64,000 nucleotides of DNA from an uncultured Enterobacteriaceae bacterium. GTDB lineage: Bacteria; Pseudomonadota; Gammaproteobacteria; Eutrophobiales; Eutrophobiaceae. The position numbers and the translations under genes are program-made. Positions within the stretch are counted from its first letter, which is position 1. Each line of letters starts with the position of its first letter. The notes under the pieces are model-generated. The model had not been told where the DNA came from. It did not search any database and saw nothing but the letters and a program-made list of their open reading frames with translations. Location of the stretch: NCBI GenBank assembly GCA_964523895.1, contig CAZGBJ010000007.1, forward strand, positions 23,000 through 86,999, in the 5' to 3' direction. Below are positions 1 to 64,000 of the stretch, in pieces.

Positions 1-948
1 GGCCCGGTTGAAACAGTAATATTAGGTGAGTCGGAAGATATCCTTAAGAAGATACCATTAAATAACTACTCTGTTTCATCAGCAGAAAACACTGGTTTAT
101 CTCTGGCGTTTGAACGTGACCTTTCAGTTAGCTCTCATGCTTTTCTAAAATCACATGTGATGAATGGTCAAGCCGTATTACCTGTTGCGGTTATTATCGA
201 ATGGTTTGCTCACGGTGCATTACATTTGAATCCGGGTATGCAATTTAACGGATTCGATGATTTTCGTGTTTTAAAAGGCGTTACGTTAAAAGCCGACGAA
301 AATATTCGTTTACAAATTCTTGCGGGAAACATTATTCATAAAGGCGATGTCTCTTTAGTTCCTGTTGAGCTACGTTCGAATGAATTATTACATGCCAGCG
401 CGACAATGATTCTGGCTGATAGTTATGAAACTAATGTTTTGCCACAATTAGAGGGTGTAAACGAAAAATATAATAGAAAACAAGGCGAGTATTATCAAAA
501 TGGACAGTTATTTCATGGACATGATTTACAAGGTATTTCAGAAGTAACACATTGCAGTGACAAAGGTATTGTCGCCAATATAAATGCAGCACCACAACCA
601 TCAACATGGATGAATCAACCGATACGTTCGAGCTGGTTAACCGATCCTTTAATTATTGATTCAGCATTCCAGATGATGATCCTTTGGAGCTTTGAAGAAA
701 GCGGAATCGCTTCTTTACCAACAACAATTGCATCGTATCGTCAATATCAACGGAGCTACCCAAAAGATAGTGCAAAAATTATTGCTGAAGTTAATGAACA
801 AACTGATCATAGAGCTAATGCAGCAATAGAGTTTCTTGATAGTAAAGGACAGTTGGTCGCCTTGATGGATGGATATGAATGTGTACGTGACAGCTCATTG
901 CAAATAGCATTCAAGAAAAATAAACTGGATAAAAAAGAAAACGTATAA
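1..948 (+). CDS. pfaA: 3-prime part of a PfaA-like multidomain PKS, C-terminal polyketide-type dehydratase domain. Gene starts upstream of the window.
   Basis: Frame 1 is open from nt 1 into ORF 157..948. HxxxGxxxxP motif (HVMNGQAVLP) and downstream DSAFQ (DxxxQ) motif are typical of PKS DH domains. The position upstream of a PfaC-like gene fits a PfaA C-terminus (KS-AT-ACPn-KR-DH). Confidence 0.6.
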   Translation, partial: GPVETVILGESEDILKKIPLNNYSVSSAENTGLSLAFERDLSVSSHAFLKSHVMNGQAVLPVAVIIEWFAHGALHLNPGMQFNGFDDFRVLKGVTLKADENIRLQILAGNIIHKGDVSLVPVELRSNELLHASATMILADSYETNVLPQLEGVNEKYNRKQGEYYQNGQLFHGHDLQGISEVTHCSDKGIVANINAAPQPSTWMNQPIRSSWLTDPLIIDSAFQMMILWSFEESGIASLPTTIASYRQYQRSYPKDSAKIIAEVNEQTDHRANAAIEFLDSKGQLVALMDGYECVRDSSLQIAFKKNKLDKKENV

Positions 949-978
949 AATAGATTGGGTATTTAGAAGATAGATAAT

Positions 979-2040
979 ATGAAAAAAACAGCATTAATAA
1001 CAGGTATAACGGGACAGGATGGGGCTTATCTTGCCGAATTTTTATTGAACAAGGGATATATTGTTCATGGTATTAAACGAAGAAGTTCGCTGATTAATAC
1101 CGATAGAATAGATCACTTATATCAAGATCCGCATATGTCTGGTCGTAATTTAATTTTACATTATGGTGATATGACTGACTCTACTAGTCTAACGCGCGTT
1201 ATTCAGGAATCCCAACCGGACGAAATTTATAATCTTGCCGCACAAAGTCATGTTGCTGTCTCATTTGAAGAACCGGAATACACGGCTGACTCAGATGCGT
1301 TAGGTCCATTAAGATTACTTGAAGCAATCCGGATTCTTAAGCTTGAAAAGAAGACACGTTTTTATCAAGCTTCAACATCTGAACTTTATGGTTTGGTTCA
1401 GGAAGTGCCACAAAAAGAAACCACCCCATTTTATCCACGTTCACCCTATGGTGTTGCAAAGTTGTATGCTTATTGGATAACGATTAACTATCGTGAAGCT
1501 TATGGTATTTATGCGTGTAACGGTATTTTATTTAATCATGAGTCGCCAGTACGCGGAGAAACCTTTGTTACCAGAAAGATTACTATGGCCTTGAGTCGGA
1601 TAAAGCATGGTTTACAGGACAAGTTATATATTGGCAACCTCAATGCAAAACGTGATTGGGGACATGCACGAGATTACGTCGAGATGCAATGGCTTATGTT
1701 GCAACAAAAAGAGCCGGAAGACTATGTTATCGCTACTGGCGTACAAAATAGTGTTAGGGAATTTATTGAATTCGCTGCCAAAGCGATTGATATAAACATA
1801 ACATGGAAAGGTCAGGATAAAGATGAAAAAGGTTATGATGATGAAGGAAATTGCATTGTCGAAGTTGATCCACGCTACTATCGTCCTGCTGAAGTTGAAA
1901 GTTTGTTAGGTGATCCGACTAAAGCAAGAGAAAATTTAGGTTGGACTCCGGCAACGAGCTTGCAGGGCTTAATTGATGAAATGATGCAGAAAGATATGCA
2001 GCTCGTTGAAAATGAAGTATTAATAAATAACCAAAAGTAA
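979..2040 (+). CDS. gmd: GDP-mannose 4,6-dehydratase
   Basis: Near full-length colinearity with E. coli Gmd from memory (ALITGxTGQDGxYLAEFLL, [20 protein letters not shown], DPRYxRPAEV, LGDPTKA). Confidence 0.9.
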
Positions 2041-2045
2041 ATTTC

Positions 2046-3005
2046 ATGCAAAAGGATTCCCGTATATACGTTGCCGGTCATAACGGTTTGGTAGGAAGTG
2101 CCATTTGCCGAAAGCTAAAAGCCGATCATCATAATAATCTCATTGCACGGTCACACAAAGAACTTGATCTCTGCAATCAATTAGCAGTAGATGCGTTCTT
2201 TAAAGAAGAACAACCCGAATACGTGTTTCTTGCAGCAGCGGTTGTTGGTGGTATACATGCGAATGAAACACAGGCGGTAAGTTTTCTAAGAGATAATCTC
2301 CTGATACAAACACATGTAATTGAAGCGGCTTATAAACATGGTGTAAAAAAAATGGCTTTTTTAGGGTCTACCTGTATCTATCCACGAGATTGTCCGCAGC
2401 CAATTAAGGAAGAATACTTACTAACTGGACCGTTAGAAGAAACTAACCAATGGTATGCGATAGCCAAAATTTCCGGCATTAAACTATGCCAGGCTTACCG
2501 CAAAGAATATGGTTTTAATGCAATCTCATTAATGCCAACCAATCTTTATGGACCAAATGATAATTTTGATTTAATGGACTCGCATGTTTTACCTGCTTTA
2601 ATACGAAAGTTTCATGAAGGTAAAGTCAGCAATAAAGAAGCGGTAGAGATTTGGGGCACTGGTAATCCTTATCGAGAGTTTCTCTATATTGATGATCTGG
2701 CAGATGCTAGTTGCTTTCTTATGCAAAATTATGATGATGACTCAATTATTAATGTTGGAACAGGCCAGGATATTAGTATTAGAGAATTGGCTGAATTAAT
2801 TAAAAAAATAGTTGGTTATAAAGGAAAAATTATTTTTGATTCCTCCAGGCCAGATGGCACTCAAAAAAAATGTTGTGATGTTACAAAATTAAATAATTTA
2901 GGTTGGAAAAGTAAAACGACTTTGCAAGATGGGTTAAAAATAACTTACGATTGGTATATTAACAATTTACCCTCTGAAACTGTTGATATTAAAGCAATAT
3001 TATAA
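2046..3005 (+). CDS. fcl: GDP-L-fucose synthase (GDP-4-keto-6-deoxymannose 3,5-epimerase/4-reductase)
   Basis: Matches E. coli Fcl/WcaG: VAGHxGxVGSAI, YAIAKIAGIKLCxxY, MPTNLYGPxDNF, NVGTGxDxxIRELA. The start lies 6 nt after the gmd stop. Confidence 0.85.
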   Translation: MQKDSRIYVAGHNGLVGSAICRKLKADHHNNLIARSHKELDLCNQLAVDAFFKEEQPEYVFLAAAVVGGIHANETQAVSFLRDNLLIQTHVIEAAYKHGVKKMAFLGSTCIYPRDCPQPIKEEYLLTGPLEETNQWYAIAKISGIKLCQAYRKEYGFNAISLMPTNLYGPNDNFDLMDSHVLPALIRKFHEGKVSNKEAVEIWGTGNPYREFLYIDDLADASCFLMQNYDDDSIINVGTGQDISIRELAELIKKIVGYKGKIIFDSSRPDGTQKKCCDVTKLNNLGWKSKTTLQDGLKITYDWYINNLPSETVDIKAIL

Positions 3006-3010
3006 GTATC

Positions 3011-4006
3011 ATGAAAAATATTCTGGTAACGGGTGGTGCTGGCTATATCGGGTCCCATGCTTGTAAAGCGTTGGCAAAAGCAGGATATAAGCCAATCACG
3101 TTTGATAATCTGTCAACAGGCCATGAGCATGCTGTAAAATGGGGGCCGCTTGAAATTGGTGATATCCGAGATACTGGGAAGCTATCATTAGTATTCGAAC
3201 AGTATAAACCTGAAGCGGTTATTCATTTTGCCTCAAAGATTGTGGTGTCAGAGTCGGTCAAGGCTCCTGATGAATACTATGATAATAATGTTAACGGCAC
3301 CTTAAGTTTGCTTAATGTGATGAAAACGCATTCAGTTAACGCAATTGTATTTTCAAGTACCGCATCGGTATACGGTTATCCTGAATCAAATCCTATCAAC
3401 GAATCTCATCCGTTGAAGCCGATAAATCCTTATGGAAAAACGAAACTGGCGTGTGAATGGCTATTACAGGATTACCAGAGTGCTTATGAAATAAACTATG
3501 TTGCATTAAGGTATTTCAATGCCGCAGGTGCCGATGCAGAAGATGAGTTAGGTGAAGAGCATGAGCCTGAAACACATTTAATACCATTAATTTTAAAAGC
3601 GACAAAAGACAAAACGAGCGTTTCAATTTTTGGCGATGATTATAATACGCTCGATGGGACTTGTATCCGTGATTATATCCATGTTTCAGACTTAGCAGAT
3701 GCCCATATTAAAGCATTGGAATATTTATTTAAACATAACAAATCAGAAACATTTAATCTTGGAACAGGAAAAGGATATTCAGTCAGGCAAGTATTAAATA
3801 CGGTTAAAAAAATCACTTCGGAAGATATTAGTGAAATAAAATCCGATAGAAGGTCAGGTGACCCAGATAGTCTGGTTGCAAAATCAGATTTGGCACAAAA
3901 GACATTAGCGTGGCAACCAAAGTTAAGTGACATAGATAATATAATTAAAACAGCCTGGAAATGGCATATACAAAAGCCTGTTCTTGGCTTGGATGACAAG
4001 TCATGA
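3011..4006 (+). CDS. galE: UDP-glucose (or UDP-GlcNAc) 4-epimerase
   Basis: SDR fold with VTGGAGYIGSH, YxxxK (PYGKTK), RYFNAAGA and DGTCIRDYIHVxDLA, as in GalE. The stop overlaps the start of the next gene (ATGA at 4003-4006). Confidence 0.8.
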   Translation: MKNILVTGGAGYIGSHACKALAKAGYKPITFDNLSTGHEHAVKWGPLEIGDIRDTGKLSLVFEQYKPEAVIHFASKIVVSESVKAPDEYYDNNVNGTLSLLNVMKTHSVNAIVFSSTASVYGYPESNPINESHPLKPINPYGKTKLACEWLLQDYQSAYEINYVALRYFNAAGADAEDELGEEHEPETHLIPLILKATKDKTSVSIFGDDYNTLDGTCIRDYIHVSDLADAHIKALEYLFKHNKSETFNLGTGKGYSVRQVLNTVKKITSEDISEIKSDRRSGDPDSLVAKSDLAQKTLAWQPKLSDIDNIIKTAWKWHIQKPVLGLDDKS

Positions 4007-7000
4007 AAAGTAAACAAGTTGCCGCAATAGTTGGTATTGGCGGCATCTTTCCTGGTGCACGTGATCTGGATGAATTCTGGCAGAATATTTTGAATGGGAA
4101 AGAGTCTGCTATTGATGTAGGTGCTGATCGTTGGCGTTTAGAGCCTGATGAACTGTACTCTCCTGATGTGTCTCCCGATAAAATTAATTCCCGTCGTGCC
4201 TGTTTGATTCAAAATTTTGAATTTAATCCAGAAGGGTTGAATGTTGATGCTGAGTTATTGCAACGTCTTGACCCGATGTATCAAATTTTATTGCATGCAG
4301 GTCGAGATGCCTGGGCTGATGCAAAAACGGATGCTATTAATAAACAACGTGTTGGTATTGTCATCGGTAATATCGCACTTCCTACTGAATCATCCTCACA
4401 ACTTAGTGATGAAATATTTAAACAACTCTTTGAATCACAGTTAGGTATTAATTCAGACCAACAAAAAGAAAAAATAGAGCCTTTAAATAGATATGTTGCC
4501 GGGTTGCCGGGTGGCTTATTGGCAAAAGCTTTAGGTTTTGGTGCAGGTGCTTATACATTAGATGCGGCATGTTCTTCCTCACTTTATTCTCTTAAGTATG
4601 CCATTGATGAATTAGTTGCTGGTCGCACTGATGTTATGTTAGCTGGTGGTTTATCTCGGCCGGATTGTTTGTATACACAAATGGGTTTTTCTCAACTCAA
4701 TGCCATTTCAAAGTCAGGTCGTTGTTCACCGTTTGATAGCAAAGCTGATGGTCTTGTAGTAGGTGAGGGAGCAGGTATTTTTGTACTTAAGCGATTAAGC
4801 GATGCCATCGAACAAGATGATCATATCTATGCCACGATAGAAGGTATTGGCCTTTCAAATGATATCGAAGGCAATATCATGTCGCCAGATTCGGAAGGTC
4901 AAGGCCGTGCAATGCAATCGGCTTATGAAATGGCCGGGTGGAAACCAAATCAAGTACAACATATTGAATGTCATGGCACAGGAACACCTGTTGGTGATGG
5001 CGTTGAATTCACCTCATTAAAAAATCTATGGCAAAGTCATAAGGTAGAGGGTGAATGTGTTATTGGATCAGTAAAAAGTAATGTCGGTCACTTATTAACA
5101 GCTGCTGGTGCTGCGGCATTAATGAAAACATTGTTAGCAATGAAACACGGTGTGTTACCGCCAACAGCAAATTATGAAAACCCTTCCAGTAAAATAGATT
5201 TAACAAATAGTCCATTCAAAGTTCTGGATAAAGCTGAGACGTGGAGTGTAAAAAACAATAGTCCAAGACGTGCTGCGATTAGTGGTTTTGGATTTGGTGG
5301 TATCAATGCGCATGTTCTTTTACAAGAGTATTTGCCAGAAACAATTAAAACGTTACCTTTAACGAGTATCGAAACTACGCATTCTGATAAATGTGATATT
5401 GCTATTGTAGGAATGGAATCACGACTAGGACCATGGAATGAACAGAATGATTTCGATAACGCATTATTATTTGGTTCAAATAAAGATGTTACTCATCCAA
5501 ACAATTGGTGGGGAGCAGATGGCAAAGCGTATCAGGGATATCTAATTGATGAAGTTAAAGTGCCTTTAGGTCGCTATAGAATACCTCCGGCTGAATTAAA
5601 AGAGATGTTGCCGCAGCAATTGTTAATGCTTGAAGTTGCAGCTAATGCATTGGATGACGCGAAACTTTCCGAGCTATCAAAAGAACAACAATGTCGTACA
5701 GGTGTTTTTATCGGTATTGCACTTGATTTGAATACAACTAATTTCCATTTTCGCTGGATGCAAAAGAAATATGCAAGAGAATGGCTGGAGAGATTAGGCA
5801 TTGAATTAAATAATATTGAATTAGATGAATGGGTAGAAAACCTTAAACAGTCATTTGGTCCATCATTATCTGCAAATCGAACTATGGGTGCGTTAGGCGG
5901 TATTGTTGCCAGTCGAATTGCCCGTGCTTTCCGAGTTGGTGGTCCCGCTTTTACTATTTCTTCTGAAGAAACATCGGGGTTACGAGCACTGGAATCCGGT
6001 GTGCGTGCCTTGCAACAGCAAGAACTGGATCAGGTAATTATAGGTGCTGTTGATCTGGCTAGTGATATTAGAGCTGTTAAAGCTAATGCAGATCAGATTG
6101 ATACTATTGCTGATGGAGCTACTGCCTTTGTCTTGAAACGTCACGAAGATGCCGTGCGTGATGGCGATAATGTTTATGCATTAATAAAAGGTATTGGTGT
6201 TGCGTCGGCAGGAGGCTGTGATGCAAAGGTTGAAGAATCTGGAATGGTTGCTGCTATTCAAAATGCTTGTTCAGATGCACAATGTCATTTAGATGCTATT
6301 GATTTAGTAAGTCAATCTTCTGTGAATGATGAAGTTGATATTCCTGCATTAGAAAATGCAACTATTAATACTTTCTCGCTTGGTCATTCGGGTGCAGCAA
6401 ATGGCTTAATGAATGTAGCGAATACAGTGACGCTATTAAATCAGTGTCTTCTGCCAAATGAGAATAATTCAAATGCGCGTTACTGGTTAAAAGATCGAAT
6501 AAAAGGCCCGAGACAGAGTTTAGTAAACAGTACAAGTATTGACGGTGTGTGTGTCAGTGTTGTTTTACAACAAGCCCAGAATAAAACACAGGCTAATATT
6601 GGTCTTAAAAATGTTAACTCTAAATTATTTTCGTTGTCAGCCAAGAATAAAGAATTATTAATAAATAAAATTAAAGCGTTATCTTTTGTTGATGTTGTTG
6701 AAGATACTAAAGAAAAATTTCGGGCTGTTATTCTTGTTAATAACGAAAATGAATTAAATTTAGCTCGCGAAGAACTCATTGCTAGCATACAAAAAAATAA
6801 CTCAATTGATAATGGACGCTGTTTTTATTCAGCGTCTCCTTTAGCGAAAGAAGGGAAAGTTGCCTTTGTCTATCCCGGCTCAGGCAATCATTTCTTCGGT
6901 ATGGGACAAGAGTTAGGTGTTAGTTTTCCTGAAGTATTGGAAAATTTAGATCAAGAAAATGAAATGCTATCTTCACAATTTGCAAAAGGTCGCTTTTGGC

Positions 7001-10000
7001 AAAATCACCATCATGAGGATAATCCTGGTAAAGAATTAAGCCATGAAGAAGTTATTTTCGGACAAGTGTGGTTGGGTACTTTTGTTAGTGATGTTGTAAC
7101 CAGCTTTGACGTTAAACCTGATGCCGTTATTGGTTATAGTCTGGGTGAGACTGCCGGTTTTTTCTCAACACGGACATGGACGGCTCGTGATGAGATGTTA
7201 AAACGAATTCAACAAAGTACTTTGTTTACAGAAGAATTGGCCGGCCCTTGTAAATCTGTACAAAAAGCATGGGGTACGGATAAACCTGTTAATTGGGCAC
7301 TGGGTGTAATTAATACCAGTGCCGAAAAAGTTAAAACGGTATTAAAAAAGTATGAACATGTTTATTTATTAATTATTAATACACCAAATGAATGTGTTAT
7401 TGGTGGAGACAAAACCAAATTAAACAAGGCTGTTAAAGAACTTGCTGTACAATATCATCCCTTGTCAGGTGTAACGACGGTGCATTGTGAAGTCGCTAAG
7501 CCTGTTGAAAAAGCGTATCGGGATTTACATATTTTTGAAACGACGCCGGCAAAAGGCGTTACTTTTTATAGTGGAATACGTGGTGGTGCATACGAGGTAA
7601 CACAGAATTCAGCCGCTGACTCTATTCTGGACCAAGCATTGGCTCCTTTCGATTATACCAAGGTGATTAATAGTGCCTATGAAGATGGTGTACGTCTGTT
7701 TATTGAAATGGGGCCAGGTGGTTCTTGTGCAAGAATGATCGATCAGATCCTTGAAGAGAAATCGCATTATGCGAAAGCAGTTTGTGTTAAAGGACAAAAC
7801 AGCGTTGATAATGTATTGCAAACACTAGCTAGATTATATGTTGAAGGCGTGGATGTGGATTTTTCAAAATTACAAACTAATAATGTTAAACAAGGAAAGA
7901 AATATAATAGCTATATTAGTGTTAAAACAGGTGGCGATCCGTTTAAAGTTCCACAACTTCCTATGTCTAAATCCGATGTTGTTGAAGAGATACATATTGA
8001 AAAAAATAACGTCGCAACAGATGTAATGTCATTACCAATGACTGCAAATGGTGACTATCAACCAACAATCGAGCCAATAATTCAACAAATGCAGCTCGCT
8101 GAACGAGCTCGTTCTGAAGCACAAGAAGCATTTCTGAGAGTTAGTCAGGGTATGACCGAGACTTTGACTCAAGCTATTAATATGCAAATGCAACTTTTGG
8201 ATAATGGCAACATTGATTTATCGCAAGTAATAATTAATCAAGAACAGTCTGATAGAGAAGAAACTCAAAGTAAGGATTGTCTGTTTGATCGTGAACAATG
8301 TATGGAAATAGCAATCGGATCTATTAGAAAAGTACTAGGTTCAGCATTTGCGGATATTGATACTTATCCCACAAGAGTACGTTTGCCTGATGAACCTTTA
8401 ATGTTAGCTGATCGTATTATAAGTATCGAAGGTGAAGCTGATTCTTTAAAAAACAACCCCAATACAAATGGGCGCGTTATCACTGAACATGATGTCTTGC
8501 CGGGAGCCTGGTATCTGGATCAGGGACGTATACCAACCTGTATCGCTGTTGAAGCAGGACAAGCCGATTTATTTTTATCCGGCTATTTAGGTATTGATCA
8601 TATATCCAAAGGACTGGCGGTTTATCGTTTATTAGATGCAAAAATTACCTTTCATGGATCCTTACCGGAAGCAGGACAAACTATTCATTATGATATTCGT
8701 ATCGATGAGTTCTTCCGACAAGATGACACTTATCTATTTCGTTTTAATTTTGAAGGTAGCGTCGCCTGCACGGATGCAGGCGGTAGAGTCGAGTCTGGAA
8801 CAGAGACCGGGATTGGTAGACCATTACTAACCATGACAGAAGGTTGTGCCGGTTTCTTTACTCAACAAGAATTAGATGCAGGAAAAGGCATCGTCTTAAC
8901 TAATATTGAAAAACAAAAAGCTCAGGGAATATTTACAAGTGACTGGAATGAATTAGTTGCTATGCAGAATGAAAGTTATAACGATGAACAGTTAAATGCG
9001 TTACGGCAAGGTGATTTAGCAACTTGTTTTGGTGGGGCATTTAATAATATTGAATTGAATAATCCAGTGGGTTTACCCAGTGGTCGCATGACATTAGTTC
9101 ATCGTATTTTAAATCTTGATCCTAAAGGTGGTCGTTTTGGAATAGGTCAAATTACTGGTGAAGCAGACATTCATCCTGATGACTGGTTCTTAACTTGTCA
9201 CTTTGTTGATGATCGCGTGATGCCTGGAACATTAATGTATGAATGTTGTTTGCATACCCTGCGTGTTTATTTATTAGGCATGGGTTGGATAGGTGAAACA
9301 GATGAGTTTGTTTATGAACCGATTATTGGCGAAGTGAGTCAGTTGAAATGTCGAGGACAAGTCACGGAAGAAACTAAAGCCGTTCAATATGAAATTACAT
9401 TAAAAGAAATTGGCTATCGTAATGATGGAACACCTTATGTATTAGCGGATGCATTAATGTACGGCGATCACCGTGCCATAGTGCAAATGAAAAATATGTC
9501 TGTTCAATTAAGCGGCTTAAAACGCGATAAATTGGAAGCGCTTTGGGAAAAGCAAATTAATAATATGAGTGGTTCTGAAATGGAGATTTTCAGAGGTGCT
9601 CATACAAAACAAGTTTTATTCGATAACGATTCGATTTTAGCTTTTGCTATTGGTAAGCCTTCCGAAGCCTTTGGTGATAAATACAAAATATTTGATTCCG
9701 AACGCAAGATTGCACGTCTACCAGGGCCGCCATACAAATTTCTTGATCGAATCGTTTCTATTAAAGATTGTGAACAATGGGTATTGAAAGCCGGTGGCGT
9801 TATCGAAGCTGAATATGATGTCCCCGTAGATGAATGGTACTTTACTGAAGATAATCAACCTTATATGCCGTTTGCCGTATTGCTTGAAGTGGCTTTGCAA
9901 CCTTGTGGCTGGTTAGCGGCATATTTAGGTTCAGCATTAAGCAGTGATATTGATATTTCATTTAGAAATTTAGGTGGCAAGGCAACACAATACATAAAAG

Positions 10001-10704
10001 TAACTCCAGAGATTGGGACGCTCACTACAAAAGTAAAGATGACCAGTGTCTCGCAGTCTGGCGGTATGATTATTCAGACGTATGATTACGAAATGACGTC
10101 AGATCAAGGGTTGGTATATAAAGGCGATACTAATTTTGGTTTCTTTTCAAAACAGGCATTGGCTGATCAAATTGGTATTCGCGATGCCAAACCTTATAGT
10201 CCAACAGAATTAGAACAGTCTCGAAGCAAATCCTTTGTTTATTCAGTTGATGCACCGATGCCTGCGGATATGATGCGTATGGTCGATGAGATTAGTCACT
10301 ATGATCCTGAAGGTGGGCCAAATAACCTGGGTTTTATAGAAGGAAAAGCAAGTGTAAAACAAGATGCCTGGTTTTTTAAAGCCCATTTTTATGAAGATCC
10401 GGTTTGGCCAGGTTCGTTAGGATTAGAATCTTTCATGCAGTTATTAAAAGCTTTTGCATGGGAGCGATGGCAGGGTGAACTACGGATCGGCGATTTTTCT
10501 TTTGATAGTATGGCTTTGCAGCAGGTTCACCAATGGGTATACCGAGGTCAAATCCTGCCGATTGATGAAAAAGTGACGGTTCAGGCGGTCATTACCGAGA
10601 TTGATGATGAGTCCAAAACCATTAAAGCGGATGGTTTTTTGACTGTTGATGGACGAATTATCTATCAGATGAAGAACTTTGCGCTTAGAATAACCTCCCT
10701 ATGA
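4003..10704 (+). CDS. pfaC: PfaC-like PUFA/secondary-lipid synthase subunit. KS (Cys190, nt 4570), KS-beta/CLF-like domain without active Cys, acyltransferase (GYSLGE, nt 7132-7149), then two FabA-type dehydratase domains (CHFVDDRVMPG at nt 9196; AHFYEDPVWPG at nt 10381).
   Basis: DAACSSS, HGTGT and GHLLTAAG motifs of the KS. A second KS-like fold has ISSEETSG in place of the Cys motif. An AT GxSxG motif is present. Two HxxxD/MPG FabA-like cores are present. The size (2233 aa) and domain order fit PfaC with an inserted PfaB-like AT. Confidence 0.8.
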   Translation: MKSKQVAAIVGIGGIFPGARDLDEFWQNILNGKESAIDVGADRWRLEPDELYSPDVSPDKINSRRACLIQNFEFNPEGLNVDAELLQRLDPMYQILLHAGRDAWADAKTDAINKQRVGIVIGNIALPTESSSQLSDEIFKQLFESQLGINSDQQKEKIEPLNRYVAGLPGGLLAKALGFGAGAYTLDAACSSSLYSLKYAIDELVAGRTDVMLAGGLSRPDCLYTQMGFSQLNAISKSGRCSPFDSKADGLVVGEGAGIFVLKRLSDAIEQDDHIYATIEGIGLSNDIEGNIMSPDSEGQGRAMQSAYEMAGWKPNQVQHIECHGTGTPVGDGVEFTSLKNLWQSHKVEGECVIGSVKSNVGHLLTAAGAAALMKTLLAMKHGVLPPTANYENPSSKIDLTNSPFKVLDKAETWSVKNNSPRRAAISGFGFGGINAHVLLQEYLPETIKTLPLTSIETTHSDKCDIAIVGMESRLGPWNEQNDFDNALLFGSNKDVTHPNNWWGADGKAYQGYLIDEVKVPLGRYRIPPAELKEMLPQQLLMLEVAANALDDAKLSELSKEQQCRTGVFIGIALDLNTTNFHFRWMQKKYAREWLERLGIELNNIELDEWVENLKQSFGPSLSANRTMGALGGIVASRIARAFRVGGPAFTISSEETSGLRALESGVRALQQQELDQVIIGAVDLASDIRAVKANADQIDTIADGATAFVLKRHEDAVRDGDNVYALIKGIGVASAGGCDAKVEESGMVAAIQNACSDAQCHLDAIDLVSQSSVNDEVDIPALENATINTFSLGHSGAANGLMNVANTVTLLNQCLLPNENNSNARYWLKDRIKGPRQSLVNSTSIDGVCVSVVLQQAQNKTQANIGLKNVNSKLFSLSAKNKELLINKIKALSFVDVVEDTKEKFRAVILVNNENELNLAREELIASIQKNNSIDNGRCFYSASPLAKEGKVAFVYPGSGNHFFGMGQELGVSFPEVLENLDQENEMLSSQFAKGRFWQNHHHEDNPGKELSHEEVIFGQVWLGTFVSDVVTSFDVKPDAVIGYSLGETAGFFSTRTWTARDEMLKRIQQSTLFTEELAGPCKSVQKAWGTDKPVNWALGVINTSAEKVKTVLKKYEHVYLLIINTPNECVIGGDKTKLNKAVKELAVQYHPLSGVTTVHCEVAKPVEKAYRDLHIFETTPAKGVTFYSGIRGGAYEVTQNSAADSILDQALAPFDYTKVINSAYEDGVRLFIEMGPGGSCARMIDQILEEKSHYAKAVCVKGQNSVDNVLQTLARLYVEGVDVDFSKLQTNNVKQGKKYNSYISVKTGGDPFKVPQLPMSKSDVVEEIHIEKNNVATDVMSLPMTANGDYQPTIEPIIQQMQLAERARSEAQEAFLRVSQGMTETLTQAINMQMQLLDNGNIDLSQVIINQEQSDREETQSKDCLFDREQCMEIAIGSIRKVLGSAFADIDTYPTRVRLPDEPLMLADRIISIEGEADSLKNNPNTNGRVITEHDVLPGAWYLDQGRIPTCIAVEAGQADLFLSGYLGIDHISKGLAVYRLLDAKITFHGSLPEAGQTIHYDIRIDEFFRQDDTYLFRFNFEGSVACTDAGGRVESGTETGIGRPLLTMTEGCAGFFTQQELDAGKGIVLTNIEKQKAQGIFTSDWNELVAMQNESYNDEQLNALRQGDLATCFGGAFNNIELNNPVGLPSGRMTLVHRILNLDPKGGRFGIGQITGEADIHPDDWFLTCHFVDDRVMPGTLMYECCLHTLRVYLLGMGWIGETDEFVYEPIIGEVSQLKCRGQVTEETKAVQYEITLKEIGYRNDGTPYVLADALMYGDHRAIVQMKNMSVQLSGLKRDKLEALWEKQINNMSGSEMEIFRGAHTKQVLFDNDSILAFAIGKPSEAFGDKYKIFDSERKIARLPGPPYKFLDRIVSIKDCEQWVLKAGGVIEAEYDVPVDEWYFTEDNQPYMPFAVLLEVALQPCGWLAAYLGSALSSDIDISFRNLGGKATQYIKVTPEIGTLTTKVKMTSVSQSGGMIIQTYDYEMTSDQGLVYKGDTNFGFFSKQALADQIGIRDAKPYSPTELEQSRSKSFVYSVDAPMPADMMRMVDEISHYDPEGGPNNLGFIEGKASVKQDAWFFKAHFYEDPVWPGSLGLESFMQLLKAFAWERWQGELRIGDFSFDSMALQQVHQWVYRGQILPIDEKVTVQAVITEIDDESKTIKADGFLTVDGRIIYQMKNFALRITSL

Positions 10705-11900
10705 ATTACTCCCGCGTACAAATGGAATCTATCGGTTATGAATTGCCACCGGTAGTGATTACTTCAGAAGATCTCGAGCATCGCCTAATGCCGATGTACG
10801 ACGCATTGCATATTGCTCCCGGTCAATTACAAGCCTTAACAGGTATTAGTGAACGTCGTTGGTGGGAAGAAGGACATGTACTATCCGATGGTGCAGCGGC
10901 AGCGGCTCGCAAAGCTCTGGAACAATCAAATGTTGAGGCAAAAGATATCGAAGCACTTGTTTATACGGGTGTTTGTCGGGAAAATTTTGAACCAGCTACA
11001 GCCTGTTCTGTTGCCGCCCAATTAGGCATTGGTGACGAAACTAATATTTATGACATATCCAACGCTTGTCTGGGCGTAATGAATGGTATTATTGATATTG
11101 CTAATCGTATCGAATTAAAACAAATCCGTGCCGGCATGGTGGTTTCCTGTGAAAGCTCTCGTGAAATCGTTGAGATTATGATTGAGCGTATGTTGCAGGA
11201 TAAAAGTATGGGTATGTTCACTAATTCATTGGCGACATTAACCGGTGGTTCAGGTGCTGCAGCAGTATTACTGACGGATGGTTCTTTCGATAATAAGGAG
11301 ACGCATCGCTTGGTTGGTGGCGCTAATCAATCTGCACCTGAATTTCATAAATTATGCCGTTGGGGTGTTACATTAACACCGCAGGCGATTGGTGATTTAA
11401 TGTTTTCACCGGATAAATTACTGGCTGCAATTGATCAGGTGATGGAGCCAGAAGTATTACCTAGCGCGATCAAGGAAGTGATGACCAGTGATAAATTGCC
11501 ACCGGCATTAACGAGTATAATGCCTTCAGAAAAGTTGCCGGCGGCATTATCTGAATTTATGTCTACCGATTCTGTATCAGTACTAAAGCACGGTGCAATA
11601 CTGGGTGTTAAAACCTGGGGTAATTTTCTGGGTAAAATGGGTTGGGCCAGAGACCAGGTTGATAAAGTCATTTGTCATCAGGTCGGTGAAGGTCATCGTG
11701 ATACCATATTAAAAGAACTGGGTATCGCACCCGAAAAAGATTTCAGTACTTATAAATATCTCGGCAATATCGGTACTGTTTCTGTTCCTTTAACAGCAGC
11801 CATTGCTGAACAAAGGCAGTTTCTTAAGAAAGGTGATCGCGTTAGTTTTCTTGGCATTGGTAGTGGTTTGAATTGCATGATGCTTGGTTGGGAATGGTAA
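10701..11900 (+). CDS. oleA: OleA, FabH-like thiolase for head-to-head Claisen condensation of acyl-CoAs
   Basis: KAS III/thiolase fold with ISNACLG (Cys123, nt 11067). The C-terminus LGIGSGLNCMMLGWEW and KLCRWG closely resemble Xanthomonas/Stenotrophomonas OleA (GIGSGLNC). It is followed by oleB-C-D homologs in canonical order. It carries a roughly 40-aa triple-repeat insertion not present in canonical OleA. Confidence 0.8.
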   Translation: MNYSRVQMESIGYELPPVVITSEDLEHRLMPMYDALHIAPGQLQALTGISERRWWEEGHVLSDGAAAAARKALEQSNVEAKDIEALVYTGVCRENFEPATACSVAAQLGIGDETNIYDISNACLGVMNGIIDIANRIELKQIRAGMVVSCESSREIVEIMIERMLQDKSMGMFTNSLATLTGGSGAAAVLLTDGSFDNKETHRLVGGANQSAPEFHKLCRWGVTLTPQAIGDLMFSPDKLLAAIDQVMEPEVLPSAIKEVMTSDKLPPALTSIMPSEKLPAALSEFMSTDSVSVLKHGAILGVKTWGNFLGKMGWARDQVDKVICHQVGEGHRDTILKELGIAPEKDFSTYKYLGNIGTVSVPLTAAIAEQRQFLKKGDRVSFLGIGSGLNCMMLGWEW

Positions 11901-11924
11901 TATTCTCCTGATCTAAATTTTATT

Positions 11925-12815
11925 ATGTCTTTTCCGGATTATCCTGATAACAATTCTTGTTATATGTCTGTTAATAACAGGCGACTACATTATCTCGAAG
12001 GAGGCAATGAACATCCTGAAACCGTTGTGATGTTACACGGGAATCCAAGTTGGTCATTTTATTATCGTCATCTGTTTACTGCATTAATCGATAAATATCA
12101 TTGTATTGTTCCTGACCATATTGGTATGGGTTTATCGGATAAGCCTGCTAGTAGTGAATATGACTTTACGCTAAAGCAACGCGTTGATGATCTTGATACG
12201 CTACTGTCCAGTTTGAATGTAGATAATAATTTAACGCTAATTGTCCATGATTGGGGCGGCATGATTGGTATGGCATACGCTACACGATATCCCGACAAGA
12301 TAAGACGATTAGTCATTTCCAATACAGCAGGTTTTCATATCCCGCAGGGAAAACAAATTCCCTGGCAATTAAAACTAAGTCGCACGCCATTAATTGGTTC
12401 TTTGTTGATTCAAGGACTCAATGCTTTTTGTCGAGGTGGTGTGATTCAATGTGTTACGCGAAAACCAATGAACAAAGATGTCAAAGATGCTTATTTAGCG
12501 CCTTATGATAGTTGGTCGAATAGATTATCTGTTTTACGATTTGTTGAAGATATTCCGTTAGATGAAGAGCATGTTACTTATGATGTGGTTGATAATGTTG
12601 ACAATAATTTACAACAGTTTTCAAGTTTACCAATGCTCATTTGCTGGGGATTAAATGACTTTGTCTTCGATCAACATTATCTAGCTGAATGGAAAAAACG
12701 TATGCCTATTGCGGAATACCATGAGTTTGATGCCGGACATTATTTGCTAGAAGATGCGAGTGATGAGGTTATTCCGATTATTAAACAATTTTTAGAAAAA
12801 CATATAATTAAATAA
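11925..12815 (+). CDS. oleB: OleB, alpha/beta-hydrolase (haloalkane dehalogenase-like) beta-lactone decarboxylase
   Basis: HGNPSWSFYYR and VHDWGG nucleophile-elbow region of the haloalkane-dehalogenase-like alpha/beta hydrolase family. Position between oleA and oleC. Confidence 0.75.
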   Translation: MSFPDYPDNNSCYMSVNNRRLHYLEGGNEHPETVVMLHGNPSWSFYYRHLFTALIDKYHCIVPDHIGMGLSDKPASSEYDFTLKQRVDDLDTLLSSLNVDNNLTLIVHDWGGMIGMAYATRYPDKIRRLVISNTAGFHIPQGKQIPWQLKLSRTPLIGSLLIQGLNAFCRGGVIQCVTRKPMNKDVKDAYLAPYDSWSNRLSVLRFVEDIPLDEEHVTYDVVDNVDNNLQQFSSLPMLICWGLNDFVFDQHYLAEWKKRMPIAEYHEFDAGHYLLEDASDEVIPIIKQFLEKHIIK

Positions 12816-12926
12816 TTATTTTTATTGCCACGGAGCACACAGAGGCCACGGAGAAAAGAAAAATGAAACTATTTAGTAAAAAAAATATGTATATCTCTGT
12901 GTTCTCTGTGGCTAATATTTAAAATT

Positions 12927-14582
12927 ATGATTACGGCAAATATTGCATCCCATTTGCCAGTAATGGCTGAGAAACAGCCCGAAACGTATGCGGTTGTTAA
13001 ACAGAGCAAGAACAAATCAAAAAAACCTTCATATGAAATTGCTTATACCTATAAGCAACTGGATGACGTTAGCAATCTTATTGCTAATGGTTTAGAAGCA
13101 TACGGAGTAAAAAAAGGAACGAGAACAGTACTTATGGTTAAACCGGGGCTTGATTTTTTTGCGTTGGTTTTTGCTTTGTTTAAACTTGAAGCGGTTCTGG
13201 TTGCTGTTGATCCGGGTATGGGAATTAAAAATCTGGGTAAATGTCTTAAAGAAGCTGAGCCTGAAGCCTTTATAGGCAACAGCACAGCGCATCTAGCTAG
13301 AATTACATTATCGTGGTCAAAGAATACAATAGATAAAACAGTTTTAACCGGGAGTAATATTTTATTAAATCAATTTTTAACAGACCTTAACAAGATAAAA
13401 TTGTTTGGAAAGCAGTCTGAAAGAAATAAAATAGAAACAAAGGCTGAAGATGTCGCTGCGATTCTTTTTACCAGCGGTAGTACCGGTGTTCCTAAAGGCG
13501 TTGTTTATACACATGCTAATTTTACGGCGCAAGTTGAAGCGTTAAAAAAACTTTATAATATTCAGCCAGGTGAAGTTGATCTTGCAACATTTCCATTGTT
13601 TGCCTTATTTGCTCCAGCGATGGGAATGACATCAATTATTCCACAGATGGATTTTACTAAACCCGGTACAGTTGATCCAACAAGAATTATCGATGCCGTG
13701 ACACAATATAAATGCACCAATATGTTTGGTTCGCCTGCCTTGCTTAATCGAGTGGGAAAATGGAGTGAGCATAAGGAAATTAAACTATCATCATTGAAAC
13801 GCGTATTGTCAGCCGGTGCACCTGTGTCTTCAACTGTGTTGCAACGCTTTAAAAAAATATTGAATGAAGATGTACAGATTTTTACACCCTACGGTGCAAC
13901 GGAATCATTACCAGTCAGTTCTATAGGCAGTGATGTGATTATTAATGAAACATCTAAGCTGACGGCTAAAGGAAAAGGCGTATGCGTTGGCAAAGCTGTT
14001 ACAGGCCTGGATGTGAAAATTATAAAGATTAATGACAATGTTATTCCAGAATGGAAAGATGAACTTGAATCACCAGTTAATGAAATAGGTGAAATTTGTG
14101 TTAAAGGTCCACAGGTGACACGAAATTATTTTAATCGTAATGATGCAACCGGGCTAGCTAAGATAAGAACAGATAATGGTTTTTACCACCGTATGGGTGA
14201 TGTAGGTTATCTTGATTGGCAAGATAGACTTTGGTTTTGTGGCCGTAAGAGTCAACGTGTCATTATTGAAACAGAAACAATGTTTACAATATGCTGTGAA
14301 GCAATATTTAATTCGCATCCTTTTGTTTTTCGATCAGCTTTAGTTGGAGCGCAAGCGAATAAAAAAACAATCCCTGTGATTTGTATTGAACTTGAGCCTG
14401 AACATAAATGGTTTAATAAAGAAGAATTTAAAAAAGAGTTGTTGTCTTTAGCTTCTAACTCTGAACTTACAAAGAATATCAAACATATTCTTTTTCATTC
14501 TGGGTTCCCGGTAGATATTAGACATAATGCCAAAATTGGTCGGGAAAAACTGACGATATGGGCTAGTAAAGAAGTCACATGA
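12927..14582 (+). CDS. oleC: OleC, AMP-dependent synthetase/ligase family (beta-lactone synthetase)
   Basis: Adenylate-forming enzyme motifs TSGSTGxPKG (FTSGSTGVPKGV) and YGATE. Position in the oleABCD order. Confidence 0.75.
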   Translation: MITANIASHLPVMAEKQPETYAVVKQSKNKSKKPSYEIAYTYKQLDDVSNLIANGLEAYGVKKGTRTVLMVKPGLDFFALVFALFKLEAVLVAVDPGMGIKNLGKCLKEAEPEAFIGNSTAHLARITLSWSKNTIDKTVLTGSNILLNQFLTDLNKIKLFGKQSERNKIETKAEDVAAILFTSGSTGVPKGVVYTHANFTAQVEALKKLYNIQPGEVDLATFPLFALFAPAMGMTSIIPQMDFTKPGTVDPTRIIDAVTQYKCTNMFGSPALLNRVGKWSEHKEIKLSSLKRVLSAGAPVSSTVLQRFKKILNEDVQIFTPYGATESLPVSSIGSDVIINETSKLTAKGKGVCVGKAVTGLDVKIIKINDNVIPEWKDELESPVNEIGEICVKGPQVTRNYFNRNDATGLAKIRTDNGFYHRMGDVGYLDWQDRLWFCGRKSQRVIIETETMFTICCEAIFNSHPFVFRSALVGAQANKKTIPVICIELEPEHKWFNKEEFKKELLSLASNSELTKNIKHILFHSGFPVDIRHNAKIGREKLTIWASKEVT

Positions 14583-15577
14583 AAGCCCTGGTGACTGGAG
14601 GTGGCGGTTTTCTTGGCAGTGCTATTGTAAAAGCATTACTGGATAAAGGTAACTCTGTCAGGGCTATACAAAGGGGAGACTATCCCTTTTTAAAAGAGCT
14701 GGGTGCTGAAGCTATTCAGGGTGATTTGACCAGACCTGACGATATTAATGCGGCTGCCAGCGGATGTGATGTTATCTTTCATGTGGCAGCAAAAGCTGGT
14801 GTATGGGGTGATTATAACGATTATTATCAAGCTAATGTGGTCGCTACTAAAAACGTATTACAGGCTTGTCGGGTCAATAATGTTAATAATCTGATATATA
14901 CCAGTACACCCAGCGTTGTCTTCAATGGTGAAAATGAAGAAGGCATTAACGAGTCAGCGCCTTATGTAAAAAACTGTTTTAATGCCTATCAAAAAACCAA
15001 AGCAGAAGCAGAGCAGCTTGTTATCAATGCAAATAATACTGATTTAAAAACAGTGTCATTAAGACCGCATTTAATCTGGGGTCCGGGTGATCCTCATCTT
15101 GCGCCAAGAATTATTAGCCGGGCGAAAACAGGTCGTTTAAGACTAGTAGGCAATAAAAATAATAAAGTTGATTCCTGTTATATAGATAATGCAGTTCAGG
15201 CTCATTTGTTAGCGGCTGATTGTTTGCAGTCAAATAAAGTTTGCGCGGGGAAAATATATTTTATTAGCAATGATGAACCGATTAGCATGGCTGATTTAAT
15301 TAATAAAATTTTAACTGCCGCTGATTTGCCGTCAGTCAATAAAAATTTACCTGAAAGAGCAGCCTATATCATTGGCTATGTGCTGGAAAAAAGTTATACA
15401 TTATTAAATATAAATAACGAACCTGTAATGACACGATTTGTTGCCCGGCAACTTTCGACGTCACATTGGTTTGACCTGTCAGCTGCAAAACAGGATCTAG
15501 GTTATCAAGCGCAGGTCAGTATTGATGAAGGAATGAAATGCCTTAAAGAATCACTTGCTTCTGATGTTTCTAAATGA
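14579..15577 (+). CDS. oleD: OleD, NAD(P)H-dependent reductase of the 3-beta-hydroxysteroid dehydrogenase/epimerase-dehydratase family
   Basis: VTGGGGFLGSAIV Rossmann motif with YxxxK (YQKTK), 3beta-HSD/NAD-epimerase family. ATGA overlap with oleC and with the downstream PPTase. Confidence 0.75.
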   Translation: MKALVTGGGGFLGSAIVKALLDKGNSVRAIQRGDYPFLKELGAEAIQGDLTRPDDINAAASGCDVIFHVAAKAGVWGDYNDYYQANVVATKNVLQACRVNNVNNLIYTSTPSVVFNGENEEGINESAPYVKNCFNAYQKTKAEAEQLVINANNTDLKTVSLRPHLIWGPGDPHLAPRIISRAKTGRLRLVGNKNNKVDSCYIDNAVQAHLLAADCLQSNKVCAGKIYFISNDEPISMADLINKILTAADLPSVNKNLPERAAYIIGYVLEKSYTLLNINNEPVMTRFVARQLSTSHWFDLSAAKQDLGYQAQVSIDEGMKCLKESLASDVSK

Positions 15578-16296
15578 ATAACGTTAATAAATTACTGGAA
15601 ACCAAGATTGAATTGTCAGATAAGAAAATACACGTTTTTTTATTGGAACTTGATTTGTTTAATGGTGATGATTTATATGTTTATTTGCCAGAAGATGAAG
15701 CTAAAAGGGCTGCTAGATTAAAGATAGAGGAAAAAAAGAATCAATTTGTAATCAGTAGGGGGATACTCAGATTATTGTTGTCAAATTGTTTGCAGAAAAA
15801 ACCAGAGAAAATAAATTTCTTATATGGGCAGCATTGCAAACCCGCTATCGAAGATAAGTATAATAATAAATCAGTTGAATTCAATGTGTCCCATTCTGGG
15901 GGTTATGCATTAATAGCAATAACGTTAGATAATAAAGTGGGCGTTGATATTGAAAAAATAAATCATGAAATAGATTATCAATCGTTATCTGATCGATTTT
16001 TCAGTGGCAAAGAAAATGATGAATTAAGAAGTTTGGATGAAAATGAGAAATTAGATGCTTTTTATCGGGCATGGGTAAGAAAGGAATCTTTCATAAAAGC
16101 AACAGGGAAAGGTATTACTTTTGGTCTTGATAGTTTTTCTGTTTCGTTGGCTGAAAGTAGAAAATCCAGTATTGAAGTTATTTCTGAAAATTTAATAAAT
16201 GAACAATGGTATTGCTACGATTTAAATAATCTGGATGACTATAAACTGGCGTTAACAAGTTGTAGCAAGGAACAGGAACTTATTATTTTCCGGTAA
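15574..16296 (+). CDS. pfaE: Sfp-type 4-prime-phosphopantetheinyl transferase (PfaE-like)
   Basis: PPTase motifs FNVSHSG, GVDIE and WxRKESFIKATGKG. Terminal gene of the pfa/ole operon. Confidence 0.75.
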   Translation: MNNVNKLLETKIELSDKKIHVFLLELDLFNGDDLYVYLPEDEAKRAARLKIEEKKNQFVISRGILRLLLSNCLQKKPEKINFLYGQHCKPAIEDKYNNKSVEFNVSHSGGYALIAITLDNKVGVDIEKINHEIDYQSLSDRFFSGKENDELRSLDENEKLDAFYRAWVRKESFIKATGKGITFGLDSFSVSLAESRKSSIEVISENLINEQWYCYDLNNLDDYKLALTSCSKEQELIIFR

Positions 16297-16780
16297 GTAA
16301 CGCTGCCAATCGCTCAGTAGTTTGTCGTAAACGTGCTGTAAGTACTTTGGAAAGCTTCCATAATAATTTATTGCCCAGATCACGATGTTGATTAACAATG
16401 TCTTCGAAGTCTTCACGCGTAATCAATAAAACGATAGAGTCTTTTGAAGCAATCGCTGAAGCTGAAAATGGCTCGCCATCAATGATGCCCATTTCTCCAA
16501 TTGACTCTCCTGCTATTACCTCAGCAATCTTTAATTGCTCGTCATTAGGTAAGTTTTTAAATATATTTATCTCGCCTTTTATTATTATGCAAAGACAATT
16601 ACTTTTGTCCCCTTCATGTAAAACAACGCAGCCGACATCTGCAGAATAGGCTCTGCTCCATCGAGCCAGTATTTCCATTTCAGCTTCGTCAAAATCAGAG
16701 AAGAAATCAGATTCTTTGAGTAAATCATAAGTGGCTTTTCTAAATGAATCGCCGTTATCAAGTAATTGTAGTTCTTTCAT
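16283..16780 (-). CDS. Stand-alone cyclic-nucleotide-binding (CAP effector-like) domain protein
   Basis: cNMP-binding beta-roll signatures (GEMGIIDGEPFSASAIA) in a 165-aa protein. No HTH domain. Confidence 0.6.
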   Translation of the reverse strand: MKELQLLDNGDSFRKATYDLLKESDFFSDFDEAEMEILARWSRAYSADVGCVVLHEGDKSNCLCIIIKGEINIFKNLPNDEQLKIAEVIAGESIGEMGIIDGEPFSASAIASKDSIVLLITREDFEDIVNQHRDLGNKLLWKLSKVLTARLRQTTERLAALLTGK

Positions 16781-16803
16781 AGTTAAGTTTTCTCTAAATT
16801 TTT

Positions 16804-18228
16804 CTAGACATTTCCTGTTGAAGGTGTGGATGGATTGATATCAGGTGCATTTGGAAATACTGATTTTCCAATTCTTGAAATAACTTCCCAACAGGGGCCA
16901 GGAAATTTATGTAATGATTCCATGACAAGCTTGAATGAAGAGATAAAGTAATCAACATCTGTTTTATCGATTATTAAAGGCGGGATCAATTTAATAACAT
17001 CAACATTATGACCGGCGACTTGTGTTAATACACCATGATCTTGTAGTAAAGGAATAGTAACAGCCTGGGGAAACAGACTCTTGTTTAATTTATGAGACAG
17101 AGTCCATGCCGCTCGTAGTTTAAGTGATTTTGGAACACCGAATTCAATTGCAATCATAAGACCACGCCAGCGAATGTCCTTGATAAATTCACAGGAATCT
17201 TTCAATTCGGTTAATTGAGTTCCAAGCAGTTGTCCCATTTTGGTTGCGTTATCCATCAATTTGTACTCATCGATATAGTCGAGTGTAGCAAGACCCGCTG
17301 CCATTGCCAGGTTGCCCTGGCCAAAAGTAGAAGAATGAACAACAGAACGATCCATGCTTGAAAAAACTTTGTCATGAATCCATTTTCGAGTCAAAACAGC
17401 ACCCACAGGAATAAAGCCACCCGATAATGATTTAGATAAAATAACGATATCTGCATCAACTTCCTCCTCTTGTTCTAGTGCCAGAAATTTACCGGTACGT
17501 CCCATGCCACTTTGAACTTCATCTGCGATAAACAAGGTTCTATGTTGATGACATAATTCCTGTGCTTGTTTGAGATAACCTGCTGGAGGAATATTCACTC
17601 CTTTACCCTGAATCGGTTCAACAATAAAGGCTGCCATATCGTTTTTAGATAGTGCTTGTTCAAGGGCTACAATATCTCCAAAAGGTACTTGGGCACAGTC
17701 GGGTAATAGTGAGCCAAAACCTTCACGAAATGTTTCATCGCCGTTTACAGATAAGGCGCCATTACTTAGTCCATGAAAAGATTTATTTGCATGGATAATT
17801 CCGGCCCGTCTTGTCGCACAACGAGCAAATTTAATTGCAGTTTCAACACCTTCTGCGCCTGAATTAGTGAAATAGACATAATCCAGCTCGTTTGGTATGC
17901 GTTGTTTAAGTTCTTTAGCAAGCAGGCCAGATAAAAGAGGTGCGTCTAATTGAACCAGACTGGGGTAATCAGACTCCATAAAGTCGATTAAAGTTTGACG
18001 TATTTCTGGATTATTACGTCCGACATTAAAGACGCCATAACCAGCTAACATATCGAGATAGCGTTGGCCATTTATGTCCCATAAATATTGGCCTTCGGCG
18101 CGAGTGTAACATTGGTCAAAACCAATCGTACTGAGGGTTTTTACGAAAAGTGGATTAACATGTTTTTCATGTAAATCGTAATTTTGCCCTCTGGCGCTAG
18201 TCAGTATTTGTTTGATATTGATAGCCAT
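16804..18228 (-). CDS. Class III (omega) PLP-dependent aminotransferase
   Basis: DEVQSGMGRTGK motif, PLP-lysine region (LSKSLSGG), 474 aa. Confidence 0.75.
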   Translation of the reverse strand: MAINIKQILTSARGQNYDLHEKHVNPLFVKTLSTIGFDQCYTRAEGQYLWDINGQRYLDMLAGYGVFNVGRNNPEIRQTLIDFMESDYPSLVQLDAPLLSGLLAKELKQRIPNELDYVYFTNSGAEGVETAIKFARCATRRAGIIHANKSFHGLSNGALSVNGDETFREGFGSLLPDCAQVPFGDIVALEQALSKNDMAAFIVEPIQGKGVNIPPAGYLKQAQELCHQHRTLFIADEVQSGMGRTGKFLALEQEEEVDADIVILSKSLSGGFIPVGAVLTRKWIHDKVFSSMDRSVVHSSTFGQGNLAMAAGLATLDYIDEYKLMDNATKMGQLLGTQLTELKDSCEFIKDIRWRGLMIAIEFGVPKSLKLRAAWTLSHKLNKSLFPQAVTIPLLQDHGVLTQVAGHNVDVIKLIPPLIIDKTDVDYFISSFKLVMESLHKFPGPCWEVISRIGKSVFPNAPDINPSTPSTGNV

Positions 18229-18410
18229 TTAATTCCAATATTTATACCCGTGATACCTGATTTTATTATGAATTATAGAATAATTCTTATTACTATGTAT
18301 GTGATAGTCTCGGTAAAATAGGGTTCAAAATAAGATTTCAGGCTCATTATTGTTAAATTGTTCTGAATTTTCGGACTTGAATCGACTATTTATCAGGTGA
18401 TAATTGAACA

Positions 18411-19198
18411 ATGCAAAACTGGTATAATTTACCGACCTATTATGATGTTTCTTTTTCACATGAGATGAGCGAAGAATTGGCTTTTTTGAAGAAAATATTT
18501 AGCCAATATTGCAAAGGAACTCATCCAAAATTACTGGAACCTGCCTGTGGTACAGGTCGATTAATTACTCCCCTTGTTCGTAGCGGTTTTGATTGTACCG
18601 GGTTTGACCTGAATGAGTATGCTCTCGCATACCTAAAAAAAAACTGGATCGAAATCATCTCCAAGCCGATATTTTCAATGGAAATATGGTCGACTTTCAA
18701 ATTAAAGGCAAAAAATTTGATGGCGCTTTTTGTACGGTTGATACATTTAGACACTTATTATCTGAAAAACAAGCTGAACAACATTTAATTAATGTATCGC
18801 AAGTATTAAAGAAAAACGGGATTTATGTGCTCGGTCTTCATTTATTGTCCGGAAAAGAAGTAACAAATAAGGTAATACGTTGGACGGCAAAAAGAGGGCG
18901 TTTAACCGTCAAGTCATCAATGACTATGTTAAAACTATTGCCAAAGAAGCGAATAGAGACATTACAAGTAATACTAAAGATAAATAAAACTAGGGACAGG
19001 TTTAAGTCTGTCACCGAGAAAAAATATGAATCTGTCTATCAACTTCGAACTTATACGCTAAAACAATTTAATAGATTATTATCAAAAACAAACGTCTTTG
19101 AAATAGTCAATGTTTATGACCATTATTACGATCTATCCAGACCAGTTGTATTAAATGAAATGACGGATTATGGTGTTTTTGTTCTCAGAAAGATTTAG
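18411..19198 (+). pseudogene. Class I SAM-dependent methyltransferase split by a +1 frameshift at an A9 homopolymer (nt 18635-18643). ORFs 18411..18788 and 18686..19198 are the two halves of one gene.
   Basis: Motif I LEPACGTGR in the first ORF. The second ORF frame read upstream of its Met gives LDRNHLQADIFNGNMVDF..FDGAFC, a typical methyltransferase continuation. Frames differ by +1 across the A-run. Confidence 0.6.
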
Positions 19199-19250
19199 CC
19201 AGAGACAATATTAAGGGACAGGTTTAAACCTGCCCCTGTGGAATCAAACG

Positions 19251-19760
19251 TTATTGGGCAAATTCTACCAGACTTGAATGTGAAAAAAGAAAATCGTTAT
19301 CAGGCATTGGCGTATGACAGCTCGCGCAATCCAGTTTATTGTCTTTTACTGTGCCATCTGTTTTGTAAATGGCAAAACCCCAATCGCCGGCGCGTTGTGC
19401 GGCATCGAAACCGGCATCCCAGTTTGATCGTTTTTCCATGACAGCAACGGCAGCAAATTTACCTTTTTCAAAAAGTCCATCCGCACCGGTAATAGGTTTA
19501 CCATCTTCCCCAGGGTTGGTTTTGTATACTTCCATAACAATTATTGCGCCATCGCCAAGCTCTGCATCAGAAGCAGTATCAATGGCAATTTTATTGCCAT
19601 AAAGTACGGCAAGCTGTTTACCATTTATACGATTGCGAGTGTCGTATTGAATGAATTCTGATTTATAGCCTTCGGGATAGCTAACATGCTCAGGATTTCC
19701 CCCGGCATAAGCAATGCAACTGAGCGATAAAGCAAGTAATGCTGTTATGATTATTTTCAT
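19251..19760 (-). CDS. Periplasmic cytochrome P460 / c-prime-beta-like haem protein
   Basis: N-terminal signal peptide. Roughly 170 aa with a single C-terminal CxxCH (CASCH), as in the cytochrome P460 family. Confidence 0.45.
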   Translation of the reverse strand: MKIIITALLALSLSCIAYAGGNPEHVSYPEGYKSEFIQYDTRNRINGKQLAVLYGNKIAIDTASDAELGDGAIIVMEVYKTNPGEDGKPITGADGLFEKGKFAAVAVMEKRSNWDAGFDAAQRAGDWGFAIYKTDGTVKDNKLDCASCHTPMPDNDFLFSHSSLVEFAQ

Positions 19761-19774
19761 TGTTTTACTCTCAT

Positions 19775-20296
19775 TTATTCGTTATCAACTTTAATAGGTT
19801 CATTAGGATCGACACCTTCTTTCGGCCCATACTTTTTTACATATTTTGCAATAAGTTTGTCCGCTTCGCCAAGTTCTTCCTCTGAAAGTTTCTCTTTTGC
19901 TTTTTTAATCGCATTCAAAGAGAGTTGGTGCTCGTGTGCTGCGCCGACACTAAACCAGACATAGGCATATTCATAATCATTAGGTAGCCCTCTTCCTTTA
20001 AAATACAAGTTCCCTAGTTTGTATTGAGCCTGGGGAATCCTTTTTTCAGAAGCTTTACGAAACCATTTCCCAGCATTTTTATAATCTTGTTCAACGCCTT
20101 GGCCTTTCATATACATCATACCCATGTAATATTGTGCATAGCCATGGTCTGAAGTTTCAGCAAGTGATTGCATGGTGGTAAATGCTTTGTCGTAATCTCC
20201 CATCATGAAGGCAACAACGCCATCATTGAAATCTGCACGAGCAGGAGAGGCAATTAGTGAAAGTAGTAAGATTAGTAAAGGGCTGATTTTTTTCAT
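19775..20296 (-). CDS. Secreted Sel1/TPR-like repeat protein
   Basis: Signal peptide plus Sel1-like repeats (YxxGxxYxxGxGVxQDxxxAxxWF pattern twice). Confidence 0.6.
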   Translation of the reverse strand: MKKISPLLILLLSLIASPARADFNDGVVAFMMGDYDKAFTTMQSLAETSDHGYAQYYMGMMYMKGQGVEQDYKNAGKWFRKASEKRIPQAQYKLGNLYFKGRGLPNDYEYAYVWFSVGAAHEHQLSLNAIKKAKEKLSEEELGEADKLIAKYVKKYGPKEGVDPNEPIKVDNE

Positions 20297-20456
20297 TATT
20301 AAAAACTCATTAGTTGGTATTAGCTGTTTAACTCTCGTAAAATGCGCCGTTTTCTTCCATGCTAGGGCAGCAATGTTATTGTACTAATTGCTTAGTACAC
20401 AAAAGCGATGAATTGTTTCATGCGGAACGAAAATTGTAAATATTATGAGGGGTTAA

Positions 20457-21473
20457 ATGACTGAATTTAGGGCATTTAGAGTATATAAGGAAGATAATCA
20501 GGTTGTCGGGCGTCTGCAAAGCCTGACATTTGATGATTTAACTCAAGGTGATGTCTTGATAAAGGCGGCATATTCCTCGGTAAATTATAAAGATGCGCTT
20601 GCGGCAACCGGCGCAGGCAAGATAATTCGTGATTTTCCTTGTATTGCTGGTGTGGATGTATCCGGTACTGTAGTCAAATCTCAGGATAAGCGATTCAAGG
20701 AAGGCGATAAAGTTCTTGTGACTGGCTACGATTTTGGCGTAGCTCATGACGGTGGTTATTCCGAATATGTCAGGGTGCCTGCAGAATGGATTGTGCCTTT
20801 GCCTGAATCAATGAGCTTGTTCGAAGCAATGGCGTTAGGTACGGCGGGTTTTACCGCTGCTTTGTGTATACAGCGGCTTGAGGAAAATAATCAAAGTCCG
20901 GAATTGGGGCAATTTATCGTAACTGGCGCGACAGGTGGTGTTGGTAATTTTGCTGTCGATATTATGTCTTCATTAGGCTATGACGTGGTTGCTGTTACCG
21001 GAAAGCAAGATAGTCATGATTTGTTGTTTGAATTAGGTGCGGCTCATGTCTTGGATCGACACAATATTAAGCTTGATGGTCCGCCAATGGAAAAAGGGCA
21101 ATGGGGCGGTGCTATTGATAATGTCGGCGGTGAATTTCTTGCCTGGTTGACCAGAACGACTAATCCCTGGGGAAATATTGCTTCTGTAGGACTGGCAGGA
21201 GGAAGTCAGTTGAATACCACAGTCATGCCTTTTATATTACGCGGCGTCAGTATTCTGGGTATTACTTCTTCAGGCTGCCCAACCGCTTATCGTCAACCGC
21301 TTTGGCAACGATTGGCAAGTGATTTGGCACCAAAACATCTGGATAAGATTGTGACGAATACGATTGGACTGGAAGATTTACCTGAGATATTTGAAAAAAT
21401 GTTGTCGGGTAAAACAACGGGAAGGACTGTTGTTGAAATTAATCCGACAGATCATCATTCCGATGTGAAATAA
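20457..21473 (+). CDS. acuI: YhdH/YhfP-family NADPH:quinone oxidoreductase (acrylyl-CoA reductase AcuI-like)
   Basis: Colinear with E. coli YhdH from memory (SSxNYKDALA, TGxDFGVAHDGG, GTAGFTAALC, VTGAxGGVG, TVMPFILRGV). Confidence 0.75.
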   Translation: MTEFRAFRVYKEDNQVVGRLQSLTFDDLTQGDVLIKAAYSSVNYKDALAATGAGKIIRDFPCIAGVDVSGTVVKSQDKRFKEGDKVLVTGYDFGVAHDGGYSEYVRVPAEWIVPLPESMSLFEAMALGTAGFTAALCIQRLEENNQSPELGQFIVTGATGGVGNFAVDIMSSLGYDVVAVTGKQDSHDLLFELGAAHVLDRHNIKLDGPPMEKGQWGGAIDNVGGEFLAWLTRTTNPWGNIASVGLAGGSQLNTTVMPFILRGVSILGITSSGCPTAYRQPLWQRLASDLAPKHLDKIVTNTIGLEDLPEIFEKMLSGKTTGRTVVEINPTDHHSDVK

Positions 21474-21524
21474 ATTGGAAAAAGCTATACTAATTATATA
21501 CAAATAATATGCTTCAGGTGATAT

Positions 21525-21746
21525 ATGAAACAAAGACTTACTGCAATTATTGAGCGCGAAGGTGATGACTATGTCGCATTGTGTCCGGAATTGGATATTG
21601 CCAGTCAGGGAGAAACCATCGAGGCCGCAAGGGAGAACCTACGTGAAGCGCTGGAATTGTTTTTTGAGACTGCGTCTAGTCAGGAGCTTTCAGCACGCTT
21701 ACATTCAGAAGTTTATGTGACACAGCTTGAGGTAGCCATTGGGTAA
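21525..21746 (+). CDS. hicB: HicB-family antitoxin (small UPF0150-type)
   Basis: 73-aa protein with YVALCPELDIASQGETIEAARENLREALELF, typical of short HicB. The hicA-like remnant follows directly. Confidence 0.6.
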   Translation: MKQRLTAIIEREGDDYVALCPELDIASQGETIEAARENLREALELFFETASSQELSARLHSEVYVTQLEVAIG

Positions 21747-21964
21747 ACTGAAGGTATTATCCGATAAAGCTGTATGTCAGATTCTTAAGCAACATACATT
21801 TCGTTGAAGTGCGAAGACGTGGCAGTCATGTTGTAATGCAAAGACAAAACTCTCTCGAAGAAACAATCACTGTGCCAGTGCCAAATCATAAAGAACTTCG
21901 TATTGGTACGTTATTATCAATCATTAGACAATCAGGATTATCCAGAGGCAAATTTGAAACCTAA
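21739..21964 (+). pseudogene. hicA: hicA-like mRNA-interferase toxin gene disrupted by a frameshift near nt 21800. Possible TTG start overlaps the hicB stop. The C-terminal half continues in the +1 frame.
   Basis: Frame A gives (L)GKLKVLSDKAVCQILKQHTF then a stop. The +1 frame continues [38 protein letters not shown], the HicA core (RGSHxxxxxP...IGTLxSIxKQxGL). Neither half has an ATG. Confidence 0.55.
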
Positions 21965-23354
21965 AACACTTTACGACAAACTTTGGCATGATCATATCGT
22001 GCATGATTATGGAGATGGCACGGCATTAATTTATATTGACCGCCATCTTATCCATGAAGTTACCTCACCTCAGGCTTTTGAAGGGCTCAAACTGGCTGGT
22101 CGACAGCCCTGGCGTTTAAATACGAATTTGGCTGTGCCTGATCATAATGTTCCAACGGTTAATCGTGAGGTGATTGAAGATCCTGTTTCAAAACTTCAAC
22201 TTGAAACATTGGATGCCAATTGTAAGGAAACCGGCATTACCAAATTCGATATGTTTGATCCAAGACAAGGTATTGTTCATGTTATAGGACCTGAGCAAGG
22301 TGCTTCTTTACCGGGCATGACCATTGTTTGTGGAGATTCTCATACGTCAACTAATGGTGCATTGGGCGCAATGGCATTTGGCATAGGGACTTCTGAAGTT
22401 GAGCATGTGCTTGCAACACAATGTTTAGTGCTTAAGAAAGCCATGAATATGTTGATTAAAGTTAATGGGCAAGTTGGCAAAGGCATTACAGCTAAAGATA
22501 TTGTGCTTGCCATTATTGGTGAAATTGGCACAGCAGGTGGAACCGGTTACACGATTGAGTTTGCCGGTGATGCTATTCGGGCTTTATCAATGGAAGGTCG
22601 GATGACAGTTTGTAATATGGGTATCGAAGCGGGTGCGCGTGTTGGACTAATCGCTGTTGATCAAAAGACCCTGGATTATGTCGAAGGACGTCCTTATTCT
22701 CCGAAAGGTGACGAGTGGGAGTGTGCTGTTGAATTATGGCGTGAACTAAAAAGTGATGATGATGCCCATTTTGATAAAATTGTAGAACTTGATGCCGCAA
22801 AAATAGAACCACAAGTTACCTGGGGTACTTCTCCGGAAATGGTGGTACCTGTTAATGATGCTGTTCCCAATCCTGCGGAAGCAGATAATGATGTTAAGCG
22901 TGAAGGTATTGAGAACGCTTTGAAGTATATGGATTTAATATCAGGTACTCCGATTACTGATATCAAAATTGATAAAGTGTTCATCGGTTCATGTACAAAT
23001 TCTCGTATTGAAGACTTACGTGAAGCGGCGGCAGTAGTGAAAGGTAAAAAAGTAGCGAGTAATGTTAAGTTGGCTATGGTGGTTCCTGGTTCCGGTTTAG
23101 TTAAACAACAAGCGGAAGACGAAGGTTTGCAAGATATTTTTATTGAATCAGGATTTGAATGGCGTGAACCCGGTTGTTCGATGTGTTTAGGCATGAATCC
23201 GGATCAGCTTGAGCCCGGTGAACGATGTGCTTCGACTTCAAACAGAAACTTTGAAGGCCGGCAGGGAGAAGGTGGGCGTACACATCTTGTTAGTCCAGGC
23301 ATGGCTGCGGCGGCAGGCATTGCCGGTCATTTTGTCGATGTAAGAAAACTCTGA
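21954..23354 (+). CDS. leuC: 3-isopropylmalate dehydratase large subunit. Likely TTG start ([16 protein letters not shown]).
   Basis: Aconitase-family motifs and the LeuC N-terminus [13 protein letters not shown]. The supplied ORF starts at 21903, inside the hicA remnant, with no ATG near the conserved N-terminus. TTG at 21954 is in frame. Confidence 0.8.
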
Positions 23355-23360
23355 GGAATA

Positions 23361-24008
23361 GTGATGGAAAAATTTAATACATTTACCGGAGTCATCGCAC
23401 CGTTGGATAGGTCCAATGTTGATACGGATGCGATTATTCCAAAGCAATTCCTAAAGTCGATTAAACGAAGTGGTTTTGGTCCTAATTTGTTTGATGCCTG
23501 GCGATACCTTGATTCAACTAACAGTGAAAATGGAACGAGAAAAATCAATTCTAATTTTGTGTTAAATCAATCACCTTATGATAAAGCCGAAATATTATTA
23601 GCCAGAGAAAATTTTGGTTGTGGTTCGTCAAGAGAACATGCGGTATGGGCAATGACGGATTTTGGTTTTAAAGTTGTGTTAGCGCCCAGCTTTGGCGATA
23701 TCTTTTATAGTAATTCATTCAAAAATGGTTTTTTACCAATTAGATTAAAGTCAGAAGAAATTGATTCTTTATTTAATTCTGTTCAATCAAATAATGGTTT
23801 TAAAGTAACGATTAATCTAGATGAACAATTTGTAGAAACTCAGGAAAAAGAAAGGCTTGAGTTTGATGTTGACTCAGGGTTGAAAGAACGCTTGCTTAAA
23901 GGTTTAGATGATATCGGACTTACTTTAGCTCATGCAGACGAAATTCGTGAATATGAACAGAGCAGGGCAAAGATAACTCCCTGGTTATTTAAAGAACTGT
24001 CAGCATAG
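23361..24008 (+). CDS. leuD: 3-isopropylmalate dehydratase small subunit
   Basis: LeuD N-terminus FxxxTGxxAPLDRxNVDTDxIIPKQFLK. Immediately downstream of leuC. Confidence 0.85.
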   Translation: MMEKFNTFTGVIAPLDRSNVDTDAIIPKQFLKSIKRSGFGPNLFDAWRYLDSTNSENGTRKINSNFVLNQSPYDKAEILLARENFGCGSSREHAVWAMTDFGFKVVLAPSFGDIFYSNSFKNGFLPIRLKSEEIDSLFNSVQSNNGFKVTINLDEQFVETQEKERLEFDVDSGLKERLLKGLDDIGLTLAHADEIREYEQSRAKITPWLFKELSA

Positions 24009-24033
24009 CTAAAAGATAGCCTGATTATCAGTT

Positions 24034-24867
24034 ATGACGAAAGAAAACTATGATTCGAATGTCATTGATGATTTTGGCGATGAGTGGGCTGCATACGATC
24101 AATCTTCAGTAAACCATGACGAACTGGAAAAACAATTTTTAGATTACTTTAAATTATTTTCATGGAATGAAAATATCACAAATGGTATGGGTGCTGATTT
24201 TGGTTGTGGTTCAGGTCGGTGGGCAAGGTTTGTCGCGGATAAAGTCGATTCACTCATATGTATTGATGCGAGTGATAAAGCAGTTAATGTTGCTAAAAAG
24301 AATCTGGCAGACAAGAGTAATTGCCGCGTTATGCAAGCTAAAGTAGGAGAGTTGCCGATTCCAGATAATTCATTGGACTTTGCTTATTCTTTAGGTGTGC
24401 TGCATCATTTGCCTGATACGGCTGAAGCAATAAAGAATTGTAGTAATAAATTAAAATCCGGCGCGCCTTTTTTAATCTATCTTTATTATGCCTTTGATAA
24501 TCGCCCAAAATGGTTTTCTTTAATCTGGAAATGTTCGGATATTTTTAGAAGAATCATTTCCAGGATGCCTTTTTCTATTAAATACCCGTTGAGTAATATC
24601 ATTGCTGCCGTTGTTTATTATCCATTAGCAAGATTGACTTTGTTGGCTGAGAAAATGGGAGTAGATATAAAAAATGTACCGTTAACTGAATATCGCGCCA
24701 AAAGTTTTTACACAATGAGAACCGATGCACTTGATCGATTTGGAACTCGACTGGAAAATCGATTTACTCAAATTCAAATAAAAAAGATGATGGAAGATGC
24801 AGGACTGATTGATATTCAGTTTTCCGATATTGCGCCGTATTGGTGTGCCATAGGAACCAAACTTTAA
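24034..24867 (+). CDS. Class I SAM-dependent methyltransferase
   Basis: Motif I DFGCGSGRW and an acidic motif II region. Methyltransf_11-like. Confidence 0.6.
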   Translation: MTKENYDSNVIDDFGDEWAAYDQSSVNHDELEKQFLDYFKLFSWNENITNGMGADFGCGSGRWARFVADKVDSLICIDASDKAVNVAKKNLADKSNCRVMQAKVGELPIPDNSLDFAYSLGVLHHLPDTAEAIKNCSNKLKSGAPFLIYLYYAFDNRPKWFSLIWKCSDIFRRIISRMPFSIKYPLSNIIAAVVYYPLARLTLLAEKMGVDIKNVPLTEYRAKSFYTMRTDALDRFGTRLENRFTQIQIKKMMEDAGLIDIQFSDIAPYWCAIGTKL

Positions 24868-24885
24868 AATTTATATAAAATAATA

Positions 24886-26289
24886 ATGACAATGAAGACA
24901 CGCTTTGCGCCTAGCCCTACGGGTTTATTACATATTGGTGGTATCCGTACGGCTTTATTTTCCTGGTTAGTTGCAAAACATAATAGTGGAAAGTTTGTTT
25001 TACGGATTGAAGACACGGATCGTGAACGTTCTACTGATGAAGCGGTTGAGGTTATTCTTGATGGAATGAAATGGTTAGGTCTGGATCATGATGAAGGGCC
25101 TTTTTATCAGACTCAGAGATTTGATCGATATACAGAAGTGATCGAACAATTATTAGAAGCAGGGCATGCTTATCGTTGTACTTGTTCGAAGGATAGAGTC
25201 GAGAAGATCAGAAATGAGGCGATGTCTCGTGGTGATAAACCACGATACGATGGTCATTGTCGAGCATTAACCCTGACTGATAGTAATTCAGTTATTCGTT
25301 TTAAGACTCCCACAGACGGACAGGTTATAGTCGATGACCGAGTGCAAGGAAAAGTTGTTTTTGAAAATAGCGAGTTAGATGACTTAATTATTGCGCGATC
25401 AGATGGAACGCCAACCTATAATTTAACCGTCGTTGTTGATGATATGGATATGGAAATAACCGATATCATTCGTGGTGATGATCATCTGAATAATACGCCA
25501 AGACAAATAAACATATTAAAAGCCCTGGGCGTACAAATACCTTATTATGCGCATATTCCTATGATACTTGGACCTGATGGAAAAAAATTATCGAAACGCG
25601 ATGGCGCGGCAAGTGTATTGCAATATCGAGAAGATGGCTATTTACCAGAAGCGTTATTAAATTATCTGGTTAGACTTGGTTGGTCAAAAGAGGATCAGGA
25701 AATATTTAGTATTGAAGAAATGATTTCTGAATTCGATATTAAAGATGTTAATAAATCAGCTTCAAGCATTAATCCTGATAAATTGCTTTGGTTAAATCAA
25801 CATTATTTGAAGAATGCGGAAAATACATCGTTGGTTGAGCCACTAGCTGAACTATTTAAAGTAATGGATTTATCAACAGATGTTGGTCCTGATTTAGAAG
25901 AATTGATTGATGTACAGAAACATCGCACCGAAACGTTAAAGGATATGGCGGAACAAAGTGTGCTTTTCTATCAAGATTTTGATGAATATGCTGAAAAAGC
26001 GGCAAAGAAGCATTTGCGCCCAGTGATACTAGAACCACTACAGGCACTTTATGAGTCGTTGAAGGATATCAATGACTGGAGTAATGAGAATATTAAAGGG
26101 GCTATTGAACAAACGGCGGAAAAGTTCGAGATGAAAATGGGTAAATTGGCTCAACCGTTACGAGTTGCTGTTACAGGCACCGGTATTTCCCCTAGCATTG
26201 ATGATACTTTGCACTTGTTAGGACAACAGAGAAGTCTGGGCAGATTACGCAAAGGCATTGAATTTATTGAGGATCGTAGTTCATCTTGA
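24886..26289 (+). CDS. gltX: Glutamyl-tRNA synthetase
   Basis: TRFAPSPTGxLHIGG (HIGH) and KLSKRDG (KMSKS) motifs. Colinear with E. coli GltX. Confidence 0.9.
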   Translation: MTMKTRFAPSPTGLLHIGGIRTALFSWLVAKHNSGKFVLRIEDTDRERSTDEAVEVILDGMKWLGLDHDEGPFYQTQRFDRYTEVIEQLLEAGHAYRCTCSKDRVEKIRNEAMSRGDKPRYDGHCRALTLTDSNSVIRFKTPTDGQVIVDDRVQGKVVFENSELDDLIIARSDGTPTYNLTVVVDDMDMEITDIIRGDDHLNNTPRQINILKALGVQIPYYAHIPMILGPDGKKLSKRDGAASVLQYREDGYLPEALLNYLVRLGWSKEDQEIFSIEEMISEFDIKDVNKSASSINPDKLLWLNQHYLKNAENTSLVEPLAELFKVMDLSTDVGPDLEELIDVQKHRTETLKDMAEQSVLFYQDFDEYAEKAAKKHLRPVILEPLQALYESLKDINDWSNENIKGAIEQTAEKFEMKMGKLAQPLRVAVTGTGISPSIDDTLHLLGQQRSLGRLRKGIEFIEDRSSS

Positions 26290-26346
26290 CAGGTTTCAGG
26301 CTCTCAAGTAGAGTCCGCCGTCTTGTTGAGATTAGCAGTTTTATTT

Positions 26347-26422
26347 GGGGCTATAGCTCAGCTGGGAGAGCGCTTGCGTGGCACGCAAGAGGTCGGCGGT
26401 TCGATCCCGCCTAGCTCCACCA
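26347..26422 (+). tRNA. tRNA-Ala (anticodon GGC)
   Basis: 76-nt sequence GGGGCTATAGCTCAGCTGGGAGAGCGC...GGC...TCGATCCCGCCTAGCTCCACCA is near-identical to E. coli tRNA-Ala(GGC). Ends in encoded CCA. Confidence 0.9.
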
Positions 26423-26467
26423 ATATATATTTTAAGTAGGCTGTTTTTCAGGACATATACAAATATT

Positions 26468-26543
26468 GTCCCCATCGTCTAGAGGCCTAGGACACTGCCC
26501 TTTCACGGCGGCAACAGGGGTTCGAATCCCCTTGGGGACGCCA
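26468..26543 (+). tRNA. tRNA-Glu (anticodon UUC)
   Basis: GTCCCCATCGTCTAGAGGCCTAGGACACTGCCCTTTCACGGCGGCAACAGGGGTTCGAATCCCCTTGGGGACGCCA matches the E. coli tRNA-Glu scaffold. Ends in CCA. Confidence 0.9.
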
Positions 26544-26549
26544 ATATTA

Positions 26550-26577
26550 AAAAAGCAGCTTTATAGCTGTTTTTTTA
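26550..26577 (+). terminator. Rho-independent terminator after the tRNA pair
   Basis: AAAAAGCAGCT-TTAT-AGCTG followed by a T7 run. Confidence 0.6.
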
Positions 26578-26675
26578 ATATTGATTTATTAAACGATGAG
26601 AACCAGTTCGACAAATTTGTCAGGAACAAATTTGAACGGTCGAAGACCGGCCCGCAGGGTGGAGCACATGGAAGT

Positions 26676-26701
26676 GCGAAATAATCCCCTTGGGGACGCC
26701 A
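26676..26701 (+). repeat. Direct repeat of the 3-prime end of tRNA-Glu (19 nt identical, aatccccttggggacgcca, plus a 3-nt-interrupted T-loop piece). Att-site-like remnant.
   Basis: nt 26683-26701 are identical to nt 26525-26543 of tRNA-Glu. The preceding cgaaATAat matches cgaat of the T-loop apart from a 3-nt insertion. Confidence 0.7.
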
Positions 26702-26706
26702 TACAT

Positions 26707-26732
26707 AAAGCCCACGTATATGTGGGCTTTTT
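26707..26732 (+). terminator. Rho-independent terminator, possibly bidirectional for the convergent XRE gene
   Basis: AAAGCCCAC-GTATAT-GTGGGCTTTTT, a 6-9 bp stem with a T-run. Confidence 0.6.
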
Positions 26733-26762
26733 AATTTAGTAATTTATAGTTCAGTTCTTCCT

Positions 26763-27125
26763 CTAAGCCATTGCCTGATTTGTGGTAGTTAGGGTAAACA
26801 CATGACGTTTGCCGATAGTCTTGGTTTCCAGTCTATGTCCAAGGCGAACAAATTTATCCATTAAATAATCAATAGTGTATTGATCAAATTTTGTTGGGCT
26901 ACAAATAGCGCTGACTTCTGGTTGTTTAATGCCGAGAATTTCTGCGGCTTTTGCCTGAGTCAGTTTGTGCTTCTTCAAATGTGTTCGAATAGCACAAGAC
27001 AGGTCAGCCTTAACCTTCAGCACTGCTGCAGTTCCATCATCGAAACCGATGTCTTTGAAGACGTTGCCGGATGATGAGGTCATTTTACTTATGTTTTTCA
27101 TGTCTTTACTCTCTTTTGTGGTCAC
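26763..27125 (-). CDS. XRE-family HTH protein (HigA/antitoxin-like). The true start may be the internal Met at 27083.
   Basis: NVFKDIGFDD ... LTQAKAAEILGIKQPEVSAI HTH_XRE pattern, as in HigA2-type antitoxins. No toxin partner ORF is visible upstream. Confidence 0.55.
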   Translation of the reverse strand: MTTKESKDMKNISKMTSSSGNVFKDIGFDDGTAAVLKVKADLSCAIRTHLKKHKLTQAKAAEILGIKQPEVSAICSPTKFDQYTIDYLMDKFVRLGHRLETKTIGKRHVFTLTTTNQAMA

Positions 27126-27210
27126 ACTTACGGCCGCTGACCTAGCTACTGTTTCAGTATATTTTCAATCTCATTCTTAGAGTCTTATGGAAATATTAAT
27201 ATTTAAGGGT

Positions 27211-27530
27211 CTTCAGCAGAATCTGTGGGTTAACAAGAAAAGTATTTTTGAAAACTTGAACAAATAAAATAAGTTAGGTGTTAAATGGGCTGTTTTATTT
27301 CTGTACTCGTATTTAACGGACAATTAAAAAGTTCCGTCATTCCGGGCTTGACCCGGAATCCAGTTAAACAAGCAGTACGTCCACATTATGTTGATAATAA
27401 CGTATTGAATTTTAGAGGATGTTTTATCTATTTAAAACTTTACCTAAAGATGTTATCCACTGGATTCCGGGTCAAGCCCGGAATGACGGGGTATTATTTT
27501 CATAATATCTACCCACAGATTCTGCTGAAG
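27211..27530. repeat. Roughly 320-bp nested inverted-repeat element (MITE-like or compound REP). Outer 20-bp perfect TIRs are 27211-27230 and 27511-27530. Inner 30-bp perfect IRs are 27334-27363 and 27460-27489, and each is itself an 8-bp-stem hairpin.
   Basis: CTTCAGCAGAATCTGTGGGT vs ACCCACAGATTCTGCTGAAG are exact reverse complements. TCCGTCATTCCGGGCTTGACCCGGAATCCAG and its exact reverse complement lie 96 bp apart. Only a spurious 86-aa ORF lies inside. Confidence 0.6.
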
Positions 27531-27663
27531 AGCCATATTTTATAGCATATTGAATGCGTTTTAACCGTGTTTATTATTTTGCTATTATCAGTTTTATAGT
27601 ATTATAGCTATAGTACATTTCTTATCTTTTCTTAAATTCAATTTCTTGATTTCTATCATATAA

Positions 27664-28671
27664 ATGAGAATACTCATCACAGGTGCCGCAGGATTTATCG
27701 GTTTTCATACTTCTCAGTATTTACTTAATCGAGGTGATTCAGTAATAGGTATTGATAATCTCAATGACTATTATGATCCTTCATTAAAAGAAGCACGTTT
27801 ATCTCAATTAAAAAACAACAGTAATTTCAGTTTCCATAAAATAGATATTATCGATAAAGATGCCGTCGATAATGTGTTTAAATCAGAGTCTCCTGATTAT
27901 ATCATTCATCTGGCTGCTCAGGCAGGAGTTCGCTATTCATTAAAAAACCCTTACGCATATATTGACTCAAATATTACGGGATTTATGAATATCCTTGAAG
28001 CTTGCCGGCATAATCCGGTTAAACATCTGACATTCGCTTCTTCCAGTTCTGTTTATGGTTCAAATACACGAATGCCTTTTAGTGTAAATGATAATGTTGA
28101 CCACCCACTTTCATTATACGCAGCGACAAAAAAATCAAATGAGTTAATGGCACACACATATAGTCATTTATATAATATCCCTGTTAGCGGCTTACGATTT
28201 TTTACTGTCTATGGTCCATGGGGAAGACCTGATATGGCATTATTCATATTTACTAAAAAAATACTAAATGGTGAAAGAATAGATGTATTTAATAATGGAC
28301 AGCATAAACGTGACTTTACTTATATTGATGATATTGTAGAAGGTGTCGTTCGTGTTTCTGACAATATTGCTATCAGTAATCCTGATTGGAATAGCGATAA
28401 CCCTGACCCTGCCACAAGTAAAGCACCTTATCGTTTATATAATATTGGTAATAACAAACCGGTTGAGTTGATGTATTTCATTGAGCTAATTGAAAAGAAT
28501 CTCGATAAAAAAGCGGATAAAAATTATTTGCCACTGCAACCTGGTGATGTGCCTGAGACTTATGCCAATGTTGATGCACTAATTGATTATGTTGATTATT
28601 CTCCGTCAACTTCGATTGAATCAGGTATAGAGAATTTTATAAAGTGGTATAAGGATTATTATAAAGTATGA
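27664..28671 (+). CDS. NAD-dependent nucleotide-sugar epimerase, Cap1J/WbnF-like UDP-glucuronate 4-epimerase
   Basis: [11 protein letters not shown], YxxxK (YAATK) and [13 protein letters not shown] are typical of UDP-GlcA 4-epimerases. Confidence 0.65.
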
Positions 28672-29963
28672 GTGAAATTGACAATCGGACTATATCCGTT
28701 ATCGGTTTAGGTTATGTTGGCTTGCCTGTTGCAGTTGCGTTTGGTGAAACTTCAAAAGTTATTGGTTTTGATATAAATCAAAAAAGAATATCTGAACTTA
28801 TCGATGGTGTAGATAAAACAGACGAAGTCATAGCTTCCGAACTTGATTCTGCTGATATTATCTTTACATCAGATTTAAACGAGTTGTCGAATGCTGACTT
28901 TCATATTGTTGCGGTTCCTACTCCAATAAACAGTTCTAAAAAACCTGATTTAAAACCACTTTTATCTGCATCAAAAACAGCAGGCCAGATCTTAAAAAAA
29001 GGCGATATCGTAGTTTATGAGTCTACAGTTTATCCCGGGGCTACGGAAAATGAATGTGCTTCTATTTTAGAAGAGGAGTCTGGTTTGGTCAGCGGCAAAG
29101 ATTTTTTTCTGGGCTATTCTCCAGAAAGAATAAACCCCGGCGATAAGAAACATACTTTTAAAACAATTAAAAAAGTAGTTTCCGCACAAGATGAAAATAC
29201 ATTACAAATTGTTGCTGATGTTTATTCATCCGTTGTCGATGCAGGTGTATATAAGGCTGCGTCAATAAAAGTAGCAGAAGCGGCTAAAGTAATTGAGAAT
29301 ACACAACGTGACTTGAATATTGCACTAATGAATGAACTGGCGGTTTTATTTAAACGCATGGATATTGATACACATGACGTACTGGAAGCTGCTGGCACCA
29401 AGTGGAATTTTTTACCATTCGAGCCCGGGCTGGTTGGTGGTCATTGTATTGGTGTTGATCCCTATTATTTGACATATAAATCAGAATCGTTGGGCTATAC
29501 ACCACAAGTTATTCTTTCAGGAAGAGAGATAAATGACAGTATGGGTAAATTTATTGCCGGTTCACTGATAGAGAACCTGGAGAAAGGTGGGAAAGAACTT
29601 GAGGAAATTGTTATCACTATACTGGGTATAACATTTAAAGAAAATGTTCCCGATATTCGTAATACAAGAGTGACCGATATAATAGATGAGCTTGGTCTGT
29701 ACCCTGTAAAAATACAGGTTTATGATCCTTGCGCTGATAGTATTGATGTTAGGGATGAATATCAGATTGATTTAGTTGATGAGTTTGATGATTTAGAAAA
29801 GGCTGATGCCGTTATTCTCGCTGTTCCGCATGATGATTTTATAACACAAGGCTGGAAACTTGTTTCTGAATTGTTACCATCCAAAGATGGTGTTGTTTAT
29901 GATATCAAGAGTATCCTTGATAGAAAGAATAAGCCTGAAGATATTAATCTCTTTCGTCTATAA
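28668..29963 (+). CDS. TviB/WbpA/WbpO-like UDP-N-acetylhexosamine 6-dehydrogenase
   Basis: Long colinear identity stretches to Vi-polysaccharide TviB from memory: [23 protein letters not shown], [26 protein letters not shown], [26 protein letters not shown]. Confidence 0.8.
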
Positions 29964-29990
29964 ATGTATGTTGTTAATTAAGGAAAATAA

Positions 29991-31295
29991 ATGAAAGTCA
30001 CCATGTTAGGTTGTGGTTATGTCGGGCTTGTTTCGGGTACTTGTTTTGCTGAGTTTGGTGCCAACGTCACCTGTTTTGATGTCGACAAAACCAAGGTGAA
30101 AAAATTATTGGAAGGTATTATACCAATATATGAACCGGGTCTTGATGATTTGGTTAAAAAGAATATTGATCAGGGGCGACTTTCTTTCTCGCATGATCTG
30201 AATGACTGTATTTCTGATTCTGATCTTGTTTTTGTAGCTGTAGGTACACCGACAAGACGAGGAGATGGTCATGCTGATTTAAGTTATGTCTATCAAGCTG
30301 TGCAGGATATTGCACCATTCCTAAAAAATTATACTGTGATTGTTGATAAATCGACTGTGCCGGTTGGTACGGCAAGAAACGTTAAACGCATTATTGCCGA
30401 AACAAATCCAGATGCTGATTTTGATGTTGCATCAAATCCTGAGTTTCTTCGAGAGGGCGCAGCGATTACTGATTTTATGCGTCCGGATCGTGTTGTGATT
30501 GGAGTCGAAAATAAACGTGCAGAAAGCGTATTAAGAGAATTATATCGACCTATTAACTTAATTGAATCGCCAATATTATCAACTGATCTTGAAAGTGCAG
30601 AACTAATTAAATACGCATCGAATGCATTTTTAGCAACCAAGGTTAGCTTTATTAATGAAATATCTGTTCTTTGTGAAGAAGTAGGTGCAGATGTTCATGC
30701 CATTGCCAAAGGCATGGGTTTGGATGGACGAATTGGCCGTAAGTTTTTACACCCCGGTCCAGGTTATGGTGGTTCATGTTTCCCAAAAGATACTCAGGCA
30801 CTGGTGCGAACGGCTCAGGAACATGGTGTATCAAGTCGTATTGTAGAAACGGTTATTGAAGTCAATGAAGCACAGAAAGCAAGAATGATAAAAAAAATTC
30901 GCAGTGCGTTAGGGGGAAATGAAAATGGTAAAACGATAGCTGTTTTGGGTCTAACCTTTAAACCTGAAACAGATGATATGCGCGATGCACCTTCTCTCGC
31001 TATATTGCCAAAACTGGTTGAAAATGGTTGCCAAATAAATGCACATGATCCTCAAGGTATCAATGAAGCAAAATTATTATTGCCCTCTGAAATTCAGTAT
31101 CATGATGGTATCTATTCAACTATAAACAATGCTGATGCCGTGGTATTGATGACAGAATGGAATATGTACCGCAATCTGGATATGGATGTCATTAAAGAGA
31201 AACTAAACAAACCTGTATTTGTTGATCTTCGTAATGTCTATGAACCCGATGCAATGAAATCACTGGGTTTTGATTATTATTGTATTGGCAGATAA
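29991..31295 (+). CDS. ugd: UDP-glucose 6-dehydrogenase
   Basis: MLGCGYVGLVSG N-terminus and GGSCFPKD catalytic Cys motif. 434 aa. Confidence 0.8.
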   Translation: MKVTMLGCGYVGLVSGTCFAEFGANVTCFDVDKTKVKKLLEGIIPIYEPGLDDLVKKNIDQGRLSFSHDLNDCISDSDLVFVAVGTPTRRGDGHADLSYVYQAVQDIAPFLKNYTVIVDKSTVPVGTARNVKRIIAETNPDADFDVASNPEFLREGAAITDFMRPDRVVIGVENKRAESVLRELYRPINLIESPILSTDLESAELIKYASNAFLATKVSFINEISVLCEEVGADVHAIAKGMGLDGRIGRKFLHPGPGYGGSCFPKDTQALVRTAQEHGVSSRIVETVIEVNEAQKARMIKKIRSALGGNENGKTIAVLGLTFKPETDDMRDAPSLAILPKLVENGCQINAHDPQGINEAKLLLPSEIQYHDGIYSTINNADAVVLMTEWNMYRNLDMDVIKEKLNKPVFVDLRNVYEPDAMKSLGFDYYCIGR

Positions 31296-31306
31296 AACAT
31301 AGATTA

Positions 31307-31927
31307 ATGAATAAAGTAACGAATCAACATACAATCTGGCATGCGCCTTCAGTCTATCGAAAAGACAGGGAAGAAATGAATGGACACAAAAGTGTCATTG
31401 TCTGGTTTACTGGTCTATCAGGCGCTGGTAAATCCACAGTAGCACATGCATTAGAAGATAGATTACATAAAAACAAAATCAGAACTTTTGTTCTTGATGG
31501 AGATAATGTCAGGCGCGATCTATGTAAAGACCTTGGTTTTTCAGATGATGATCGAACCGAGAATATCAGACGAATCGGTGAAGTAAGTAAACTCATGATG
31601 GAAGCCGGTGTTATAGTTTTGACTGCATTTATTTCCCCCTTTATTAAAGATAGACAAATTGTCAGGGAATTGGCTGCTAAAGGTGAGTTTATCGAAGTGT
31701 ATTGTGATGCTTCACTCGATGTTTGTGAGTTACGTGATGTAAAAGGACTATACAAAAAAGCTCGAGCAGGTGAAATTCCCGAGTTTACAGGGATATCTTC
31801 ACCGTATGAATATCCAAACAACCCTGAAATTGTACTCGATACTGCAAACCAATCGGTAGAAAATGCAGTTGAATGTATAATTGCTTACCTTTGTGAAAGA
31901 CAAATTATAACTATTAATCGTTTATAA
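31307..31927 (+). CDS. cysC: Adenylyl-sulfate (APS) kinase. The supplied ORF start at 31280 overlaps ugd, so the start is probably the Met at 31307.
   Basis: VxWFTGLSGAGKSTVA P-loop, LDGDNVR, and FISPFxxDRQ. Colinear with E. coli CysC. Confidence 0.85.
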   Translation: MNKVTNQHTIWHAPSVYRKDREEMNGHKSVIVWFTGLSGAGKSTVAHALEDRLHKNKIRTFVLDGDNVRRDLCKDLGFSDDDRTENIRRIGEVSKLMMEAGVIVLTAFISPFIKDRQIVRELAAKGEFIEVYCDASLDVCELRDVKGLYKKARAGEIPEFTGISSPYEYPNNPEIVLDTANQSVENAVECIIAYLCERQIITINRL

Positions 31928-31935
31928 AATATCTT

Positions 31936-32436
31936 ATGAAGTTCTGGTATTTAATCCATTCAAAACCTAAAGATGAAAAAGTAGCTCAGGAAAACCTTGA
32001 GAGGCAGGGTTATGAAACCTATTTGCCGTTAATTCTTGGTAGAGCAAAAAAGCGTGGTAAAACAATAAAATCGATTCAACCGATGTTCCCTAGATATCTA
32101 TTCATTCATTTGAGCGATCAAACTGATGACTGGGGGCCTATTCGTTCAACATTGGGTGTCTCTAGTTTGATCCGATTTGGTTTGACGCCAGCAAGAGTAC
32201 CGGAGGCGCTAATAAATTCATTAAAGAATAATGAAAATATTCAAGGAATTCATGAGCTTCCGACTAAACCTTTATCTGCTGGAGATAAATTACTCATCGT
32301 TGAAGGTCCATTTGAGGGATATGAAGCGACCTTATTTAGCCAAAAATCAGATGATAGAGTTATCGTACTATTAAAAATTGCTGAAAATTATGTAAAAGTT
32401 AAGTTAGAACAATCACTTATAGAGCCATTAAGCTAA
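31936..32436 (+). CDS. rfaH: RfaH-type operon-specific transcription antiterminator (NusG paralog)
   Basis: MKFWYLIHSKPKDEKVAQENLERQGYETYLPL matches the RfaH N-terminal NGN domain pattern (WYLLxxKxxxExxAxxxLxRQ) and the size is 166 aa. A canonical ops site is present 0.8 kb downstream. Confidence 0.7.
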   Translation: MKFWYLIHSKPKDEKVAQENLERQGYETYLPLILGRAKKRGKTIKSIQPMFPRYLFIHLSDQTDDWGPIRSTLGVSSLIRFGLTPARVPEALINSLKNNENIQGIHELPTKPLSAGDKLLIVEGPFEGYEATLFSQKSDDRVIVLLKIAENYVKVKLEQSLIEPLS

Positions 32437-32520
32437 TATTATTTTGTCTAATGAAGGAGTGTAACTTCTTCATTTTTTAAAAATCTACTATATTTTTCAC
32501 TATATCTAGTAGTTCATTTC

Positions 32521-33174
32521 ATGAACGCTCTGGTATATACTGTTCAGATAATGAACAATCAGCAAAAAGAAGATACCGCAACGCTAGAAATTCTACAAAC
32601 TATTGAAAATAAAGGGAATTTTACGCAGCGACATCTGGCTGATCAACTTGGCGTTGCTCTAGGTTTAGCAAATTCTTATCTTAAGCGATGTGTCCATAAA
32701 GGTTTGGTCAAAATTCATCAAGCGCCAGCGAACCGATATCTCTATTACCTAACACCAAAAGGCTTTGCTGAAAAAAGTCGATTAACCACCGAATATCTAA
32801 GTAGCTCATTTAACTTCTATCGTCGTGCAAGTGCTTCGTGCTCTGATGTGTTCGAGCAATGTCATGAGCTTGGACATCATAAGGTGTTGTTATGTGGATT
32901 ATCTGAACTTGCAGAGATTGCGAGTCTTAGAGCGAGAGAACAAGGTATCGATATTGTCGGTACGCTTACTCTAGATTCAAAGTCAAAAATGTTTCTTGGC
33001 TTGCCCGTTTGGAATTCATTTGATTTGTTATCCGATTTTGATGCCTGTGTGGTTACCGAAGTGGCAGAACCGAAAAAACTTATTGAATATATGAGTACAC
33101 AAGTTGACTCAGATATTGTTTTTGTACCTGATATTTTAGGAATAAAAAAAGAATCACAAAATAACGCAGCCTGA
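32521..33174 (+). CDS. Putative winged-helix transcriptional regulator with an uncharacterised C-terminal domain
   Basis: The N-terminal 70 aa resemble a MarR-like wHTH (LEILQTIENKGNFTQRHLADQLGVALGLANSYLKRCVHKGLV). The rest is unassigned. Confidence 0.35.
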   Translation: MNALVYTVQIMNNQQKEDTATLEILQTIENKGNFTQRHLADQLGVALGLANSYLKRCVHKGLVKIHQAPANRYLYYLTPKGFAEKSRLTTEYLSSSFNFYRRASASCSDVFEQCHELGHHKVLLCGLSELAEIASLRAREQGIDIVGTLTLDSKSKMFLGLPVWNSFDLLSDFDACVVTEVAEPKKLIEYMSTQVDSDIVFVPDILGIKKESQNNAA

Positions 33175-33214
33175 TTTTTTATATATTAAAAATCAGGCTG
33201 CGTTATTTTGTGAT
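33153..33214. terminator. Exceptionally long perfect hairpin (27-bp stem, 8-nt AT loop) overlapping the stop codon at 33172. Candidate bidirectional terminator or insulator.
   Basis: ATCACAAAATAACGCAGCCTGATTTTT (33153-33179) is the exact reverse complement of AAAAATCAGGCTGCGTTATTTTGTGAT (33188-33214). Flanked by A- and T-runs. Confidence 0.6.
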
Positions 33215-33223
33215 TTATTAAAA

Positions 33224-33262
33224 CACCTAGTGTCAACTTTGACACTAGGTGGCGGTAGCGTG
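33224..33262 (+). promoter_or_regulatory. JUMPstart-like element. A 12-13-bp perfect hairpin (33224-33251) abuts an exact ops site GGCGGTAGCGTG (33251-33262), 64 nt upstream of the ABC transporter start.
   Basis: The 12-mer equals the E. coli ops consensus recognised by RfaH, and rfaH is encoded just upstream. Hairpin is CACCTAGTGTCAA/TTGACACTAGGTG. Confidence 0.7.
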
Positions 33263-33325
33263 CATAAAGCCACATCTAGTTGGTATGAAATATAGATAAT
33301 GTCAAAAAAATATTCTTAAGTACAA

Positions 33326-36098
<2,773 letters not shown>

Positions 36099-36099
<1 letters not shown>

Positions 36100-37259
36100 T
36101 GATTCCTTATAGTCACCAAGAAATTAGTCAAGTAGATATTGATGCTGTTATTAAGGTACTTAAGTCTGACTTCTTGACTCAGGGACTAATGGTCCCGAAG
36201 TTTGAAAGTGCAGTAGCTGAGTATACCGGTGCAAAGCATGGAGTTGCGGTAAATAGTGGCACATCAGCATTACATATAGCTTGTTTGTCACTTGATCTTG
36301 GCGCTGGCGACATTCTTTGGACAAGCCCCATATCTTTTGTCGCCTCAGCAAATTGCGGTCGTTATTGTGGCGCCGATGTTGATTTTGTTGATATTAATCC
36401 TGATACATGGAATATCGATATCTTTGCTCTAAAGGATAAGCTTGTTCAAGCTCGAAAGGAAAAACGACTTCCAAAAGTTGTGGTGCCTGTTCATTTTGCG
36501 GGACAGCCTCCTGAACAAGAAAAGATATGGGAACTAGCTCAGGAGTTTGGCTTTCGTATTCTAGAAGACGCATGCCATGCTATTGGCGCTTCACGAAAAG
36601 GTGAGCGTGTGGGTAGTTGTCGATGGTCTGATATAACCGTTTTTAGTTTTCATCCGGTCAAAATTATTACCACGGGTGAAGGTGGAATGGCTATGACAAA
36701 TGATGAAGAGCTTGCTTGGAGAATGGGGATATTGCGTTCTCATGGAATTTCTAGAGAACCTGAGCGAATGACGAAGAAACATGAAGGCCCATGGTATTAC
36801 GAACAGCTTGAATTAGGCATGAATTATCGGATGACTGATATACAGGCAGCATTGGGAATAAGCCAATTGTCACGAATAGATTACTTCATTGAACAGAGAA
36901 ATTTGTTGGCAAAGAAATATAATGAGAGTTTGATAGGCTTACCATTAAAGTTAACAACAGTTTTGCCGGATAATCGTTCAGCATTTCATCTTTATGTTAT
37001 TCGACTAATGACAGAAAAGGTAAGTTGTTCCCATCGTGAAATTTTTGAATCATTTCGAGAAGAAGGTATCGGAGTTAATCTTCATTATATGCCAATTCAT
37101 TTGCAACCTTATTATAAAAAAATGGGTTTTAGAAATAATTTATTTATGGAAGCTGAAAAATATGCCAAAGAGGCAATCACCTTACCCATGTATCCAGATT
37201 TAACAGATGAACAACATAGTTTTGTTATTAATAAAATTAAAGAACATATAAATGTCTGA
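36099..37259 (+). CDS. pseC: UDP-4-amino-4,6-dideoxy-N-acetyl-beta-L-altrosamine aminotransferase (DegT family)
   Basis: DegT/DnrJ fold with the PseC-like N-terminus IPYSxQxIxxxDIDAVxxVLKSDFLTQG and the PLP Lys region FSFHPVKIITTGEGG. Adjacent to pseB. Confidence 0.75.
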
Positions 37260-37788
37260 AATTTTAAGTGAACATCTTTTTTATAGGGAATTGCAAGAAA
37301 GCGATGTAACAGGCAAGTATGTCCATTGGTTGAATGATCCGGAAATAAATCGATATCTTGAAGTACGGCATGTTACCCAGACTATTGAAAGTTGCATCGA
37401 ATTTGTTAAAGAAATGAATGTAGACCAATCTCAACATCTTTTTGGGATATTTCTAATTCAAAATGGGGAACACATAGGAAATATTAAACTGGGTTTTATC
37501 AATCAATATCATCTTAGAGGGCAGTTGAGTTTGTTTATTGGTGATAGTAATTGCTGGAGGAAAGGATATGCCTCAGAAGCAATTAGAGCCATTACTAAAT
37601 GGGGGTTTGATGAATTAGGTTTGGGAAAAATTGAAGCGGGATGTTGTGAAGAGAATGTGGCATCACGCAATGTGTTTTTAAATGTAGGGTATAAAGAAGA
37701 AGGTTTTTTTCGAGAACACGCTTTGATTAATGGGCAACGCATAGGAAGTTATTGGTTAGGGATTCTCCCAAATGAAATATCTGAATAA
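37252..37788 (+). CDS. pseH: GNAT N-acetyltransferase, PseH-like
   Basis: GNAT fold, 178 aa, between pseC and further pse genes. Confidence 0.6.
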   Translation: MSEILSEHLFYRELQESDVTGKYVHWLNDPEINRYLEVRHVTQTIESCIEFVKEMNVDQSQHLFGIFLIQNGEHIGNIKLGFINQYHLRGQLSLFIGDSNCWRKGYASEAIRAITKWGFDELGLGKIEAGCCEENVASRNVFLNVGYKEEGFFREHALINGQRIGSYWLGILPNEISE

Positions 37789-38650
37789 ACTGGCTCTGGG
37801 GACGGTTCAATTTGGCCAGCCATATGGTGTATCAAATAAACTAGGACAAGTGAGTATTGAAGAAGCGAGAGCAATACTTAATTTTGCTGTAGCAAATAAT
37901 TTCAATACTCTTGATACAGCTATTGCATATGGTGATAGTGAGCTTGTTCTTGGGTCTATTGGTGTTAATCAATGGAACGTTATTACCAAGTTATCAACAA
38001 TACCGGAAGACTGTGAAAATATATCTAGCTGGATTGAGAAGTCTATTGATCAATCATTGGCAAGATTGAATATAAGTAAACTTGAAGGTGTGCTTTTGCA
38101 TTCACCGAAACAATTAATCTCACCAGTTGGAGAAAGAATATTCTCAGCTCTACAGGAGCTTAAAGAGAATAATAAAGTAAATAAGATAGGTATTTCAATT
38201 TACAGTCCTGAAGAGCTGAACGAACTTATTCCTCAATATTCATTTGATATAGTTCAGGCGCCATTAAATATTATTGATCGGAGGATGGTTTCTTCTGGTT
38301 GGTTGTCTCGGTTGTATCAAAGTAATGTTGAAGTACACGTGCGTTCTATTTTTCTTCAAGGGGTGCTTCTAATGAGTGCATCAGAACGTCCGGAAAAATT
38401 TAATCGATGGAGCAAATTATGGGATTGTTGGAATAATTGGTTATCTGAAACTGGTTTTGATGCAATTCAGGCCTGTTTGTCGTTTGTTCTTTTAAATAGA
38501 GAAATAGATCGTGTGATTGTTGGTATTGATAGCCTGGAACAATTAAAGGAAATAATATCGGTTGTTAATAAGCCTCAAGTAGATATTCCAAATTATTTAT
38601 TTAGTAATGACCTCGATTTAATTAATCCTTCCAGATGGAATCAAATATAA
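37772..38650 (+). CDS. Aldo/keto reductase family oxidoreductase
   Basis: AKR N-terminus LGTVQFGxxYG and LDTAxxYGxSE. 292 aa. Confidence 0.55.
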   Translation: MKYLNKLALGTVQFGQPYGVSNKLGQVSIEEARAILNFAVANNFNTLDTAIAYGDSELVLGSIGVNQWNVITKLSTIPEDCENISSWIEKSIDQSLARLNISKLEGVLLHSPKQLISPVGERIFSALQELKENNKVNKIGISIYSPEELNELIPQYSFDIVQAPLNIIDRRMVSSGWLSRLYQSNVEVHVRSIFLQGVLLMSASERPEKFNRWSKLWDCWNNWLSETGFDAIQACLSFVLLNREIDRVIVGIDSLEQLKEIISVVNKPQVDIPNYLFSNDLDLINPSRWNQI

Positions 38651-40674
38651 AAACACTCGCTATTATTCAGGCAAGAATGGGGTCAACTCGATTACCTAAT
38701 AAGGTTATGAGATCTGTTTCAGGTACTCCAATGATTGAATTGTTACTAATAAGGCTTTCACTCTCAAATAAAATAGACAAAATAATTATCGCCACACCCG
38801 ATTCTGTCGAGAATAAATCTTTGGTTAAACATGTCAAAAAACTTGGTTTTGACGTTTTTCAAGGCAGTGAACATGATGTTTTAGAAAGGTTTTACCAAGC
38901 TGCATTACCTTATTCTCCTGAGGCTATTGTACGTATAACTGCTGATTGCCCATTAATTGAACCCCGCATTGTTGATGAAATTATTTCTCGTTATTTTGAA
39001 TCCGATATTGATTACTTGAGTAATACTTGTCCGCCAACATTTCCAGATGGCTTAGATGTTGCGATATTTTCATTTTCTGCTCTTGAGCGCTCTCATAATG
39101 AAGCAACTACTAATTTTCAACGAGAACATGTTGTGCCTTATATTCGTGAATCAGGACTTTTTAAATTGGGTAATTATAGTAACGAAGACAATTTCTCTGA
39201 GGAAAGGTGGACGGTAGATGAGTTAGTCGATTTTGAAGTTATTGAATCGATATTTAAACATTTTCATCCGCGATATGATTTTGATTGGCTAGAAGTACTT
39301 GAACTTAAGAACATTAAGCCGGAGATATTTATGGCAAACCAACATCTTTCACGAAATGAAGGAAGTATATTGGGCACTGGTCAAAAATTATGGAAGCGTG
39401 CTAAACATGTTATTCCTGGAGGCAACATGTTGTTATCTAAGCGTGCAGAAATGTTTTTACCCGAGCATTGGCCTTCATACTTTAGTAAGGCGGAAGGCTG
39501 TAAAGTTTGGGACTTGGATGGAAACGAATTCATTGATATGTCCATTATGGGAATAGGAACAAATATTCTTGGATACGGGCACCCTGAGGTTGACGAAGCA
39601 GTTCACCAAGCTGTTAAATCTGGAAACATGTCGACATTTAATTGCCCCGAGGAAGTATATCTTGCGGAGAAATTAATCGAATTACACCCGTGGGCGAATA
39701 TGGTTCGCTTTGCACGGTCAGGAGGAGAGGCAAATGCTATTGCCATTCGAATTGCTAGAGCGGCATCAGGGAAACAAAATGTGGCTTTTTGTGGATATCA
39801 TGGTTGGCATGATTGGTATCTAGCTGCAAATCTAGGGGATGAAAAGAATCTTAATGGACATTTACTTCCAGGCTTGGAACCTAGGGGGGTGCCTGAATCA
39901 TTAAAAGGCACAGTGCATCCATTTAAATACAATGACTATGATGGGTTAGAGAAACTTGTAAATAAACATAACATTGGCGTGATAAAAATGGAAGTTTCAA
40001 GGAATCAAGAACCAATAGATGGGTTTCTAAATAAAATACGTAAGTTAGCGATTGAGCGTGGTATCGTTTTAATCTTTGATGAGTGTACTTCTGGATTTCG
40101 CCAAACACTTGGAGGTTTACATAAGCTTTATGGGGTTGAACCAGACATGGCAATATTCGGTAAGGCTTTGGGGAATGGTTATGCTATTACGGCAACAATA
40201 GGTAGACGTGAAATAATGGAAGCAGCGCAATCAACATTCATCAGTAGTACTTTCTGGACTGAACGAATAGGACCATCAGCAGGATTAAAAACTCTCGAAG
40301 TTATGGAGAAACTTAGATCTTGGGAACAAATCACAAGAACAGGACAAGAAATCGGAACAAGATGGACATTATTAGCAGATAAATATTCTCTACCAATTAC
40401 GGTGTTTGGTTTACCTGCGCTAATTAAGTTTTCAATTAATAGTCAAAATGCATTAGCGTATAAAACTTTTATTACTCAGGAGATGCTTAGTAAAGGATAT
40501 TTGGCCGGCAACAGCGTTTATGTTTGTACAGAACATACTCCTGCTATTCTTAATGGATATTTTGACGCTATGGAGTCTGTATTTGCACAAATACAAGAAT
40601 GTGAAAATGGTCGAGATATTATGAGCCTTCTTCGAGGACCTATTTGTCATTCGGAATTCAAACGACTGAATTAA
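38635..40674 (+). CDS. Bifunctional fusion. N-terminal CMP-sugar cytidylyltransferase domain (SpsF/NeuA-like, about 230 aa) and C-terminal class III aminotransferase domain (glutamate-1-semialdehyde aminomutase-like, about 430 aa).
   Basis: The N-terminus AIIQARMGSTRLPNKV and ITADCPLIEP belong to the CTP_transf_3 family. The C-terminus has the class III PLP fold (GNGYAI...). 679 aa as a single ORF. Confidence 0.65.
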   Translation: MESNIKTLAIIQARMGSTRLPNKVMRSVSGTPMIELLLIRLSLSNKIDKIIIATPDSVENKSLVKHVKKLGFDVFQGSEHDVLERFYQAALPYSPEAIVRITADCPLIEPRIVDEIISRYFESDIDYLSNTCPPTFPDGLDVAIFSFSALERSHNEATTNFQREHVVPYIRESGLFKLGNYSNEDNFSEERWTVDELVDFEVIESIFKHFHPRYDFDWLEVLELKNIKPEIFMANQHLSRNEGSILGTGQKLWKRAKHVIPGGNMLLSKRAEMFLPEHWPSYFSKAEGCKVWDLDGNEFIDMSIMGIGTNILGYGHPEVDEAVHQAVKSGNMSTFNCPEEVYLAEKLIELHPWANMVRFARSGGEANAIAIRIARAASGKQNVAFCGYHGWHDWYLAANLGDEKNLNGHLLPGLEPRGVPESLKGTVHPFKYNDYDGLEKLVNKHNIGVIKMEVSRNQEPIDGFLNKIRKLAIERGIVLIFDECTSGFRQTLGGLHKLYGVEPDMAIFGKALGNGYAITATIGRREIMEAAQSTFISSTFWTERIGPSAGLKTLEVMEKLRSWEQITRTGQEIGTRWTLLADKYSLPITVFGLPALIKFSINSQNALAYKTFITQEMLSKGYLAGNSVYVCTEHTPAILNGYFDAMESVFAQIQECENGRDIMSLLRGPICHSEFKRLN

Positions 40675-40711
40675 TTGCATCGCATTTAAAGGTGGAATTT
40701 TAATAAATCAA

Positions 40712-41839
40712 GTGTTCAATGTAGCTTTTAGAGTAGATGCTTCTAGAGAAATAGGAACAGGGCATGTTATGAGATGTCTTGCATTGGCCGATAAATTTCG
40801 AGAACAAGGAATAAAATCACATTTTGTTATGCGAGCACACATAGGCAATATGGCAACGCATGTTAAAGATGCTGATTATGGTGTTACGCTTTTACCTTCC
40901 GGAGAAGAAAACACATTCATTTCTACAGAGGATGAATCGAATGATTATGCTTCATGGTTGGGAGCAAGTTGGGTTGAAGATGCAGAAGACACCATACAAA
41001 ATATTACTGATTTCCATTGTTCATGGTTGATTGCGGATCATTATGCAATAGATGAAAAATGGGAATCCAGAATCAAACATAATTCAGATATTAACATAAT
41101 GGTTATAGATGGTTTAGCAGATAGGAAACATGATTGTGATATTTTATTAGATCAAAATTATACTAAAGATGGTTGTGGTCGTTGGAGAGATTTGGTTTCT
41201 CTTGAGTGTAAAATGTTTATCGGTCCAGAGTATGGACTCTTTAGATCTGAATTTGTCACAGCATATCTCCATATGCAAGAACGAAACGGTATTGTAAAAC
41301 GAATATTTATTGCATTCGGAGGTGTGGATAAACACAATATCACGCAACTAGCACTTGAGGCTGTTATTAATTTAAATGACGTGGATATCTCTATAGATGT
41401 GGTAATAGGTTCAGGGTATCAATACAAAAATGAATTGGAAGTTTTTTGTCAGAAACATACTCAAATAACTCTTCATGTAGAGACATTAAAGGTGGCTTTA
41501 CTGATGGCAAATGCTGATTTAGCAATTGGCGGCGGCGGAACCATGATGTGGGAGCGTTGTTATCTTGGATTACCTTCTATTGTTATTGCGATTGCTGAAA
41601 ATCAAATAAACCAAGCGGTTTCTGTTGGTTCTACAGATGCAATTTATTATTTAGGTGACTTTAATAATGATATAAAGAATGAATTAGACAAAGTTTTAGG
41701 TTCGATTGCCTATGATTCAAATCGTTTGTGTTCAATGAGTTGCAGTTCATTAAATTTGATGAAATCAAAAACACATACAAATGGTCGCGTTAACAATCAT
41801 CCTGTAGTTGAATATATGATGGAAAATATAGCAAGGTAG
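40712..41839 (+). CDS. pseG: UDP-2,4-diacetamido-2,4,6-trideoxy-beta-L-altropyranose hydrolase
   Basis: GT-B-like protein beginning VAFRVDASREIGTGHVMRCLALA, cf. PseG FRSDSSSQIGFGH. In pse gene context. Confidence 0.65.
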   Translation: MFNVAFRVDASREIGTGHVMRCLALADKFREQGIKSHFVMRAHIGNMATHVKDADYGVTLLPSGEENTFISTEDESNDYASWLGASWVEDAEDTIQNITDFHCSWLIADHYAIDEKWESRIKHNSDINIMVIDGLADRKHDCDILLDQNYTKDGCGRWRDLVSLECKMFIGPEYGLFRSEFVTAYLHMQERNGIVKRIFIAFGGVDKHNITQLALEAVINLNDVDISIDVVIGSGYQYKNELEVFCQKHTQITLHVETLKVALLMANADLAIGGGGTMMWERCYLGLPSIVIAIAENQINQAVSVGSTDAIYYLGDFNNDIKNELDKVLGSIAYDSNRLCSMSCSSLNLMKSKTHTNGRVNNHPVVEYMMENIAR

Positions 41840-41887
41840 TTATCTTGTCGTTAAAAATCATGGGCGTTAATTTATAATTGTTTTTAG

Positions 41888-42514
41888 TTGGTTAGGATGC
41901 TACTTAAAGAAAAAATAATAATGCAAGAACATGAAGTTGCTGAGCTTGATCTAGCTTTTAAAGGCGACCGAGAATATTTGCATGGCACAGATATTTTTAA
42001 TGAACTTGTAATGTTAATGTCGCCTGTGGAACATATTAAATTTCAGTTGAAAAAAATAATGACAAGCCAAATATCGATAATTAGATTAGGTGATAGACAA
42101 GAAAGTCGTCAAAAAATATCTGGTATTTTTAAATTCATGCACAAAAAAAATGAAATTGAATTGGGGTTGTTTGAAAATAGTAAGAAGATAAATCGGCGTT
42201 ATGAATATAACGAAGAAGAGGTTATCAGAGATGTTATATATACAAAAGATAAAGCCGAATTACATTCGTCGACTAAATATAGCTTTATTGAAAGATTAGT
42301 CTCTCTCAACAAATCGATGCTTGTTCGGTTTGTCGAGCAGCCATCAGTGAAATGGTATTTTACACAAATTGACATAACAAGACTTCCTGCCGATGATTGT
42401 TCGTTGAGCTTAAGTATAAAACAGCAACTTGGAATTCGTTTGGTTTTATCAAATATTGTAGCGAATGGTGTAAAGATAGGTAGTATCGGTTTTTCGGGTG
42501 TGGTTGAGGAATGA
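41888..42514 (+). CDS. Hypothetical protein. The start may be the internal Met at 41921.
   Basis: ORF only. No recognisable motif. Its stop overlaps the start of the FabH-like gene. Confidence 0.3.
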   Translation: MVRMLLKEKIIMQEHEVAELDLAFKGDREYLHGTDIFNELVMLMSPVEHIKFQLKKIMTSQISIIRLGDRQESRQKISGIFKFMHKKNEIELGLFENSKKINRRYEYNEEEVIRDVIYTKDKAELHSSTKYSFIERLVSLNKSMLVRFVEQPSVKWYFTQIDITRLPADDCSLSLSIKQQLGIRLVLSNIVANGVKIGSIGFSGVVEE

Positions 42515-43428
42515 TAGGCATCGAAAAAATCACCTATGCTTTAGGTGATGTACGCATCAATAATTATGATAGAGCAACTGCTTTAGGTGCAACTGATGAC
42601 TTAATTAAAAATAAAATTGGTATAGAAAGTGTGAGAAGGAAAATGGCGGATCAAGATACTTCAGACATTGCCTTGCAAGCGGCACAGAAAATATTTGATA
42701 GTAGTTCTTTAGAACTAAAGGATATTGAATGCCTCATTGTTATTACTCAAAACCCTGATGGCTTTGGGCTTCCTCATACATCGGCGGTTCTGCATGGAAA
42801 ATTAGATTTGGATGAATCTGTTGCTTGTTTTGATATTTCTCTTGGTTGTTCTGGATATGTGTATGGTTTGTCTGTAATCACTTCGTTCATGAACTCAAAT
42901 AATATGACTTGTGGCCTTTTGATAAGTGCGGATCCTTATTCAAAAATTCTTGATGAGAATGATCGTAATACAGCAATGATTTTTGGAGATGCTGCTACAG
43001 CAACGTTAATATCAGAACAGTGTATCTGGAGTATAGGGAAGTTTGATTTTGGAACAGCAGGTAAAAAAGGTGATGCTTTAAGAATATCTGACGAACGTAA
43101 ATTGGTAATGAATGGCAGGGCGGTTTTTAACTTTTCTGCTACAGAAGTACCTAAAAGTATTCAGAAAACATTAGAGTTGAATAATATGCTTATGGAAGAC
43201 GTTGATCAGATAATTTTGCATCAGGGAAGTCGTTTCATTGTTGAAACAATAGCAAAAAGGCTTGATGAACATGACAGGATCAAATTTTATGCAATGGATT
43301 ATGGAAATACAGTGTCATCATCTATTCCTATTATTCTGGCAGATCAAACTTCGTCACGAAACCGTACGATAATGTTATCTGGTTTTGGCGTTGGATTATC
43401 ATGGGCAACAACCATTATATCTAAATAG
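42511..43428 (+). CDS. FabH-like 3-oxoacyl-ACP synthase III (short, 305 aa)
   Basis: Thiolase-fold KAS III with ISLGCSGYVYGL around the nucleophilic Cys and HQGSRFI downstream. Located inside the glycan locus. Confidence 0.65.
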   Translation: MIGIEKITYALGDVRINNYDRATALGATDDLIKNKIGIESVRRKMADQDTSDIALQAAQKIFDSSSLELKDIECLIVITQNPDGFGLPHTSAVLHGKLDLDESVACFDISLGCSGYVYGLSVITSFMNSNNMTCGLLISADPYSKILDENDRNTAMIFGDAATATLISEQCIWSIGKFDFGTAGKKGDALRISDERKLVMNGRAVFNFSATEVPKSIQKTLELNNMLMEDVDQIILHQGSRFIVETIAKRLDEHDRIKFYAMDYGNTVSSSIPIILADQTSSRNRTIMLSGFGVGLSWATTIISK

Positions 43429-43439
43429 AGGAGTGTTTA

Positions 43440-43673
43440 ATGTTAACTGAAGAAGAGCTTCGTAAAATTATCACTGACAAAGTGACGGGGATTGATGCAG
43501 ATACAATACCAGTCGAAACAGTATTTTCTGACGTGGGAATTGATTCATTAGATCATGCCGTTATTCTTTTAGCTATGGATGAAGAATATGGACTAAAGGT
43601 CCCAGATGATGATGTTGACCAATGTAATTCAATCAAGAATATTTTGCAGTATGCAAAAGAGATGAAAGCTTGA
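43440..43673 (+). CDS. Acyl carrier protein
   Basis: 77 aa with the GIDSLDHAV phosphopantetheine-attachment motif. Confidence 0.75.
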   Translation: MLTEEELRKIITDKVTGIDADTIPVETVFSDVGIDSLDHAVILLAMDEEYGLKVPDDDVDQCNSIKNILQYAKEMKA

Positions 43674-43707
43674 TGTTTAACATCCAGAAAAATAATTTAT
43701 TGTTCTT

Positions 43708-44589
43708 ATGAAATTGTCAGATTATTTTTCTACTTCGCAGATTGTAAATGATGGTGTTTTTTCTACGCTTGGTGGAGTTAGAACTGAATACGAAAATACC
43801 CTTGCATATGCAGACACTCCATTTCATTTGAAAAAACTCGCTGCCATTAAAAATGTTTCTTGTCTTATTATAAAGACTAATCTAGTTGATGAATTGAAAG
43901 ATAGTTCTATATCCTTTGTAGTTTCTCCATCCCCGCGAGACACTTTTTATGAATTACATGAAAAACTTATCGTAGAAAACAATTACTCACCAATGACAGA
44001 GTCGTATATTGGGGAGCACTGTAATATTCATAAGTCAGCAATTATATCTGACAATGTTCATATTGGAGATAATACTACGATAGGCGAGAAAGTTGTTATA
44101 CGCAATAATGTTTATATCTGTTCAGGTTCAACAATAGAGCCTGGCTCAGTTATTGGAGCAGAAGGAATTTTATACAGAATCGTAAATAATAAAAAAATAC
44201 GTATTCAACATGCTGGAGGAGTCAAGATCGGGGTTGATGCCACACTTTTGGCAAACAGCGTTATAGTTAAGTCTGTTCATCCGTCTATAAAGACGGAAGT
44301 CGGTGCTAGAACTATTATCGGAATAGCAAGCACAATAGGTCACGAAGTTTTTATTGGGGAAGATTGTATTATTTCTGGTAATTCGGTTGTAGCACGTAAC
44401 GCTATCATTGAAAATGAATGTTATCTCGGTTCAAGTACTGTTGTTCGAGAAAATATTAAACTCGGTAAAGGTGCAATAGTATATGCCGGAGCAATTGTTG
44501 TTTCGGATGTCGCCGCAGGAAATAAAGTTTCAGGTAATTTTGCGCATTCTCATTTTGATAGATTACGAGAATATTCATCCAAAATATAA
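43708..44589 (+). CDS. Left-handed beta-helix (hexapeptide-repeat) acyltransferase, LpxD-like N-acyltransferase
   Basis: Multiple [LIV]-G-x-x-x-x hexapeptide repeats over about 200 aa. LpxD-like overall organisation. Confidence 0.6.
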   Translation: MKLSDYFSTSQIVNDGVFSTLGGVRTEYENTLAYADTPFHLKKLAAIKNVSCLIIKTNLVDELKDSSISFVVSPSPRDTFYELHEKLIVENNYSPMTESYIGEHCNIHKSAIISDNVHIGDNTTIGEKVVIRNNVYICSGSTIEPGSVIGAEGILYRIVNNKKIRIQHAGGVKIGVDATLLANSVIVKSVHPSIKTEVGARTIIGIASTIGHEVFIGEDCIISGNSVVARNAIIENECYLGSSTVVRENIKLGKGAIVYAGAIVVSDVAAGNKVSGNFAHSHFDRLREYSSKI

Positions 44590-44597
44590 ATTAAGTT

Positions 44598-45650
44598 TTG
44601 ACTGCTACAATACTTCATGACATTTTCTCTTCCCGCAGGATGAGGCCATTTATCATTGCAGAGATGTCAGGTAACCACAACCAATCATTAGATAGAGCAT
44701 TTATGTTAGTTGAGGCGGCTGCAAAAGCGGGAGCAAATTCGATTAAATTGCAAACATATACCGCTGATACAATGACCCTTGATATTGAGAGTGATGAATT
44801 TCTTATTGATAATCCTGATAGTCTATGGAAAGGAAACTCTCTTTATGCACTTTATGAAAAAGCACATACTCCTTGGGAATGGCACGAACCAATATTTAAT
44901 CGGGCTAGAGAATTAGGGTTAATAGCATTTAGCTCACCATTTGATAGAACATCAGTTGATTTTCTTGAATCTCTGGATGTGCCTTGTTACAAGATTGCCT
45001 CTTTTGAAAACACAGATATTCCATTAATAAAAAAAGTCGCGTCAACAGGGAAACCTATGTTTATGTCAACTGGCATGGCAACGTATAGCGAACTGGAAGA
45101 ATCAGTTCAAGCAGCTCGAGATTCCGGTTGTAAAGAATTGATGTTGCTCAAGTGTACAAGTGAGTATCCAGCATTGACTGAAAATATGAATCTATTAACT
45201 CTTCCTGACATGCGAGATTCATTTGGCTGTGAAATTGGATTATCTGACCACACTATAGGATGTGTTGCTGCGATTACGTCTGTTGCATTAGGTGTGAAAG
45301 TAATTGAAAAACATTTTACGCTTGACCGAAATGATGGTGGTGTTGATAGCAGTTTTTCGCTAATTCCAGAAGAACTCGCTCTTCTTGTTAATGAAACTGA
45401 GCATGCATGGAAATCATTAGGGAAAGTAAGTTATGGTCCGACAAAAGCGGAAAAAGTTGCCGTTACCAGGAGGCGTTCAATCTATGTAACCGAAGACATG
45501 AAATCAGGAGATGTTTTTACAGAACAAAATTTACGTTGTATTCGTCCTGGAAATGGTTTGCCTCCAAAGCATTTTGATTCGTTACTAGGCAAGGCGGTGA
45601 ACTGTGATGTAAAAAAAGGAACTCCTGTCCGGTGGGACTTGGTCTCTTGA
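44598..45650 (+). CDS. pseI: Pseudaminic acid synthase (NeuB/PseI family with C-terminal SAF domain)
   Basis: NeuB-family TIM-barrel (IAEMSGNHNQSL, KLQTY, SSPFD) plus a C-terminal SAF antifreeze-like domain. Flanked by pseG and pseF. Confidence 0.75.
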   Translation: MTATILHDIFSSRRMRPFIIAEMSGNHNQSLDRAFMLVEAAAKAGANSIKLQTYTADTMTLDIESDEFLIDNPDSLWKGNSLYALYEKAHTPWEWHEPIFNRARELGLIAFSSPFDRTSVDFLESLDVPCYKIASFENTDIPLIKKVASTGKPMFMSTGMATYSELEESVQAARDSGCKELMLLKCTSEYPALTENMNLLTLPDMRDSFGCEIGLSDHTIGCVAAITSVALGVKVIEKHFTLDRNDGGVDSSFSLIPEELALLVNETEHAWKSLGKVSYGPTKAEKVAVTRRRSIYVTEDMKSGDVFTEQNLRCIRPGNGLPPKHFDSLLGKAVNCDVKKGTPVRWDLVS

Positions 45651-45690
45651 TTGTGCCACCTATTAATTTATTTTAAGTTGTAATTATTTA

Positions 45691-46440
45691 ATGTCACTTT
45701 CACAAGACAAAGTAGTAGCAATTATTGAGGCTCGAATGGGCTCGACCAGACTTCCGGGAAAACATTTGTTAAAAGCAAATGGTAAACCAATGCTTCAGCA
45801 CTTAATTGAGCGATTACAACAAGTATCAGTCATTGATGAAATTGTAATAGCGACTACTAATAATAAAAAAGATGATTTGTTAGTTTCTTTTGCAAGTGAA
45901 GTTTCTGTAGGTGTTTATCGAGGAAATGAAAACGATGTTATGGGAAGGGTCGTTGAGGCAGGTGAAGCATTTTCTGCTGATGTGATCTGTGAAATAACTG
46001 GCGATTGCCCAATTATCGATCCTGAAATAGTTGAACAGGTAATTCAGACTTTCCTAGTTAATAATGCTGTGTATGTAAATAACGGTAAGCATGGTGGTTT
46101 ACCTGGAGGAATGAATGTTCAGGTATTTTATCTTGAAACACTAAAACATTCAGCTGAGTTAACTCAAGATCCAAAAGACCGCGAACATGTAACTTTACAT
46201 ATAAAACGAAATTCAGAATTATTTCCTCCAATTTATCTTGTTGCAGAGGCAAAACTTCGTTGGCCAGAGTTAGAGTTAACCTTAGATGAGGGTGATGATT
46301 ATGAATTGCTCAAACGTATTGTTGAGTTTTTTGGGGATGAAAACCCATTTTTTAGTTGTTATGACATCATACAATTGCTCCAAAAAAAAACTGATTGGAT
46401 TCAAATTAATCAGCATGTAAACCGAAAGGGAGAAGGATGA
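45691..46440 (+). CDS. pseF: CMP-pseudaminic acid synthetase-like cytidylyltransferase
   Basis: CTP_transf_3 motifs AIIEARMGSTRLPGK and ITGDCPIIDP. Directly downstream of pseI. Confidence 0.6.
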   Translation: MSLSQDKVVAIIEARMGSTRLPGKHLLKANGKPMLQHLIERLQQVSVIDEIVIATTNNKKDDLLVSFASEVSVGVYRGNENDVMGRVVEAGEAFSADVICEITGDCPIIDPEIVEQVIQTFLVNNAVYVNNGKHGGLPGGMNVQVFYLETLKHSAELTQDPKDREHVTLHIKRNSELFPPIYLVAEAKLRWPELELTLDEGDDYELLKRIVEFFGDENPFFSCYDIIQLLQKKTDWIQINQHVNRKGEG

Positions 46441-47363
46441 GTTTACAAGCTTTAGTCATTGGGCTTGGTCAGATCGGTATGGGTTACGATCTTAATGAGA
46501 TTGATCAGAATATCATCACTTCTTTGGCTCGAGCATTTTCTTTGCACTCGAAGTTTGACTTGATTGGTGGAATTGATAGTGATTCCCATAGAAGGAATAT
46601 GTTTGAGAAATATTTTGGGAAATCAGCTTATTTTAATATTGATCATCTTCTTAAAAAATATAAGCCGGATGTTGTTGCAATAGCAACACCTACAGAATCA
46701 CATTTCAGTATTTTTAAGGAATTGGTTTCTCAATATACACCTAAAGTTATTTTATGTGAAAAACCTCTTTCGTATGATATCAATGAAGCAAAAAAAATGG
46801 TTAGTATAGCCATTGAAAAAGATATTTTATTATTTACCAATTATATGCGTCGATGTAACCCGTCTGTAATTGAGTTTAAGAATCGAATTACAAAAAATGA
46901 GTTTAAAAATCCAATTAAGGGAATATGTTGGTATTCAAAAGGCTTGTTTCATAGCGGATCTCATTTCCTTAATTTATTTCAGTATTGGCTTGGTGACGTT
47001 ATAGATTTTAAGATTATCAATCAAGGACGTTTGTGGAACTCTACCGATCCAGAACCTGATATTGAGATGGTTTTTGAAATGGGAAAAATATTATTTTTAT
47101 CAACAGATACAGAAAGCAATCCTTATTATAGTGTTGAGTTAATGGCGAAAAATGGGCGCATGCGTTATGAGGGTAATCTTATGCTTTTGTCTCTTGCAAG
47201 TTCTAATGAAGAAAAGGAAATATCATCAGATATATCGAGGCCGCAGTGGCATGTTGTTGAGCAGATTTACCAATGTCTCAATGGCAATAAAAGTTCAATA
47301 TGCACAGGAAAGGAAGGGCTTTCTACTCTTGATGTCCTTACACAAATTAAACGGCAGTTATGA
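46437..47363 (+). CDS. Gfo/Idh/MocA-family NAD-dependent sugar oxidoreductase (WbpB/WlbA-like)
   Basis: N-terminal Rossmann ALVIGLGQIGMGY and EKP motif (LCEKPLS). ATGA overlaps on both sides. Confidence 0.6.
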   Translation: MSLQALVIGLGQIGMGYDLNEIDQNIITSLARAFSLHSKFDLIGGIDSDSHRRNMFEKYFGKSAYFNIDHLLKKYKPDVVAIATPTESHFSIFKELVSQYTPKVILCEKPLSYDINEAKKMVSIAIEKDILLFTNYMRRCNPSVIEFKNRITKNEFKNPIKGICWYSKGLFHSGSHFLNLFQYWLGDVIDFKIINQGRLWNSTDPEPDIEMVFEMGKILFLSTDTESNPYYSVELMAKNGRMRYEGNLMLLSLASSNEEKEISSDISRPQWHVVEQIYQCLNGNKSSICTGKEGLSTLDVLTQIKRQL

Positions 47364-48646
47364 AGGGACAGCTAAATAATAAATTAGCTCTTCATGGTGG
47401 TCCAAAGACTATTCAACAGTCGTTTAAAGGCTATAACTCTATTGGAAAAGAAGAAACGGAAGCTGCAAGGCAAGTTGTTAATAGTGGAGTATTGTCTGAA
47501 TTTTTAGGAAGTTGGACGACGGGATTTTATGGCGGTTCTAAAGTTAAGGAATTTGAAAAAGCGTGTGAAAACTATTTTAAGGTAAAGCATGCGGTAACGG
47601 TTAATTCATGGACTTCAGGACTCATTGCTGCTGTTGGTGCTATTGGAATAGAACCTGGTGATGAAGTAATTGTAAGTCCTTGGACAATGTCTGCTAGTGC
47701 AACTGCAATTATGCATTGGAATGCTATACCTGTGTTTGCAGATATTGATAGAGAGACTTTTAATATTGATCCTGTATCTATTTTGAAAAATATTACTCCT
47801 AATACAAAGGCAATTATGGCTGTTGATATTTTTGGTCATTCAGCTGATATGGATATGATAATGAAAATTGCTGATGAAAATGATTTGAAAGTAATATCTG
47901 ATTCAGCTCAATCTCCAGGGGCTTTATATAAAGGTAAATATGCGGGCACGCTTGCTCATGTGGGTGGATATAGCCTCAATTATCATAAACACATTCATAC
48001 TGGAGAGGGCGGGATTCTTGTTACAAATAACGATGATATTGCTGAGAAATTGCGATTGATTCGTAATCATGCTGAAGCAGTGGTAGAAGATAAAGGCGTA
48101 ACTGAGCTTACAAACATGGTTGGCTATAATTTTCGACTTGGTGAAATTGAATGTGCAATAGGCATTGAACAATTAAAAAAACTAAAAGGAATAGTAAAAA
48201 CACGACAAGATTTAGCGGGTAAGCTTACCGAAGGATTACAAGGTTTGCCTGGTTTGCAAACTCCTATTGTAAAGCCAGAATGTACACATGCTTATTATGG
48301 GTATCCTATTATATTAGACATCGAAGAATTAGGTGTAAACAGAGAACGGATTCATGAGGCGTTACAAGCAGAAGGGGTGCCAATAGCAAAAAAATATCAG
48401 AACATACATTTGCTTCCAATGTATCAAAAAAAAATAGCATATGGCTCTAAAGGATTTCCTTGGAATTCGGAAATATGTAAACGTGACATTGATTATGGGA
48501 AAGGTATTTGTCCCATAGCAGAAGATCTTAATGACGTAACGTACCTATGTATTGGTATGTGTGTATATGAATATGATGAAAATGATATCACTATGATAAT
48601 TAAAGCATTTAGGAAGGTATGGGAAAAGTTAGGGGAGTTAATATGA
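47360..48646 (+). CDS. DegT/DnrJ/EryC1/StrS aminotransferase (WbpE/WlbC-like)
   Basis: DegT-family fold, 428 aa, PLP Lys region (GYSLNYHKHIHTGEGG). Confidence 0.65.
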   Translation: MKGQLNNKLALHGGPKTIQQSFKGYNSIGKEETEAARQVVNSGVLSEFLGSWTTGFYGGSKVKEFEKACENYFKVKHAVTVNSWTSGLIAAVGAIGIEPGDEVIVSPWTMSASATAIMHWNAIPVFADIDRETFNIDPVSILKNITPNTKAIMAVDIFGHSADMDMIMKIADENDLKVISDSAQSPGALYKGKYAGTLAHVGGYSLNYHKHIHTGEGGILVTNNDDIAEKLRLIRNHAEAVVEDKGVTELTNMVGYNFRLGEIECAIGIEQLKKLKGIVKTRQDLAGKLTEGLQGLPGLQTPIVKPECTHAYYGYPIILDIEELGVNRERIHEALQAEGVPIAKKYQNIHLLPMYQKKIAYGSKGFPWNSEICKRDIDYGKGICPIAEDLNDVTYLCIGMCVYEYDENDITMIIKAFRKVWEKLGELI

Positions 48647-49176
48647 TTTATGCACTGGGAAACAAATATTTTGTACGAGCACTTCAGCTTAGTGACTTGG
48701 AAGGGCCATATCCATCATGGTTTGAAGACCAGGAAATATGTAAATATAACTCACATGGAAAGTACTTTAAAAGTGCAAATTACTACCGTAGCTATATAGA
48801 AAATATTGATAAAGCATCTCAAATCGTTTGGGCTATATGTCATGAAAGTGATGGTCACATTGGTAATGTAAGCCTGCAATCTCTCTCATTTATAAATCGG
48901 AGTGCTGAATTTGCCATTATAATTGGAAATAAGGATCATATAGGTAAAGGTCTGAGCAAAATGGCCGGAAAGAAAATAATCGAACATGGATTTTATAAGT
49001 TAAATCTGGAGCGTATATATTGTGGTACGGCGGATACTAATTCTCAGATGAAAGCGCTTGCAAAATCACTCGGCATGGTAGAAGAAGGCCGTCGTAGGAA
49101 ACATATTTATCTCGATAATATGTGGGTCGATATTATCGAATATGGTTTACTGCGAAAAGAAGCAAGTTTTAGCTAG
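48643..49176 (+). CDS. GNAT-family N-acetyltransferase
   Basis: GNAT fold. ATG at 48643 overlaps the DegT stop (ATGA), so it is preferred over the ORF-track start at 48619. Confidence 0.5.
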   Translation: MIYALGNKYFVRALQLSDLEGPYPSWFEDQEICKYNSHGKYFKSANYYRSYIENIDKASQIVWAICHESDGHIGNVSLQSLSFINRSAEFAIIIGNKDHIGKGLSKMAGKKIIEHGFYKLNLERIYCGTADTNSQMKALAKSLGMVEEGRRRKHIYLDNMWVDIIEYGLLRKEASFS

Positions 49177-49191
49177 ATAGTTATTGCCGAA

Positions 49192-50058
49192 ATGAAGGTT
49201 GCTGTTGTTTGTTATCATGCTGGTGGTGCAGAAATAATATCTAGTTATATCGCCGAGAATGATATTGATTGTTCTTTTGTGTTAGATGGACCTGCAATAA
49301 AAGTTTTTTCACGACGTTTCGGTGATATAAAAAACATATCTTCTGAAGAAGCATTGATGGAATGTGATAGTTTTTTAACGGGGACTGGATGCGTGTCAAA
49401 TTGGGAATGGAATGCAATACAAATTGCAAAAAATAATAAGAAATATGTTGTGTCCTTTATTGACCATTGGGTTAATTATCATAATCGTTTTGTTCGAAAT
49501 GGCATTGAACAAGTTCCAGATGAGGTCTGGGTGGGTGATCAACATGCTTACACGTTGGCAAGGAAAGAACTGGAAGGGTATCAAGTAAAATTTGTTGACA
49601 ATCCCTATTTCAAAGAAGTAAAAAAAATGTTTGGTTATTATGCTGCGGGCAAAGTCGGTGCCTCGGCCTCAAAAAATATACTATATGTTTGTGAAAATAT
49701 TAATAAACCAGAATTTCATCAAAATGATTCGATTCGTTACATGCTGGAAAATATAAGTAGAATTATTGATAACCCTGATTTGATATTAATCAGACCTCAT
49801 CCGTCAGAAGAGAGCAGTAAATATAAGTGGTTGTGTGATGAATATGATTTGCCAATAGAAATTAGCACAAATTCATTACTTATAGATGATATTAAAAATT
49901 GTAAAATTGTTGCGGGCTGCACATCTATGGCAATGGTGATAGGACTTCTTGCAAAAAAACGGGTTGTTTCTTGCATTCCAGATAACAAGACATCTTTAAC
50001 TTTGCCCTTTCAGGAAATAGAAATGCTTTCTCATATCATTGATGAATGTAACATATGA
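49192..50058 (+). CDS. Hypothetical protein, candidate glycosyl/polysaccharide transferase partner
   Basis: ORF only. Overlaps the next ORF by 4 nt. Confidence 0.3.
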   Translation: MKVAVVCYHAGGAEIISSYIAENDIDCSFVLDGPAIKVFSRRFGDIKNISSEEALMECDSFLTGTGCVSNWEWNAIQIAKNNKKYVVSFIDHWVNYHNRFVRNGIEQVPDEVWVGDQHAYTLARKELEGYQVKFVDNPYFKEVKKMFGYYAAGKVGASASKNILYVCENINKPEFHQNDSIRYMLENISRIIDNPDLILIRPHPSEESSKYKWLCDEYDLPIEISTNSLLIDDIKNCKIVAGCTSMAMVIGLLAKKRVVSCIPDNKTSLTLPFQEIEMLSHIIDECNI

Positions 50059-51692
50059 TTGATCTGAATGAATTGAAAGAAAAATATTTTAATTTATTAA
50101 ATTGGTTAAGGGGTGATAAATCATGCCGTATATTCATAGAGCATAATAAAAAAATATTTTCTTCTGTACCTAATAAAAAAGCAGATAAATTTATTGTTCT
50201 GCTTGAATTAAATGATATGCATTCCAGCATAATCGCTTATAGTTATTTGGCTAATGTGTTGTCATCATTCTATGGTGCTGAAATCATAGCTTATGTTCCA
50301 GATTTTCCAACCAGTTGGAAACGAATGCTTGCATGGCACATGCGTCGAAGATTAAACATGGATGTCTTCGCAATATATAAATCATTCGGCACTAAAGGTT
50401 TCTTGCTTCCAACTCTCAACAAGAAACAATGTAAAAAAGCAGAATGTTTGTTTAAAGGTATATTGGAAAATTTGAAAACAATATCAGATGTTGAGTCTGT
50501 TGTTATAGATGGGGTGCATATTGGGGACTTAATATATGATTCGTACCTTAAATATTATGAAAGACCAACTATAGAGATTAATGATAAGGATTTCCATGTT
50601 TCGCTGTTTAAAACAGTTAAATTATTTGTCTTTTGGCAAGATTATATTAAAAACCATAATGTCTCAGCCATTAATGTGAGCCACTGTGTTTACAATACTG
50701 CCTTACCTGTTCGAATCGCAATTAATGAAGGTGTTTCAGTCTTTCAGGCTAATGCAACACATGTATATAGACTAAGTAAAAAGAATAACTTTGCTTATAA
50801 TGATGTTAAGTATTACAAAGAACGTTTTTCAGCATTGCCTGTTGAAGTTCGTGATGCAGGTCTGAAAGTAGCTGAGCGTAGAATTAATGAACGTTTTTCC
50901 GGCAAAATAGGTATTGATATGTCATATTCGACTAAATCAGCATATGGTGAGTTTAAAGAAGAAAGACTAATTGCCAAATCAGACAGAAAAAAAATATTAA
51001 TTGCCGCACATTGTTTCTTCGATAGCCCGCATAGCTATGGCGTTAATCTATTTCCGGATTTTTATGAATGGCTTGACTTTTTAGGTTCTACATCTGAAGA
51101 AACAGATTATGATTGGTACATTAAAACTCATCCAGATTATGTATCAAAAACAAAAGAAATTATTGAGCTGTTTGTTAGTAAGTATAAGAAATTTAATTTG
51201 TTACCTTCGGACAGCTCTCATAATCAGATTATTAAAGAAGGAATAGATGTTGCTTTAAGCGTCTATGGAACAATTGGGTTTGAATATGCCGCGCAAGGCA
51301 TCCCTGTGATTAACGCATCGTTAAATAATCCACACATAGCTTACAATTTCAACTTGCATCCTAGGAGTATTGAGGAATATAAAAAAATATTGGTGAATTT
51401 GGAAAATCTCAGTCTGACGATAGACAAGAAAGATGTGTATGAATATTATTTTATGAAAAATATATATAACACTGAAGATTGGTTGTTTTCTGACTATGCT
51501 AAAATGATTAAAGATGTTGGTGGCTATAGAGAGCAATTTAGTTCAAAAGTTTATGCTGTTTGGCTGCATGGATTTAATGTGAATAGCCATCAAGAAACAA
51601 TAAAAGCATTATCAAAGTTTGTAGAATCTGAAGATTTCCGTCTCAATCATCATCATTCAAATAGAAAATTTAACATGAAAAAGGTGGCATAA
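50055..51692 (+). CDS. Hypothetical 545-aa protein, possibly a capsule-synthesis-type (KpsC/KpsS-like) or other non-Leloir sugar transferase
   Basis: ORF only. Weak resemblance to large polysaccharide-assembly transferases. The 28% GC is much lower than the surroundings. Confidence 0.3.
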   Translation: MIDLNELKEKYFNLLNWLRGDKSCRIFIEHNKKIFSSVPNKKADKFIVLLELNDMHSSIIAYSYLANVLSSFYGAEIIAYVPDFPTSWKRMLAWHMRRRLNMDVFAIYKSFGTKGFLLPTLNKKQCKKAECLFKGILENLKTISDVESVVIDGVHIGDLIYDSYLKYYERPTIEINDKDFHVSLFKTVKLFVFWQDYIKNHNVSAINVSHCVYNTALPVRIAINEGVSVFQANATHVYRLSKKNNFAYNDVKYYKERFSALPVEVRDAGLKVAERRINERFSGKIGIDMSYSTKSAYGEFKEERLIAKSDRKKILIAAHCFFDSPHSYGVNLFPDFYEWLDFLGSTSEETDYDWYIKTHPDYVSKTKEIIELFVSKYKKFNLLPSDSSHNQIIKEGIDVALSVYGTIGFEYAAQGIPVINASLNNPHIAYNFNLHPRSIEEYKKILVNLENLSLTIDKKDVYEYYFMKNIYNTEDWLFSDYAKMIKDVGGYREQFSSKVYAVWLHGFNVNSHQETIKALSKFVESEDFRLNHHHSNRKFNMKKVA

Positions 51693-51694
51693 TA

Positions 51695-52471
51695 ATGAAA
51701 GCTGTGATTCTGGCGGGTGGTTTGGGCACTAGGTTGAGTGAAGAGACTGATTTGAGACCAAAGCCTATGGTGGAAATTGGTAACAAACCAATCTTATGGC
51801 ACATCATGAAAAATTATTCTGCTCATAACATCAATGAATTCATTATTTGTTGTGGATATAAGGGCTATGTGATTAAGGAATATTTTGCGAATTATTTTTT
51901 ACACATGTCTGATGTTACATTTGATATGCGTGATAATAAAATGAATGTTCATCATAATAATGCTGAGCCATGGAAAGTAACATTATTAGATACGGGTGAA
52001 AAAAGTGAAACGGGTGGCCGATTAAGACGTGTGAATGAGTATGTGAAAAATGATGATGCATTTTGTTTTACATATGGTGATGGTGTCAGTGATGTGGATA
52101 TAACTGCCTTGATAAAATTCCATTTTAATAAAAATAAATTAGCTACTTTAACAGCGACTAGACCACCAGGCCGTTATGGTGCAGTCAAACTTGACTCTAA
52201 TGATATCGTCGAAAAATTTCAGGAAAAACCTGAAGGGGACGGAAGTTGGATCAATGGTGGTTTTTTTGTGCTATCTCCAGCGGTGCTTAAATTAATTGAT
52301 AATGATTCTATTAGTTGGGAGAGTAGCACCCTAAATACTTTATCTGAAAAACGTCAACTTAGTGCATTTCGTCATTCTGGTTTTTGGCAACCTATGGATA
52401 CTCTTCGTGATAAGAATTTTCTAAATGAATTATGGAATAGTGGTAATGCACCATGGAAAGTTTGGGACTAA
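51695..52471 (+). CDS. rfbF: Glucose-1-phosphate cytidylyltransferase
   Basis: MKAVILAGGLGTRLSEETxxxPKPMVEIGxKPILWHIMK is the RfbF/DdhA N-terminus. Confidence 0.85.
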   Translation: MKAVILAGGLGTRLSEETDLRPKPMVEIGNKPILWHIMKNYSAHNINEFIICCGYKGYVIKEYFANYFLHMSDVTFDMRDNKMNVHHNNAEPWKVTLLDTGEKSETGGRLRRVNEYVKNDDAFCFTYGDGVSDVDITALIKFHFNKNKLATLTATRPPGRYGAVKLDSNDIVEKFQEKPEGDGSWINGGFFVLSPAVLKLIDNDSISWESSTLNTLSEKRQLSAFRHSGFWQPMDTLRDKNFLNELWNSGNAPWKVWD

Positions 52472-53532
52472 ATCTGTTTTCTGAGCTTTATCACGGTAGA
52501 CGTGTTCTTCTAACGGGGCATACTGGCTTTAAAGGAAGTTGGCTTGCACTATGGTTAAAAATGCTGGGCGCAAAAGTTACCGGGCTTTCACTTGCACCGG
52601 GATCGTCACCCAACCACTGGGATTTATTACAAATGGGAATGCAAAGTCATTTTCTGGATATTCGTGATGTTTCTGCAATAAAAGATACTATTAAAGCTGT
52701 GCAACCGGAAATAATGTTCCATCTTGCAGCTCAATCCTTGGTAAGGGGTTCCTATAACGACCCATTAAGAACCTGGGAAACTAACGTCATGGGCACAGCT
52801 AATCTTCTGGAAATTTGCCGGGAAGTGCCCGAATTGAAAGCCATTGTTATTGTCACATCAGATAAATGCTATGAAAACCGTGAAAGGCTGAAGGGATACT
52901 CTGAAAATGATCCTTTAGGTGGATATGATCCATATAGCGCATCGAAAGCTGGTGCGGAACTTGTTGCTGCCAGTTATCGTAATTCTTTTTATTCTGAGCC
53001 TAATATGCCACTTCTTGCAACTGCTCGTGCTGGAAATGTGATCGGGGGAGGTGATTGGTCAGAAAATCGTTTGATCCCCGATCTTGTTCGTGCAATAGAG
53101 AATAAAGAAATATTGGAAATACGTTCTCCTGATTCTATAAGACCTTGGCAACATGTGCTTGAATCACTTTCTGGATATCTCATGTTAGGACAAAAATTAC
53201 TCGAAGGTCAGAGTGAATTTGCCTCGGCATGGAATTTTGGTCCTGACCAGAAAGCGAATTTTACTGTATCACAAGTGCTTAATGGATTGAGTGAATATTG
53301 GACAGATGTTTCTTGGGGAGTAACAAAGGCATCTCAACCACATGAAACTGGATTACTATTTTTGGATAGTTCTAAAGCGAATAATACGTTGAGGTGGAAG
53401 CCCGTATTGAATTTCAAAGAAACTTTGATGATGACTGCGGATTGGTATAAGGAATACCAGAAAACGGGTAGCGTAATAAGCCTGCAACAATTAGTGCAAT
53501 ATTCAGAAAAACTAGCTGCCATTTCAGAATAA
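52453..53532 (+). CDS. rfbG: CDP-glucose 4,6-dehydratase
   Basis: LTGHTGFKGSWLxLWL and YxxSK (YSASK) motifs of RfbG/DdhB. Overlaps rfbF. Confidence 0.8.
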   Translation: MESLGLNLFSELYHGRRVLLTGHTGFKGSWLALWLKMLGAKVTGLSLAPGSSPNHWDLLQMGMQSHFLDIRDVSAIKDTIKAVQPEIMFHLAAQSLVRGSYNDPLRTWETNVMGTANLLEICREVPELKAIVIVTSDKCYENRERLKGYSENDPLGGYDPYSASKAGAELVAASYRNSFYSEPNMPLLATARAGNVIGGGDWSENRLIPDLVRAIENKEILEIRSPDSIRPWQHVLESLSGYLMLGQKLLEGQSEFASAWNFGPDQKANFTVSQVLNGLSEYWTDVSWGVTKASQPHETGLLFLDSSKANNTLRWKPVLNFKETLMMTADWYKEYQKTGSVISLQQLVQYSEKLAAISE

Positions 53533-53536
53533 ATTT

Positions 53537-54094
53537 ATGTCTTTGATGATTAATGAAACCTTTATTTCAGGTGTTTTTCTTATAGGAAATACACAATTTG
53601 CTGATCCTAGAGGGAAATTTTCTCGTTTTTTCTGCAAAGAAGAACTTTCTACTGTATTAGAAGGAAGAGATATTAAGCAGGTTAATTTTTCTTGTACCGA
53701 ATCTATAGGGGCTATTAGAGGACTTCATTATCAATCTTCACCTCATGCAGAGATGAAAATTGTACGTTGCCTTAAAGGAAAGGTATGGGATGTGGTCGTT
53801 GATCTTCGTGAGGATTCGCCAACTTTCTTGAGCTGGCATACCGAAGAGCTTTCCCCCTCAAATCACAATGCATTAGTTATTCCAGAGGGGTGTGCTCATG
53901 GGTTCCAGGTCTTGCAGTCAGGTTCTGAATTACTCTATATGCATACAGAGTATTATAATCCCGAATATGAAGGGGGCTTACGTTATAACGATCCAAAGTT
54001 AAAAATTCCGTGGCCAATTCCAGCAGTTGACATTTCAGAGCGAGACTTGAACCATCCTTTAATTAGTTCAAATTATAAAGGCATTAAAATTTGA
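53537..54094 (+). CDS. RmlC/RfbC-like cupin epimerase acting on an NDP-4-keto-6-deoxyhexose
   Basis: dTDP-4-dehydrorhamnose 3,5-epimerase fold (GLHYQ, His/Asp dyad region). 185 aa. Confidence 0.65.
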   Translation: MSLMINETFISGVFLIGNTQFADPRGKFSRFFCKEELSTVLEGRDIKQVNFSCTESIGAIRGLHYQSSPHAEMKIVRCLKGKVWDVVVDLREDSPTFLSWHTEELSPSNHNALVIPEGCAHGFQVLQSGSELLYMHTEYYNPEYEGGLRYNDPKLKIPWPIPAVDISERDLNHPLISSNYKGIKI

Positions 54095-55314
54095 ATTGTC
54101 GTCATTGTAAACAGCAGCTGGTGCATGAGTTCTTGAACTTGGGTTATGCTCCACCATCAAATTCATATTTGAGTATTGAAGATTTAAATAAACCCGAGTT
54201 AACTTATCCATTGAGACTCTTTGTTTGTTCTAATTGTTGGTTAGTGCAAATAGAGGACTACACTTCAGCTGAAGAACTTTTTGATAATGATTATGCCTAT
54301 TTCTCTTCAGTTTCTAAAGACTGGCTTGCACATGCAAAAAGCTATGTTGAGAAAATCATTCCAAAAATTGGTTTAACTAATGACAGTTATGTCATTGAGA
54401 TTGCGGCTAATGATGGCTACCTATTAAAGAATTTTGTGGAATTGAAAATTCCGTGTTTGGGTATTGAACCTACGGCTAACACTGCAGAAGCAGCAGAAAA
54501 ACAGGGCATTGCTATACTTCGTGATTTCTTTAGTAAAACATTGGCGACACAATTACAGAAAGAAAGTAAACAGGCGGACTTGATTATTGGGAATAATGTC
54601 TATGCTCATGTGCCTGATTTAAACAATTTTACTGCTGGGCTAAAAATCTTACTTAAAGAAAGGGGAACTATTACTCTGGAATTTCCTCACTTGATGCAAT
54701 TGTTGAAAAATACACAATTTGATACTGTATATCATGAGCATTTCTCATACTTATCTTTATACACCGTAATCAGAATATTCTCTGTAGCAGAATTGCGAGT
54801 ATGGCATGTAGAGGAGCTGGATACTCATGGTGGAAGCTTGAGGATCTATGGTTGCCATGAGAATGACTCTCGACAATCAACACCAATTGTCGCGGAAATA
54901 TTAGCTGAAGAAGAACTTCAAGGGATGCGTAATTTAAAACTTTATAGCTTTTTCCAAGAACGTGCAGATAGAATAAAGAATGCACTTTTAAAATTCTTGA
55001 TTGAACAGAAAGATAAAGGTAAAAAAGTTGTGGCTTATGGAGCTGCAGCGAAAGGTAATACAATACTTAACTATGCGGGGGTCAAGTCAGATCTGCTTCC
55101 GAGAGTTTATGATGCCGCTCAGTCAAAGCAAGAAAAATTTCTTCCTGGTAGCCATATTCCAATATTGAACCCAGATGAAATCGAAAAAGATAGTCCTGAT
55201 TATATTTTGATTTTACCCTGGAATATCTCAAAAGAGATCATGGGAAAACTCAAGCAAGTTAAAGAATGGAATTGCCAGTTTGTAACAGCTATTCCTGAGA
55301 TTGAAATTATTTAG
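54091..55314 (+). CDS. NDP-hexose C-methyltransferase (TylC3/EryBIII/NovU-like) with N-terminal Cys4 zinc ribbon
   Basis: CRHC...CSNC zinc ribbon, TVYHEHFSYLS and VAYGAAAKGNT motifs. 407 aa, typical of sugar C-methyltransferases. Confidence 0.7.
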   Translation: MNCRHCKQQLVHEFLNLGYAPPSNSYLSIEDLNKPELTYPLRLFVCSNCWLVQIEDYTSAEELFDNDYAYFSSVSKDWLAHAKSYVEKIIPKIGLTNDSYVIEIAANDGYLLKNFVELKIPCLGIEPTANTAEAAEKQGIAILRDFFSKTLATQLQKESKQADLIIGNNVYAHVPDLNNFTAGLKILLKERGTITLEFPHLMQLLKNTQFDTVYHEHFSYLSLYTVIRIFSVAELRVWHVEELDTHGGSLRIYGCHENDSRQSTPIVAEILAEEELQGMRNLKLYSFFQERADRIKNALLKFLIEQKDKGKKVVAYGAAAKGNTILNYAGVKSDLLPRVYDAAQSKQEKFLPGSHIPILNPDEIEKDSPDYILILPWNISKEIMGKLKQVKEWNCQFVTAIPEIEII

Positions 55315-55319
55315 CTCAT

Positions 55320-56438
55320 ATGAGACAGCGTATTCACTACACAAAGCCTTCTATAACAGAGTTGGAAGTAGAGTATGCCACAGATGCTACTCGTAATGGT
55401 TGGGGTGAGAAATGTTATGAATATATTGAGAAATTTGAAGATTCATTTAAAGAACATCTTAATGTTAAATATGCAATTGCGACATCAAGTTGTACTGGAG
55501 CCCTTCACTTAGGGCTCTCTGCTTTAGGAGTAGGCCTCGGAGATGAAGTAATACTCGCTGATACAAATTGGATTGCATCGGTTTCCCCTATTACGTATCT
55601 TGGTGCATCTCCAGTCTTTGTTGATATATTACCGGATACGTGGTGTATAGATCCCAAAGAAATTGAAAAAAATATTACTTCAAAAACAAAAGCGATTATT
55701 GCAGTGCATTTGTATGGAAACCTTTGTGATATGGATGCTTTACTCGAGATTAGTCAAAAATATAATGTACCTGTTATTGAAGATGCTGCAGAGGCTATTG
55801 GTTCTATATATCATGGAAAAAGAGCAGGTAGCATGGGCAAATTTGGGTGTTTTTCTTTTCATGGAACGAAGACTTTAACTACAGGAGAAGGCGGGTTGTT
55901 TGTCACTAATGATGAAAGTCTTTATGAAAAAGTATTGACGCTAAGTAATCATGGTAGAGATAAAAATCAAACAAGACAATTTTGGCCAGATATGATTGGC
56001 TATAAATATAAGATGAGTAATATACAAGCAGCGATAGGTTGTGCGCAACTCAATAGGATTGATGAATTGATTAATGAAAAAAGAAGAATATTTGATGCTT
56101 ATTATCATGAGATATCAGAATATCCTCTTGCAATGAATCCAGAATATGATGGCACTGTAAATGGATATTGGATGCCAACAGTCATTATAGCTGAAGCTGT
56201 TGGCATCGAAACAGATAAACTGTTGTCCGAATTTCATAAGCGAGAAATGGATTGTAGAGTGTTTTTTTATCCGTTGAGTATGTTGTCAATGTTTAAAGAA
56301 AAGAAATCCAACAAAAATAGTTATTCACTATACAAGAGAGGAATTAACCTGCCATCGTATCATGATCTTACCCAAGATCAGATTTACAGTGTTACTCAAG
56401 TTGTAAAAAATTATTTTAAAAATATGAGTCTAACTTGA
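55320..56438 (+). CDS. DegT-family PLP aminotransferase
   Basis: 372 aa (aminotransferase size rather than the roughly 437-aa E1 dehydrase). Lys in FSFHGTKTLTTGEGG. Confidence 0.65.
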   Translation: MRQRIHYTKPSITELEVEYATDATRNGWGEKCYEYIEKFEDSFKEHLNVKYAIATSSCTGALHLGLSALGVGLGDEVILADTNWIASVSPITYLGASPVFVDILPDTWCIDPKEIEKNITSKTKAIIAVHLYGNLCDMDALLEISQKYNVPVIEDAAEAIGSIYHGKRAGSMGKFGCFSFHGTKTLTTGEGGLFVTNDESLYEKVLTLSNHGRDKNQTRQFWPDMIGYKYKMSNIQAAIGCAQLNRIDELINEKRRIFDAYYHEISEYPLAMNPEYDGTVNGYWMPTVIIAEAVGIETDKLLSEFHKREMDCRVFFYPLSMLSMFKEKKSNKNSYSLYKRGINLPSYHDLTQDQIYSVTQVVKNYFKNMSLT

Positions 56439-56528
56439 TTTATACTCATTTATATAAGAAGCATTCGGTCAATTAAGAACAATAATATTTAAAAAAGTAC
56501 TTTAATATGTTCTGTATATAATAACTAC

Positions 56529-57206
56529 ATGAAAAATAATATATTATTATGGGGTGGGCGTAGTAAAGCACGGATTGTATGTCAAATGTTAAAAGAGATG
56601 TTTGAAGTTGAAAGTTTAATAATATTTGACAATACACTTGATGAAATTTCATTTGAATATGGTGGTTCTCACATCAAGGATATAAAAAATCTGAAAAGTA
56701 TAATTCAAAATTTATCACATTTTGTTGTTTGTATTGGTGGAGAACATGGCGCTGCACGCTATAAAACAGCAATTACACTTGAAGCGCTAGGACTAAAAAC
56801 GGTTGATTTAATCCATCATCATTCATTTATAGATACTTGTAATGAAATTGGTCGCGGTTGCCAAATAATGCCTTCCGCTACAATTCATAAATTTTGTAAG
56901 ATAGGTGACTACTCAATTATTAATACAAATGCCACGATCGATCACGAATGTAACATAGGAAATGGCGTTCATATAATGGCAGGAGCATCAATTGCTGGGA
57001 AAATTGTAATTGATGATTTTTCTACTATAGGGACAAATGCTACGATATTGCCAAACCTTCGAATTGGGCGAGGAGCATTTGTAGGTGCCGGTGCTGTTGT
57101 AACAAAAGATGTTGATGATTACGGCGTTGTTGTTGGTGTCCCAGCAAAAGAGGTAAGGAAGAATATTATAAGTATAAATGAGATGCTGTTAGAAAAATTG
57201 AAATAA
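56529..57206 (+). CDS. Hexapeptide-repeat sugar N-acetyltransferase (PglD/NeuD-like)
   Basis: N-terminal Rossmann-like domain plus C-terminal LbH repeats (IGxGxxI x several). Confidence 0.6.
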   Translation: MKNNILLWGGRSKARIVCQMLKEMFEVESLIIFDNTLDEISFEYGGSHIKDIKNLKSIIQNLSHFVVCIGGEHGAARYKTAITLEALGLKTVDLIHHHSFIDTCNEIGRGCQIMPSATIHKFCKIGDYSIINTNATIDHECNIGNGVHIMAGASIAGKIVIDDFSTIGTNATILPNLRIGRGAFVGAGAVVTKDVDDYGVVVGVPAKEVRKNIISINEMLLEKLK

Positions 57207-57433
57207 TATATTTTTAATTGAACTTTGAATATGTAGCTTTTAGATTTTTTATTACTTTAAATAGCACTTCCGTGAAATATTAGTATCGAGGGTATTCTTT
57301 AAAAGATAAGTTTTTTCCATACTAATTATTTATTAACTATAAATTTTCGTTGGTAAATTAAGAAGGTGGCGAACTCATCAATATTTAATGCCAGATTGTG
57401 AAAAAATGTGTCTTTAAAGTAAAAGGATAAGAT

Positions 57434-58201
57434 ATGAACGATAGAAATAGTGATAATCCATATGAAGATTTTAAAAGTGACTGCGTTAAGGAAGTATCTA
57501 AGCAATCAGAAGACACTGAATTTACTAATATTACAAATGATTGGTTAAACGTGGCTAATAGGTATAAATACTCTTACCATTATGAATGGTTAGGGAGGCC
57601 AATTATTCAGTATCCACAAGACATAATGGCAATGCAGGAAATAATTTGGTCTATCAAACCAGATTTAATTATAGAAACAGGCATTGCTCATGGTGGGTCT
57701 TTAATTTTTTCAGCATCAATGTTGGAGCTAAATGCAATGTCTGAAGGCCCAGTAGACGCTAAAGTATTAGGGATAGATGTGGATATACGTAAACATAATC
57801 GCGATGCGATAGAAGCACACCCTTTGTATCATCGAATTTCAATGATTGAAGGTTCGAGCATATCTTCGGATGTGATCGAAATGGTGAAAGAAGAGTCGAA
57901 GAATAAAAATAACATACTTGTTTTTTTGGATTCAAATCATACGCATGAACATGTTTATAAGGAACTGATTGCATATGCACCATTAGTGACTTTGGGAAGT
58001 TATTGCGTTGTGTTCGATACTGTAATAGATGATTTTCCTAAATCAATGTTTCCAAATAGACCATGGGGTCCTGACGATAATCCGAAAACTGCAGTAAAAA
58101 AATATTTAAATGAGCATTCAGAATTTATTGTAGATGAATATTTTCAAAACAAATTAAAAATAACTGTGGCCCCAGATGGATATTTAAAAAAGATAAAATG
58201 A
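57434..58201 (+). CDS. CmcI/cephalosporin-hydroxylase-family SAM-dependent O-methyltransferase (rhamnosyl O-methyltransferase-like)
   Basis: PF04989-like signature: WxGxPIIQYPQDxxxxQExIW, IIETGxAHGGS. Confidence 0.55.
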   Translation: MNDRNSDNPYEDFKSDCVKEVSKQSEDTEFTNITNDWLNVANRYKYSYHYEWLGRPIIQYPQDIMAMQEIIWSIKPDLIIETGIAHGGSLIFSASMLELNAMSEGPVDAKVLGIDVDIRKHNRDAIEAHPLYHRISMIEGSSISSDVIEMVKEESKNKNNILVFLDSNHTHEHVYKELIAYAPLVTLGSYCVVFDTVIDDFPKSMFPNRPWGPDDNPKTAVKKYLNEHSEFIVDEYFQNKLKITVAPDGYLKKIK

Positions 58202-59010
58202 CGAAAAGTTATTCATCTCGTATTGGAGCTATGCGCCTTATAGCGAGACTAGATATAAAGTCTGATAAATTAATAAAAACAATAAAATTGGAAGGCGTGC
58301 AGCATATAGGGGATCCTGGAATAGTAGCAAAAAAATACTACGAACAAGGTATCGATGAAATACTATTATTGGATACTGTTGCTAGTTTATATGGAAGGAA
58401 CCATCTCGTAGACGTAATCAAATATGTTTCATCAAACACGTATATACCAATTACAGTTGGTGGAGGAATAAGAAGTATTGAAGATGTAGAAAGTATTTTA
58501 TCTGTCGGCGGTGATAAAATAGCAATTAATACTGCTGTAATAAAAAACCCTGTGTTAATTAGTGACTTGGCAAAAAATTTTGGCTCTCAGTGCATTGTTT
58601 TGCAAGTCGATGCAAAATTTATTTGTGAAGGAAAATGGGAACCATATACAGATGGAGGTCGTGAACGAACCTATTTAGATGTTATTGATTGGGTAAAAAA
58701 AGGTTATGAAATGGGGGCAGGTGAAATACTTTTAACATCAATTGATCGAGAAGGAACATGTAAGGGGCTTGATTTGGGTTTATGTAATGTTGTTTCTAAA
58801 TCTGTGCCTATTCCTGTAATTGCATCAGGAGGAGTTGGTTCTATTGAGGACGTTATTCAAGGTAGTAAAAATAGTAATGTTGATGCAATTGCAATGTCGG
58901 ATTTACTTAATGTAAAAAAAATAAATATTAAAGAAATTAAAGATAGATGCGCTGAAAAAGGAATTGAGATAAGAAAGGTTGCTAATGAAAATAGTTATAA
59001 TCGATTATAA
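58198..59010 (+). CDS. wbuZ: HisF-like imidazole-glycerol-phosphate-synthase cyclase paralog
   Basis: (beta/alpha)8 HisF motifs (ARLDIK..., GGGIRS, SGGVG). ATGA overlap with the upstream gene. Paired with a hisH-like gene and wbuX. Confidence 0.65.
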   Translation: MTKSYSSRIGAMRLIARLDIKSDKLIKTIKLEGVQHIGDPGIVAKKYYEQGIDEILLLDTVASLYGRNHLVDVIKYVSSNTYIPITVGGGIRSIEDVESILSVGGDKIAINTAVIKNPVLISDLAKNFGSQCIVLQVDAKFICEGKWEPYTDGGRERTYLDVIDWVKKGYEMGAGEILLTSIDREGTCKGLDLGLCNVVSKSVPIPVIASGGVGSIEDVIQGSKNSNVDAIAMSDLLNVKKINIKEIKDRCAEKGIEIRKVANENSYNRL

Positions 59011-59623
59011 ATCAGGAAATATTCAGAGTCTTATACATGCGTTGCAAGAAATTGGGTGTGATTTTTTGCTCTCTAGTAAAAAAGAAGATATTTTAAATGC
59101 AGATCGAGTGATACTACCTGGGGTTGGAGCGTTTGGAAGGTGTATAGAACAATTTAAAAATTTTAAGCTAGACCTTGTCATTAAAGAGTATGTGGCATCA
59201 GGGAAGTATGTTTTAGGTATTTGTGTTGGTATGCAAATACTTTTTGAAGAGAGTAATGAATTCAAGAGAAATGAAGGTTTAGGGATTATTAAAGGCCAAG
59301 TTAAGAAACTTCCTGTATCTGCGAAAAATGGTGAGCGAATAAAAATACCACATACAAATTGGTCTCCTATTTATTCCCCGCAGAAAAAAAAATGGATAAA
59401 TACACCTTTTTCAAATATTGTAGAAAATGAATACGTCTATTTTGTGCATTCTTACCATGCAATTCCCTCTAATAAAGATGAGGTTATTGCTCTCACATCT
59501 ATTGGGGGTCATGATATATGCGCAGCTATACAAAAAGAAAATGTTTTTGGTTGCCAATTTCATCCTGAAAAAAGTGGCAACGTTGGCTTATCAATATTAA
59601 GAAACTTTATTGCTTTGAAATGA
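58979..59623 (+). CDS. wbuY: HisH-like class I glutamine amidotransferase paralog
   Basis: GATase1 triad context (LPGVGAFG, GICVGMQ, FHPEKS). Confidence 0.65.
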   Translation: MLMKIVIIDYKSGNIQSLIHALQEIGCDFLLSSKKEDILNADRVILPGVGAFGRCIEQFKNFKLDLVIKEYVASGKYVLGICVGMQILFEESNEFKRNEGLGIIKGQVKKLPVSAKNGERIKIPHTNWSPIYSPQKKKWINTPFSNIVENEYVYFVHSYHAIPSNKDEVIALTSIGGHDICAAIQKENVFGCQFHPEKSGNVGLSILRNFIALK

Positions 59624-59654
59624 ATAGTTATAAACAGATATTTGAGGTATTGAG

Positions 59655-60908
59655 ATGACTTTTTCTGAAAATGTGAAAAATAATTTAAACAGAAATTTTG
59701 GTGGTTTGGAAGTTAAGTATGGCTTGCCTAGCGAAGTTGTGTTCTGCAAAAAATGTGTAATATCAAATCAGCGACCAATTACAACTCTTGAGGTTGAGCA
59801 TGATGAGTCACAAAAAAAGCCAACGACAAATTTTGATGAAGATGGTGTTTGCGATGCATGTCGTTGGGCAGAGTACAAGGAAGAAAAAATAGATTGGGAG
59901 GAAAGAGAGCGACATTTAAAAGAGCTTCTTAATAGATACAGAAGTCCGAATGGAGATTATGATGTGGTTGTGCCTGTTAGCGGGGGTAAAGATTCATGCT
60001 ACGTGGCCCATTTGCTAAAAGAAAAATATAAAATGAATCCATTGACTGTAACTTGGGCTCCTCATATATATACAGAACCAGGTTGGCGTAATCTTCAATC
60101 TTTTATTAACTCGGGTTTTGATAATATTCTTACAACACCGAATGGGAAAGTGCATCGGTTACTTACTAAATTAGCATTTGAAAAGCTTGGGCATGCCTTC
60201 CAGCCATTTATTTTAGGGCAAAGAAATATCGCGCCTAAAATTGCACTTAAGAATAACATAAAGCTAGTGTTTTATGGGGAAAACGTTGCTGAATATGGTA
60301 ATAGAATAGAAGATAATCTACATCCTCAAATGGAAAAACTATTATATACAAGTATAGACATATGTAATGATGATTTATTTATTTCTGGTGTGACAATAAA
60401 AGAATTAAAAGAAAAATATAGTATTCAACATTCTGATCTAATTCCATATGGTTCTCCAAGTATGGATGAAATTGAAAGTAATGAAATTGAGTTTCACTAT
60501 ATGAGCTTTTATAAGAAGTGGATTCCTCAAGATAACTATTACTATGCTGTTCGGAATACTGGTTTCCAACCAAATGATGAAAGAACTCAAGGAAGTTATT
60601 CTAAGTACAGTAGCTTTGATGATAAAATAGATTCCTTTCATTATTATATGACATACATTAAGTTTGGTATGGGACGTGCTGTGGCTGATGCATCTCAGGA
60701 AATTAGAACTGGAAAGATCAGTAGAGATGAGGGAGTTGCATTAGTTAATCGCTATGATCATGAATTTCCATCTAGATACTATAAAGAATTCCTTGATTAT
60801 ATTGATATAACTGATGATGAATTTAAATCAATAACCGAGGTGTTTCGTTCTCCTCATTTGTGGAAAAAAGAAGATGATCAATGGGTTTTGAGGCATAAAA
60901 TAAAGTAG
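59655..60908 (+). CDS. wbuX: N-acetyl sugar amidotransferase (WbuX/WbpG/PseA family, PP-loop ATPase)
   Basis: PP-loop SGGKDS, Cys-rich N-terminus, 417 aa. Confidence 0.65.
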   Translation: MTFSENVKNNLNRNFGGLEVKYGLPSEVVFCKKCVISNQRPITTLEVEHDESQKKPTTNFDEDGVCDACRWAEYKEEKIDWEERERHLKELLNRYRSPNGDYDVVVPVSGGKDSCYVAHLLKEKYKMNPLTVTWAPHIYTEPGWRNLQSFINSGFDNILTTPNGKVHRLLTKLAFEKLGHAFQPFILGQRNIAPKIALKNNIKLVFYGENVAEYGNRIEDNLHPQMEKLLYTSIDICNDDLFISGVTIKELKEKYSIQHSDLIPYGSPSMDEIESNEIEFHYMSFYKKWIPQDNYYYAVRNTGFQPNDERTQGSYSKYSSFDDKIDSFHYYMTYIKFGMGRAVADASQEIRTGKISRDEGVALVNRYDHEFPSRYYKEFLDYIDITDDEFKSITEVFRSPHLWKKEDDQWVLRHKIK

Positions 60909-60928
60909 TAATTATAAAATTTTTATAA

Positions 60929-61825
60929 ATGGCATCAGACAACCCAATCGTAAGCATAGGTATTCCTGTGTATAATTCGGAAAAATTTATTTCCGATACG
61001 CTCAATTCAATTGTTTCCCAGTCGTACAAAGAATTGGAAATAATTATTTCAGATAATGCGTCTACTGATGCAACATCAGAAATATGTAAGAGTTACTCGG
61101 AAAGGGATATAAGAATAAAGTATGTAAGGCAGGAATATAATCTAGGTAGTGATTTGAATTTTAAATACGTTTTTGATGTTGCAAAGGGAGAATTCTTTAT
61201 GTGGCATGCTGCACATCATCTTCGTTCTCATGATTATGTTGAAAAAAATATTATTTTTTTAAAAAATAATCCACTATATGTTGCTTCAGGATCTCCAGAC
61301 TGCTTTAAAGATGAAATTAATGATCCGAGCAAACTAGCATTCTTTTCATTTGATGGTAATTGTTACAATAATTTAAAATGTTTTCTGAATAATTGTTGGA
61401 GAAGTCATGGGATATTTTATTCCTTGATAAGGAAAACAACGATAGGCAGTACAGAATTAATAGGTTGGAAATGTATAGCTCAAGATTGGATCTTGATTAT
61501 TTATTTATTGTTAAAGGGGAAGATTCATAGAGTTCAGGAAGGGAGATTGCTTTTGGGAAGAGAAGGGCAAAGTAACTCAAATGTTCCATTTGATGGGCTT
61601 ATAAATAAGAAAATAGAGCATTTTTTTCCACTGTATGAATTTACATTATATTTTATTAAATCGATTTCTTTTGAAAATGAGATAGGAGTTGTTGAAAAAA
61701 TTAATTTATATTCAATTATTTTTTGGTTAAATATAAAATATAAAATCAGGGAAGGAATAAATGTAATATTGCGTGCAGCACAAATAACGGCAAATAATTT
61801 ATTTATGAGAAAGGATAAAGTATAA
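60929..61825 (+). CDS. Family 2 glycosyltransferase
   Basis: VSIGIPVYNSEKFISDTLNSIVSQSYKELEIIISDNASTD, the classic GT2 N-terminus with DxD-type motifs. Confidence 0.7.
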   Translation: MASDNPIVSIGIPVYNSEKFISDTLNSIVSQSYKELEIIISDNASTDATSEICKSYSERDIRIKYVRQEYNLGSDLNFKYVFDVAKGEFFMWHAAHHLRSHDYVEKNIIFLKNNPLYVASGSPDCFKDEINDPSKLAFFSFDGNCYNNLKCFLNNCWRSHGIFYSLIRKTTIGSTELIGWKCIAQDWILIIYLLLKGKIHRVQEGRLLLGREGQSNSNVPFDGLINKKIEHFFPLYEFTLYFIKSISFENEIGVVEKINLYSIIFWLNIKYKIREGINVILRAAQITANNLFMRKDKV

Positions 61826-61892
61826 GTTGCAAGAAATTAAATATTGCATTGAGATGGTGTGATAGTATGAGCAATCTACTTAATTAAATGCG

Positions 61893-63776
61893 TTGCTAAA
61901 AATAAATGAGCAATTGAAAAAATACTTCTATTATATTTTAACTAATCAGGCATGCATTGCTTTGTTAGTAACAGCGATATTCGCGATTCAATTTCTCTAT
62001 TGCTTACCATTCTTAGGTAATACTAGGGTATTTAATCCTGAAACAGTAGGGACTTTAATTAGTTATTTTATCTACGCAGGAGAGCCATTTTCTTTCCCAT
62101 TGGGGGAAATAAAAAGCATCACCTTTCCTTTTGTCGATGGGAATGTAGGCAACGTTGGTGCTCTACCACTGTTTGCGATTACATTTAAAGCTTTAGGAAA
62201 AGTTCTATCGTATTTTCAAAAGTTTGATTATTTTATCTTTGTTGAAATCCTCTCTAGTTTTCTTACGGCATATTTTTCGATGAAAATATTACTGATGTTG
62301 GGTGTTAGGCATGTTGGCTTTAGAATACTGGGTGCCTTGTTGGTGGGGACATCGTTAATTATGTTAATAAGAAGTGCCTCTCTTCAACCATTCTGCGTGG
62401 TTCAATTCCCATTGTTTACAATATGGATGTATTTAATGTTGCTTGTGCTGCAGGGCAAGGATGTATTTTACCGAAAAGACTTGTTGGTTATGTTTATTTT
62501 TCCCATAACAGCATTAATCGATAATTACACATTGGTTGGCATAATATTGGGCACAAGTGTATTGGTTGTGTTTGAATTTTACGAAAGTTATTTTGGCGGA
62601 CTTGCTTCTTCATGGAGCCGGTTTAATAGAATATTCTGGATTTTAATTGCAGGAATATGTTTGAGTATATTGAGTTTGTATATTATAGGAATGTATCCGT
62701 TGCCTTCAATGGCCAGTTTTTTTACAAGTTACGATGTTGGTGCAGGAGGTAGATATCATGTGGCTGATTTATTCTCACTATTCATTCCAGTTGGTGATAA
62801 TTATAGTGGATTACCAGTAAGTTCTTTATTAGGAAAATTTCATTTTTTACCTAATACAAATCAGTTGGGAAAAGGACAGCATGAAGGAGTTGCCTATATT
62901 GGGACGGCAATTATATTTATATGGTTTTTTCTGATAATTAATTTTCTATATTCATGTAAAATAAGTTTGCTTAAGTATCGAAAGAAAAAAGAATATCAAT
63001 TTAGATTGCATTCTTCTTGGATGAAGTTAGGCATTGCTTCTATAGTTGTTTTCTTATTCAGTTTTGGGTATGAATTACATGTTCTCGGCATGCCCATGTC
63101 TAATTTTCCTTTGATGCCTGCTGCCTGGTTATCAGATCGTATTCCTGCCTTGTACAATATAAGGGCTCCTGGACGATTGGCTATATTATTAAGCTTGTTC
63201 ATTATATTAGAGGGAATTAGATCATTTCATAAATGGTATGATAATTATAAAAGTGAACTTGGAAAGCAGCCGTCAACTAAATGGTTTTCTCGATCAGTAC
63301 ATCTAAGTTTAGTGTTTTTTGCAATAATACATTTGGTTGAAATATCATCACTTTTAAAACCAGTTGCAGTTCAAGCATCTCATCCAATAGGTGGGGTTTA
63401 TTCTGAAGAAGATATTAAGGAGCTTCGTCGATTAGGAGATTCTTATGATGTGGTTTTGATTGCCCCTACGGTCAAATCATTTGATGTTGAGTGGATGACA
63501 GAAGCATATGCCTTAGCCTATTATCTAGAGTTGCCGTCAAATCTATATTTAATAGCAAGAACTATTCCTCAGCATGATAACAAAATCGCAAAAGATCTGT
63601 TTCGCATTGAGAATGGGGAATGGGATTCTCTTATAAATGAGTATGGCAATATTCTATTTGCTATGCCTTATTATCTTGCAGAGCAGCTTCGTTCTAAAAT
63701 GGAAAATAGATTTTCAGAAGTAAGAATTGGACCTGTTTCTCTTTGGACACAAAAAAAGGTTTCAATTAGTACGTGA
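61893..63776 (+). CDS. Large polytopic inner-membrane protein (at least 12 predicted TM helices). Candidate glycan polymerase, ligase or O-oligosaccharyltransferase-like enzyme.
   Basis: Hydrophobic profile with many 20-aa hydrophobic stretches and a C-terminal soluble domain. No diagnostic motif recognised (no WWDYG). Confidence 0.35.
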   Translation: MLKINEQLKKYFYYILTNQACIALLVTAIFAIQFLYCLPFLGNTRVFNPETVGTLISYFIYAGEPFSFPLGEIKSITFPFVDGNVGNVGALPLFAITFKALGKVLSYFQKFDYFIFVEILSSFLTAYFSMKILLMLGVRHVGFRILGALLVGTSLIMLIRSASLQPFCVVQFPLFTIWMYLMLLVLQGKDVFYRKDLLVMFIFPITALIDNYTLVGIILGTSVLVVFEFYESYFGGLASSWSRFNRIFWILIAGICLSILSLYIIGMYPLPSMASFFTSYDVGAGGRYHVADLFSLFIPVGDNYSGLPVSSLLGKFHFLPNTNQLGKGQHEGVAYIGTAIIFIWFFLIINFLYSCKISLLKYRKKKEYQFRLHSSWMKLGIASIVVFLFSFGYELHVLGMPMSNFPLMPAAWLSDRIPALYNIRAPGRLAILLSLFIILEGIRSFHKWYDNYKSELGKQPSTKWFSRSVHLSLVFFAIIHLVEISSLLKPVAVQASHPIGGVYSEEDIKELRRLGDSYDVVLIAPTVKSFDVEWMTEAYALAYYLELPSNLYLIARTIPQHDNKIAKDLFRIENGEWDSLINEYGNILFAMPYYLAEQLRSKMENRFSEVRIGPVSLWTQKKVSIST

Positions 63777-63800
63777 TAAAATTACGATGGGGGACATCAA

Positions 63801-64000
63801 ATGTTGTTTTCAAAAAAATCTGAAAAGGTTTGCGTACCTTCAAAAGCACAAGAGTTTAATCCCATTTTAATAAAGAATGATGATGGTTTTTATTTTTATC
63901 TTCCTGAAATGTCTGTAGGTGGAGAAGGAGAAACTTTAGAAGATGCTTATAAGCAATATGAATTGAATTTACAACAATTCCTAGATCAGACTGGAAAATA
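63801..64000 (+). CDS. 5-prime part of an unassigned ORF running off the window end
   Basis: ATG at 63801 preceded by GGGGGA SD-like sequence. Open to the end of the window (MLFSKKSEKVCVPSK...). Confidence 0.3.
   Translation, partial: MLFSKKSEKVCVPSKAQEFNPILIKNDDGFYFYLPEMSVGGEGETLEDAYKQYELNLQQFLDQTGK

Follow-up and report, generated by a model that had tools for sequence, protein, structure and literature searches.

In the 64-kb stretch of DNA analysed here (the window), a gene for an RfaH-like NusG paralogue, a gene for a wHTH regulator and a 12-nt ops element precede, on the plus strand, a tract of at least 30 kb for the synthesis and export of glycans. The first of these genes, rfaH (31936–32436), encodes 166 amino acids and starts 9 nt past the end of an upstream APS-kinase gene. 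It is followed by an AT-rich, weakly terminator-like hairpin and a T run (32450–32480, plus strand); in the RNA fold, this hairpin has an 11-bp stem (−10.7 kcal/mol, z = −2.9) before UUUU, and a consensus terminator scan did not call it for want of G-C pairs. The wHTH gene comes next, with a perfect hairpin of unusual length (the giant hairpin) over its stop codon, and a second stem-loop abuts the ops element.

The ops element, GGCGGTAGCGTG (33251–33262), which an earlier note on this DNA had called a textbook ops 12-mer, is identical to that of E. coli and is the sole match in the 64 kb at up to one mismatch, with a chance expectation of 0.05 and at least one match in 5 of 100 shuffles. It agrees with the ops definition, a 12-nt GGCGGTAGnnTG in the non-template strand that precedes a long operon. 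A second GGCGGTAG, at 8779 within a PfaC-like synthase ORF, runs on as AGTC and lacks a hairpin; we dismissed it as a chance match. The tract past ops (33326–63776), delineated from the ORF list and its NCBIfam and Pfam matches, has all its genes on the plus strand; they comprise a PglK/MsbA-like ABC exporter, nonulosonic-acid genes of the PseB/PseC/GNAT/NeuB/cytidylyltransferase type, deoxy-sugar enzymes and a glycosyltransferase. On the plus strand of this interval, we found no convincing internal terminators and fewer terminator-like sites than in shuffles. That ops heads a glycan operon of 30 kb or longer, as had been proposed, is supported by the direction and nature of the genes and by the lack of convincing terminators, but the first ORF of the tract starts with a GTG at 33326, 63 nt past ops, and not with an ABC transporter ATG at 64 nt. 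The missing Shine-Dalgarno motif at this GTG, considered as a sign of ribosome recruitment by RfaH, is uninformative, since just 8 of the 51 ORFs in the window have such a motif.

The locus was compared with about 190 related loci; JGI samples 3300009703 and 3300011013 contain sequence identical to it. Of 80 related genomes, 66 have an ops core past the wHTH stop codon, at a median distance of 78 nt, and 42 have rfaH directly upstream. No ops core was found after the wHTH gene in the other 14 loci, of which one (L033) has a one-base variant and some end at a contig edge. In an independent DNA-pattern scan, the wHTH gene lies directly upstream of ops in 74 of the 98 matches with enough upstream sequence, and 23 of the remaining 24 have rfaH upstream of ops; in this second architecture, rfaH ends 46–214 nt before ops in the full-length cases measured. 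Among 67 aligned loci, GGCGGTAGC is invariant, and 61 of the ops copies match the E. coli 12-mer exactly. Glycan genes likewise lie downstream of ops in the relatives, and the cassette occurs in many uncultured Gammaproteobacteria, where it precedes different glycan genes. Its order, with rfaH followed by the wHTH gene, a stem-loop, ops and glycan genes, is conserved.

That the gene 0.8 kb upstream of ops encodes an RfaH-like NusG paralogue agrees with several lines of evidence. The protein passes the RfaH model TIGR01955 (NCBIfam) by a narrow margin (146.3 bits, cut-off 144.5), carries a NusG NGN domain (Pfam PF02357, 77 bits) and has E. coli RfaH as its closest solved structure (2OUG, 1e-22), with the N-terminal 100 residues aligning gap-free. 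It scores below the cut-off of the enterobacterial RfaH model NF006534 (115.2, cut-off 124), and likewise below those of the NusG, UpxY and LoaP models. In E. coli RfaH, the side chains that contact ops are K10, H20, R23 and R73, and alanine at position 20 or 73 abolishes recruitment (PMC5995543). The window protein has K10, R23 and Q24 but lacks two of the four contact residues, H20 and R73, with N at position 20, L at 73, R at 70 and Q at 48. The same pattern runs through 51 linked RfaH homologues: position 20 is N in 47 of them, R73 occurs in none (L, I or F in 49, V or T in two), and R70 is invariant. Among the residues involved in autoinhibition in E. coli, I93, F130 and R138 are kept, and E48 of the E48–R138 salt bridge is replaced by Q. 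In the AF2 model, built from a 35-sequence alignment, the C-terminal domain has no confident fold (pLDDT 33–57), with short strands and no alpha-hairpin.

These substitutions raise the question of whether ops could be a chance match or a relic, with the RfaH homologue acting elsewhere or without ops, in the manner of a monomorphic cis-acting RfaH. A 2026 preprint describes monomorphic RfaH homologues that are encoded beside their targets, lack some of the ops-binding residues and are independent of ops (PMC13015549), and both the absence of H20, R73 and E48 and an AF2 model that predicts no alpha-helical C-terminal domain would suit such a protein. However, the 12-mer and its position are kept in 61–66 loci of wide divergence, with wHTH identities of 50–88%, chance matches are expected at only 0.05 per window, and the hairpin-ops unit directly follows rfaH in the second architecture. 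We therefore give this explanation hardly any credence.

The inverted repeat next to ops consists of perfect 13-nt arms, CACCTAGTGTCAA (33224–33236) and TTGACACTAGGTG (33239–33251), the last G of which is ops G1. It was described in the earlier note as a 13-bp perfect hairpin, and we find it to be the local form of a family-wide stem-loop. Its RNA fold is a 12-bp stem capped by a 4-nt loop (centroid −20.6 kcal/mol, z = −5.2; MFE of the 43-nt stretch that holds it, −22.5 kcal/mol). Across the 67 loci, 82.8% of the homologous stem is paired, as opposed to 33–56% in slid-partner controls, and compensatory double changes are seen in 10 of 12 pairs; in the window, even the family-conserved base of the stem is swapped by such changes. 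Pair 25–45 is G·U in 44 of the 67 sequences, which fits the plus strand only. Given this covariation and the frequent sense-strand G·U, the stem-loop is predicted to be transcribed, as sense-strand RNA. A covariance model built from the related loci (R1) finds a single site in the window, at 48.8 bits.

The likeness of this hairpin to the JUMPstart RNA (Rfam RF01707; Hobbs and Reeves, 1994; Weinberg et al., 2010, PMC2864571), which had been suggested earlier, holds for the layout but not for the Rfam model. At 33224–33251, a stem-loop lies directly 5′ of ops and upstream of polysaccharide genes; in the relatives it ends 0–2 nt before ops G1, as does that of E. coli waaQ (1 nt). The JUMPstart model itself, which gives 55.2 bits for the E. 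coli waaQ leader as a positive control, has no match in the window at its gathering threshold of 35 bits, nor at E <= 10 on 33050–33400, nor in 20 related loci; the Rfam scans of these sequences returned only tRNAs and spurious miRNA and sRNA matches on the giant hairpin. The Rfam JUMPstart has a 5-bp stem, cUGGu/gCCAg, and the loop AGCUGUAA, whereas the family described here has an 8–13-bp stem, (A/G)UGCGGNNN...NNNCUGCA(U/G), and a variable loop; E. coli JUMPstart scores just 16 bits on R1, by virtue of ops alone. As judged from the alignment columns, the 3′ base of the stem lies 11–13 nt upstream of ops U11, the site at which E. coli RNA polymerase pauses (PMC11001881), and this spacing resembles that of a his-type pause. 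The E. coli ops pause, however, is biochemically distinct from the his pause, being pre-translocated and backtrack-prone (PMC11001881, PMC6391919), and an effect of the upstream hairpin on the pause is putative here.

The hexamer TTGACA is present at 33239–33244, as had been listed, and matches the −35 consensus exactly. Together with the perfection of the palindrome, it could suggest that the 13-bp repeat is the DNA operator of a dimeric regulator and that ops lies in the spacer of a promoter with TTGACA as its −35 box, so that it would never be transcribed. We rejected this −35 box, since no promoter is called there, the −10 position reads GCATAA in the window and a conserved CCTGAA in the family, and the abutting hairpin covaries as RNA. 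Moreover, the wHTH protein has an invariant recognition helix, whereas the stem differs among loci by compensatory changes; the frequent G·U pairs of the stem suit a plus-strand RNA and not duplex DNA, and the palindrome that is conserved beside the wHTH gene is a different one, GTTCA-N5-TGAAC. A spacer role would also leave the conservation of the 12-mer in 61 of 67 loci unexplained, and we consider this interpretation very improbable.

The wHTH gene (32551–33174, plus strand) encodes a MarR-like N-terminal domain and a small Rossmann-like C-terminal domain. Its translation start, previously placed at 32521, is almost certainly the ATG at 32551. The protein matches PF13412 (HTH_24; 30.1 bits, cut-off 21.9), falls short of TIGR04176 (MarR_EPS; 67.4 bits, cut-off 88, over residues 17–102 only) and is below the cut-offs of the MarR models. 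A search found 4304 homologues, and M11 and N12 are nearly invariant. The AF2 model reaches a pLDDT of 79.9; its Rossmann-like domain has no family match, a PDB sequence-profile search with it gave nothing relevant, and Foldseek returned only wHTH-plus-Rossmann methyltransferases at a TM of about 0.3.

Upstream of this gene lies a −10 hexamer, TATACT (32536–32541, plus strand), whose register is fixed in the relatives: in 67 of 81 loci, TATAGT, TATACT or TATAAT occupies −15 to −10 from the wHTH start codon, those rich in GC have TTGAC(C) 17 nt upstream, and a promoter-like site is called at the wHTH start in 42 of 80. A Shine-Dalgarno motif was found at the wHTH start in none of the 81 loci, and the mRNA is probably leaderless. 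Two palindromes accompany the promoter: GTTCAGATAATGAAC (32542–32556) spans the predicted transcription start and the ATG, and GTTCATTTCATGAAC (32512–32526) lies over the −35 region. The former corresponds to GTTCA-N4-[AG]TGAAC at −9 to +6 of the start codon, which is present in 80 of the 81 loci, and the upstream second copy recurs in 34. In the window, GTTCA-N5-TGAAC occurs twice, with 0.07 copies expected, both times at the wHTH promoter. We regard these palindromes as putative operators for autoregulation of the wHTH gene, the one at the start as the putative autoregulatory operator and the upstream one as a putative second operator.

At its other end, the wHTH gene runs into the giant hairpin (33151–33216, plus strand), in which arms 33151–33179 and 33188–33216 enclose an 8-nt loop and the TGA stop codon (33172–33174) sits inside the 5′ arm. 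The earlier note had rightly described a perfect stem-loop covering this stop, but the stem comprises 29 bp instead of 27. The folding energy is −44.2 kcal/mol (z = −15.4); the hairpin has the core CGCAGCCUGA.../...UCAGGCUGCG, followed by UUAUUUUGUGAUUU, and is called on both strands by a terminator pattern scan (at least 20 pairs, 7 G-C pairs, tail TTGTGATT). With its G+C stem-loop and U-rich tract, it has the features of an intrinsic terminator and may act as one, although the stem is far longer than typical. The hairpin is identical in two relatives (L081 and L082), absent in another (L008) and, in an 89%-identical one (L083), represented by a 16-bp imperfect stem at the same site without indels. 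Across the relatives, structure at the wHTH stop (z < −3) is enriched only weakly, being seen in 6 of 65 loci and in none of 65 in a control on coding sequence, with a median z of −0.9, and we discarded it as a conserved feature of the family. A repeated or mobile element was likewise discarded, since the window has no other copy of the arm sequence and the alignment to the relatives is free of indels. On these sequence comparisons, the giant hairpin is lineage-specific and not a conserved part of the RfaH/ops system.

Twenty-nine perfect base pairs are well beyond typical terminator stems and enough for RNase III. The hairpin could accordingly be mainly an RNA-processing or stability element, such as a site for RNase III or a stem that protects a 3′ end, which uncouples the amounts of wHTH and operon mRNA without terminating or attenuating transcription; it may have become perfect by template-switch correction of a quasi-palindrome, as the imperfect, indel-free version at the same place in L083 would allow. 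Its A-rich tract, G+C-rich core and U-rich tract, on the other hand, have the canonical shape of a bidirectional terminator, and we think it unlikely that processing is its main role.

The position of the promoter from which ops is transcribed follows less directly. From 31800 to 33500 of the window, no promoter-like site is called on the plus strand, and among 67 loci only three have one within 80 nt upstream of the ops hairpin. Since the nearest conserved promoter is that of the wHTH gene and almost none is found beside the hairpin, ops is probably read on a transcript that starts at the wHTH gene; this accords with the earlier proposal that the real promoter lies further upstream. Such a transcript would have to cross the giant hairpin, which RfaH cannot suppress because it loads downstream of it, and with a terminator-like structure of −44 kcal/mol between promoter and ops, the flux from the wHTH promoter could be low. 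An unrecognised promoter other than that of the wHTH gene might exist.

One form of such an arrangement is that the 29-bp hairpin, as an efficient intrinsic terminator, ends the transcript of the wHTH gene and that the operon has a promoter of its own within the hairpin or directly past it, at about 33190–33224, so that ops and the 13-bp hairpin form a promoter-proximal leader as in waaQ. The terminator-like character of the giant hairpin on both strands and its U-rich tail would be in keeping with this, as would the annotated 5′ end of E. coli rirA (L084, 2239), about 18 nt upstream of JUMPstart (2221–2183), and weak promoters are hard to recognise in an AT-rich genome. Yet there are only 35 nt between the giant hairpin and ops, 28 of which belong to the stem-loop, and no promoter-like site is called in the region. 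In the relatives, 20 of 66 loci have at most 60 nt from the wHTH stop to ops, and a promoter-like site there is as rare as stated above (3 of 67), while the giant hairpin, which would end the wHTH transcript, is confined to one lineage. A separate operon promoter hence strikes us as improbable.

Taken together, we interpret the locus as an RfaH-dependent processivity switch, that is, an operon polarity suppressor, at the head of a variable surface-glycan cluster, and put the probability of this reading at roughly 70%. It agrees with the antitermination proposed in the earlier note, and is supported by the conserved cassette, the covarying hairpin and the placement of the promoter. In this switch, transcription would start from the sigma-70-type TATACT, some 2–5 nt before the ATG at 32551, and yield a leaderless wHTH mRNA, with the wHTH protein probably gating its own promoter through the GTTCA-N5-TGAAC palindromes. 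The polymerase would then cross the wHTH gene and, in the lineage of the window, the giant hairpin. A ribosome terminating at the wHTH stop would mask the 5′ arm of that hairpin, and read-through may therefore depend on wHTH translation. Past this point, the nascent RNA would fold into the 12–13-bp stem-loop, with its 3′ base 11–13 nt behind ops U11; this placement is that of hairpins which stabilise a pause or limit backtracking, and it would give RfaH more time to load. Finally, RfaH would bind the hairpin that ops forms in the non-template strand while the complex is paused, stay on the polymerase and suppress Rho-dependent polarity over the tract of at least 30 kb. The last steps follow what is established for ops, which sits in the leaders of long RfaH-dependent operons, induces a pause at U11 and is read by RfaH as a hairpin of the non-template strand (PMC6391919, PMC11001881, PMC5995543). 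Against such a switch stand the absence of H20 and R73 from the linked RfaH clade, the exchange of E48 for Q and the lack of an Rfam JUMPstart match.

A more specific version, which we put forward only tentatively, concerns a large group of environmental Gammaproteobacteria. In these, the operon 'leader' would be a leaderless, autoregulated wHTH gene, and ops, with its pause-positioned RNA hairpin, would be read only by polymerases that have passed this gene; the lineage of the window would add a translation-sensitive terminator over the stop codon, and the RfaH encoded in cis would read G5 and T6 of the canonical ops with R70 and N20 taking the place of R73 and H20.

Among the closest known systems are the RfaH-ops pairs of E. 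coli and Salmonella, with ops in the waaQ, rfb, hly, kps and tra leaders. The window shares with them the identical 12-nt element, its sense-strand position in front of a long, co-directional operon for envelope glycans, and an NGN-KOW protein of the RfaH family that retains K10, R23 and Q24. By contrast, its ops lies past a complete regulator gene and not in a promoter-proximal untranslated leader, and its RfaH has H20 replaced by N, R73 by L and E48 by Q, next to the invariant R70. The RfaH cluster CL4 of Wang et al., to which the clade of the window may correspond, likewise has rfaH beside an HTH regulator and cell-envelope genes; according to that paper, R73 arose late in RfaH evolution, and the sections consulted report no ops, hairpin, leaderless promoter or palindromic operator at such loci. 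A specialised NusG paralogue that heads a polysaccharide locus, its presumed target, together with a second small regulator, is also found in Bacteroides UpxY/UpxZ and with LoaP and TaA (PMC7593976). The window protein scores 84 bits on the UpxY model (cut-off 100) and passes the cut-off for RfaH but not for UpxY or LoaP; its putative recruitment site is the canonical proteobacterial ops, and its partner is a wHTH protein with predicted DNA binding instead of an UpxZ-type inhibitor.

The system in the window is a widespread, ordinary variant of a known anti-termination system and no new kind of mechanism. To our knowledge, work on RfaH and ops has been almost wholly enterobacterial, with rfaH acting in trans and ops in a short untranslated leader. 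The locus described here represents a widespread environmental arrangement, in which the identical 12-mer is hard-wired beside its own factor, is accompanied by a different, covarying hairpin and stands behind a small, probably autoregulated wHTH gene. The RfaH that goes with this ops is missing two residues regarded as essential for ops recognition. This raises the questions of whether the hairpin tunes the ops pause and whether R70 substitutes for R73; recognition through R70 and N20, if true, would be at odds with the assumption of a single recognition mechanism common to all RfaH proteins. To annotators of metagenome-assembled genomes, the succession of hairpin, GGCGGTAGCGTG and CCUGAA offers a simple DNA signature of the 5′ border of such clusters. 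Lastly, the arrangement raises the question of whether hypervariable surface-glycan loci are controlled in series by a promoter that a transcription factor gates and by an elongation switch.

The rfaH gene at 31936-32436 encodes a 166-aa protein that is matched by the NCBIfam RfaH equivalog model and by the Pfam NusG NGN domain. It passes the equivalog model narrowly (146.3 bits, cut-off 144.5) and stays under the cut-off in each of the NusG, UpxY and LoaP models; its closest solved structure is E. coli RfaH (1e-22), which bears out the RfaH-like gene proposed in the earlier note. Its 5' neighbour, across a gap of 9 nt, is an APS-kinase gene, which is preceded by two UDP-sugar dehydrogenase genes. 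A tRNA-Ala(GGC) and tRNA-Glu(UUC) pair lies at 26347-26543, 5.4 kb upstream of rfaH, and the same pair is found 2.6 kb upstream of rfaH in L011 (654-859), a related locus with a 57% identical winged-helix (wHTH) protein; the glycan locus may occupy a conserved position with flanking tRNAs. Directly 3' of rfaH, an AT-rich 11-bp hairpin followed by a T run (32450-32480) has a weakly terminator-like form. It is not called by a consensus terminator scan, but may be a weak terminator dividing rfaH from the wHTH promoter.

Downstream of the wHTH gene, the operon polarity suppressor (ops) element at 33251-33262 on the + strand, GGCGGTAGCGTG, is the exact E. coli 12-mer, as had been claimed. A search of the 64-kb window returned this site as the single match with at most one mismatch (0.05 expected). 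An occurrence of the 8-mer core GGCGGTAG at 8779-8790 (GGCGGTAGAGTC) is judged to be a chance match: no hairpin precedes it, its 3' end differs and 0.4 such matches are expected. It lies inside a gene (4003-10704) for a 2233-aa PfaC-like polyunsaturated fatty acid/polyketide synthase with two ketosynthase and two or three FabA-like dehydratase domains, which is part of a co-directional block at 157-16296. The predicted perfect 13-bp hairpin before ops is likewise present, its arms being 33224-33236 and 33239-33251. Folded as RNA, it gives a 12-bp stem closed by a loop of 4 nt (centroid -20.6 kcal/mol; minimum free energy of the 43-nt stretch -22.5).

This unit is conserved well beyond the window. 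Homologues of the wHTH protein number 4304 and come almost exclusively from uncultured Gammaproteobacteria of marine or sediment origin, and a profile scan with one genome per species yielded 80 loci with the wHTH gene. The ops core follows the wHTH stop codon on the same strand in 66 of these (median distance 78 nt, at most 100 nt in 54/66), and rfaH lies immediately 5' of the wHTH gene in 42 of the 80 and farther upstream in 11 more. When these 66 loci and the window were aligned on ops, 61 of the 67 copies had the full E. coli 12-mer, and the stem-loop ended 0-2 nt 5' of ops G1, with the consensus (A/G)UGCGGAGC-loop-GCUCUGCA(U/G) GGCGGUAGCGUG CCUGAA. Standard pairs occupy 82.8% of stem positions, compared with 33-56% when the partners are slid by 1-3 columns; two-sided changes occur at 10 of the 12 stem pairs, and none of 500 shuffles matched the observed covariation score. 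In the window, compensatory changes have swapped the conserved stem base, giving a longer, perfect stem. Wobble pairs are frequent, pair 25-45 being G·U in 44/67 sequences. Because each G·U would read as a C·A mismatch in the complementary strand, the substitution pattern assigns the stem-loop to the sense strand, as an RNA structure transcribed towards the operon.

A covariance model built from this alignment finds a single site in the window (48.8 bits) and recovers the element in L083, an 89%-identical relative outside the training set (41.9 bits). It also detects an ops variant that the exact 8-mer search had missed, AGCGGTAGCGTG (G1 to A), behind a conserved hairpin at 4661-4726 of L033, a complete 2.85-Mb chromosome from a metagenome-assembled genome. 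An independent scan of metagenome contigs with a DNA pattern joining the 3' arm to ops (CTGCAKGGCGGTAGCGTGCC) gave 98 hits that have 300 nt or more of upstream sequence. The wHTH gene is directly upstream in 74, and in 23 of the remaining 24 a more distant rfaH (30-38% identity) precedes ops. In this second architecture, seen in metagenome loci L085-L204 (e.g. L088, L104, L129 and L173), rfaH ends 46-214 nt before the hairpin-ops unit in the full-length cases measured, with no intervening wHTH gene. On these counts, the unit is cis-linked to rfaH in both architectures, whether or not the wHTH gene is present. The genes after ops vary by locus but are always glycan genes, such as those for an ABC exporter, GDP-mannose dehydratase, Wzx, NeuB or ManC.

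RfaH, after it has bound, keeps NusG out, prevents Rho-dependent polarity and links the polymerase with the ribosome. Its loading site, ops, forms a small hairpin in the non-template strand and halts the polymerase at U11, where RfaH reads G5 and T6 (PMC5995543, PMC11001881, PMC6391919). All sequence requirements for this DNA site are found in the window. By the outermost well-conserved pair (columns 22-48), the RNA stem has its 3' side 13 nt from U11, or 12 and 11 nt with the optional outer pairs, and in E. coli the JUMPstart stem reaches the same point relative to ops. By position, this is the spacing of a pause-stabilizing hairpin. The stem would limit backtracking at the backtrack-prone ops pause and might prolong or fix it, so that scarce RfaH can load.

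The protein that would read this site has a distinctive set of residues. In E. coli RfaH, K10, H20, R23 and R73 contact ops directly, and alanine at K10, H20 or R73 abolishes recruitment (PMC5995543). The N-terminal domain of the window protein aligns to E. coli RfaH without gaps. Although placed in the family by score, the protein has just two of these four contacts. Among 51 wHTH-linked homologues, K10 is invariant (as is Q24) and R23 is kept in 49, whereas position 20 is N in 47 and R73 is kept in none (L/I/F in 49, V/T in two). E. coli N70 is replaced by an invariant R70 within the motif D(N/D)WxPIRST(L/I)GV. RfaH of the second architecture mostly has both R70 and R73 (R73 in 16/18). The autoinhibitory salt bridge of E. 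coli RfaH involves E48; this residue is Q in the window and unconserved in the clade; the AF2 model has a confident NGN domain and a C-terminal domain without a confident fold. A 2026 preprint associates ops-independent action with cis-encoded RfaHs in which some of the ops contacts are missing (PMC13015549). That ops is perfectly conserved at the present loci argues that the wHTH-linked clade does use it.

Where, then, does the transcript that carries ops begin? A TTGACA is indeed present at 33239-33244, as the 3' arm of the stem, and the earlier note had considered that ops might lie in the spacer of such a promoter. This did not hold: no promoter is called there, and the -10 position reads GCATAA here and a conserved CCTGAA in the family. 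No + strand promoter-like site is called in 31800-33500; a promoter-like site with its -10 box ending 4-80 nt upstream of the hairpin occurs in only 3/67 loci, and the entire distance from wHTH stop to ops is at most 60 nt in 20/66. The region 5' of the wHTH gene, by contrast, is strikingly conserved among 81 loci. TATAGT, TATACT (as in the window) or TATAAT stands at -15 to -10 of the start codon in 67/81, with TTGAC(C) 17 nt upstream of this box in GC-rich genomes, and no Shine-Dalgarno motif precedes the start in any of the 81. Among + strand ORF starts of the window in general, AGGA, GGAG or GAGG occurs within 18 nt 5' of the start in just 8/51, and the organism appears to use Shine-Dalgarno sequences little. 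A palindrome, GTTCA-N5-TGAAC, spans -9 to +6 of the wHTH start in 80/81 loci, and is repeated 30 bp farther upstream in 34/81, including the window (32512-32526), where the two are the only copies in 64 kb. Within 32512-32556, the TATACT box is thus placed between the palindromes, the second of which includes the start codon.

From these features, 32551 is the most likely start of the wHTH gene, and the ORF call at 32521 is probably wrong. We infer that the wHTH mRNA is leaderless, or nearly so, and comes from a sigma-70 promoter, which the wHTH protein probably gates itself. Since the hairpin next to ops has to be transcribed and no other conserved promoter precedes it, the transcripts that carry ops most likely begin here, in agreement with the suggestion that the real promoter lies further upstream; in E. 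coli waaQ, the annotated rirA 5' end is instead ~18 nt upstream of JUMPstart. The wHTH protein is under the cut-off of TIGR04176 (MarR_EPS). Its C-terminal half (approximately residues 121-200) is modelled as a small Rossmann-like alpha/beta domain in which Cys and Gly residues are conserved (AF2, pLDDT 79.9), for which no Pfam or PDB family matched.

Such transcripts would have to cross a second, much larger hairpin, whose stem pairs 33151-33179 with 33188-33216 (-44.2 kcal/mol, z = -15). The earlier note had placed it correctly over the wHTH stop codon, which lies within the 5' arm, 5 nt from the loop, but the stem has 29 perfect pairs rather than 27. With its G+C-rich core, the UUAUUUUGUGAUUU that follows and the complementary A-rich run before, it resembles a bidirectional intrinsic terminator in shape. 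Being loaded only at ops, farther downstream, RfaH cannot suppress it; we infer that either a fraction of polymerases reaches ops or translation aids read-through. As the stop codon is so close to the loop, a ribosome terminating at it would occlude the 5' arm during passage of the polymerase through the U-tract. Alternatively, the hairpin may be an RNase III or mRNA-stability element. It is identical in L081 and L082, two metagenome contigs of the same population, shrunk to a 16-bp imperfect stem in L083 and absent from the related locus L008; the wHTH-stop region is structured at z < -3 in 6/65 loci, compared with 0/65 in a coding-sequence control, the window being the extreme of this survey (z = -14.9). 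The arm sequence has no other copy in the window and is thus not a repeat; the hairpin possibly arose by correction of a quasi-palindrome.

Beyond ops, all ORFs at 33326-63776 are co-directional on the + strand with short gaps, the first beginning with GTG, not the ATG reported before. They encode a PglK/MsbA-like ABC exporter, PseB/PseC/GNAT/NeuB/cytidylyltransferase-type nonulosonic-acid enzymes, deoxy-sugar dehydratases, epimerases, amino-, acetyl- and methyl-transferases and a GT2 glycosyltransferase. As terminator-like sites on this strand are also rarer than in shuffled sequence, the 'glycan operon of at least 30 kb' of the earlier note is a fair description.

Taken together, the RfaH/ops interpretation of the locus is supported by its sequence and by comparison with related loci. 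With ops matching in sequence and position, it would work like the known RfaH/ops/JUMPstart system and is no new kind of system. The Rfam JUMPstart model did not detect the hairpin in the window or in 20 related loci (positive control, the E. coli waaQ leader, 55.2 bits), and our alignment-built model gave the E. coli JUMPstart element just 16 bits, which points to an analogous variant, perhaps homologous but diverged. What the locus would add to the textbook picture is a conserved cassette of rfaH, leaderless wHTH gene, hairpin and ops, an ops that no promoter adjoins, and an RfaH with altered ops-reading residues.

Follow-up and report, generated by a model that had tools for sequence, protein, structure and literature searches.

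A single 679-aa open reading frame in the 64,000-nucleotide window (the whole stretch of DNA analysed here) joins an SpsF/FlmC-type cytidylyltransferase (CT) domain to a class III, glutamate-1-semialdehyde-aminomutase (GSAM)-like aminotransferase (AT) domain, and its sequence predicts a genuine bifunctional enzyme of a pseudaminic acid (Pse)-type nonulosonic-acid cassette within an LPS or capsule locus. In the reading that we favor, to which we assign a probability of roughly 0.4, the N-terminal domain makes CMP-Pse in place of PseF, and the AT domain and an aldo-keto reductase (AKR) encoded just upstream form a redox-transamination pair that acts on the nine-carbon sugar. Assignment of the N-terminal domain to the last canonical step is well supported, whereas the role of the AKR and AT domain as such a pair is one that we infer.

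Motility, virulence and immune evasion have all been linked to the surface sugar Pse, whose pathway is a target for drugs and vaccines. The textbook pathway was derived from Helicobacter and Campylobacter. The CT-AT cassette seems to be much more widespread than this textbook version and includes two extra, strictly conserved enzymes, the AKR and the AT, the latter more conserved than any other protein of the set (median identity of 72%, versus 55% for PseB and PseC). Once solved, the role of this pair would either add a new family to the nine-carbon sugars or expose a requirement that the pathway has so far kept hidden.

The fused gene and its locus

Both domain assignments of the first-pass annotation are correct. 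CTP_transf_3 (PF02348) matches residues 9–176 with E 2.6e-31 and 109.6 bits, against a Pfam gathering score of 22.6, and Aminotran_3 (PF00202) matches residues 282–623 with E 4.8e-40 and a score well above its gathering threshold of 30.5 bits. The AKR gene does precede the fusion, and the two genes overlap by 16 nt (Table 1). Two faults that the annotation had named as fatal, an unnoticed stop or frameshift that splits the domains and a missing PLP lysine, are both absent. The open reading frame runs from the CT half into the AT half with no stop or frameshift, and contigs of two independent sources, a JGI metagenome and a Logan SRA assembly, encode the identical protein, which is also on record in NCBI and ENA; its length and architecture are repeated in thousands of homologues. 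In alignment with GSAMs, K510 (nt 40162–40164, motif FGKALGNG) falls on the Schiff-base lysine, and D482, the pyridine-nitrogen aspartate in FDECTSGFR, is also kept and aligns with its GSAM counterpart.

Table 1 Features of the locus around the CT-AT fusion, with positions in the window.
Feature	Position	Strand	Details
pseB	35098-36099	+	TIGR03589, 545 bits, above cut-off
pseC	36099-37259	+	TIGR03588, 541 bits, above cut-off
GNAT acetyltransferase, PseH-like	37252-37788	+	TIGR03585 (PseH), 46 bits, below cut-off of 93
Aldo-keto reductase	37772-38650	+	292 aa; PF00248, E 1.8e-27, 96.6 bits
CT-AT fusion gene	38635-40674	+	679 aa, ATG start; CT domain, linker, class III PLP domain; complete ORF
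SpsF/FlmC-type nonulosonate cytidylyltransferase domain	38635-39369	+	residues 1 to about 245; PF02348, FlmC similarity
Class III (GSA-aminomutase-like) PLP-dependent domain	39370-40674	+	residues about 246-679; PF00202, 137.9 bits
pseG	40712-41839	+	TIGR03590, 282 bits, above cut-off
208-aa protein	within 40712-45650, downstream of pseG	+	no Pfam match
FabH-like KS III	42511-43428	+	
ACP	43440-43673	+	PF00550
LpxD-like acyltransferase	43708-44589	+	
pseI	44598-45650	+	TIGR03586, 497 bits, above cut-off
Accessory module	45691-50058	+	SpsF-type CT, GFO/Idh/MocA oxidoreductase, DegT aminotransferase, GNAT, 288-aa protein without Pfam match
Second, stand-alone CT	45691-46440	+	CTP_transf_3, SpsF type

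Compared with the canonical six-enzyme Pse locus, this one encodes PseB, PseC, PseG and PseI equivalogs, but its GNAT falls below the cut-off of the PseH model and both of its CTs fall below that of the PseF model. Non-orthologous or divergent proteins probably stand in for PseH and PseF.

A probable cytidylyltransferase in the place of PseF

The CT domain is 35% identical to Caulobacter crescentus FlmC over 217 aa (E 4e-38; FlmC sequence from PMC7591256). It also matches PDB 6oew (‘Cytidylyltransferase’) with 145 bits over residues 5–235, and residues 1–235 of the fusion have AF2 pLDDT values of 80–96. Across 76 diverse fusions, seven residues (R14, S17, R19, K23, R85, D104 and G139) never vary; they correspond to a nucleotide-binding Arg/Lys motif and an acidic metal-binding motif. 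FlmC and Bacillus subtilis SpsF belong to the same CTP_transf_3 subfamily, have the QARxxSxRLPxK and TADCP motifs in common with the fusion, and occupy the same position in the Pse and Leg pathways, where CMP activation is backed by genetics and reconstitution: FlmC completes a six-enzyme Pse pathway in E. coli (PMC7591256), and in a B. subtilis spsF mutant the free sugar piles up and cannot be transferred (PMC7439481). Unlike the fusion, both are stand-alone proteins of about 240 aa without a PLP domain, and the reconstituted Caulobacter pathway includes neither an AKR nor a class III aminotransferase. Canonical PseF (TIGR03584; Helicobacter/Campylobacter type) shares the predicted reaction and the Pfam superfamily PF02348 with the CT domain, but CTs of the NeuA/PseF type form a separate branch that occurs in few of these loci, and the CT domain scores 24.3 bits on the PseF equivalog model, far below the cut-off of 205.7.

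Gene context points the same way. We counted 42 fused loci as well flanked, with 5 kb or more on each side, and in about 32 of them no cytidylyltransferase other than the fused one lies within 10 kb; inspection extended 10 kb to either side of each gene, and a canonical pseF could lie farther off in those genomes. Only 3 of the 42 have a NeuA/PseF-type CT and 7 have the module of the second CT (CT2), and two loci in which the AT has no SpsF-type partner contain a NeuA/PseF-type CT instead. In a Pseudosulfitobacter locus, for example, PGAP calls pseB, pseC, pseG and pseI but no pseF. Because the fused CT is of the SpsF/FlmC type, because FlmC completes a Pse pathway and because most cassettes have no other CT nearby, it is most likely the PseF equivalent of the cassette, a CMP-Pse synthetase that would carry out the canonical last step as a non-orthologous enzyme and not an extra step. 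It would convert Pse and CTP to CMP-Pse, displacing canonical PseF. The earlier statement that the fusion lies outside the canonical Pse pathway thus holds for the AKR and the class III domain, neither of which belongs to the six-enzyme scheme, but probably not for the CT.

A conserved cassette and the AKR–aminotransferase pair

A survey of domain architectures reveals that the fusion is not rare and that the loci carrying it hold a conserved Pse-type cassette. More than 8000 database proteins match, the best 120 of which are all 665–716 aa long with both Pfam domains, and more than 555 species genomes from many bacterial phyla and archaea carry the fusion, as do giant-virus contigs. The cassette reaches SAR11, Prochlorococcus, Chlorobium, Leptospira, Legionellaceae, CPR bacteria, methanogens and haloarchaea. 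Its conserved order is pseB-pseC-(GNAT)-AKR-[CT-AT]-pseG-pseI, and the well-flanked loci encode PseB in 37, PseC in 33 and a NeuB-family synthase in 39 of 42 cases. In giant-virus-type contigs, the AKR, CT-AT and PseB/C/G/I genes are kept together despite scrambled gene order and strand. A second cassette type (type-2), found in SAR11, SAR116, Neptuniibacter and Methanobrevibacter, combines a PseB-like dehydratase, a NeuB-like synthase, the AKR, CT-AT and an RmlD-like 4-reductase; it has no PseG and no DegT aminotransferase, leaving the class III domain as its only aminotransferase.

The functional tie between the AKR and the AT that the first-pass annotation implied is borne out across these loci. 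An AKR gene immediately precedes CT-AT in 39 of the 42 well-flanked loci, and the D48-Y53-K73-H110 catalytic tetrad, intact here, is the same in all 66 cassette AKRs compared. The best NCBIfam match of this AKR is KidO (NF011432), although its 135.4 bits fall short of the cut-off of 244. We also find AKR+AT, GFO+AT, GFO+CT+AT and GNAT+CT+AT fusions, an AKR-GNAT fusion in two loci, and an archaeal plasmid on which GFO, SpsF-like CT and AT genes adjoin; a CT+AKR fusion is known from Vibrio (PMC7371886). In seven loci of our set and in Legionella Sg6, the AT is encoded as a separate gene. These separate genes, together with the oxidoreductase-AT fusions that lack any CT, argue for catalysis that is coupled to a redox step. 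Such linkage, the intact tetrad, the archaeal plasmid neighbors, the conservation of the AT and of its PLP residues, its retention in giant-virus-type contigs and its place as the only aminotransferase of type-2 cassettes all speak for an AKR–AT pair. Our search of the literature found no biochemical data on the AKR or AT of any Pse locus.

We propose that the AKR, whose gene is translationally coupled to that of the fusion just downstream and which gives way to a GFO/Idh/MocA oxidoreductase in some lineages, could act in sequence with the class III PLP domain. The oxidoreductase would convert a secondary hydroxyl of the nine-carbon sugar to a ketone, most likely at C8, beside the C9 methyl, with C4 as the alternative. 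Next, the PLP domain would turn the ketone into an amine, the adjacent GNAT might acylate this new amine, and the fused, dedicated CT would activate the tailored sugar; the amine might be installed either before or after CMP activation. Against such an oxidation, AKRs are commonly reductases, not oxidases. The Kdo8N pathway of Shewanella, in which the KdnB oxidoreductase and KdnA aminotransferase exchange a hydroxyl for an amine on a 2-keto-3-deoxy sugar acid before the KdsB CT adds CMP, offers a parallel, as does WbpB/WbpE, which is a GFO plus aminotransferase pair. By this analogy, oxidation followed by transamination of a nine-carbon sugar is our best guess. The likeness lies in the logic of an oxidoreductase, an aminotransferase and a KdsB-family CT, and is one of function only. 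KdnB and KdnA are an Fe-alcohol dehydrogenase and a DegT-type enzyme that work at a primary-alcohol site of an eight-carbon sugar, whereas the enzymes here would be a class III AT and either an AKR or a GFO, with a nine-carbon sugar as substrate, and no fusion is known in the Kdo8N pathway.

More broadly, though we regard this as somewhat unlikely, the oxidoreductase (AKR or GFO) and the PLP enzyme of class III may constitute an unrecognized and very widespread late step in bacterial, archaeal and giant-virus nonulosonic-acid biosynthesis, in which the nine-carbon sugar is oxidized and then aminated, for example at C8, to give a 5,7,8-triamino sugar in type-1 cassettes and, in type-2 cassettes, which lack DegT and PseG, the sole second amino group. 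If so, the Helicobacter/Campylobacter six-enzyme scheme would not describe the products of most environmental Pse-type loci. A natural 8-amino nonulosonic acid does occur in the Tenacibaculum maritimum O-antigen (PMC3210612). Against a triamino product, so common a cassette should have led to more reports of such sugars than this single case. Moreover, minimal cassettes such as L015 encode two aminotransferases but one N-acetyltransferase (a GNAT fused to PseG), which leaves no evident source of an extra acetamido group. The Caulobacter pathway runs without an AKR or AT (PMC7591256), and both are therefore dispensable for plain CMP-Pse5Ac7Ac.

Alternative roles for the two domains

Another reading, improbable but consistent with the type-2 cassettes, places the action of the AKR and class III domain at the six-carbon stage and not on the nine-carbon acid. 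There, an alternative pair of ketoreductase and aminotransferase activities would take the 4-keto-6-deoxy-hexose made by PseB to another C4 configuration or a branch product. Type-2 cassettes retain PseB-like, NeuB-like, AKR and CT-AT proteins without DegT or PseG, and some viral contigs encode only PseI, PseB, AKR, AT and CT. A bona fide PseC, however, is already present in most cassettes, and the RmlD-like 4-reductase of the type-2 cassettes would make the AKR redundant. In addition, class III enzymes are not known to act on nucleotide-linked hexoses, which are handled by the DegT family.

About equally improbable is a role for the AKR–AT pair on a small general metabolite. The pair might, for example, take an omega-amino acid through a semialdehyde to a hydroxy acid, recycle an amino donor, or repair or salvage an intermediate that has leaked, and the fusion would serve only for co-regulation. 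The closest solved relatives of the AT, namely GSAM, CrmG and FumI, do act on small aldehydes. The AT domain is roughly 30% identical to solved GSAMs, as estimated by eye from alignments, and has the class III fold, aligned GK and DE motifs and, as read from its sequence, a C-terminal motif like that of GSAMs, lacking the R..PPL arginine found in transaminases that use 2-oxoglutarate. The equivalent of Arg32, which binds the substrate carboxylate in Synechococcus GSAM, is R270, found in 31 of 76 fusions, whereas S268 and K269 are conserved. The AT domain also misses the cut-offs of all GSAM models (TIGR00713 hemL, 194 versus 527 bits; PRK06209, 241 versus 486; PRK00062, 210 versus 398), and its context is sugar biosynthesis in a polysaccharide locus, not haem.

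Stand-alone ATs that are 67–71% identical to the fused domain also occur in alphaproteobacterial loci without Pse biosynthesis genes, near genes for SBP_bac_5 ABC importers and DHDPS-family, ROK, Amidohydro_2, PhyH and class IV AT proteins, and an Amidohydro_2+AT fusion adjoins an HpcH aldolase. Given these stand-alone ATs, the AT substrate may not be specific to biosynthesis. Yet the loci could themselves serve nonulosonate uptake or catabolism, as their DHDPS-family lyase, ROK kinase and SBP5 importer resemble those of nan clusters. Also against a small-metabolite role, the AT is linked almost exclusively to PseB/NeuB-type genes across phyla, is kept in giant-virus contigs, and is fused to a sugar-specific CT and to GFO-type sugar oxidoreductases.

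The first-pass annotation had taken the CT at 45,691 for PseF and had assigned another job to the fused CT, which would then activate an AT product formed from an aldehyde or keto acid, for an unusual N-acyl or amino-acid-derived substituent. We consider this very unlikely. The window does encode two CTs and only one NeuB-family synthase, such that one CT could have a second role, and an N-acyl side-chain module (FabH-like, ACP, LpxD-like) lies nearby. The 45,691 protein, however, fails the PseF model (35.2 bits against 205.7), is 30% identical to Caulobacter FlmC and, like the fused CT, belongs to the SpsF/FlmC type. It always travels with GFO, DegT and GNAT genes in a separate module, which recurs as a unit in ten loci of our set and is missing from 35 of the 42 fused loci. 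Most cassettes have no CT but the fused one, and the lack of an acyl-activating enzyme in the minimal cassettes leaves the proposed substituent unsupported. KdsB/NeuA-family CTs, moreover, are known to activate 2-keto-3-deoxy sugar acids, not amino acids.

Least probable of all is a non-catalytic AT half that merely dimerizes or regulates the CT: FlmC and SpsF function without such a domain and 6 of 76 representative fusions have lost the PLP lysine to R, G or S. The lysine is kept, however, here and in the other 70 (92%), D482 (75 of 76), E483, D504, N514 and G515 vary little or not at all, and the AT also occurs as a stand-alone gene or joined to oxidoreductases in proteins that have no CT.

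Two published loci contain the same functions split up or fused in another way; the papers list annotations only and give the aminotransferase and the AKR no role (PMC3694923, PMC7371886). The Legionella pneumophila Sg6/Sg12 O-antigen cluster groups AKR-like, cytidylyltransferase, ‘GSA aminomutase’, PseG, DegT and CapD genes (PMC3694923), and in Vibrio sp. B9-25K2 an SpsF-like CT fused to an AKR follows PseC, with the authors proposing that this CT replaces NeuA (PMC7371886). Database names can hide the CT. The JGI name of the present fusion, ‘glutamate-1-semialdehyde 2,1-aminomutase’, is an over-annotation, and pipelines that label such proteins only by their aminotransferase half, as ‘aminotransferase class III’ or ‘GSA aminomutase’, make loci with the fusion look as if they had no pseF.

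The fusion gene and its distribution

The fusion gene, which joins an N-terminal cytidylyltransferase (CT) to a C-terminal class III aminotransferase (AT), and its neighbours are part of a long co-directional polysaccharide locus, and the window contains only one copy of a NeuB-family synthase. The reading frame is unbroken, as the single 679-aa ORF of the first-pass annotation implied: assemblies from two independent sources, one a JGI metagenome and the other a Logan SRA run, encode the identical protein, which NCBI and ENA records also contain. Both domain identities proposed at that stage are borne out by Pfam within the same ORF, and the catalytic lysine is present: K510, in the motif FGKALGNG (nt 40162-40164), aligns with the lysine that forms the Schiff base in glutamate-1-semialdehyde aminomutases (GSAMs) of solved structure, and D482 and E483 (FDECTSGFR) line up with these enzymes as well. 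The ATG of the fusion lies 16 nt inside the end of the gene for an aldo-keto reductase (AKR), an overlap that suggests translational coupling of the two genes.

Features of the window, in window positions
Feature	Position	Strand	Remarks
2233-aa polyketide-synthase-like protein	4003-11900		upstream of polysaccharide locus; N-terminal ketosynthase
Class III aminotransferase-like ORF, 474 aa	16804-18228	-	outside polysaccharide locus
pseB	35098 (start)	+	above NCBIfam equivalog cut-off
pseC	36099 (start)	+	above NCBIfam equivalog cut-off
GNAT	37252 (start)	+	between pseC and AKR
AKR, 292 aa	37772-38650	+	Pfam Aldo_ket_red, E 1.8e-27
CT-AT fusion, 679 aa	38635-40674	+	Pfam CTP_transf_3 (residues 9-176, E 2.6e-31) and Aminotran_3 (residues 282-623, E 4.8e-40)
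pseG	40712 (start)	+	above NCBIfam equivalog cut-off; directly after fusion
Four-gene insert	41888-44589		between pseG and pseI
208-aa protein		+	after pseG; no Pfam match
FabH-like ketosynthase III		+	after 208-aa protein, before ACP
ACP, 77 aa	43440-43673	+	DSLD motif
LpxD-like hexapeptide acyltransferase		+	between ACP and pseI
pseI	44598 (start)	+	above NCBIfam equivalog cut-off
Second module	45691-50058		CT, GFO, DegT aminotransferase, GNAT, 288-aa protein (no Pfam match)
Stand-alone CT of second module	45691-46440		called pseF in first-pass annotation
CDP-glucose pathway	51695-59623		rfbF, rfbG, 3,5-epimerase, C-methyltransferase, DegT aminotransferase, hexapeptide acetyltransferase

Databases already contain this fusion architecture in large numbers, and its occurrence in the window is therefore no discovery in itself. 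A word-indexed protein search returned more than 8000 matches, the best 120 of which are all 665-716 aa long, 68-77% identical and equipped with both domains; after clustering at 50%, full-length fusions persist down to ~33% identity, and at least 555 fusion loci came to light when a single genome of each species was scanned. Carriers include Verrucomicrobiota, Cyanobacteria (Moorena, Prochlorococcus, Synechococcus), Chlorobium, Leptospira, Bacteroidota, Gemmatimonadota, Actinobacteria, CPR bacteria, Lachnospiraceae, Methanobrevibacter and every class of Proteobacteria, with SAR11, SAR116 and SAR86 among them. Carriers available in culture include Neptuniibacter caesariensis MED92, which has the type-2 cassette described below, Marinobacter persicus, Pseudosulfitobacter pseudonitzschiae SMR1, Moorena bouillonii and Synechococcus MIT S9452. 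On a haloarchaeal plasmid, a GFO/Idh/MocA oxidoreductase (GFO), an SpsF-like CT and a class III AT are separate neighbouring genes. IMG/VR contigs of 22-27% GC with giant-virus MAG or other viral labels (L089-L093 and L096, some named GVMAG) encode the fusion at 42-50% identity, along with AKR, PseB, PseC, PseG and PseI, whose genes are dispersed on the two strands, in what looks like a complete Pse-type cassette on giant-virus-type contigs. No match was found among E. coli genomes, and phage records gave HemL-level matches only (~28-30%). The CT-AT family is strikingly conserved, extends across bacteria, archaea and giant viruses, and is annotated generically, by NCBI as 'aminotransferase class III-fold PLP-dependent enzyme' and by JGI as 'glutamate-1-semialdehyde 2,1-aminomutase'.

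ORFs were called in 80 genome loci and identified through BLASTP and phmmer comparison with the window proteins; features were then counted in the 42 fused loci that are flanked on each side by 5 kb or more. The AKR is present in 41 of these and lies directly upstream of the fusion in 39, which upholds the link to the preceding AKR drawn in the first-pass annotation. A NeuB-family synthase occurs in 39 loci, PseB in 37, PseC in 33 and a detectable PseG in 27; a CT-GFO-DegT-GNAT module like the second module of the window accompanies seven, and a NeuA/PseF-type CT three. The dominant, type-1 cassette has the order pseB-pseC-(GNAT)-AKR-[CT-AT]-pseG-pseI, its PseG often reaching ~500 aa through a fused GNAT that is presumably PseH, and its minimal form (L015) consists of six genes, pseB, pseC, AKR, CT-AT, pseG and pseI. 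Type-2 cassettes combine a PseB-like dehydratase, an RmlD-like reductase, a NeuB-like synthase, a short GT2-like protein (212-224 aa), the AKR, the fusion and usually a GNAT; neither a DegT aminotransferase nor PseG was found in the seven loci of this type (L029, L037, L038, L043, L048, L063, L076). These cassettes, from SAR11, SAR116, Neptuniibacter, Hyphomicrobium and Methanobrevibacter, may represent an undescribed nonulosonate route. Individual loci vary further: a GNAT is fused to a MaoC dehydratase in L017 (13112-14068), a SAM methyltransferase stands between pseC and the AKR gene in L005 (8491-9135), and in L055, a Legionellaceae locus with an extra NeuA/PseF-type CT, PseG is fused to a formyltransferase domain (12830-14578).

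The cytidylyltransferase half

The fused CT had earlier been regarded as surplus, on the premise that the stand-alone CT of the second module is a separate PseF. This premise is not supported: the stand-alone protein scores only 35 bits, and the fused CT 24 bits, against a PseF model (TIGR03584) with a cut-off of 205.7. Compared with Caulobacter crescentus FlmC, as encoded by the synthetic operon of PMC7591256, the fused N-domain shows 35% identity (E 4e-38) and the stand-alone protein 30%, which marks both as SpsF/FlmC-type. The best PDB match of both is 6oew. Judged by its sequence, the N-domain is a CTP_transf_3 protein of the SpsF/FlmC subgroup and no TIGR03584 PseF.

Published evidence backs the SpsF/FlmC type as a CMP-nonulosonate synthetase (PMC7591256, PMC7439481). 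In E. coli, the pathway of six enzymes to pseudaminic acid is completed by FlmC, which has no homology to PseF or RkpN, according to the authors (PMC7591256), and B. subtilis mutated in spsF continues to produce legionaminic acid (Leg) but no longer transfers it to the forespore surface (PMC7439481). RkpO, considered at first as a counterpart of the aminotransferase, proved to be a homologue of PseG instead (PMC7591256). Nor does the fused CT appear redundant: among the loci inspected, an SpsF-type CT, fused or adjacent, is the sole CT-family gene in most cassettes. In L059 and L060, where the AT has no SpsF-type partner, a NeuA/PseF-type CT is found instead, and the PGAP annotation of a Pseudosulfitobacter locus contains no pseF. 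Taken together with the likeness to FlmC, these patterns make the N-domain very probably the CMP-pseudaminic acid (CMP-Pse) synthetase of the cassette, a non-orthologous displacement of PseF, and the idea of a surplus CT loses its basis. The authors of a study on a Vibrio SpsF-like CT fused to an AKR hold the same view of its role (PMC7371886).

The aminotransferase half and the aldo-keto reductase

As the first-pass annotation had recognized, the AKR and AT fall outside the canonical Pse pathway, and we found no function assigned to either in the published literature on pseudaminic and nonulosonic acids. All 66 cassette AKRs compared have the tetrad D48-Y53-K73-H110, and the window protein is predicted to be a catalytically complete AKR, not KidO. 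Among 76 diverse fusions, E483, D504, N514 and G515 are invariant, D301 and D482 are each kept in 75, and the PLP lysine in 70. The other six (P0125, P0144, P0160, P0169, P0223, P0247) have R, G or S at that position, retain D504, N514 and G515, and may be degenerate forms or work by a different mechanism. By their residue patterns, both AKR and AT are clearly functional enzymes; a non-catalytic scaffold role for the AT half is the least likely of the rival readings.

The C-domain resembles GSAM (HemL) but should not be named HemL, because it scores below every GSAM equivalog cut-off, the substrate arginine (Arg32 equivalent) is not conserved in the fusion family, and the gene is located in a sugar locus. 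With this arginine not conserved, the GSAM substrate residues, which we considered as a clue, carry no substrate information. AlphaFold2, run with a 26-sequence alignment, gave a confident CT domain (pLDDT 80-96 at residues 1-235) and a poor AT domain (pLDDT 30-60, pTM 0.43), the latter probably because of the shallow alignment and an obligate-dimer domain.

At a median identity of 72% to its window counterpart, the AT domain stands above PseC (55%), PseB (54.5%), CT (50%), PseI (49%), AKR (44%) and PseG (38%), so that the AT half is under the strongest constraint in the cassette. Fusions of AKR+AT, GFO+AT, GFO+CT+AT and GNAT+CT+AT, an AKR-GNAT fusion in L018 and L027, and a CT+AKR fusion in Vibrio (PMC7371886) clearly link AKR and AT to each other. 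Where inspected, the contexts of these variants are again nonulosonate loci. Split versions occur in L051, L062, L063, L074 and L080-L082, and in Legionella Sg6 (PMC3694923). An Amidohydro_2+AT fusion was set aside, as its context, with an HpcH aldolase and PhyH, is not clearly nonulosonate.

As a working model, to which we assign a probability of about 0.4, we propose that the AKR would oxidise a sugar hydroxyl, that the fused class III domain would then transaminate the oxidised position, that the resulting amine could be acylated, and that the fused CT would act last, in CMP activation. Several precedents underlie this proposal. The standard route from sugar hydroxyl to amine runs through an NAD(P) oxidoreductase and a partner aminotransferase, with GFO-type oxidoreductases serving in WbpB/WbpE and NtdC/NtdA, and the closest analogy that also has a KdsB-family CT is Kdo8N synthesis by KdnB, KdnA and KdsB. 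Class III 'omega' transaminases typically take aldehydes or methyl ketones distal to the carboxylate, and C8 of a 9-deoxy nonulosonate, once oxidised, would be an obvious candidate site. Finally, the O-antigen of Tenacibaculum maritimum is documented to contain an 8-amino nonulosonic acid (PMC3210612); we dropped an attempt to tie that sugar to this fusion, as the O-antigen locus paper is too sparse in gene detail.

Several observations weigh against the tailoring model. AKRs normally reduce rather than oxidise, and triamino nonulosonates are, to our knowledge, rarely reported despite the abundance of the cassette. The window itself fits, with three acyltransferases and three aminotransferases beyond GlcNAc, but minimal cassettes have one N-acetyltransferase per two aminotransferases, and we therefore dropped this tally as support. 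Moreover, the Caulobacter pathway works without AKR and AT (PMC7591256). The same two enzymes could instead act on a six-carbon keto sugar or, in a further alternative, perform small-metabolite or repair chemistry. Bearing on the last are ATs encoded by genes of their own, with 67-71% identity to the fused domain, in four alphaproteobacterial loci (L067, L068, L070, L077) with no Pse biosynthesis genes nearby. Their neighbours encode an SBP_bac_5 ABC importer, two DHDPS-family proteins, ROK, Amidohydro_2, PhyH, a class IV AT and an MlrC-like peptidase. Because the DHDPS-family lyase, ROK kinase and SBP5 importer resemble nan clusters, these may be uptake or catabolic loci for Pse/Leg-type nonulosonates, which would keep the AT tied to this sugar class, although we know of no described pathway of that kind. 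The loci could equally be unrelated to nonulosonates, in which case a small-metabolite substrate would be favoured.

Other sugar modules in the window

The second module is found again, with its genes together, in at least ten other loci (L009, L013, L018, L027, L036, L039, L041, L060, L081, L088). It follows the same logic as the AKR/CT-AT set, with CT, oxidoreductase, aminotransferase and acetyltransferase, but draws on other enzyme families. The four genes inserted between pseG and pseI, of which L007 has a similar set, probably serve to provide an N-acyl side chain, such as a 3-hydroxyacyl group.

Downstream, the CDP-glucose pathway is accompanied by a CmcI-type methyltransferase and a HisF/HisH-like pair, the latter being typical of acetimidoyl-group formation; this set indicates that the polysaccharide locus makes several unusual sugars. 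Upstream, the ketosynthase of the 2233-aa protein has polyketide-synthase ketosynthase domains as its best PDB matches (E 1e-115), and a 399-aa FabH/ketosynthase-like ORF follows that protein. The 474-aa class III aminotransferase-like ORF gives a weak match (67 bits) to the fused AT.

Follow-up and report, generated by a model that had tools for sequence, protein, structure and literature searches.

A probable CDP-linked pathway to a C-methyl-branched acetamido sugar in a surface-polysaccharide locus of an uncultured Enterobacteriaceae bacterium

The DNA analyzed here (the window) was a stretch of 64,000 nucleotides from an uncultured Enterobacteriaceae bacterium. The ORF listing showed six consecutive intact ORFs on the + strand at 51695-57206, exactly where an earlier sequence-only reading had placed them, and the six proteins gave family matches far beyond chance in Pfam and NCBIfam profile searches (Table 1). 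A second, independent assembly of this organism yielded the same proteins. The first five genes, from rfbF to the DegT aminotransferase gene, overlap or lie at most 5 bases apart (spacing of -19, 4, -4 and 5 bases), then 90 bases separate the aminotransferase gene from the acetyltransferase gene and 227 bases precede a gene for a CmcI homolog. No terminator-like site was found on the + strand from 49000 to 62000. The gene block 51695-58201 is located inside a long surface-polysaccharide locus. Several further amino sugars are made by this locus.

Table 1. Genes of the block and of its downstream neighborhood in the window.
Feature	Position	Strand	Length	Profile match
RfbF/DdhA, glucose-1-phosphate cytidylyltransferase	51695..52471	+	258 aa	
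RfbG	52453..53532	+	359 aa	
RmlC-family epimerase	53537..54094	+	185 aa	
TylC3/TcaB9/MtmC-type SAM-dependent NDP-4-ketohexose C-methyltransferase	54091..55314	+	407 aa	
DegT PLP-dependent C-4 aminotransferase, perosamine-synthetase-like	55320..56438	+	372 aa	
Left-handed beta-helix (LbH) N-acetyltransferase, PerB/PglD class	56529..57206	+	225 aa	
CmcI/rhamnosyl O-methyltransferase homolog	57434..58201	+		PF04989
WbuZ-like	58198-59010	+		TIGR03572, 252.5 bits (cut-off 299.7)
HisH-like	58979-59623	+		TIGR01855, 205 bits
WbuX	59655-60908	+		TIGR03573, 374.3 bits (cut-off 203.2)
Family 2 glycosyltransferase	60929..61825	+		PF00535, 1.6e-26

The two entry enzymes scored above the cut-offs of NCBIfam equivalog models, RfbF over its full length against TIGR02623 (458.9 bits, cut-off 300.25) and RfbG against TIGR02622 (469.4 bits, cut-off 278.45). 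By these models the product of RfbF was assigned as CDP-D-glucose and that of RfbG as CDP-4-keto-6-deoxy-D-glucose, in agreement with the sequence-only reading. The epimerase matched PF00908 (3.9e-57) and fell marginally below the cut-off of TIGR01221 (153.0 against 155.75 bits). In alignments with three solved RmlC enzymes, its His64, Lys74, Tyr134 and Asp170 were matched by the same residues, as expected for the RmlC-like epimerase that had been placed in the pathway, and it was predicted to act on the 4-keto sugar at C-5 alone or at both C-3 and C-5.

The methyltransferase displayed a three-domain architecture of PF08421, PF13489 and PF08484 (2e-59), and its relatives in the PDB were solely sugar 3-C-methyltransferases, namely MtmC (9e-68), KijD1 and TcaB9. 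Alignments to the solved C-methyltransferases gave E values of 1e-60 to 1e-68, and the identities within CDP cassettes were 51-65%. Cys3, Cys6, Cys46 and Cys49 of the Cys4 zinc site were conserved, together with Tyr68, His173, Tyr214, Glu216 and His217; the counterparts of Tyr76, His181, Tyr222, Glu224 and His225 of TcaB9 were all kept, and four of these aligned TcaB9 residues are sites mutated in the deposited TcaB9 structures. The architecture and the PDB relatives fit a true C-methyltransferase of the TylC3 type, as first proposed, and the loss of catalytic residues that the proposal had singled out for checking was not seen in the alignment.

The DegT protein matched PF01041 (4.4e-121), its top PDB matches were 7b0m (1e-83) and the perosamine synthetase of C. 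crescentus (3e-77), and the PLP lysine Lys184 and Asp155 were both present. An assignment as E1 dehydrase (RfbH) was rejected, as the protein carries the aminotransferase lysine and reached only 175.7 bits against the cut-off of 423 of the RfbH/E1 model, and the original call as an aminotransferase was retained. The LbH protein scored above the cut-off of TIGR03570 NeuD/PglB/VioB (173.5 against 160.8 bits), with the perosamine N-acetyltransferase PerB (2.7e-22) and then PglD as its nearest matches in the PDB, and the His of its IDHEC motif aligned with those of VDHDC (PerB) and IEHEC (PglD). PerB acetylates a 4-amino-4,6-dideoxyhexose. The predicted N-acetyltransferase after the aminotransferase was supported in this way; its identity to the positional counterparts in related loci was just 27-38%, and most related loci with an aminotransferase carry other acylating genes. 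No 3,4-ketoisomerase, 2,3-dehydratase, E1 dehydrase or adjacent 4-ketoreductase was found in the window. The window also holds a separate complete PseB/C/H-like/G/I set, and the DegT and LbH genes are therefore not needed for pseudaminic acid.

Further downstream, the CmcI homolog matched PF04989 at 2.9e-93, and its score against the NF045824 rhamnosyl O-methyltransferase model was only 90.3 bits (cut-off 400). From sequence it was regarded as a candidate 2-O-methyltransferase and as the probable seventh gene of the pathway, and its substrate might be another sugar of the large locus. The WbuZ-like gene shares 4 bases with it and begins an N-acetyl-sugar amidotransferase trio (58198..60908) that is possibly part of the branched-sugar pathway. 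The family 2 glycosyltransferase is a candidate for transfer of the branched sugar. Its similarity cluster was found in 20 of the 81 loci analyzed, including L001, the independent copy of the window, and a member lies directly 3' of the CmcI-like gene in L002, L005, L018, L036, L043, L046 and L050.

Among species-representative genomes, at least 597 stretches were matched by relatives of the methyltransferase, and the rfbF-rfbG-rmlC-C-methyltransferase core was spread across many bacterial phyla and two archaeal MAGs. The order rfbF-rfbG-rmlC directly upstream of the methyltransferase was conserved in 54 of 75 testable loci. The next gene after the C-methyltransferase was an aminotransferase homolog (at least 45% identity; 52-68% where listed) in 21 of 73 loci and, in its place, a short SDR reductase in about half of the related loci. 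Of 59 loci, 36 carried a CmcI homolog (at least 40% identity; 43-65% where listed) no more than 9 kb downstream, as did 16 of the 18 with an adjacent aminotransferase, so the pathway probably extends beyond 57206, where it had been taken to stop. The full seven-gene cassette in identical order was found in four loci of three other bacterial groups, one in Phaeobacter, one in a deltaproteobacterial MAG and the other two in Bacteroidota MAGs; the DegT-LbH-CmcI order of the window was seen in L030, L036, L043 and L066. The five core genes, for the cytidylyltransferase, the dehydratase, the RmlC-like epimerase, the 407-aa C-methyltransferase and the DegT aminotransferase, are also arranged in this order in the lipooligosaccharide (LOS) cluster of Mycobacterium kansasii (MKAN27440-27475 region), with identities of 68% for RfbF, 58% for RfbG, 53% for the epimerase, 59% for the C-methyltransferase and 64% for the aminotransferase. 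The product of that cluster carries N-acylkansosamine. Since hundreds of other species, and the kansosamine cluster of M. kansasii, carry the core genes, the pathway is common and not rare, and a CDP-linked version, which the sequence-only reading had thought uncommon, has a precedent. It is nevertheless uncharacterized, and no enzyme of the CDP C-methyl cassette was found in the PDB or in the literature searched.

Taken together, 51695-58201 likely encodes a seven-step pathway to a CDP-4-acetamido-4,6-dideoxy-3-C-methyl-(2-O-methyl)-L-hexose for a surface polysaccharide. The CDP-linked branched acetamido-deoxyhexose of the sequence-only reading thus stood in its chemistry and gene by gene, and its supposed rarity and its end point did not. 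RfbF would form CDP-D-glucose, which RfbG would oxidize and dehydrate to CDP-4-keto-6-deoxy-D-glucose. The epimerase and the methyltransferase, presumably in this order, would exploit the acidity of the carbons flanking the 4-keto group, the former yielding an L-sugar by inversion at C-5 and possibly at C-3, the latter placing a SAM-derived methyl group on C-3. The DegT enzyme would then replace the 4-keto by a 4-amino group, which the PerB-like enzyme would acetylate with acetyl-CoA, the CmcI-like enzyme would probably methylate O-2, and the nearby glycosyltransferase may add the sugar to an O-antigen or capsule-like polymer. Because of the five-gene identity and synteny with the kansosamine cluster, the most likely product is CDP-N-acetylkansosamine or a stereoisomer; were the configuration manno, it would be N-acetylkansosamine. 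The methylated position is probably C-3, which follows from the same link and not from sequence. The basis of this link is gene content together with published cluster tables and not genetics on those genes, and no biochemical characterization of the M. kansasii core genes was found in the literature searched.

Other readings of the block were weighed. An unlikely one is that the trio turns the 4-acetamido into a 4-acetamidino (acetimidoylamino) group, as could be suggested by the above-cut-off match of WbuX and the direct 4-base overlap with the CmcI-like gene; the trio was not seen in the 80 related loci, and it has an obvious alternative substrate because the locus makes pseudaminic acid, a classical acetamidino carrier. 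The aminotransferase and acetyltransferase could instead serve another nucleotide sugar of the large locus, for instance a 4-amino sugar linked to UDP or GDP. A reductase encoded elsewhere would then complete the CDP sugar as a neutral 6-deoxy-3-C-methylhexose resembling vinelose or evalose. The short SDR reductases of related loci, the other amino sugars of the locus and the best NCBIfam matches of the aminotransferase, which were LegC/PseC-type models and both below cut-off, agree with this. However, the window lacks an adjacent reductase gene, only 5 bases separate the methyltransferase and aminotransferase genes, aminotransferase homologs hold the same position in related loci and in M. 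kansasii, the protein shares only 30% identity with the other DegT paralog detected (47360-48646), and a dedicated PseB/PseC set is already present, which made this reading quite improbable.

Methylation at C-5 instead of C-3, as in noviose biosynthesis, would yield a 5-C-methyl (gem-dimethyl) 4-acetamido sugar. The 4-keto group lies between the two carbons, and the methyltransferase family may include C-5 enzymes too; enzymes of the NovU type, which methylate C-5, are members of it and act together with the RmlC-like 3-epimerase NovW, itself one of the proteins that the epimerase matched in the PDB. But every solved relative is a C-3 methyltransferase whose aligned catalytic residues are conserved here, and the cluster with the syntenic genes of M. 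kansasii has a 3-C-methyl sugar in its product, so that C-5 methylation was considered very improbable.

The preferred CDP-4-acetamido-3-C-methyl sugar pathway shares features with several known systems. It has the first two enzymes in common with the CDP-3,6-dideoxyhexose pathway (RfbF, RfbG, E1/RfbH, E3 and the abequose, paratose or tyvelose synthases), whose E1 dehydrase, E3 reductase and downstream synthase are absent from the window. The dTDP-L-mycarose and D-mycarose/tetronitrose pathways (TylC3/TylK, MtmC, TcaB9, KijD1) use a methyltransferase with the same fold, zinc site and catalytic residues, likewise paired with an RmlC-family epimerase, but they belong to actinomycete antibiotic clusters, use dTDP instead of CDP, begin with 2,6-dideoxy or 3-amino substrates and need a 2,3-dehydratase. 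The nearest named solved structures to the aminotransferase and acetyltransferase come from the GDP-N-acetylperosamine pathway of Caulobacter crescentus, in which Per and PerB make 4-acetamido-4,6-dideoxy-mannose; that product is a GDP-linked D-sugar without the C-methyl branch. CDP-vinelose (CDP-6-deoxy-3-C-methyl-2-O-methyl-L-talose) of Azotobacter vinelandii, also a gammaproteobacterium, is a CDP-activated 3-C-methyl, 2-O-methyl 6-deoxy-L-hexose known since the 1960s, and corresponds to the reductase and CmcI variant of the cassette in many related loci. It bears a 4-hydroxyl where the window sugar would bear a 4-acetamido group, and a ketoreductase is thus expected instead of the aminotransferase and acetyltransferase. 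The sugar of N-acylkansosamine is 4-amino-4,6-dideoxy-3-C-methyl-2-O-methyl-L-mannose. The tailoring genes of M. kansasii (ATP-grasp ligase, 417-aa SDR and TylF-type methyltransferase) fit its 2-methoxypropionyl amide, whereas tailoring in the window would fall to a PerB-like acetyltransferase and a CmcI-type methyltransferase, and the acceptor, a glycolipid in M. kansasii, would be a polysaccharide in the Gram-negative host of the window.

The six open reading frames that the sequence-only reading had taken for a CDP-linked branched-chain acetamido-deoxyhexose pathway were all present on the plus strand, with the boundaries exactly as it had placed them. The first five genes overlap or lie at most 5 bases apart. 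No plus-strand terminator-like site was detected in 49000-62000, and promoter-like sites were not commoner than in shuffled sequences, so that the scan was uninformative on splitting of the block. The entry enzymes were assigned by equivalog models, and RfbG gave just 102 bits with the dTDP-glucose dehydratase model against a cut-off of 365.

Features of the CDP-sugar block and of the genes downstream of it
Feature	Position	Strand	Model match
Glucose-1-phosphate cytidylyltransferase (RfbF)	51695-52471	+	TIGR02623 equivalog, 458.9 bits (cut-off 300.25), full length
CDP-glucose 4,6-dehydratase (RfbG)	52453-53532	+	TIGR02622 equivalog, 469.4 bits (cut-off 278.45)
RmlC-family protein	53537-54094	+	PF00908 3.9e-57; TIGR01221 153.0 bits (cut-off 155.75)
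Sugar C-methyltransferase	54091-55314	+	PF08421 6e-24, PF13489 2.2e-9, PF08484 2e-59
DegT-family protein, 372 aa	55320-56438	+	PF01041 4.4e-121
NeuD/PglB/VioB-type hexapeptide acetyltransferase	56529-57206	+	TIGR03570 173.5 bits (cut-off 160.8)
CmcI/rhamnosyl-O-methyltransferase homologue	57434-58201		PF04989 2.9e-93
WbuZ-like / HisH-like / WbuX N-acetyl-sugar amidotransferase trio, acetamidino-group-forming	58198-60908
Family 2 glycosyltransferase	after the trio

The catalytic His/Asp dyad, the Lys and the Tyr of RmlC 3,5-epimerases were all kept in the RmlC-like protein, in which His64, Lys74, Tyr134 and Asp170 were identical to the residues of three solved enzymes (alignments with 3ryk, 7pvi and 6c46). 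Its TIGR01221 score just under the cut-off would be expected if the nucleotide is CDP and not dTDP; it may act as a mono- or as a double epimerase.

The C-methyltransferase consists of three domains, an N-terminal zinc domain, a class I SAM domain and a C-terminal Methyltransf_14 domain (PF08421, PF13489 and PF08484 in the table). Its solved relatives in the PDB were of only three kinds, MtmC (9e-68), KijD1 (4e-64) and TcaB9 (9e-61), all of them sugar 3-C-methyltransferases, and no PDB structure was closer than these dTDP-type actinomycete enzymes. Based on the alignment with TcaB9, the zinc cysteines are Cys3, 6, 46 and 49, and Tyr68, His173, Tyr214, Glu216 and His217 correspond to Tyr76, His181, Tyr222, Glu224 and His225 of TcaB9. 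The four cysteines and the Tyr/His/Tyr/Glu/His set were invariant across an alignment with about 12 homologues. The residues probed by the TcaB9 crystallographers were recovered by a PDB search with the TcaB9 sequence; compared with the wild type, the entries 4e31, 4e2x, 4e2y and 4e2z carry changes at exactly Tyr76, Tyr222, Glu224 and His225 of TcaB9. Since the zinc and active-site residues are conserved and the solved relatives are 3-C-methyltransferases, the enzyme reads, on sequence grounds, as neither a catalytically defective protein nor an O- or N-methyltransferase, and its earlier naming as C-methylating was upheld.

The nearest PDB matches of the DegT protein were 7b0m, an unnamed sugar aminotransferase (1e-83), and then the Caulobacter perosamine synthetase 3bn1 (3e-77), which is a C-4 aminotransferase and with which the PLP-binding Lys184 and the cofactor-binding Asp155 were aligned. 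It had been described before as not being the E1 dehydrase, correctly so: the RfbH/E1 model NF011936 gave 175.7 bits against a cut-off of 423, and Lys184 occupies the PLP position. No candidate for E1 (RfbH), the PMP-dependent 3-dehydrase in which His replaces the PLP lysine, was found anywhere within the window. Nothing similar to a 2,3-dehydratase, a 3,4-ketoisomerase or E1/E3 was detected in the window either, nor any ketoreductase beside the CDP block. A conventional CDP-3,6-dideoxyhexose pathway was rejected, as the window lacks E1 and E3. For the acetyltransferase, PerB, the GDP-perosamine N-acetyltransferase, was the nearest PDB match (2.7e-22), followed by PglD, and the His of its IDHEC motif was aligned with the His of VDHDC in PerB and of IEHEC in PglD.

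The CmcI-like protein gave 90.3 bits with NF045824, the rhamnosyl O-methyltransferase equivalog, against a cut-off of 400, and its sole PDB relative was CmcI itself, at 6e-7. The CmcI/rhamnosyl O-methyltransferase family is linked to rhamnose 2-O-methylation. The first gene of the amidotransferase trio overlaps the CmcI-like gene by 4 bases. The glycosyltransferase gene behind the trio is followed at 61893-63776 by a 627-aa protein that matched no family and has about nine hydrophobic segments, perhaps a polymerase or else a membrane glycosyltransferase.

Based on these assignments, CDP-glucose would be formed and dehydrated to the 4-keto-6-deoxy sugar by the two entry enzymes. Epimerisation at C-5, perhaps also at C-3, and methyl transfer to C-3 of the NDP-4-ketohexose, via an enolate beside the 4-keto group, may be inferred from the enzyme families, the conserved residues and the link to kansosamine described below. 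Transamination of the 4-keto group would follow, as suggested by the nearest characterised relatives of the DegT protein, by the lack of a ketoisomerase and by the conserved position of the aminotransferase gene next to the C-methyltransferase gene; similarity to PerB and the conserved gene position point to acetylation of the resulting 4-amino group. O-2 would probably be methylated by the CmcI-like enzyme, a step suggested by co-occurrence and by the family link to rhamnose.

Three departures from this route were weighed. Methylation at C-5, as in noviose, is barely credible for an enzyme with solved relatives of the 3-C-methylating kinds. It is highly improbable that the aminotransferase and acetyltransferase serve another sugar. 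Pseudaminic or legionaminic acid was considered as that sugar and rejected, because bona fide PseB, PseC, PseG and PseI are encoded elsewhere in the window, and a role of the DegT protein as LegC or PseC was rejected on scores below both cut-offs. With dedicated Pse enzymes present in the window, the DegT and LbH acetyltransferase genes are free for the CDP sugar. The amidotransferase trio could act on pseudaminic acid or on the branched sugar. In the latter case the acetamido group would be turned into an acetamidino group and the final residue would be a 4-acetamidino-4,6-dideoxy-3-C-methyl-2-O-methyl-hexose, an outcome regarded as unlikely; we know of no glycan in which branch, ether and amidine are found together in one sugar. 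The 4-acetamido 3-C-methyl sugar is the product preferred here.

The block belongs to a single co-directional glycan locus from about 27664 to the window end. Its opening genes encode an epimerase, two nucleotide-sugar dehydrogenases, an APS kinase, a NusG paralogue and an ABC exporter; next is the full set for pseudaminic acid, namely PseB (545 bits), PseC (541 bits), GNAT, PseG and PseI, followed by more amino-sugar genes and then by the CDP block. At the head of the locus, 31280-33174 encodes the APS kinase, the NusG paralogue and a winged-helix protein; the NusG paralogue is possibly an operon-specific antiterminator, and the APS kinase is a hint that the polymer may be sulfated. In 35098-46440 the Pse genes are interleaved with unusual extra genes, encoding an aldo-keto reductase, a 679-aa protein in which a CMP-sugar-type cytidylyltransferase is fused to a class III aminotransferase, a FabH-like protein, a 293-aa hexapeptide acyltransferase and a second cytidylyltransferase; the whole set suggests a nonulosonic acid with elaborate N-acylation. 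The stretch 46437-51692 encodes a GFO/IDH/MocA oxidoreductase, a 428-aa DegT paralogue under the PseC and LegC cut-offs, a GNAT protein and then two proteins of 288 and 545 aa directly upstream of rfbF, for which no Pfam or NCBIfam match was obtained; the last of these genes is separated from rfbF by just 2 bases.

Outside the glycan locus, 157-16296 holds a polyunsaturated-fatty-acid-synthase-like or polyketide block, with a PS-DH protein, a 2233-aa protein that combines two ketosynthase stretches with three FabA-like dehydratase domains, a FabH-like protein, an alpha/beta hydrolase, an AMP-binding enzyme, a 3-beta-HSD-type reductase and a phosphopantetheinyl transferase. Inside it, at 979-4006, lie a GDP-mannose 4,6-dehydratase and two SDRs, and their place within a lipid block might point to a glycolipid. 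A homologue of cytochrome P460 and a protein with Sel1 repeats are encoded on the minus strand at 19251-20296, after the lipid block and before the leuCD/gltX housekeeping genes. The LeuC protein shares 91% identity with one named 'Thiotrichaceae bacterium' and 84% with one named 'Legionellales bacterium'.

Relatives of the C-methyltransferase were abundant, with at least 8000 scored matches among 5.8 billion proteins, many at 63-67% identity, and at least 597 stretches encoding them in a scan of one genome per species. Neighbourhoods were counted in the best 80 of these at least 597 loci (L handles below); ORF-based clustering was noisy in high-GC loci owing to spurious antisense ORFs, and the counts therefore rest on tblastn hits. 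Among these best 80, 75 had enough flank, and in 54 of them homologues of rfbF, rfbG and rmlC immediately precede the C-methyltransferase gene, arranged as in the window. An aminotransferase homologue (at least 45% identity) came directly after it in 21 of 73, and a CmcI homologue (at least 40% identity) occurred no more than 9 kb downstream in 36 of 59 and in 16 of the 18 with an adjacent aminotransferase. Named hosts among the matches listed included Alpha-, Beta-, Gamma-, Delta- and Epsilonproteobacteria, Mariprofundaceae, Acidobacteria, Verrucomicrobia, Thermoguttaceae, Bacteroidota, Anoxynatronum, Mycobacterium, Prochlorococcus, Leptospiraceae and two archaeal MAGs. The rfbF-rfbG-rmlC-C-methyltransferase core was seen in two archaeal MAGs, one of Promethearchaeota (L055) and one of Candidatus Methanovirga (L071), and in the single-cell genome of Prochlorococcus sp. 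AG-347-L20 (L059), with C-methyltransferases at 53-55% identity, which points to wide horizontal spread.

The genes 3' of the C-methyltransferase were modular across related loci. In one variant CmcI comes after a short SDR, presumed to be a 4-ketoreductase, and in some cases after a second methyltransferase as well; in others the aminotransferase is followed by a PhyH-like dioxygenase, a methyltransferase, GNAT, WbqC and then CmcI, or by an ATP-grasp ligase, an SDR and a methyltransferase. The variant found in the window, aminotransferase, LbH acetyltransferase and CmcI, recurred in Phaeobacter sp. 22II1-1F12B (L030), a deltaproteobacterial MAG (L036, with an extra TylF-like methyltransferase between LbH and CmcI) and two Bacteroidota MAGs (L043, L066). 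Given this recurrence in many loci and hosts, the arrangement in the window counts as one recurring form of a common CDP cassette. In the neutral-sugar variant, a methyltransferase of about 360 aa (L049 11266-12366; cluster c10 in L012, L021, L023, L033, L035, L039 and L044) is encoded after the putative 4-ketoreductase and before CmcI; a class I SAM domain and a C-terminal sugar C-methyltransferase domain were detected in it and an N-terminal zinc domain was not, and it might be a second C- or O-methyltransferase.

Kansosamine is 4-amino-4,6-dideoxy-3-C-methyl-2-O-methyl-L-mannose, an antigenic determinant of M. kansasii lipooligosaccharides (LOS), and the enzymes called for to form it from a 4-keto-6-deoxyhexose are exactly these three: C-methyltransferase, epimerase and 4-aminotransferase. 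One of the best 80 loci, L041, is from Mycobacterium, and its C-methyltransferase was 85% identical to an annotated M. kansasii homologue. The M. kansasii locus begins with GT2, SDR and GT2 genes on the minus strand; on the plus strand follow a nucleotidyltransferase (257 aa), an SDR (362 aa), an RmlC-like protein (183 aa), a C-methyltransferase (407 aa), a DegT protein (369 aa), an ATP-grasp protein, an SDR (417 aa) and a TylF-type methyltransferase, and then, on the minus strand, a 178-aa methyltransferase, before a large polyketide synthase. Compared with this locus, the window core has the same order and strand, with identities of 68, 58, 53, 59 and 64% for rfbF, rfbG, rmlC, the C-methyltransferase and degT. 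The gene order corresponds to MKAN27425 to MKAN27485 in Table 1 of PMC4403928, where a glucose-1-phosphate cytidylyltransferase, an epimerase/dehydratase, a rhamnose epimerase and a methyltransferase of the M. kansasii LOS cluster are absent from M. marinum. The extra M. kansasii LOS genes were attributed there to the unique sugars fucose and N-acylkansosamine (PMC4403928).

If the assignment is true, candidate genes would be provided for two long-known sugars without assigned genes, kansosamine and, through the reductase variant, probably vinelose, and CDP-activated C-methyl branched sugars would be widespread on environmental bacterial surfaces and no speciality of actinomycete antibiotics. 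In a wider reading, the cassette would mark out a large family of sugars of the kansosamine and vinelose types, biochemically untouched so far, on the surfaces of numerous environmental bacteria, among them the marine groups Prochlorococcus and Phaeobacter, and of some archaea. With one conserved core and interchangeable reductase, aminotransferase, acyl and methyl tailoring sets, its modularity makes it a ready enzyme source for CDP-sugar glycoengineering. The enzyme families are all known and the chemistry is predictable, the window being one carrier among many; the pathway itself is biochemically untouched, and the comparison yields directly testable candidate genes. A literature search returned no paper describing this CDP cassette, and searches on CDP-glucose with a C-methyltransferase, on vinelose, or on RfbF/RfbG with a C-methyltransferase returned nothing but a Sinorhizobium gene list (ddhA, ddhB and an NDP-hexose 3-C-methyltransferase) and papers on Coxiella virenose, which concern a GDP route.

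CDP-vinelose is a precedent for CDP-linked C-methyl sugars, and kansosamine is the precedent for their amino form. Differently from M. kansasii, the N-acyl tailoring set of ATP-grasp ligase, 417-aa SDR and TylF methyltransferase is absent from the window, and a PerB-like acetyltransferase and a CmcI-like methyltransferase stand in its place. The window pathway would be classed, from its genes, as an N-acetyl, CmcI-tailored, Gram-negative version of the kansosamine-type CDP pathway.
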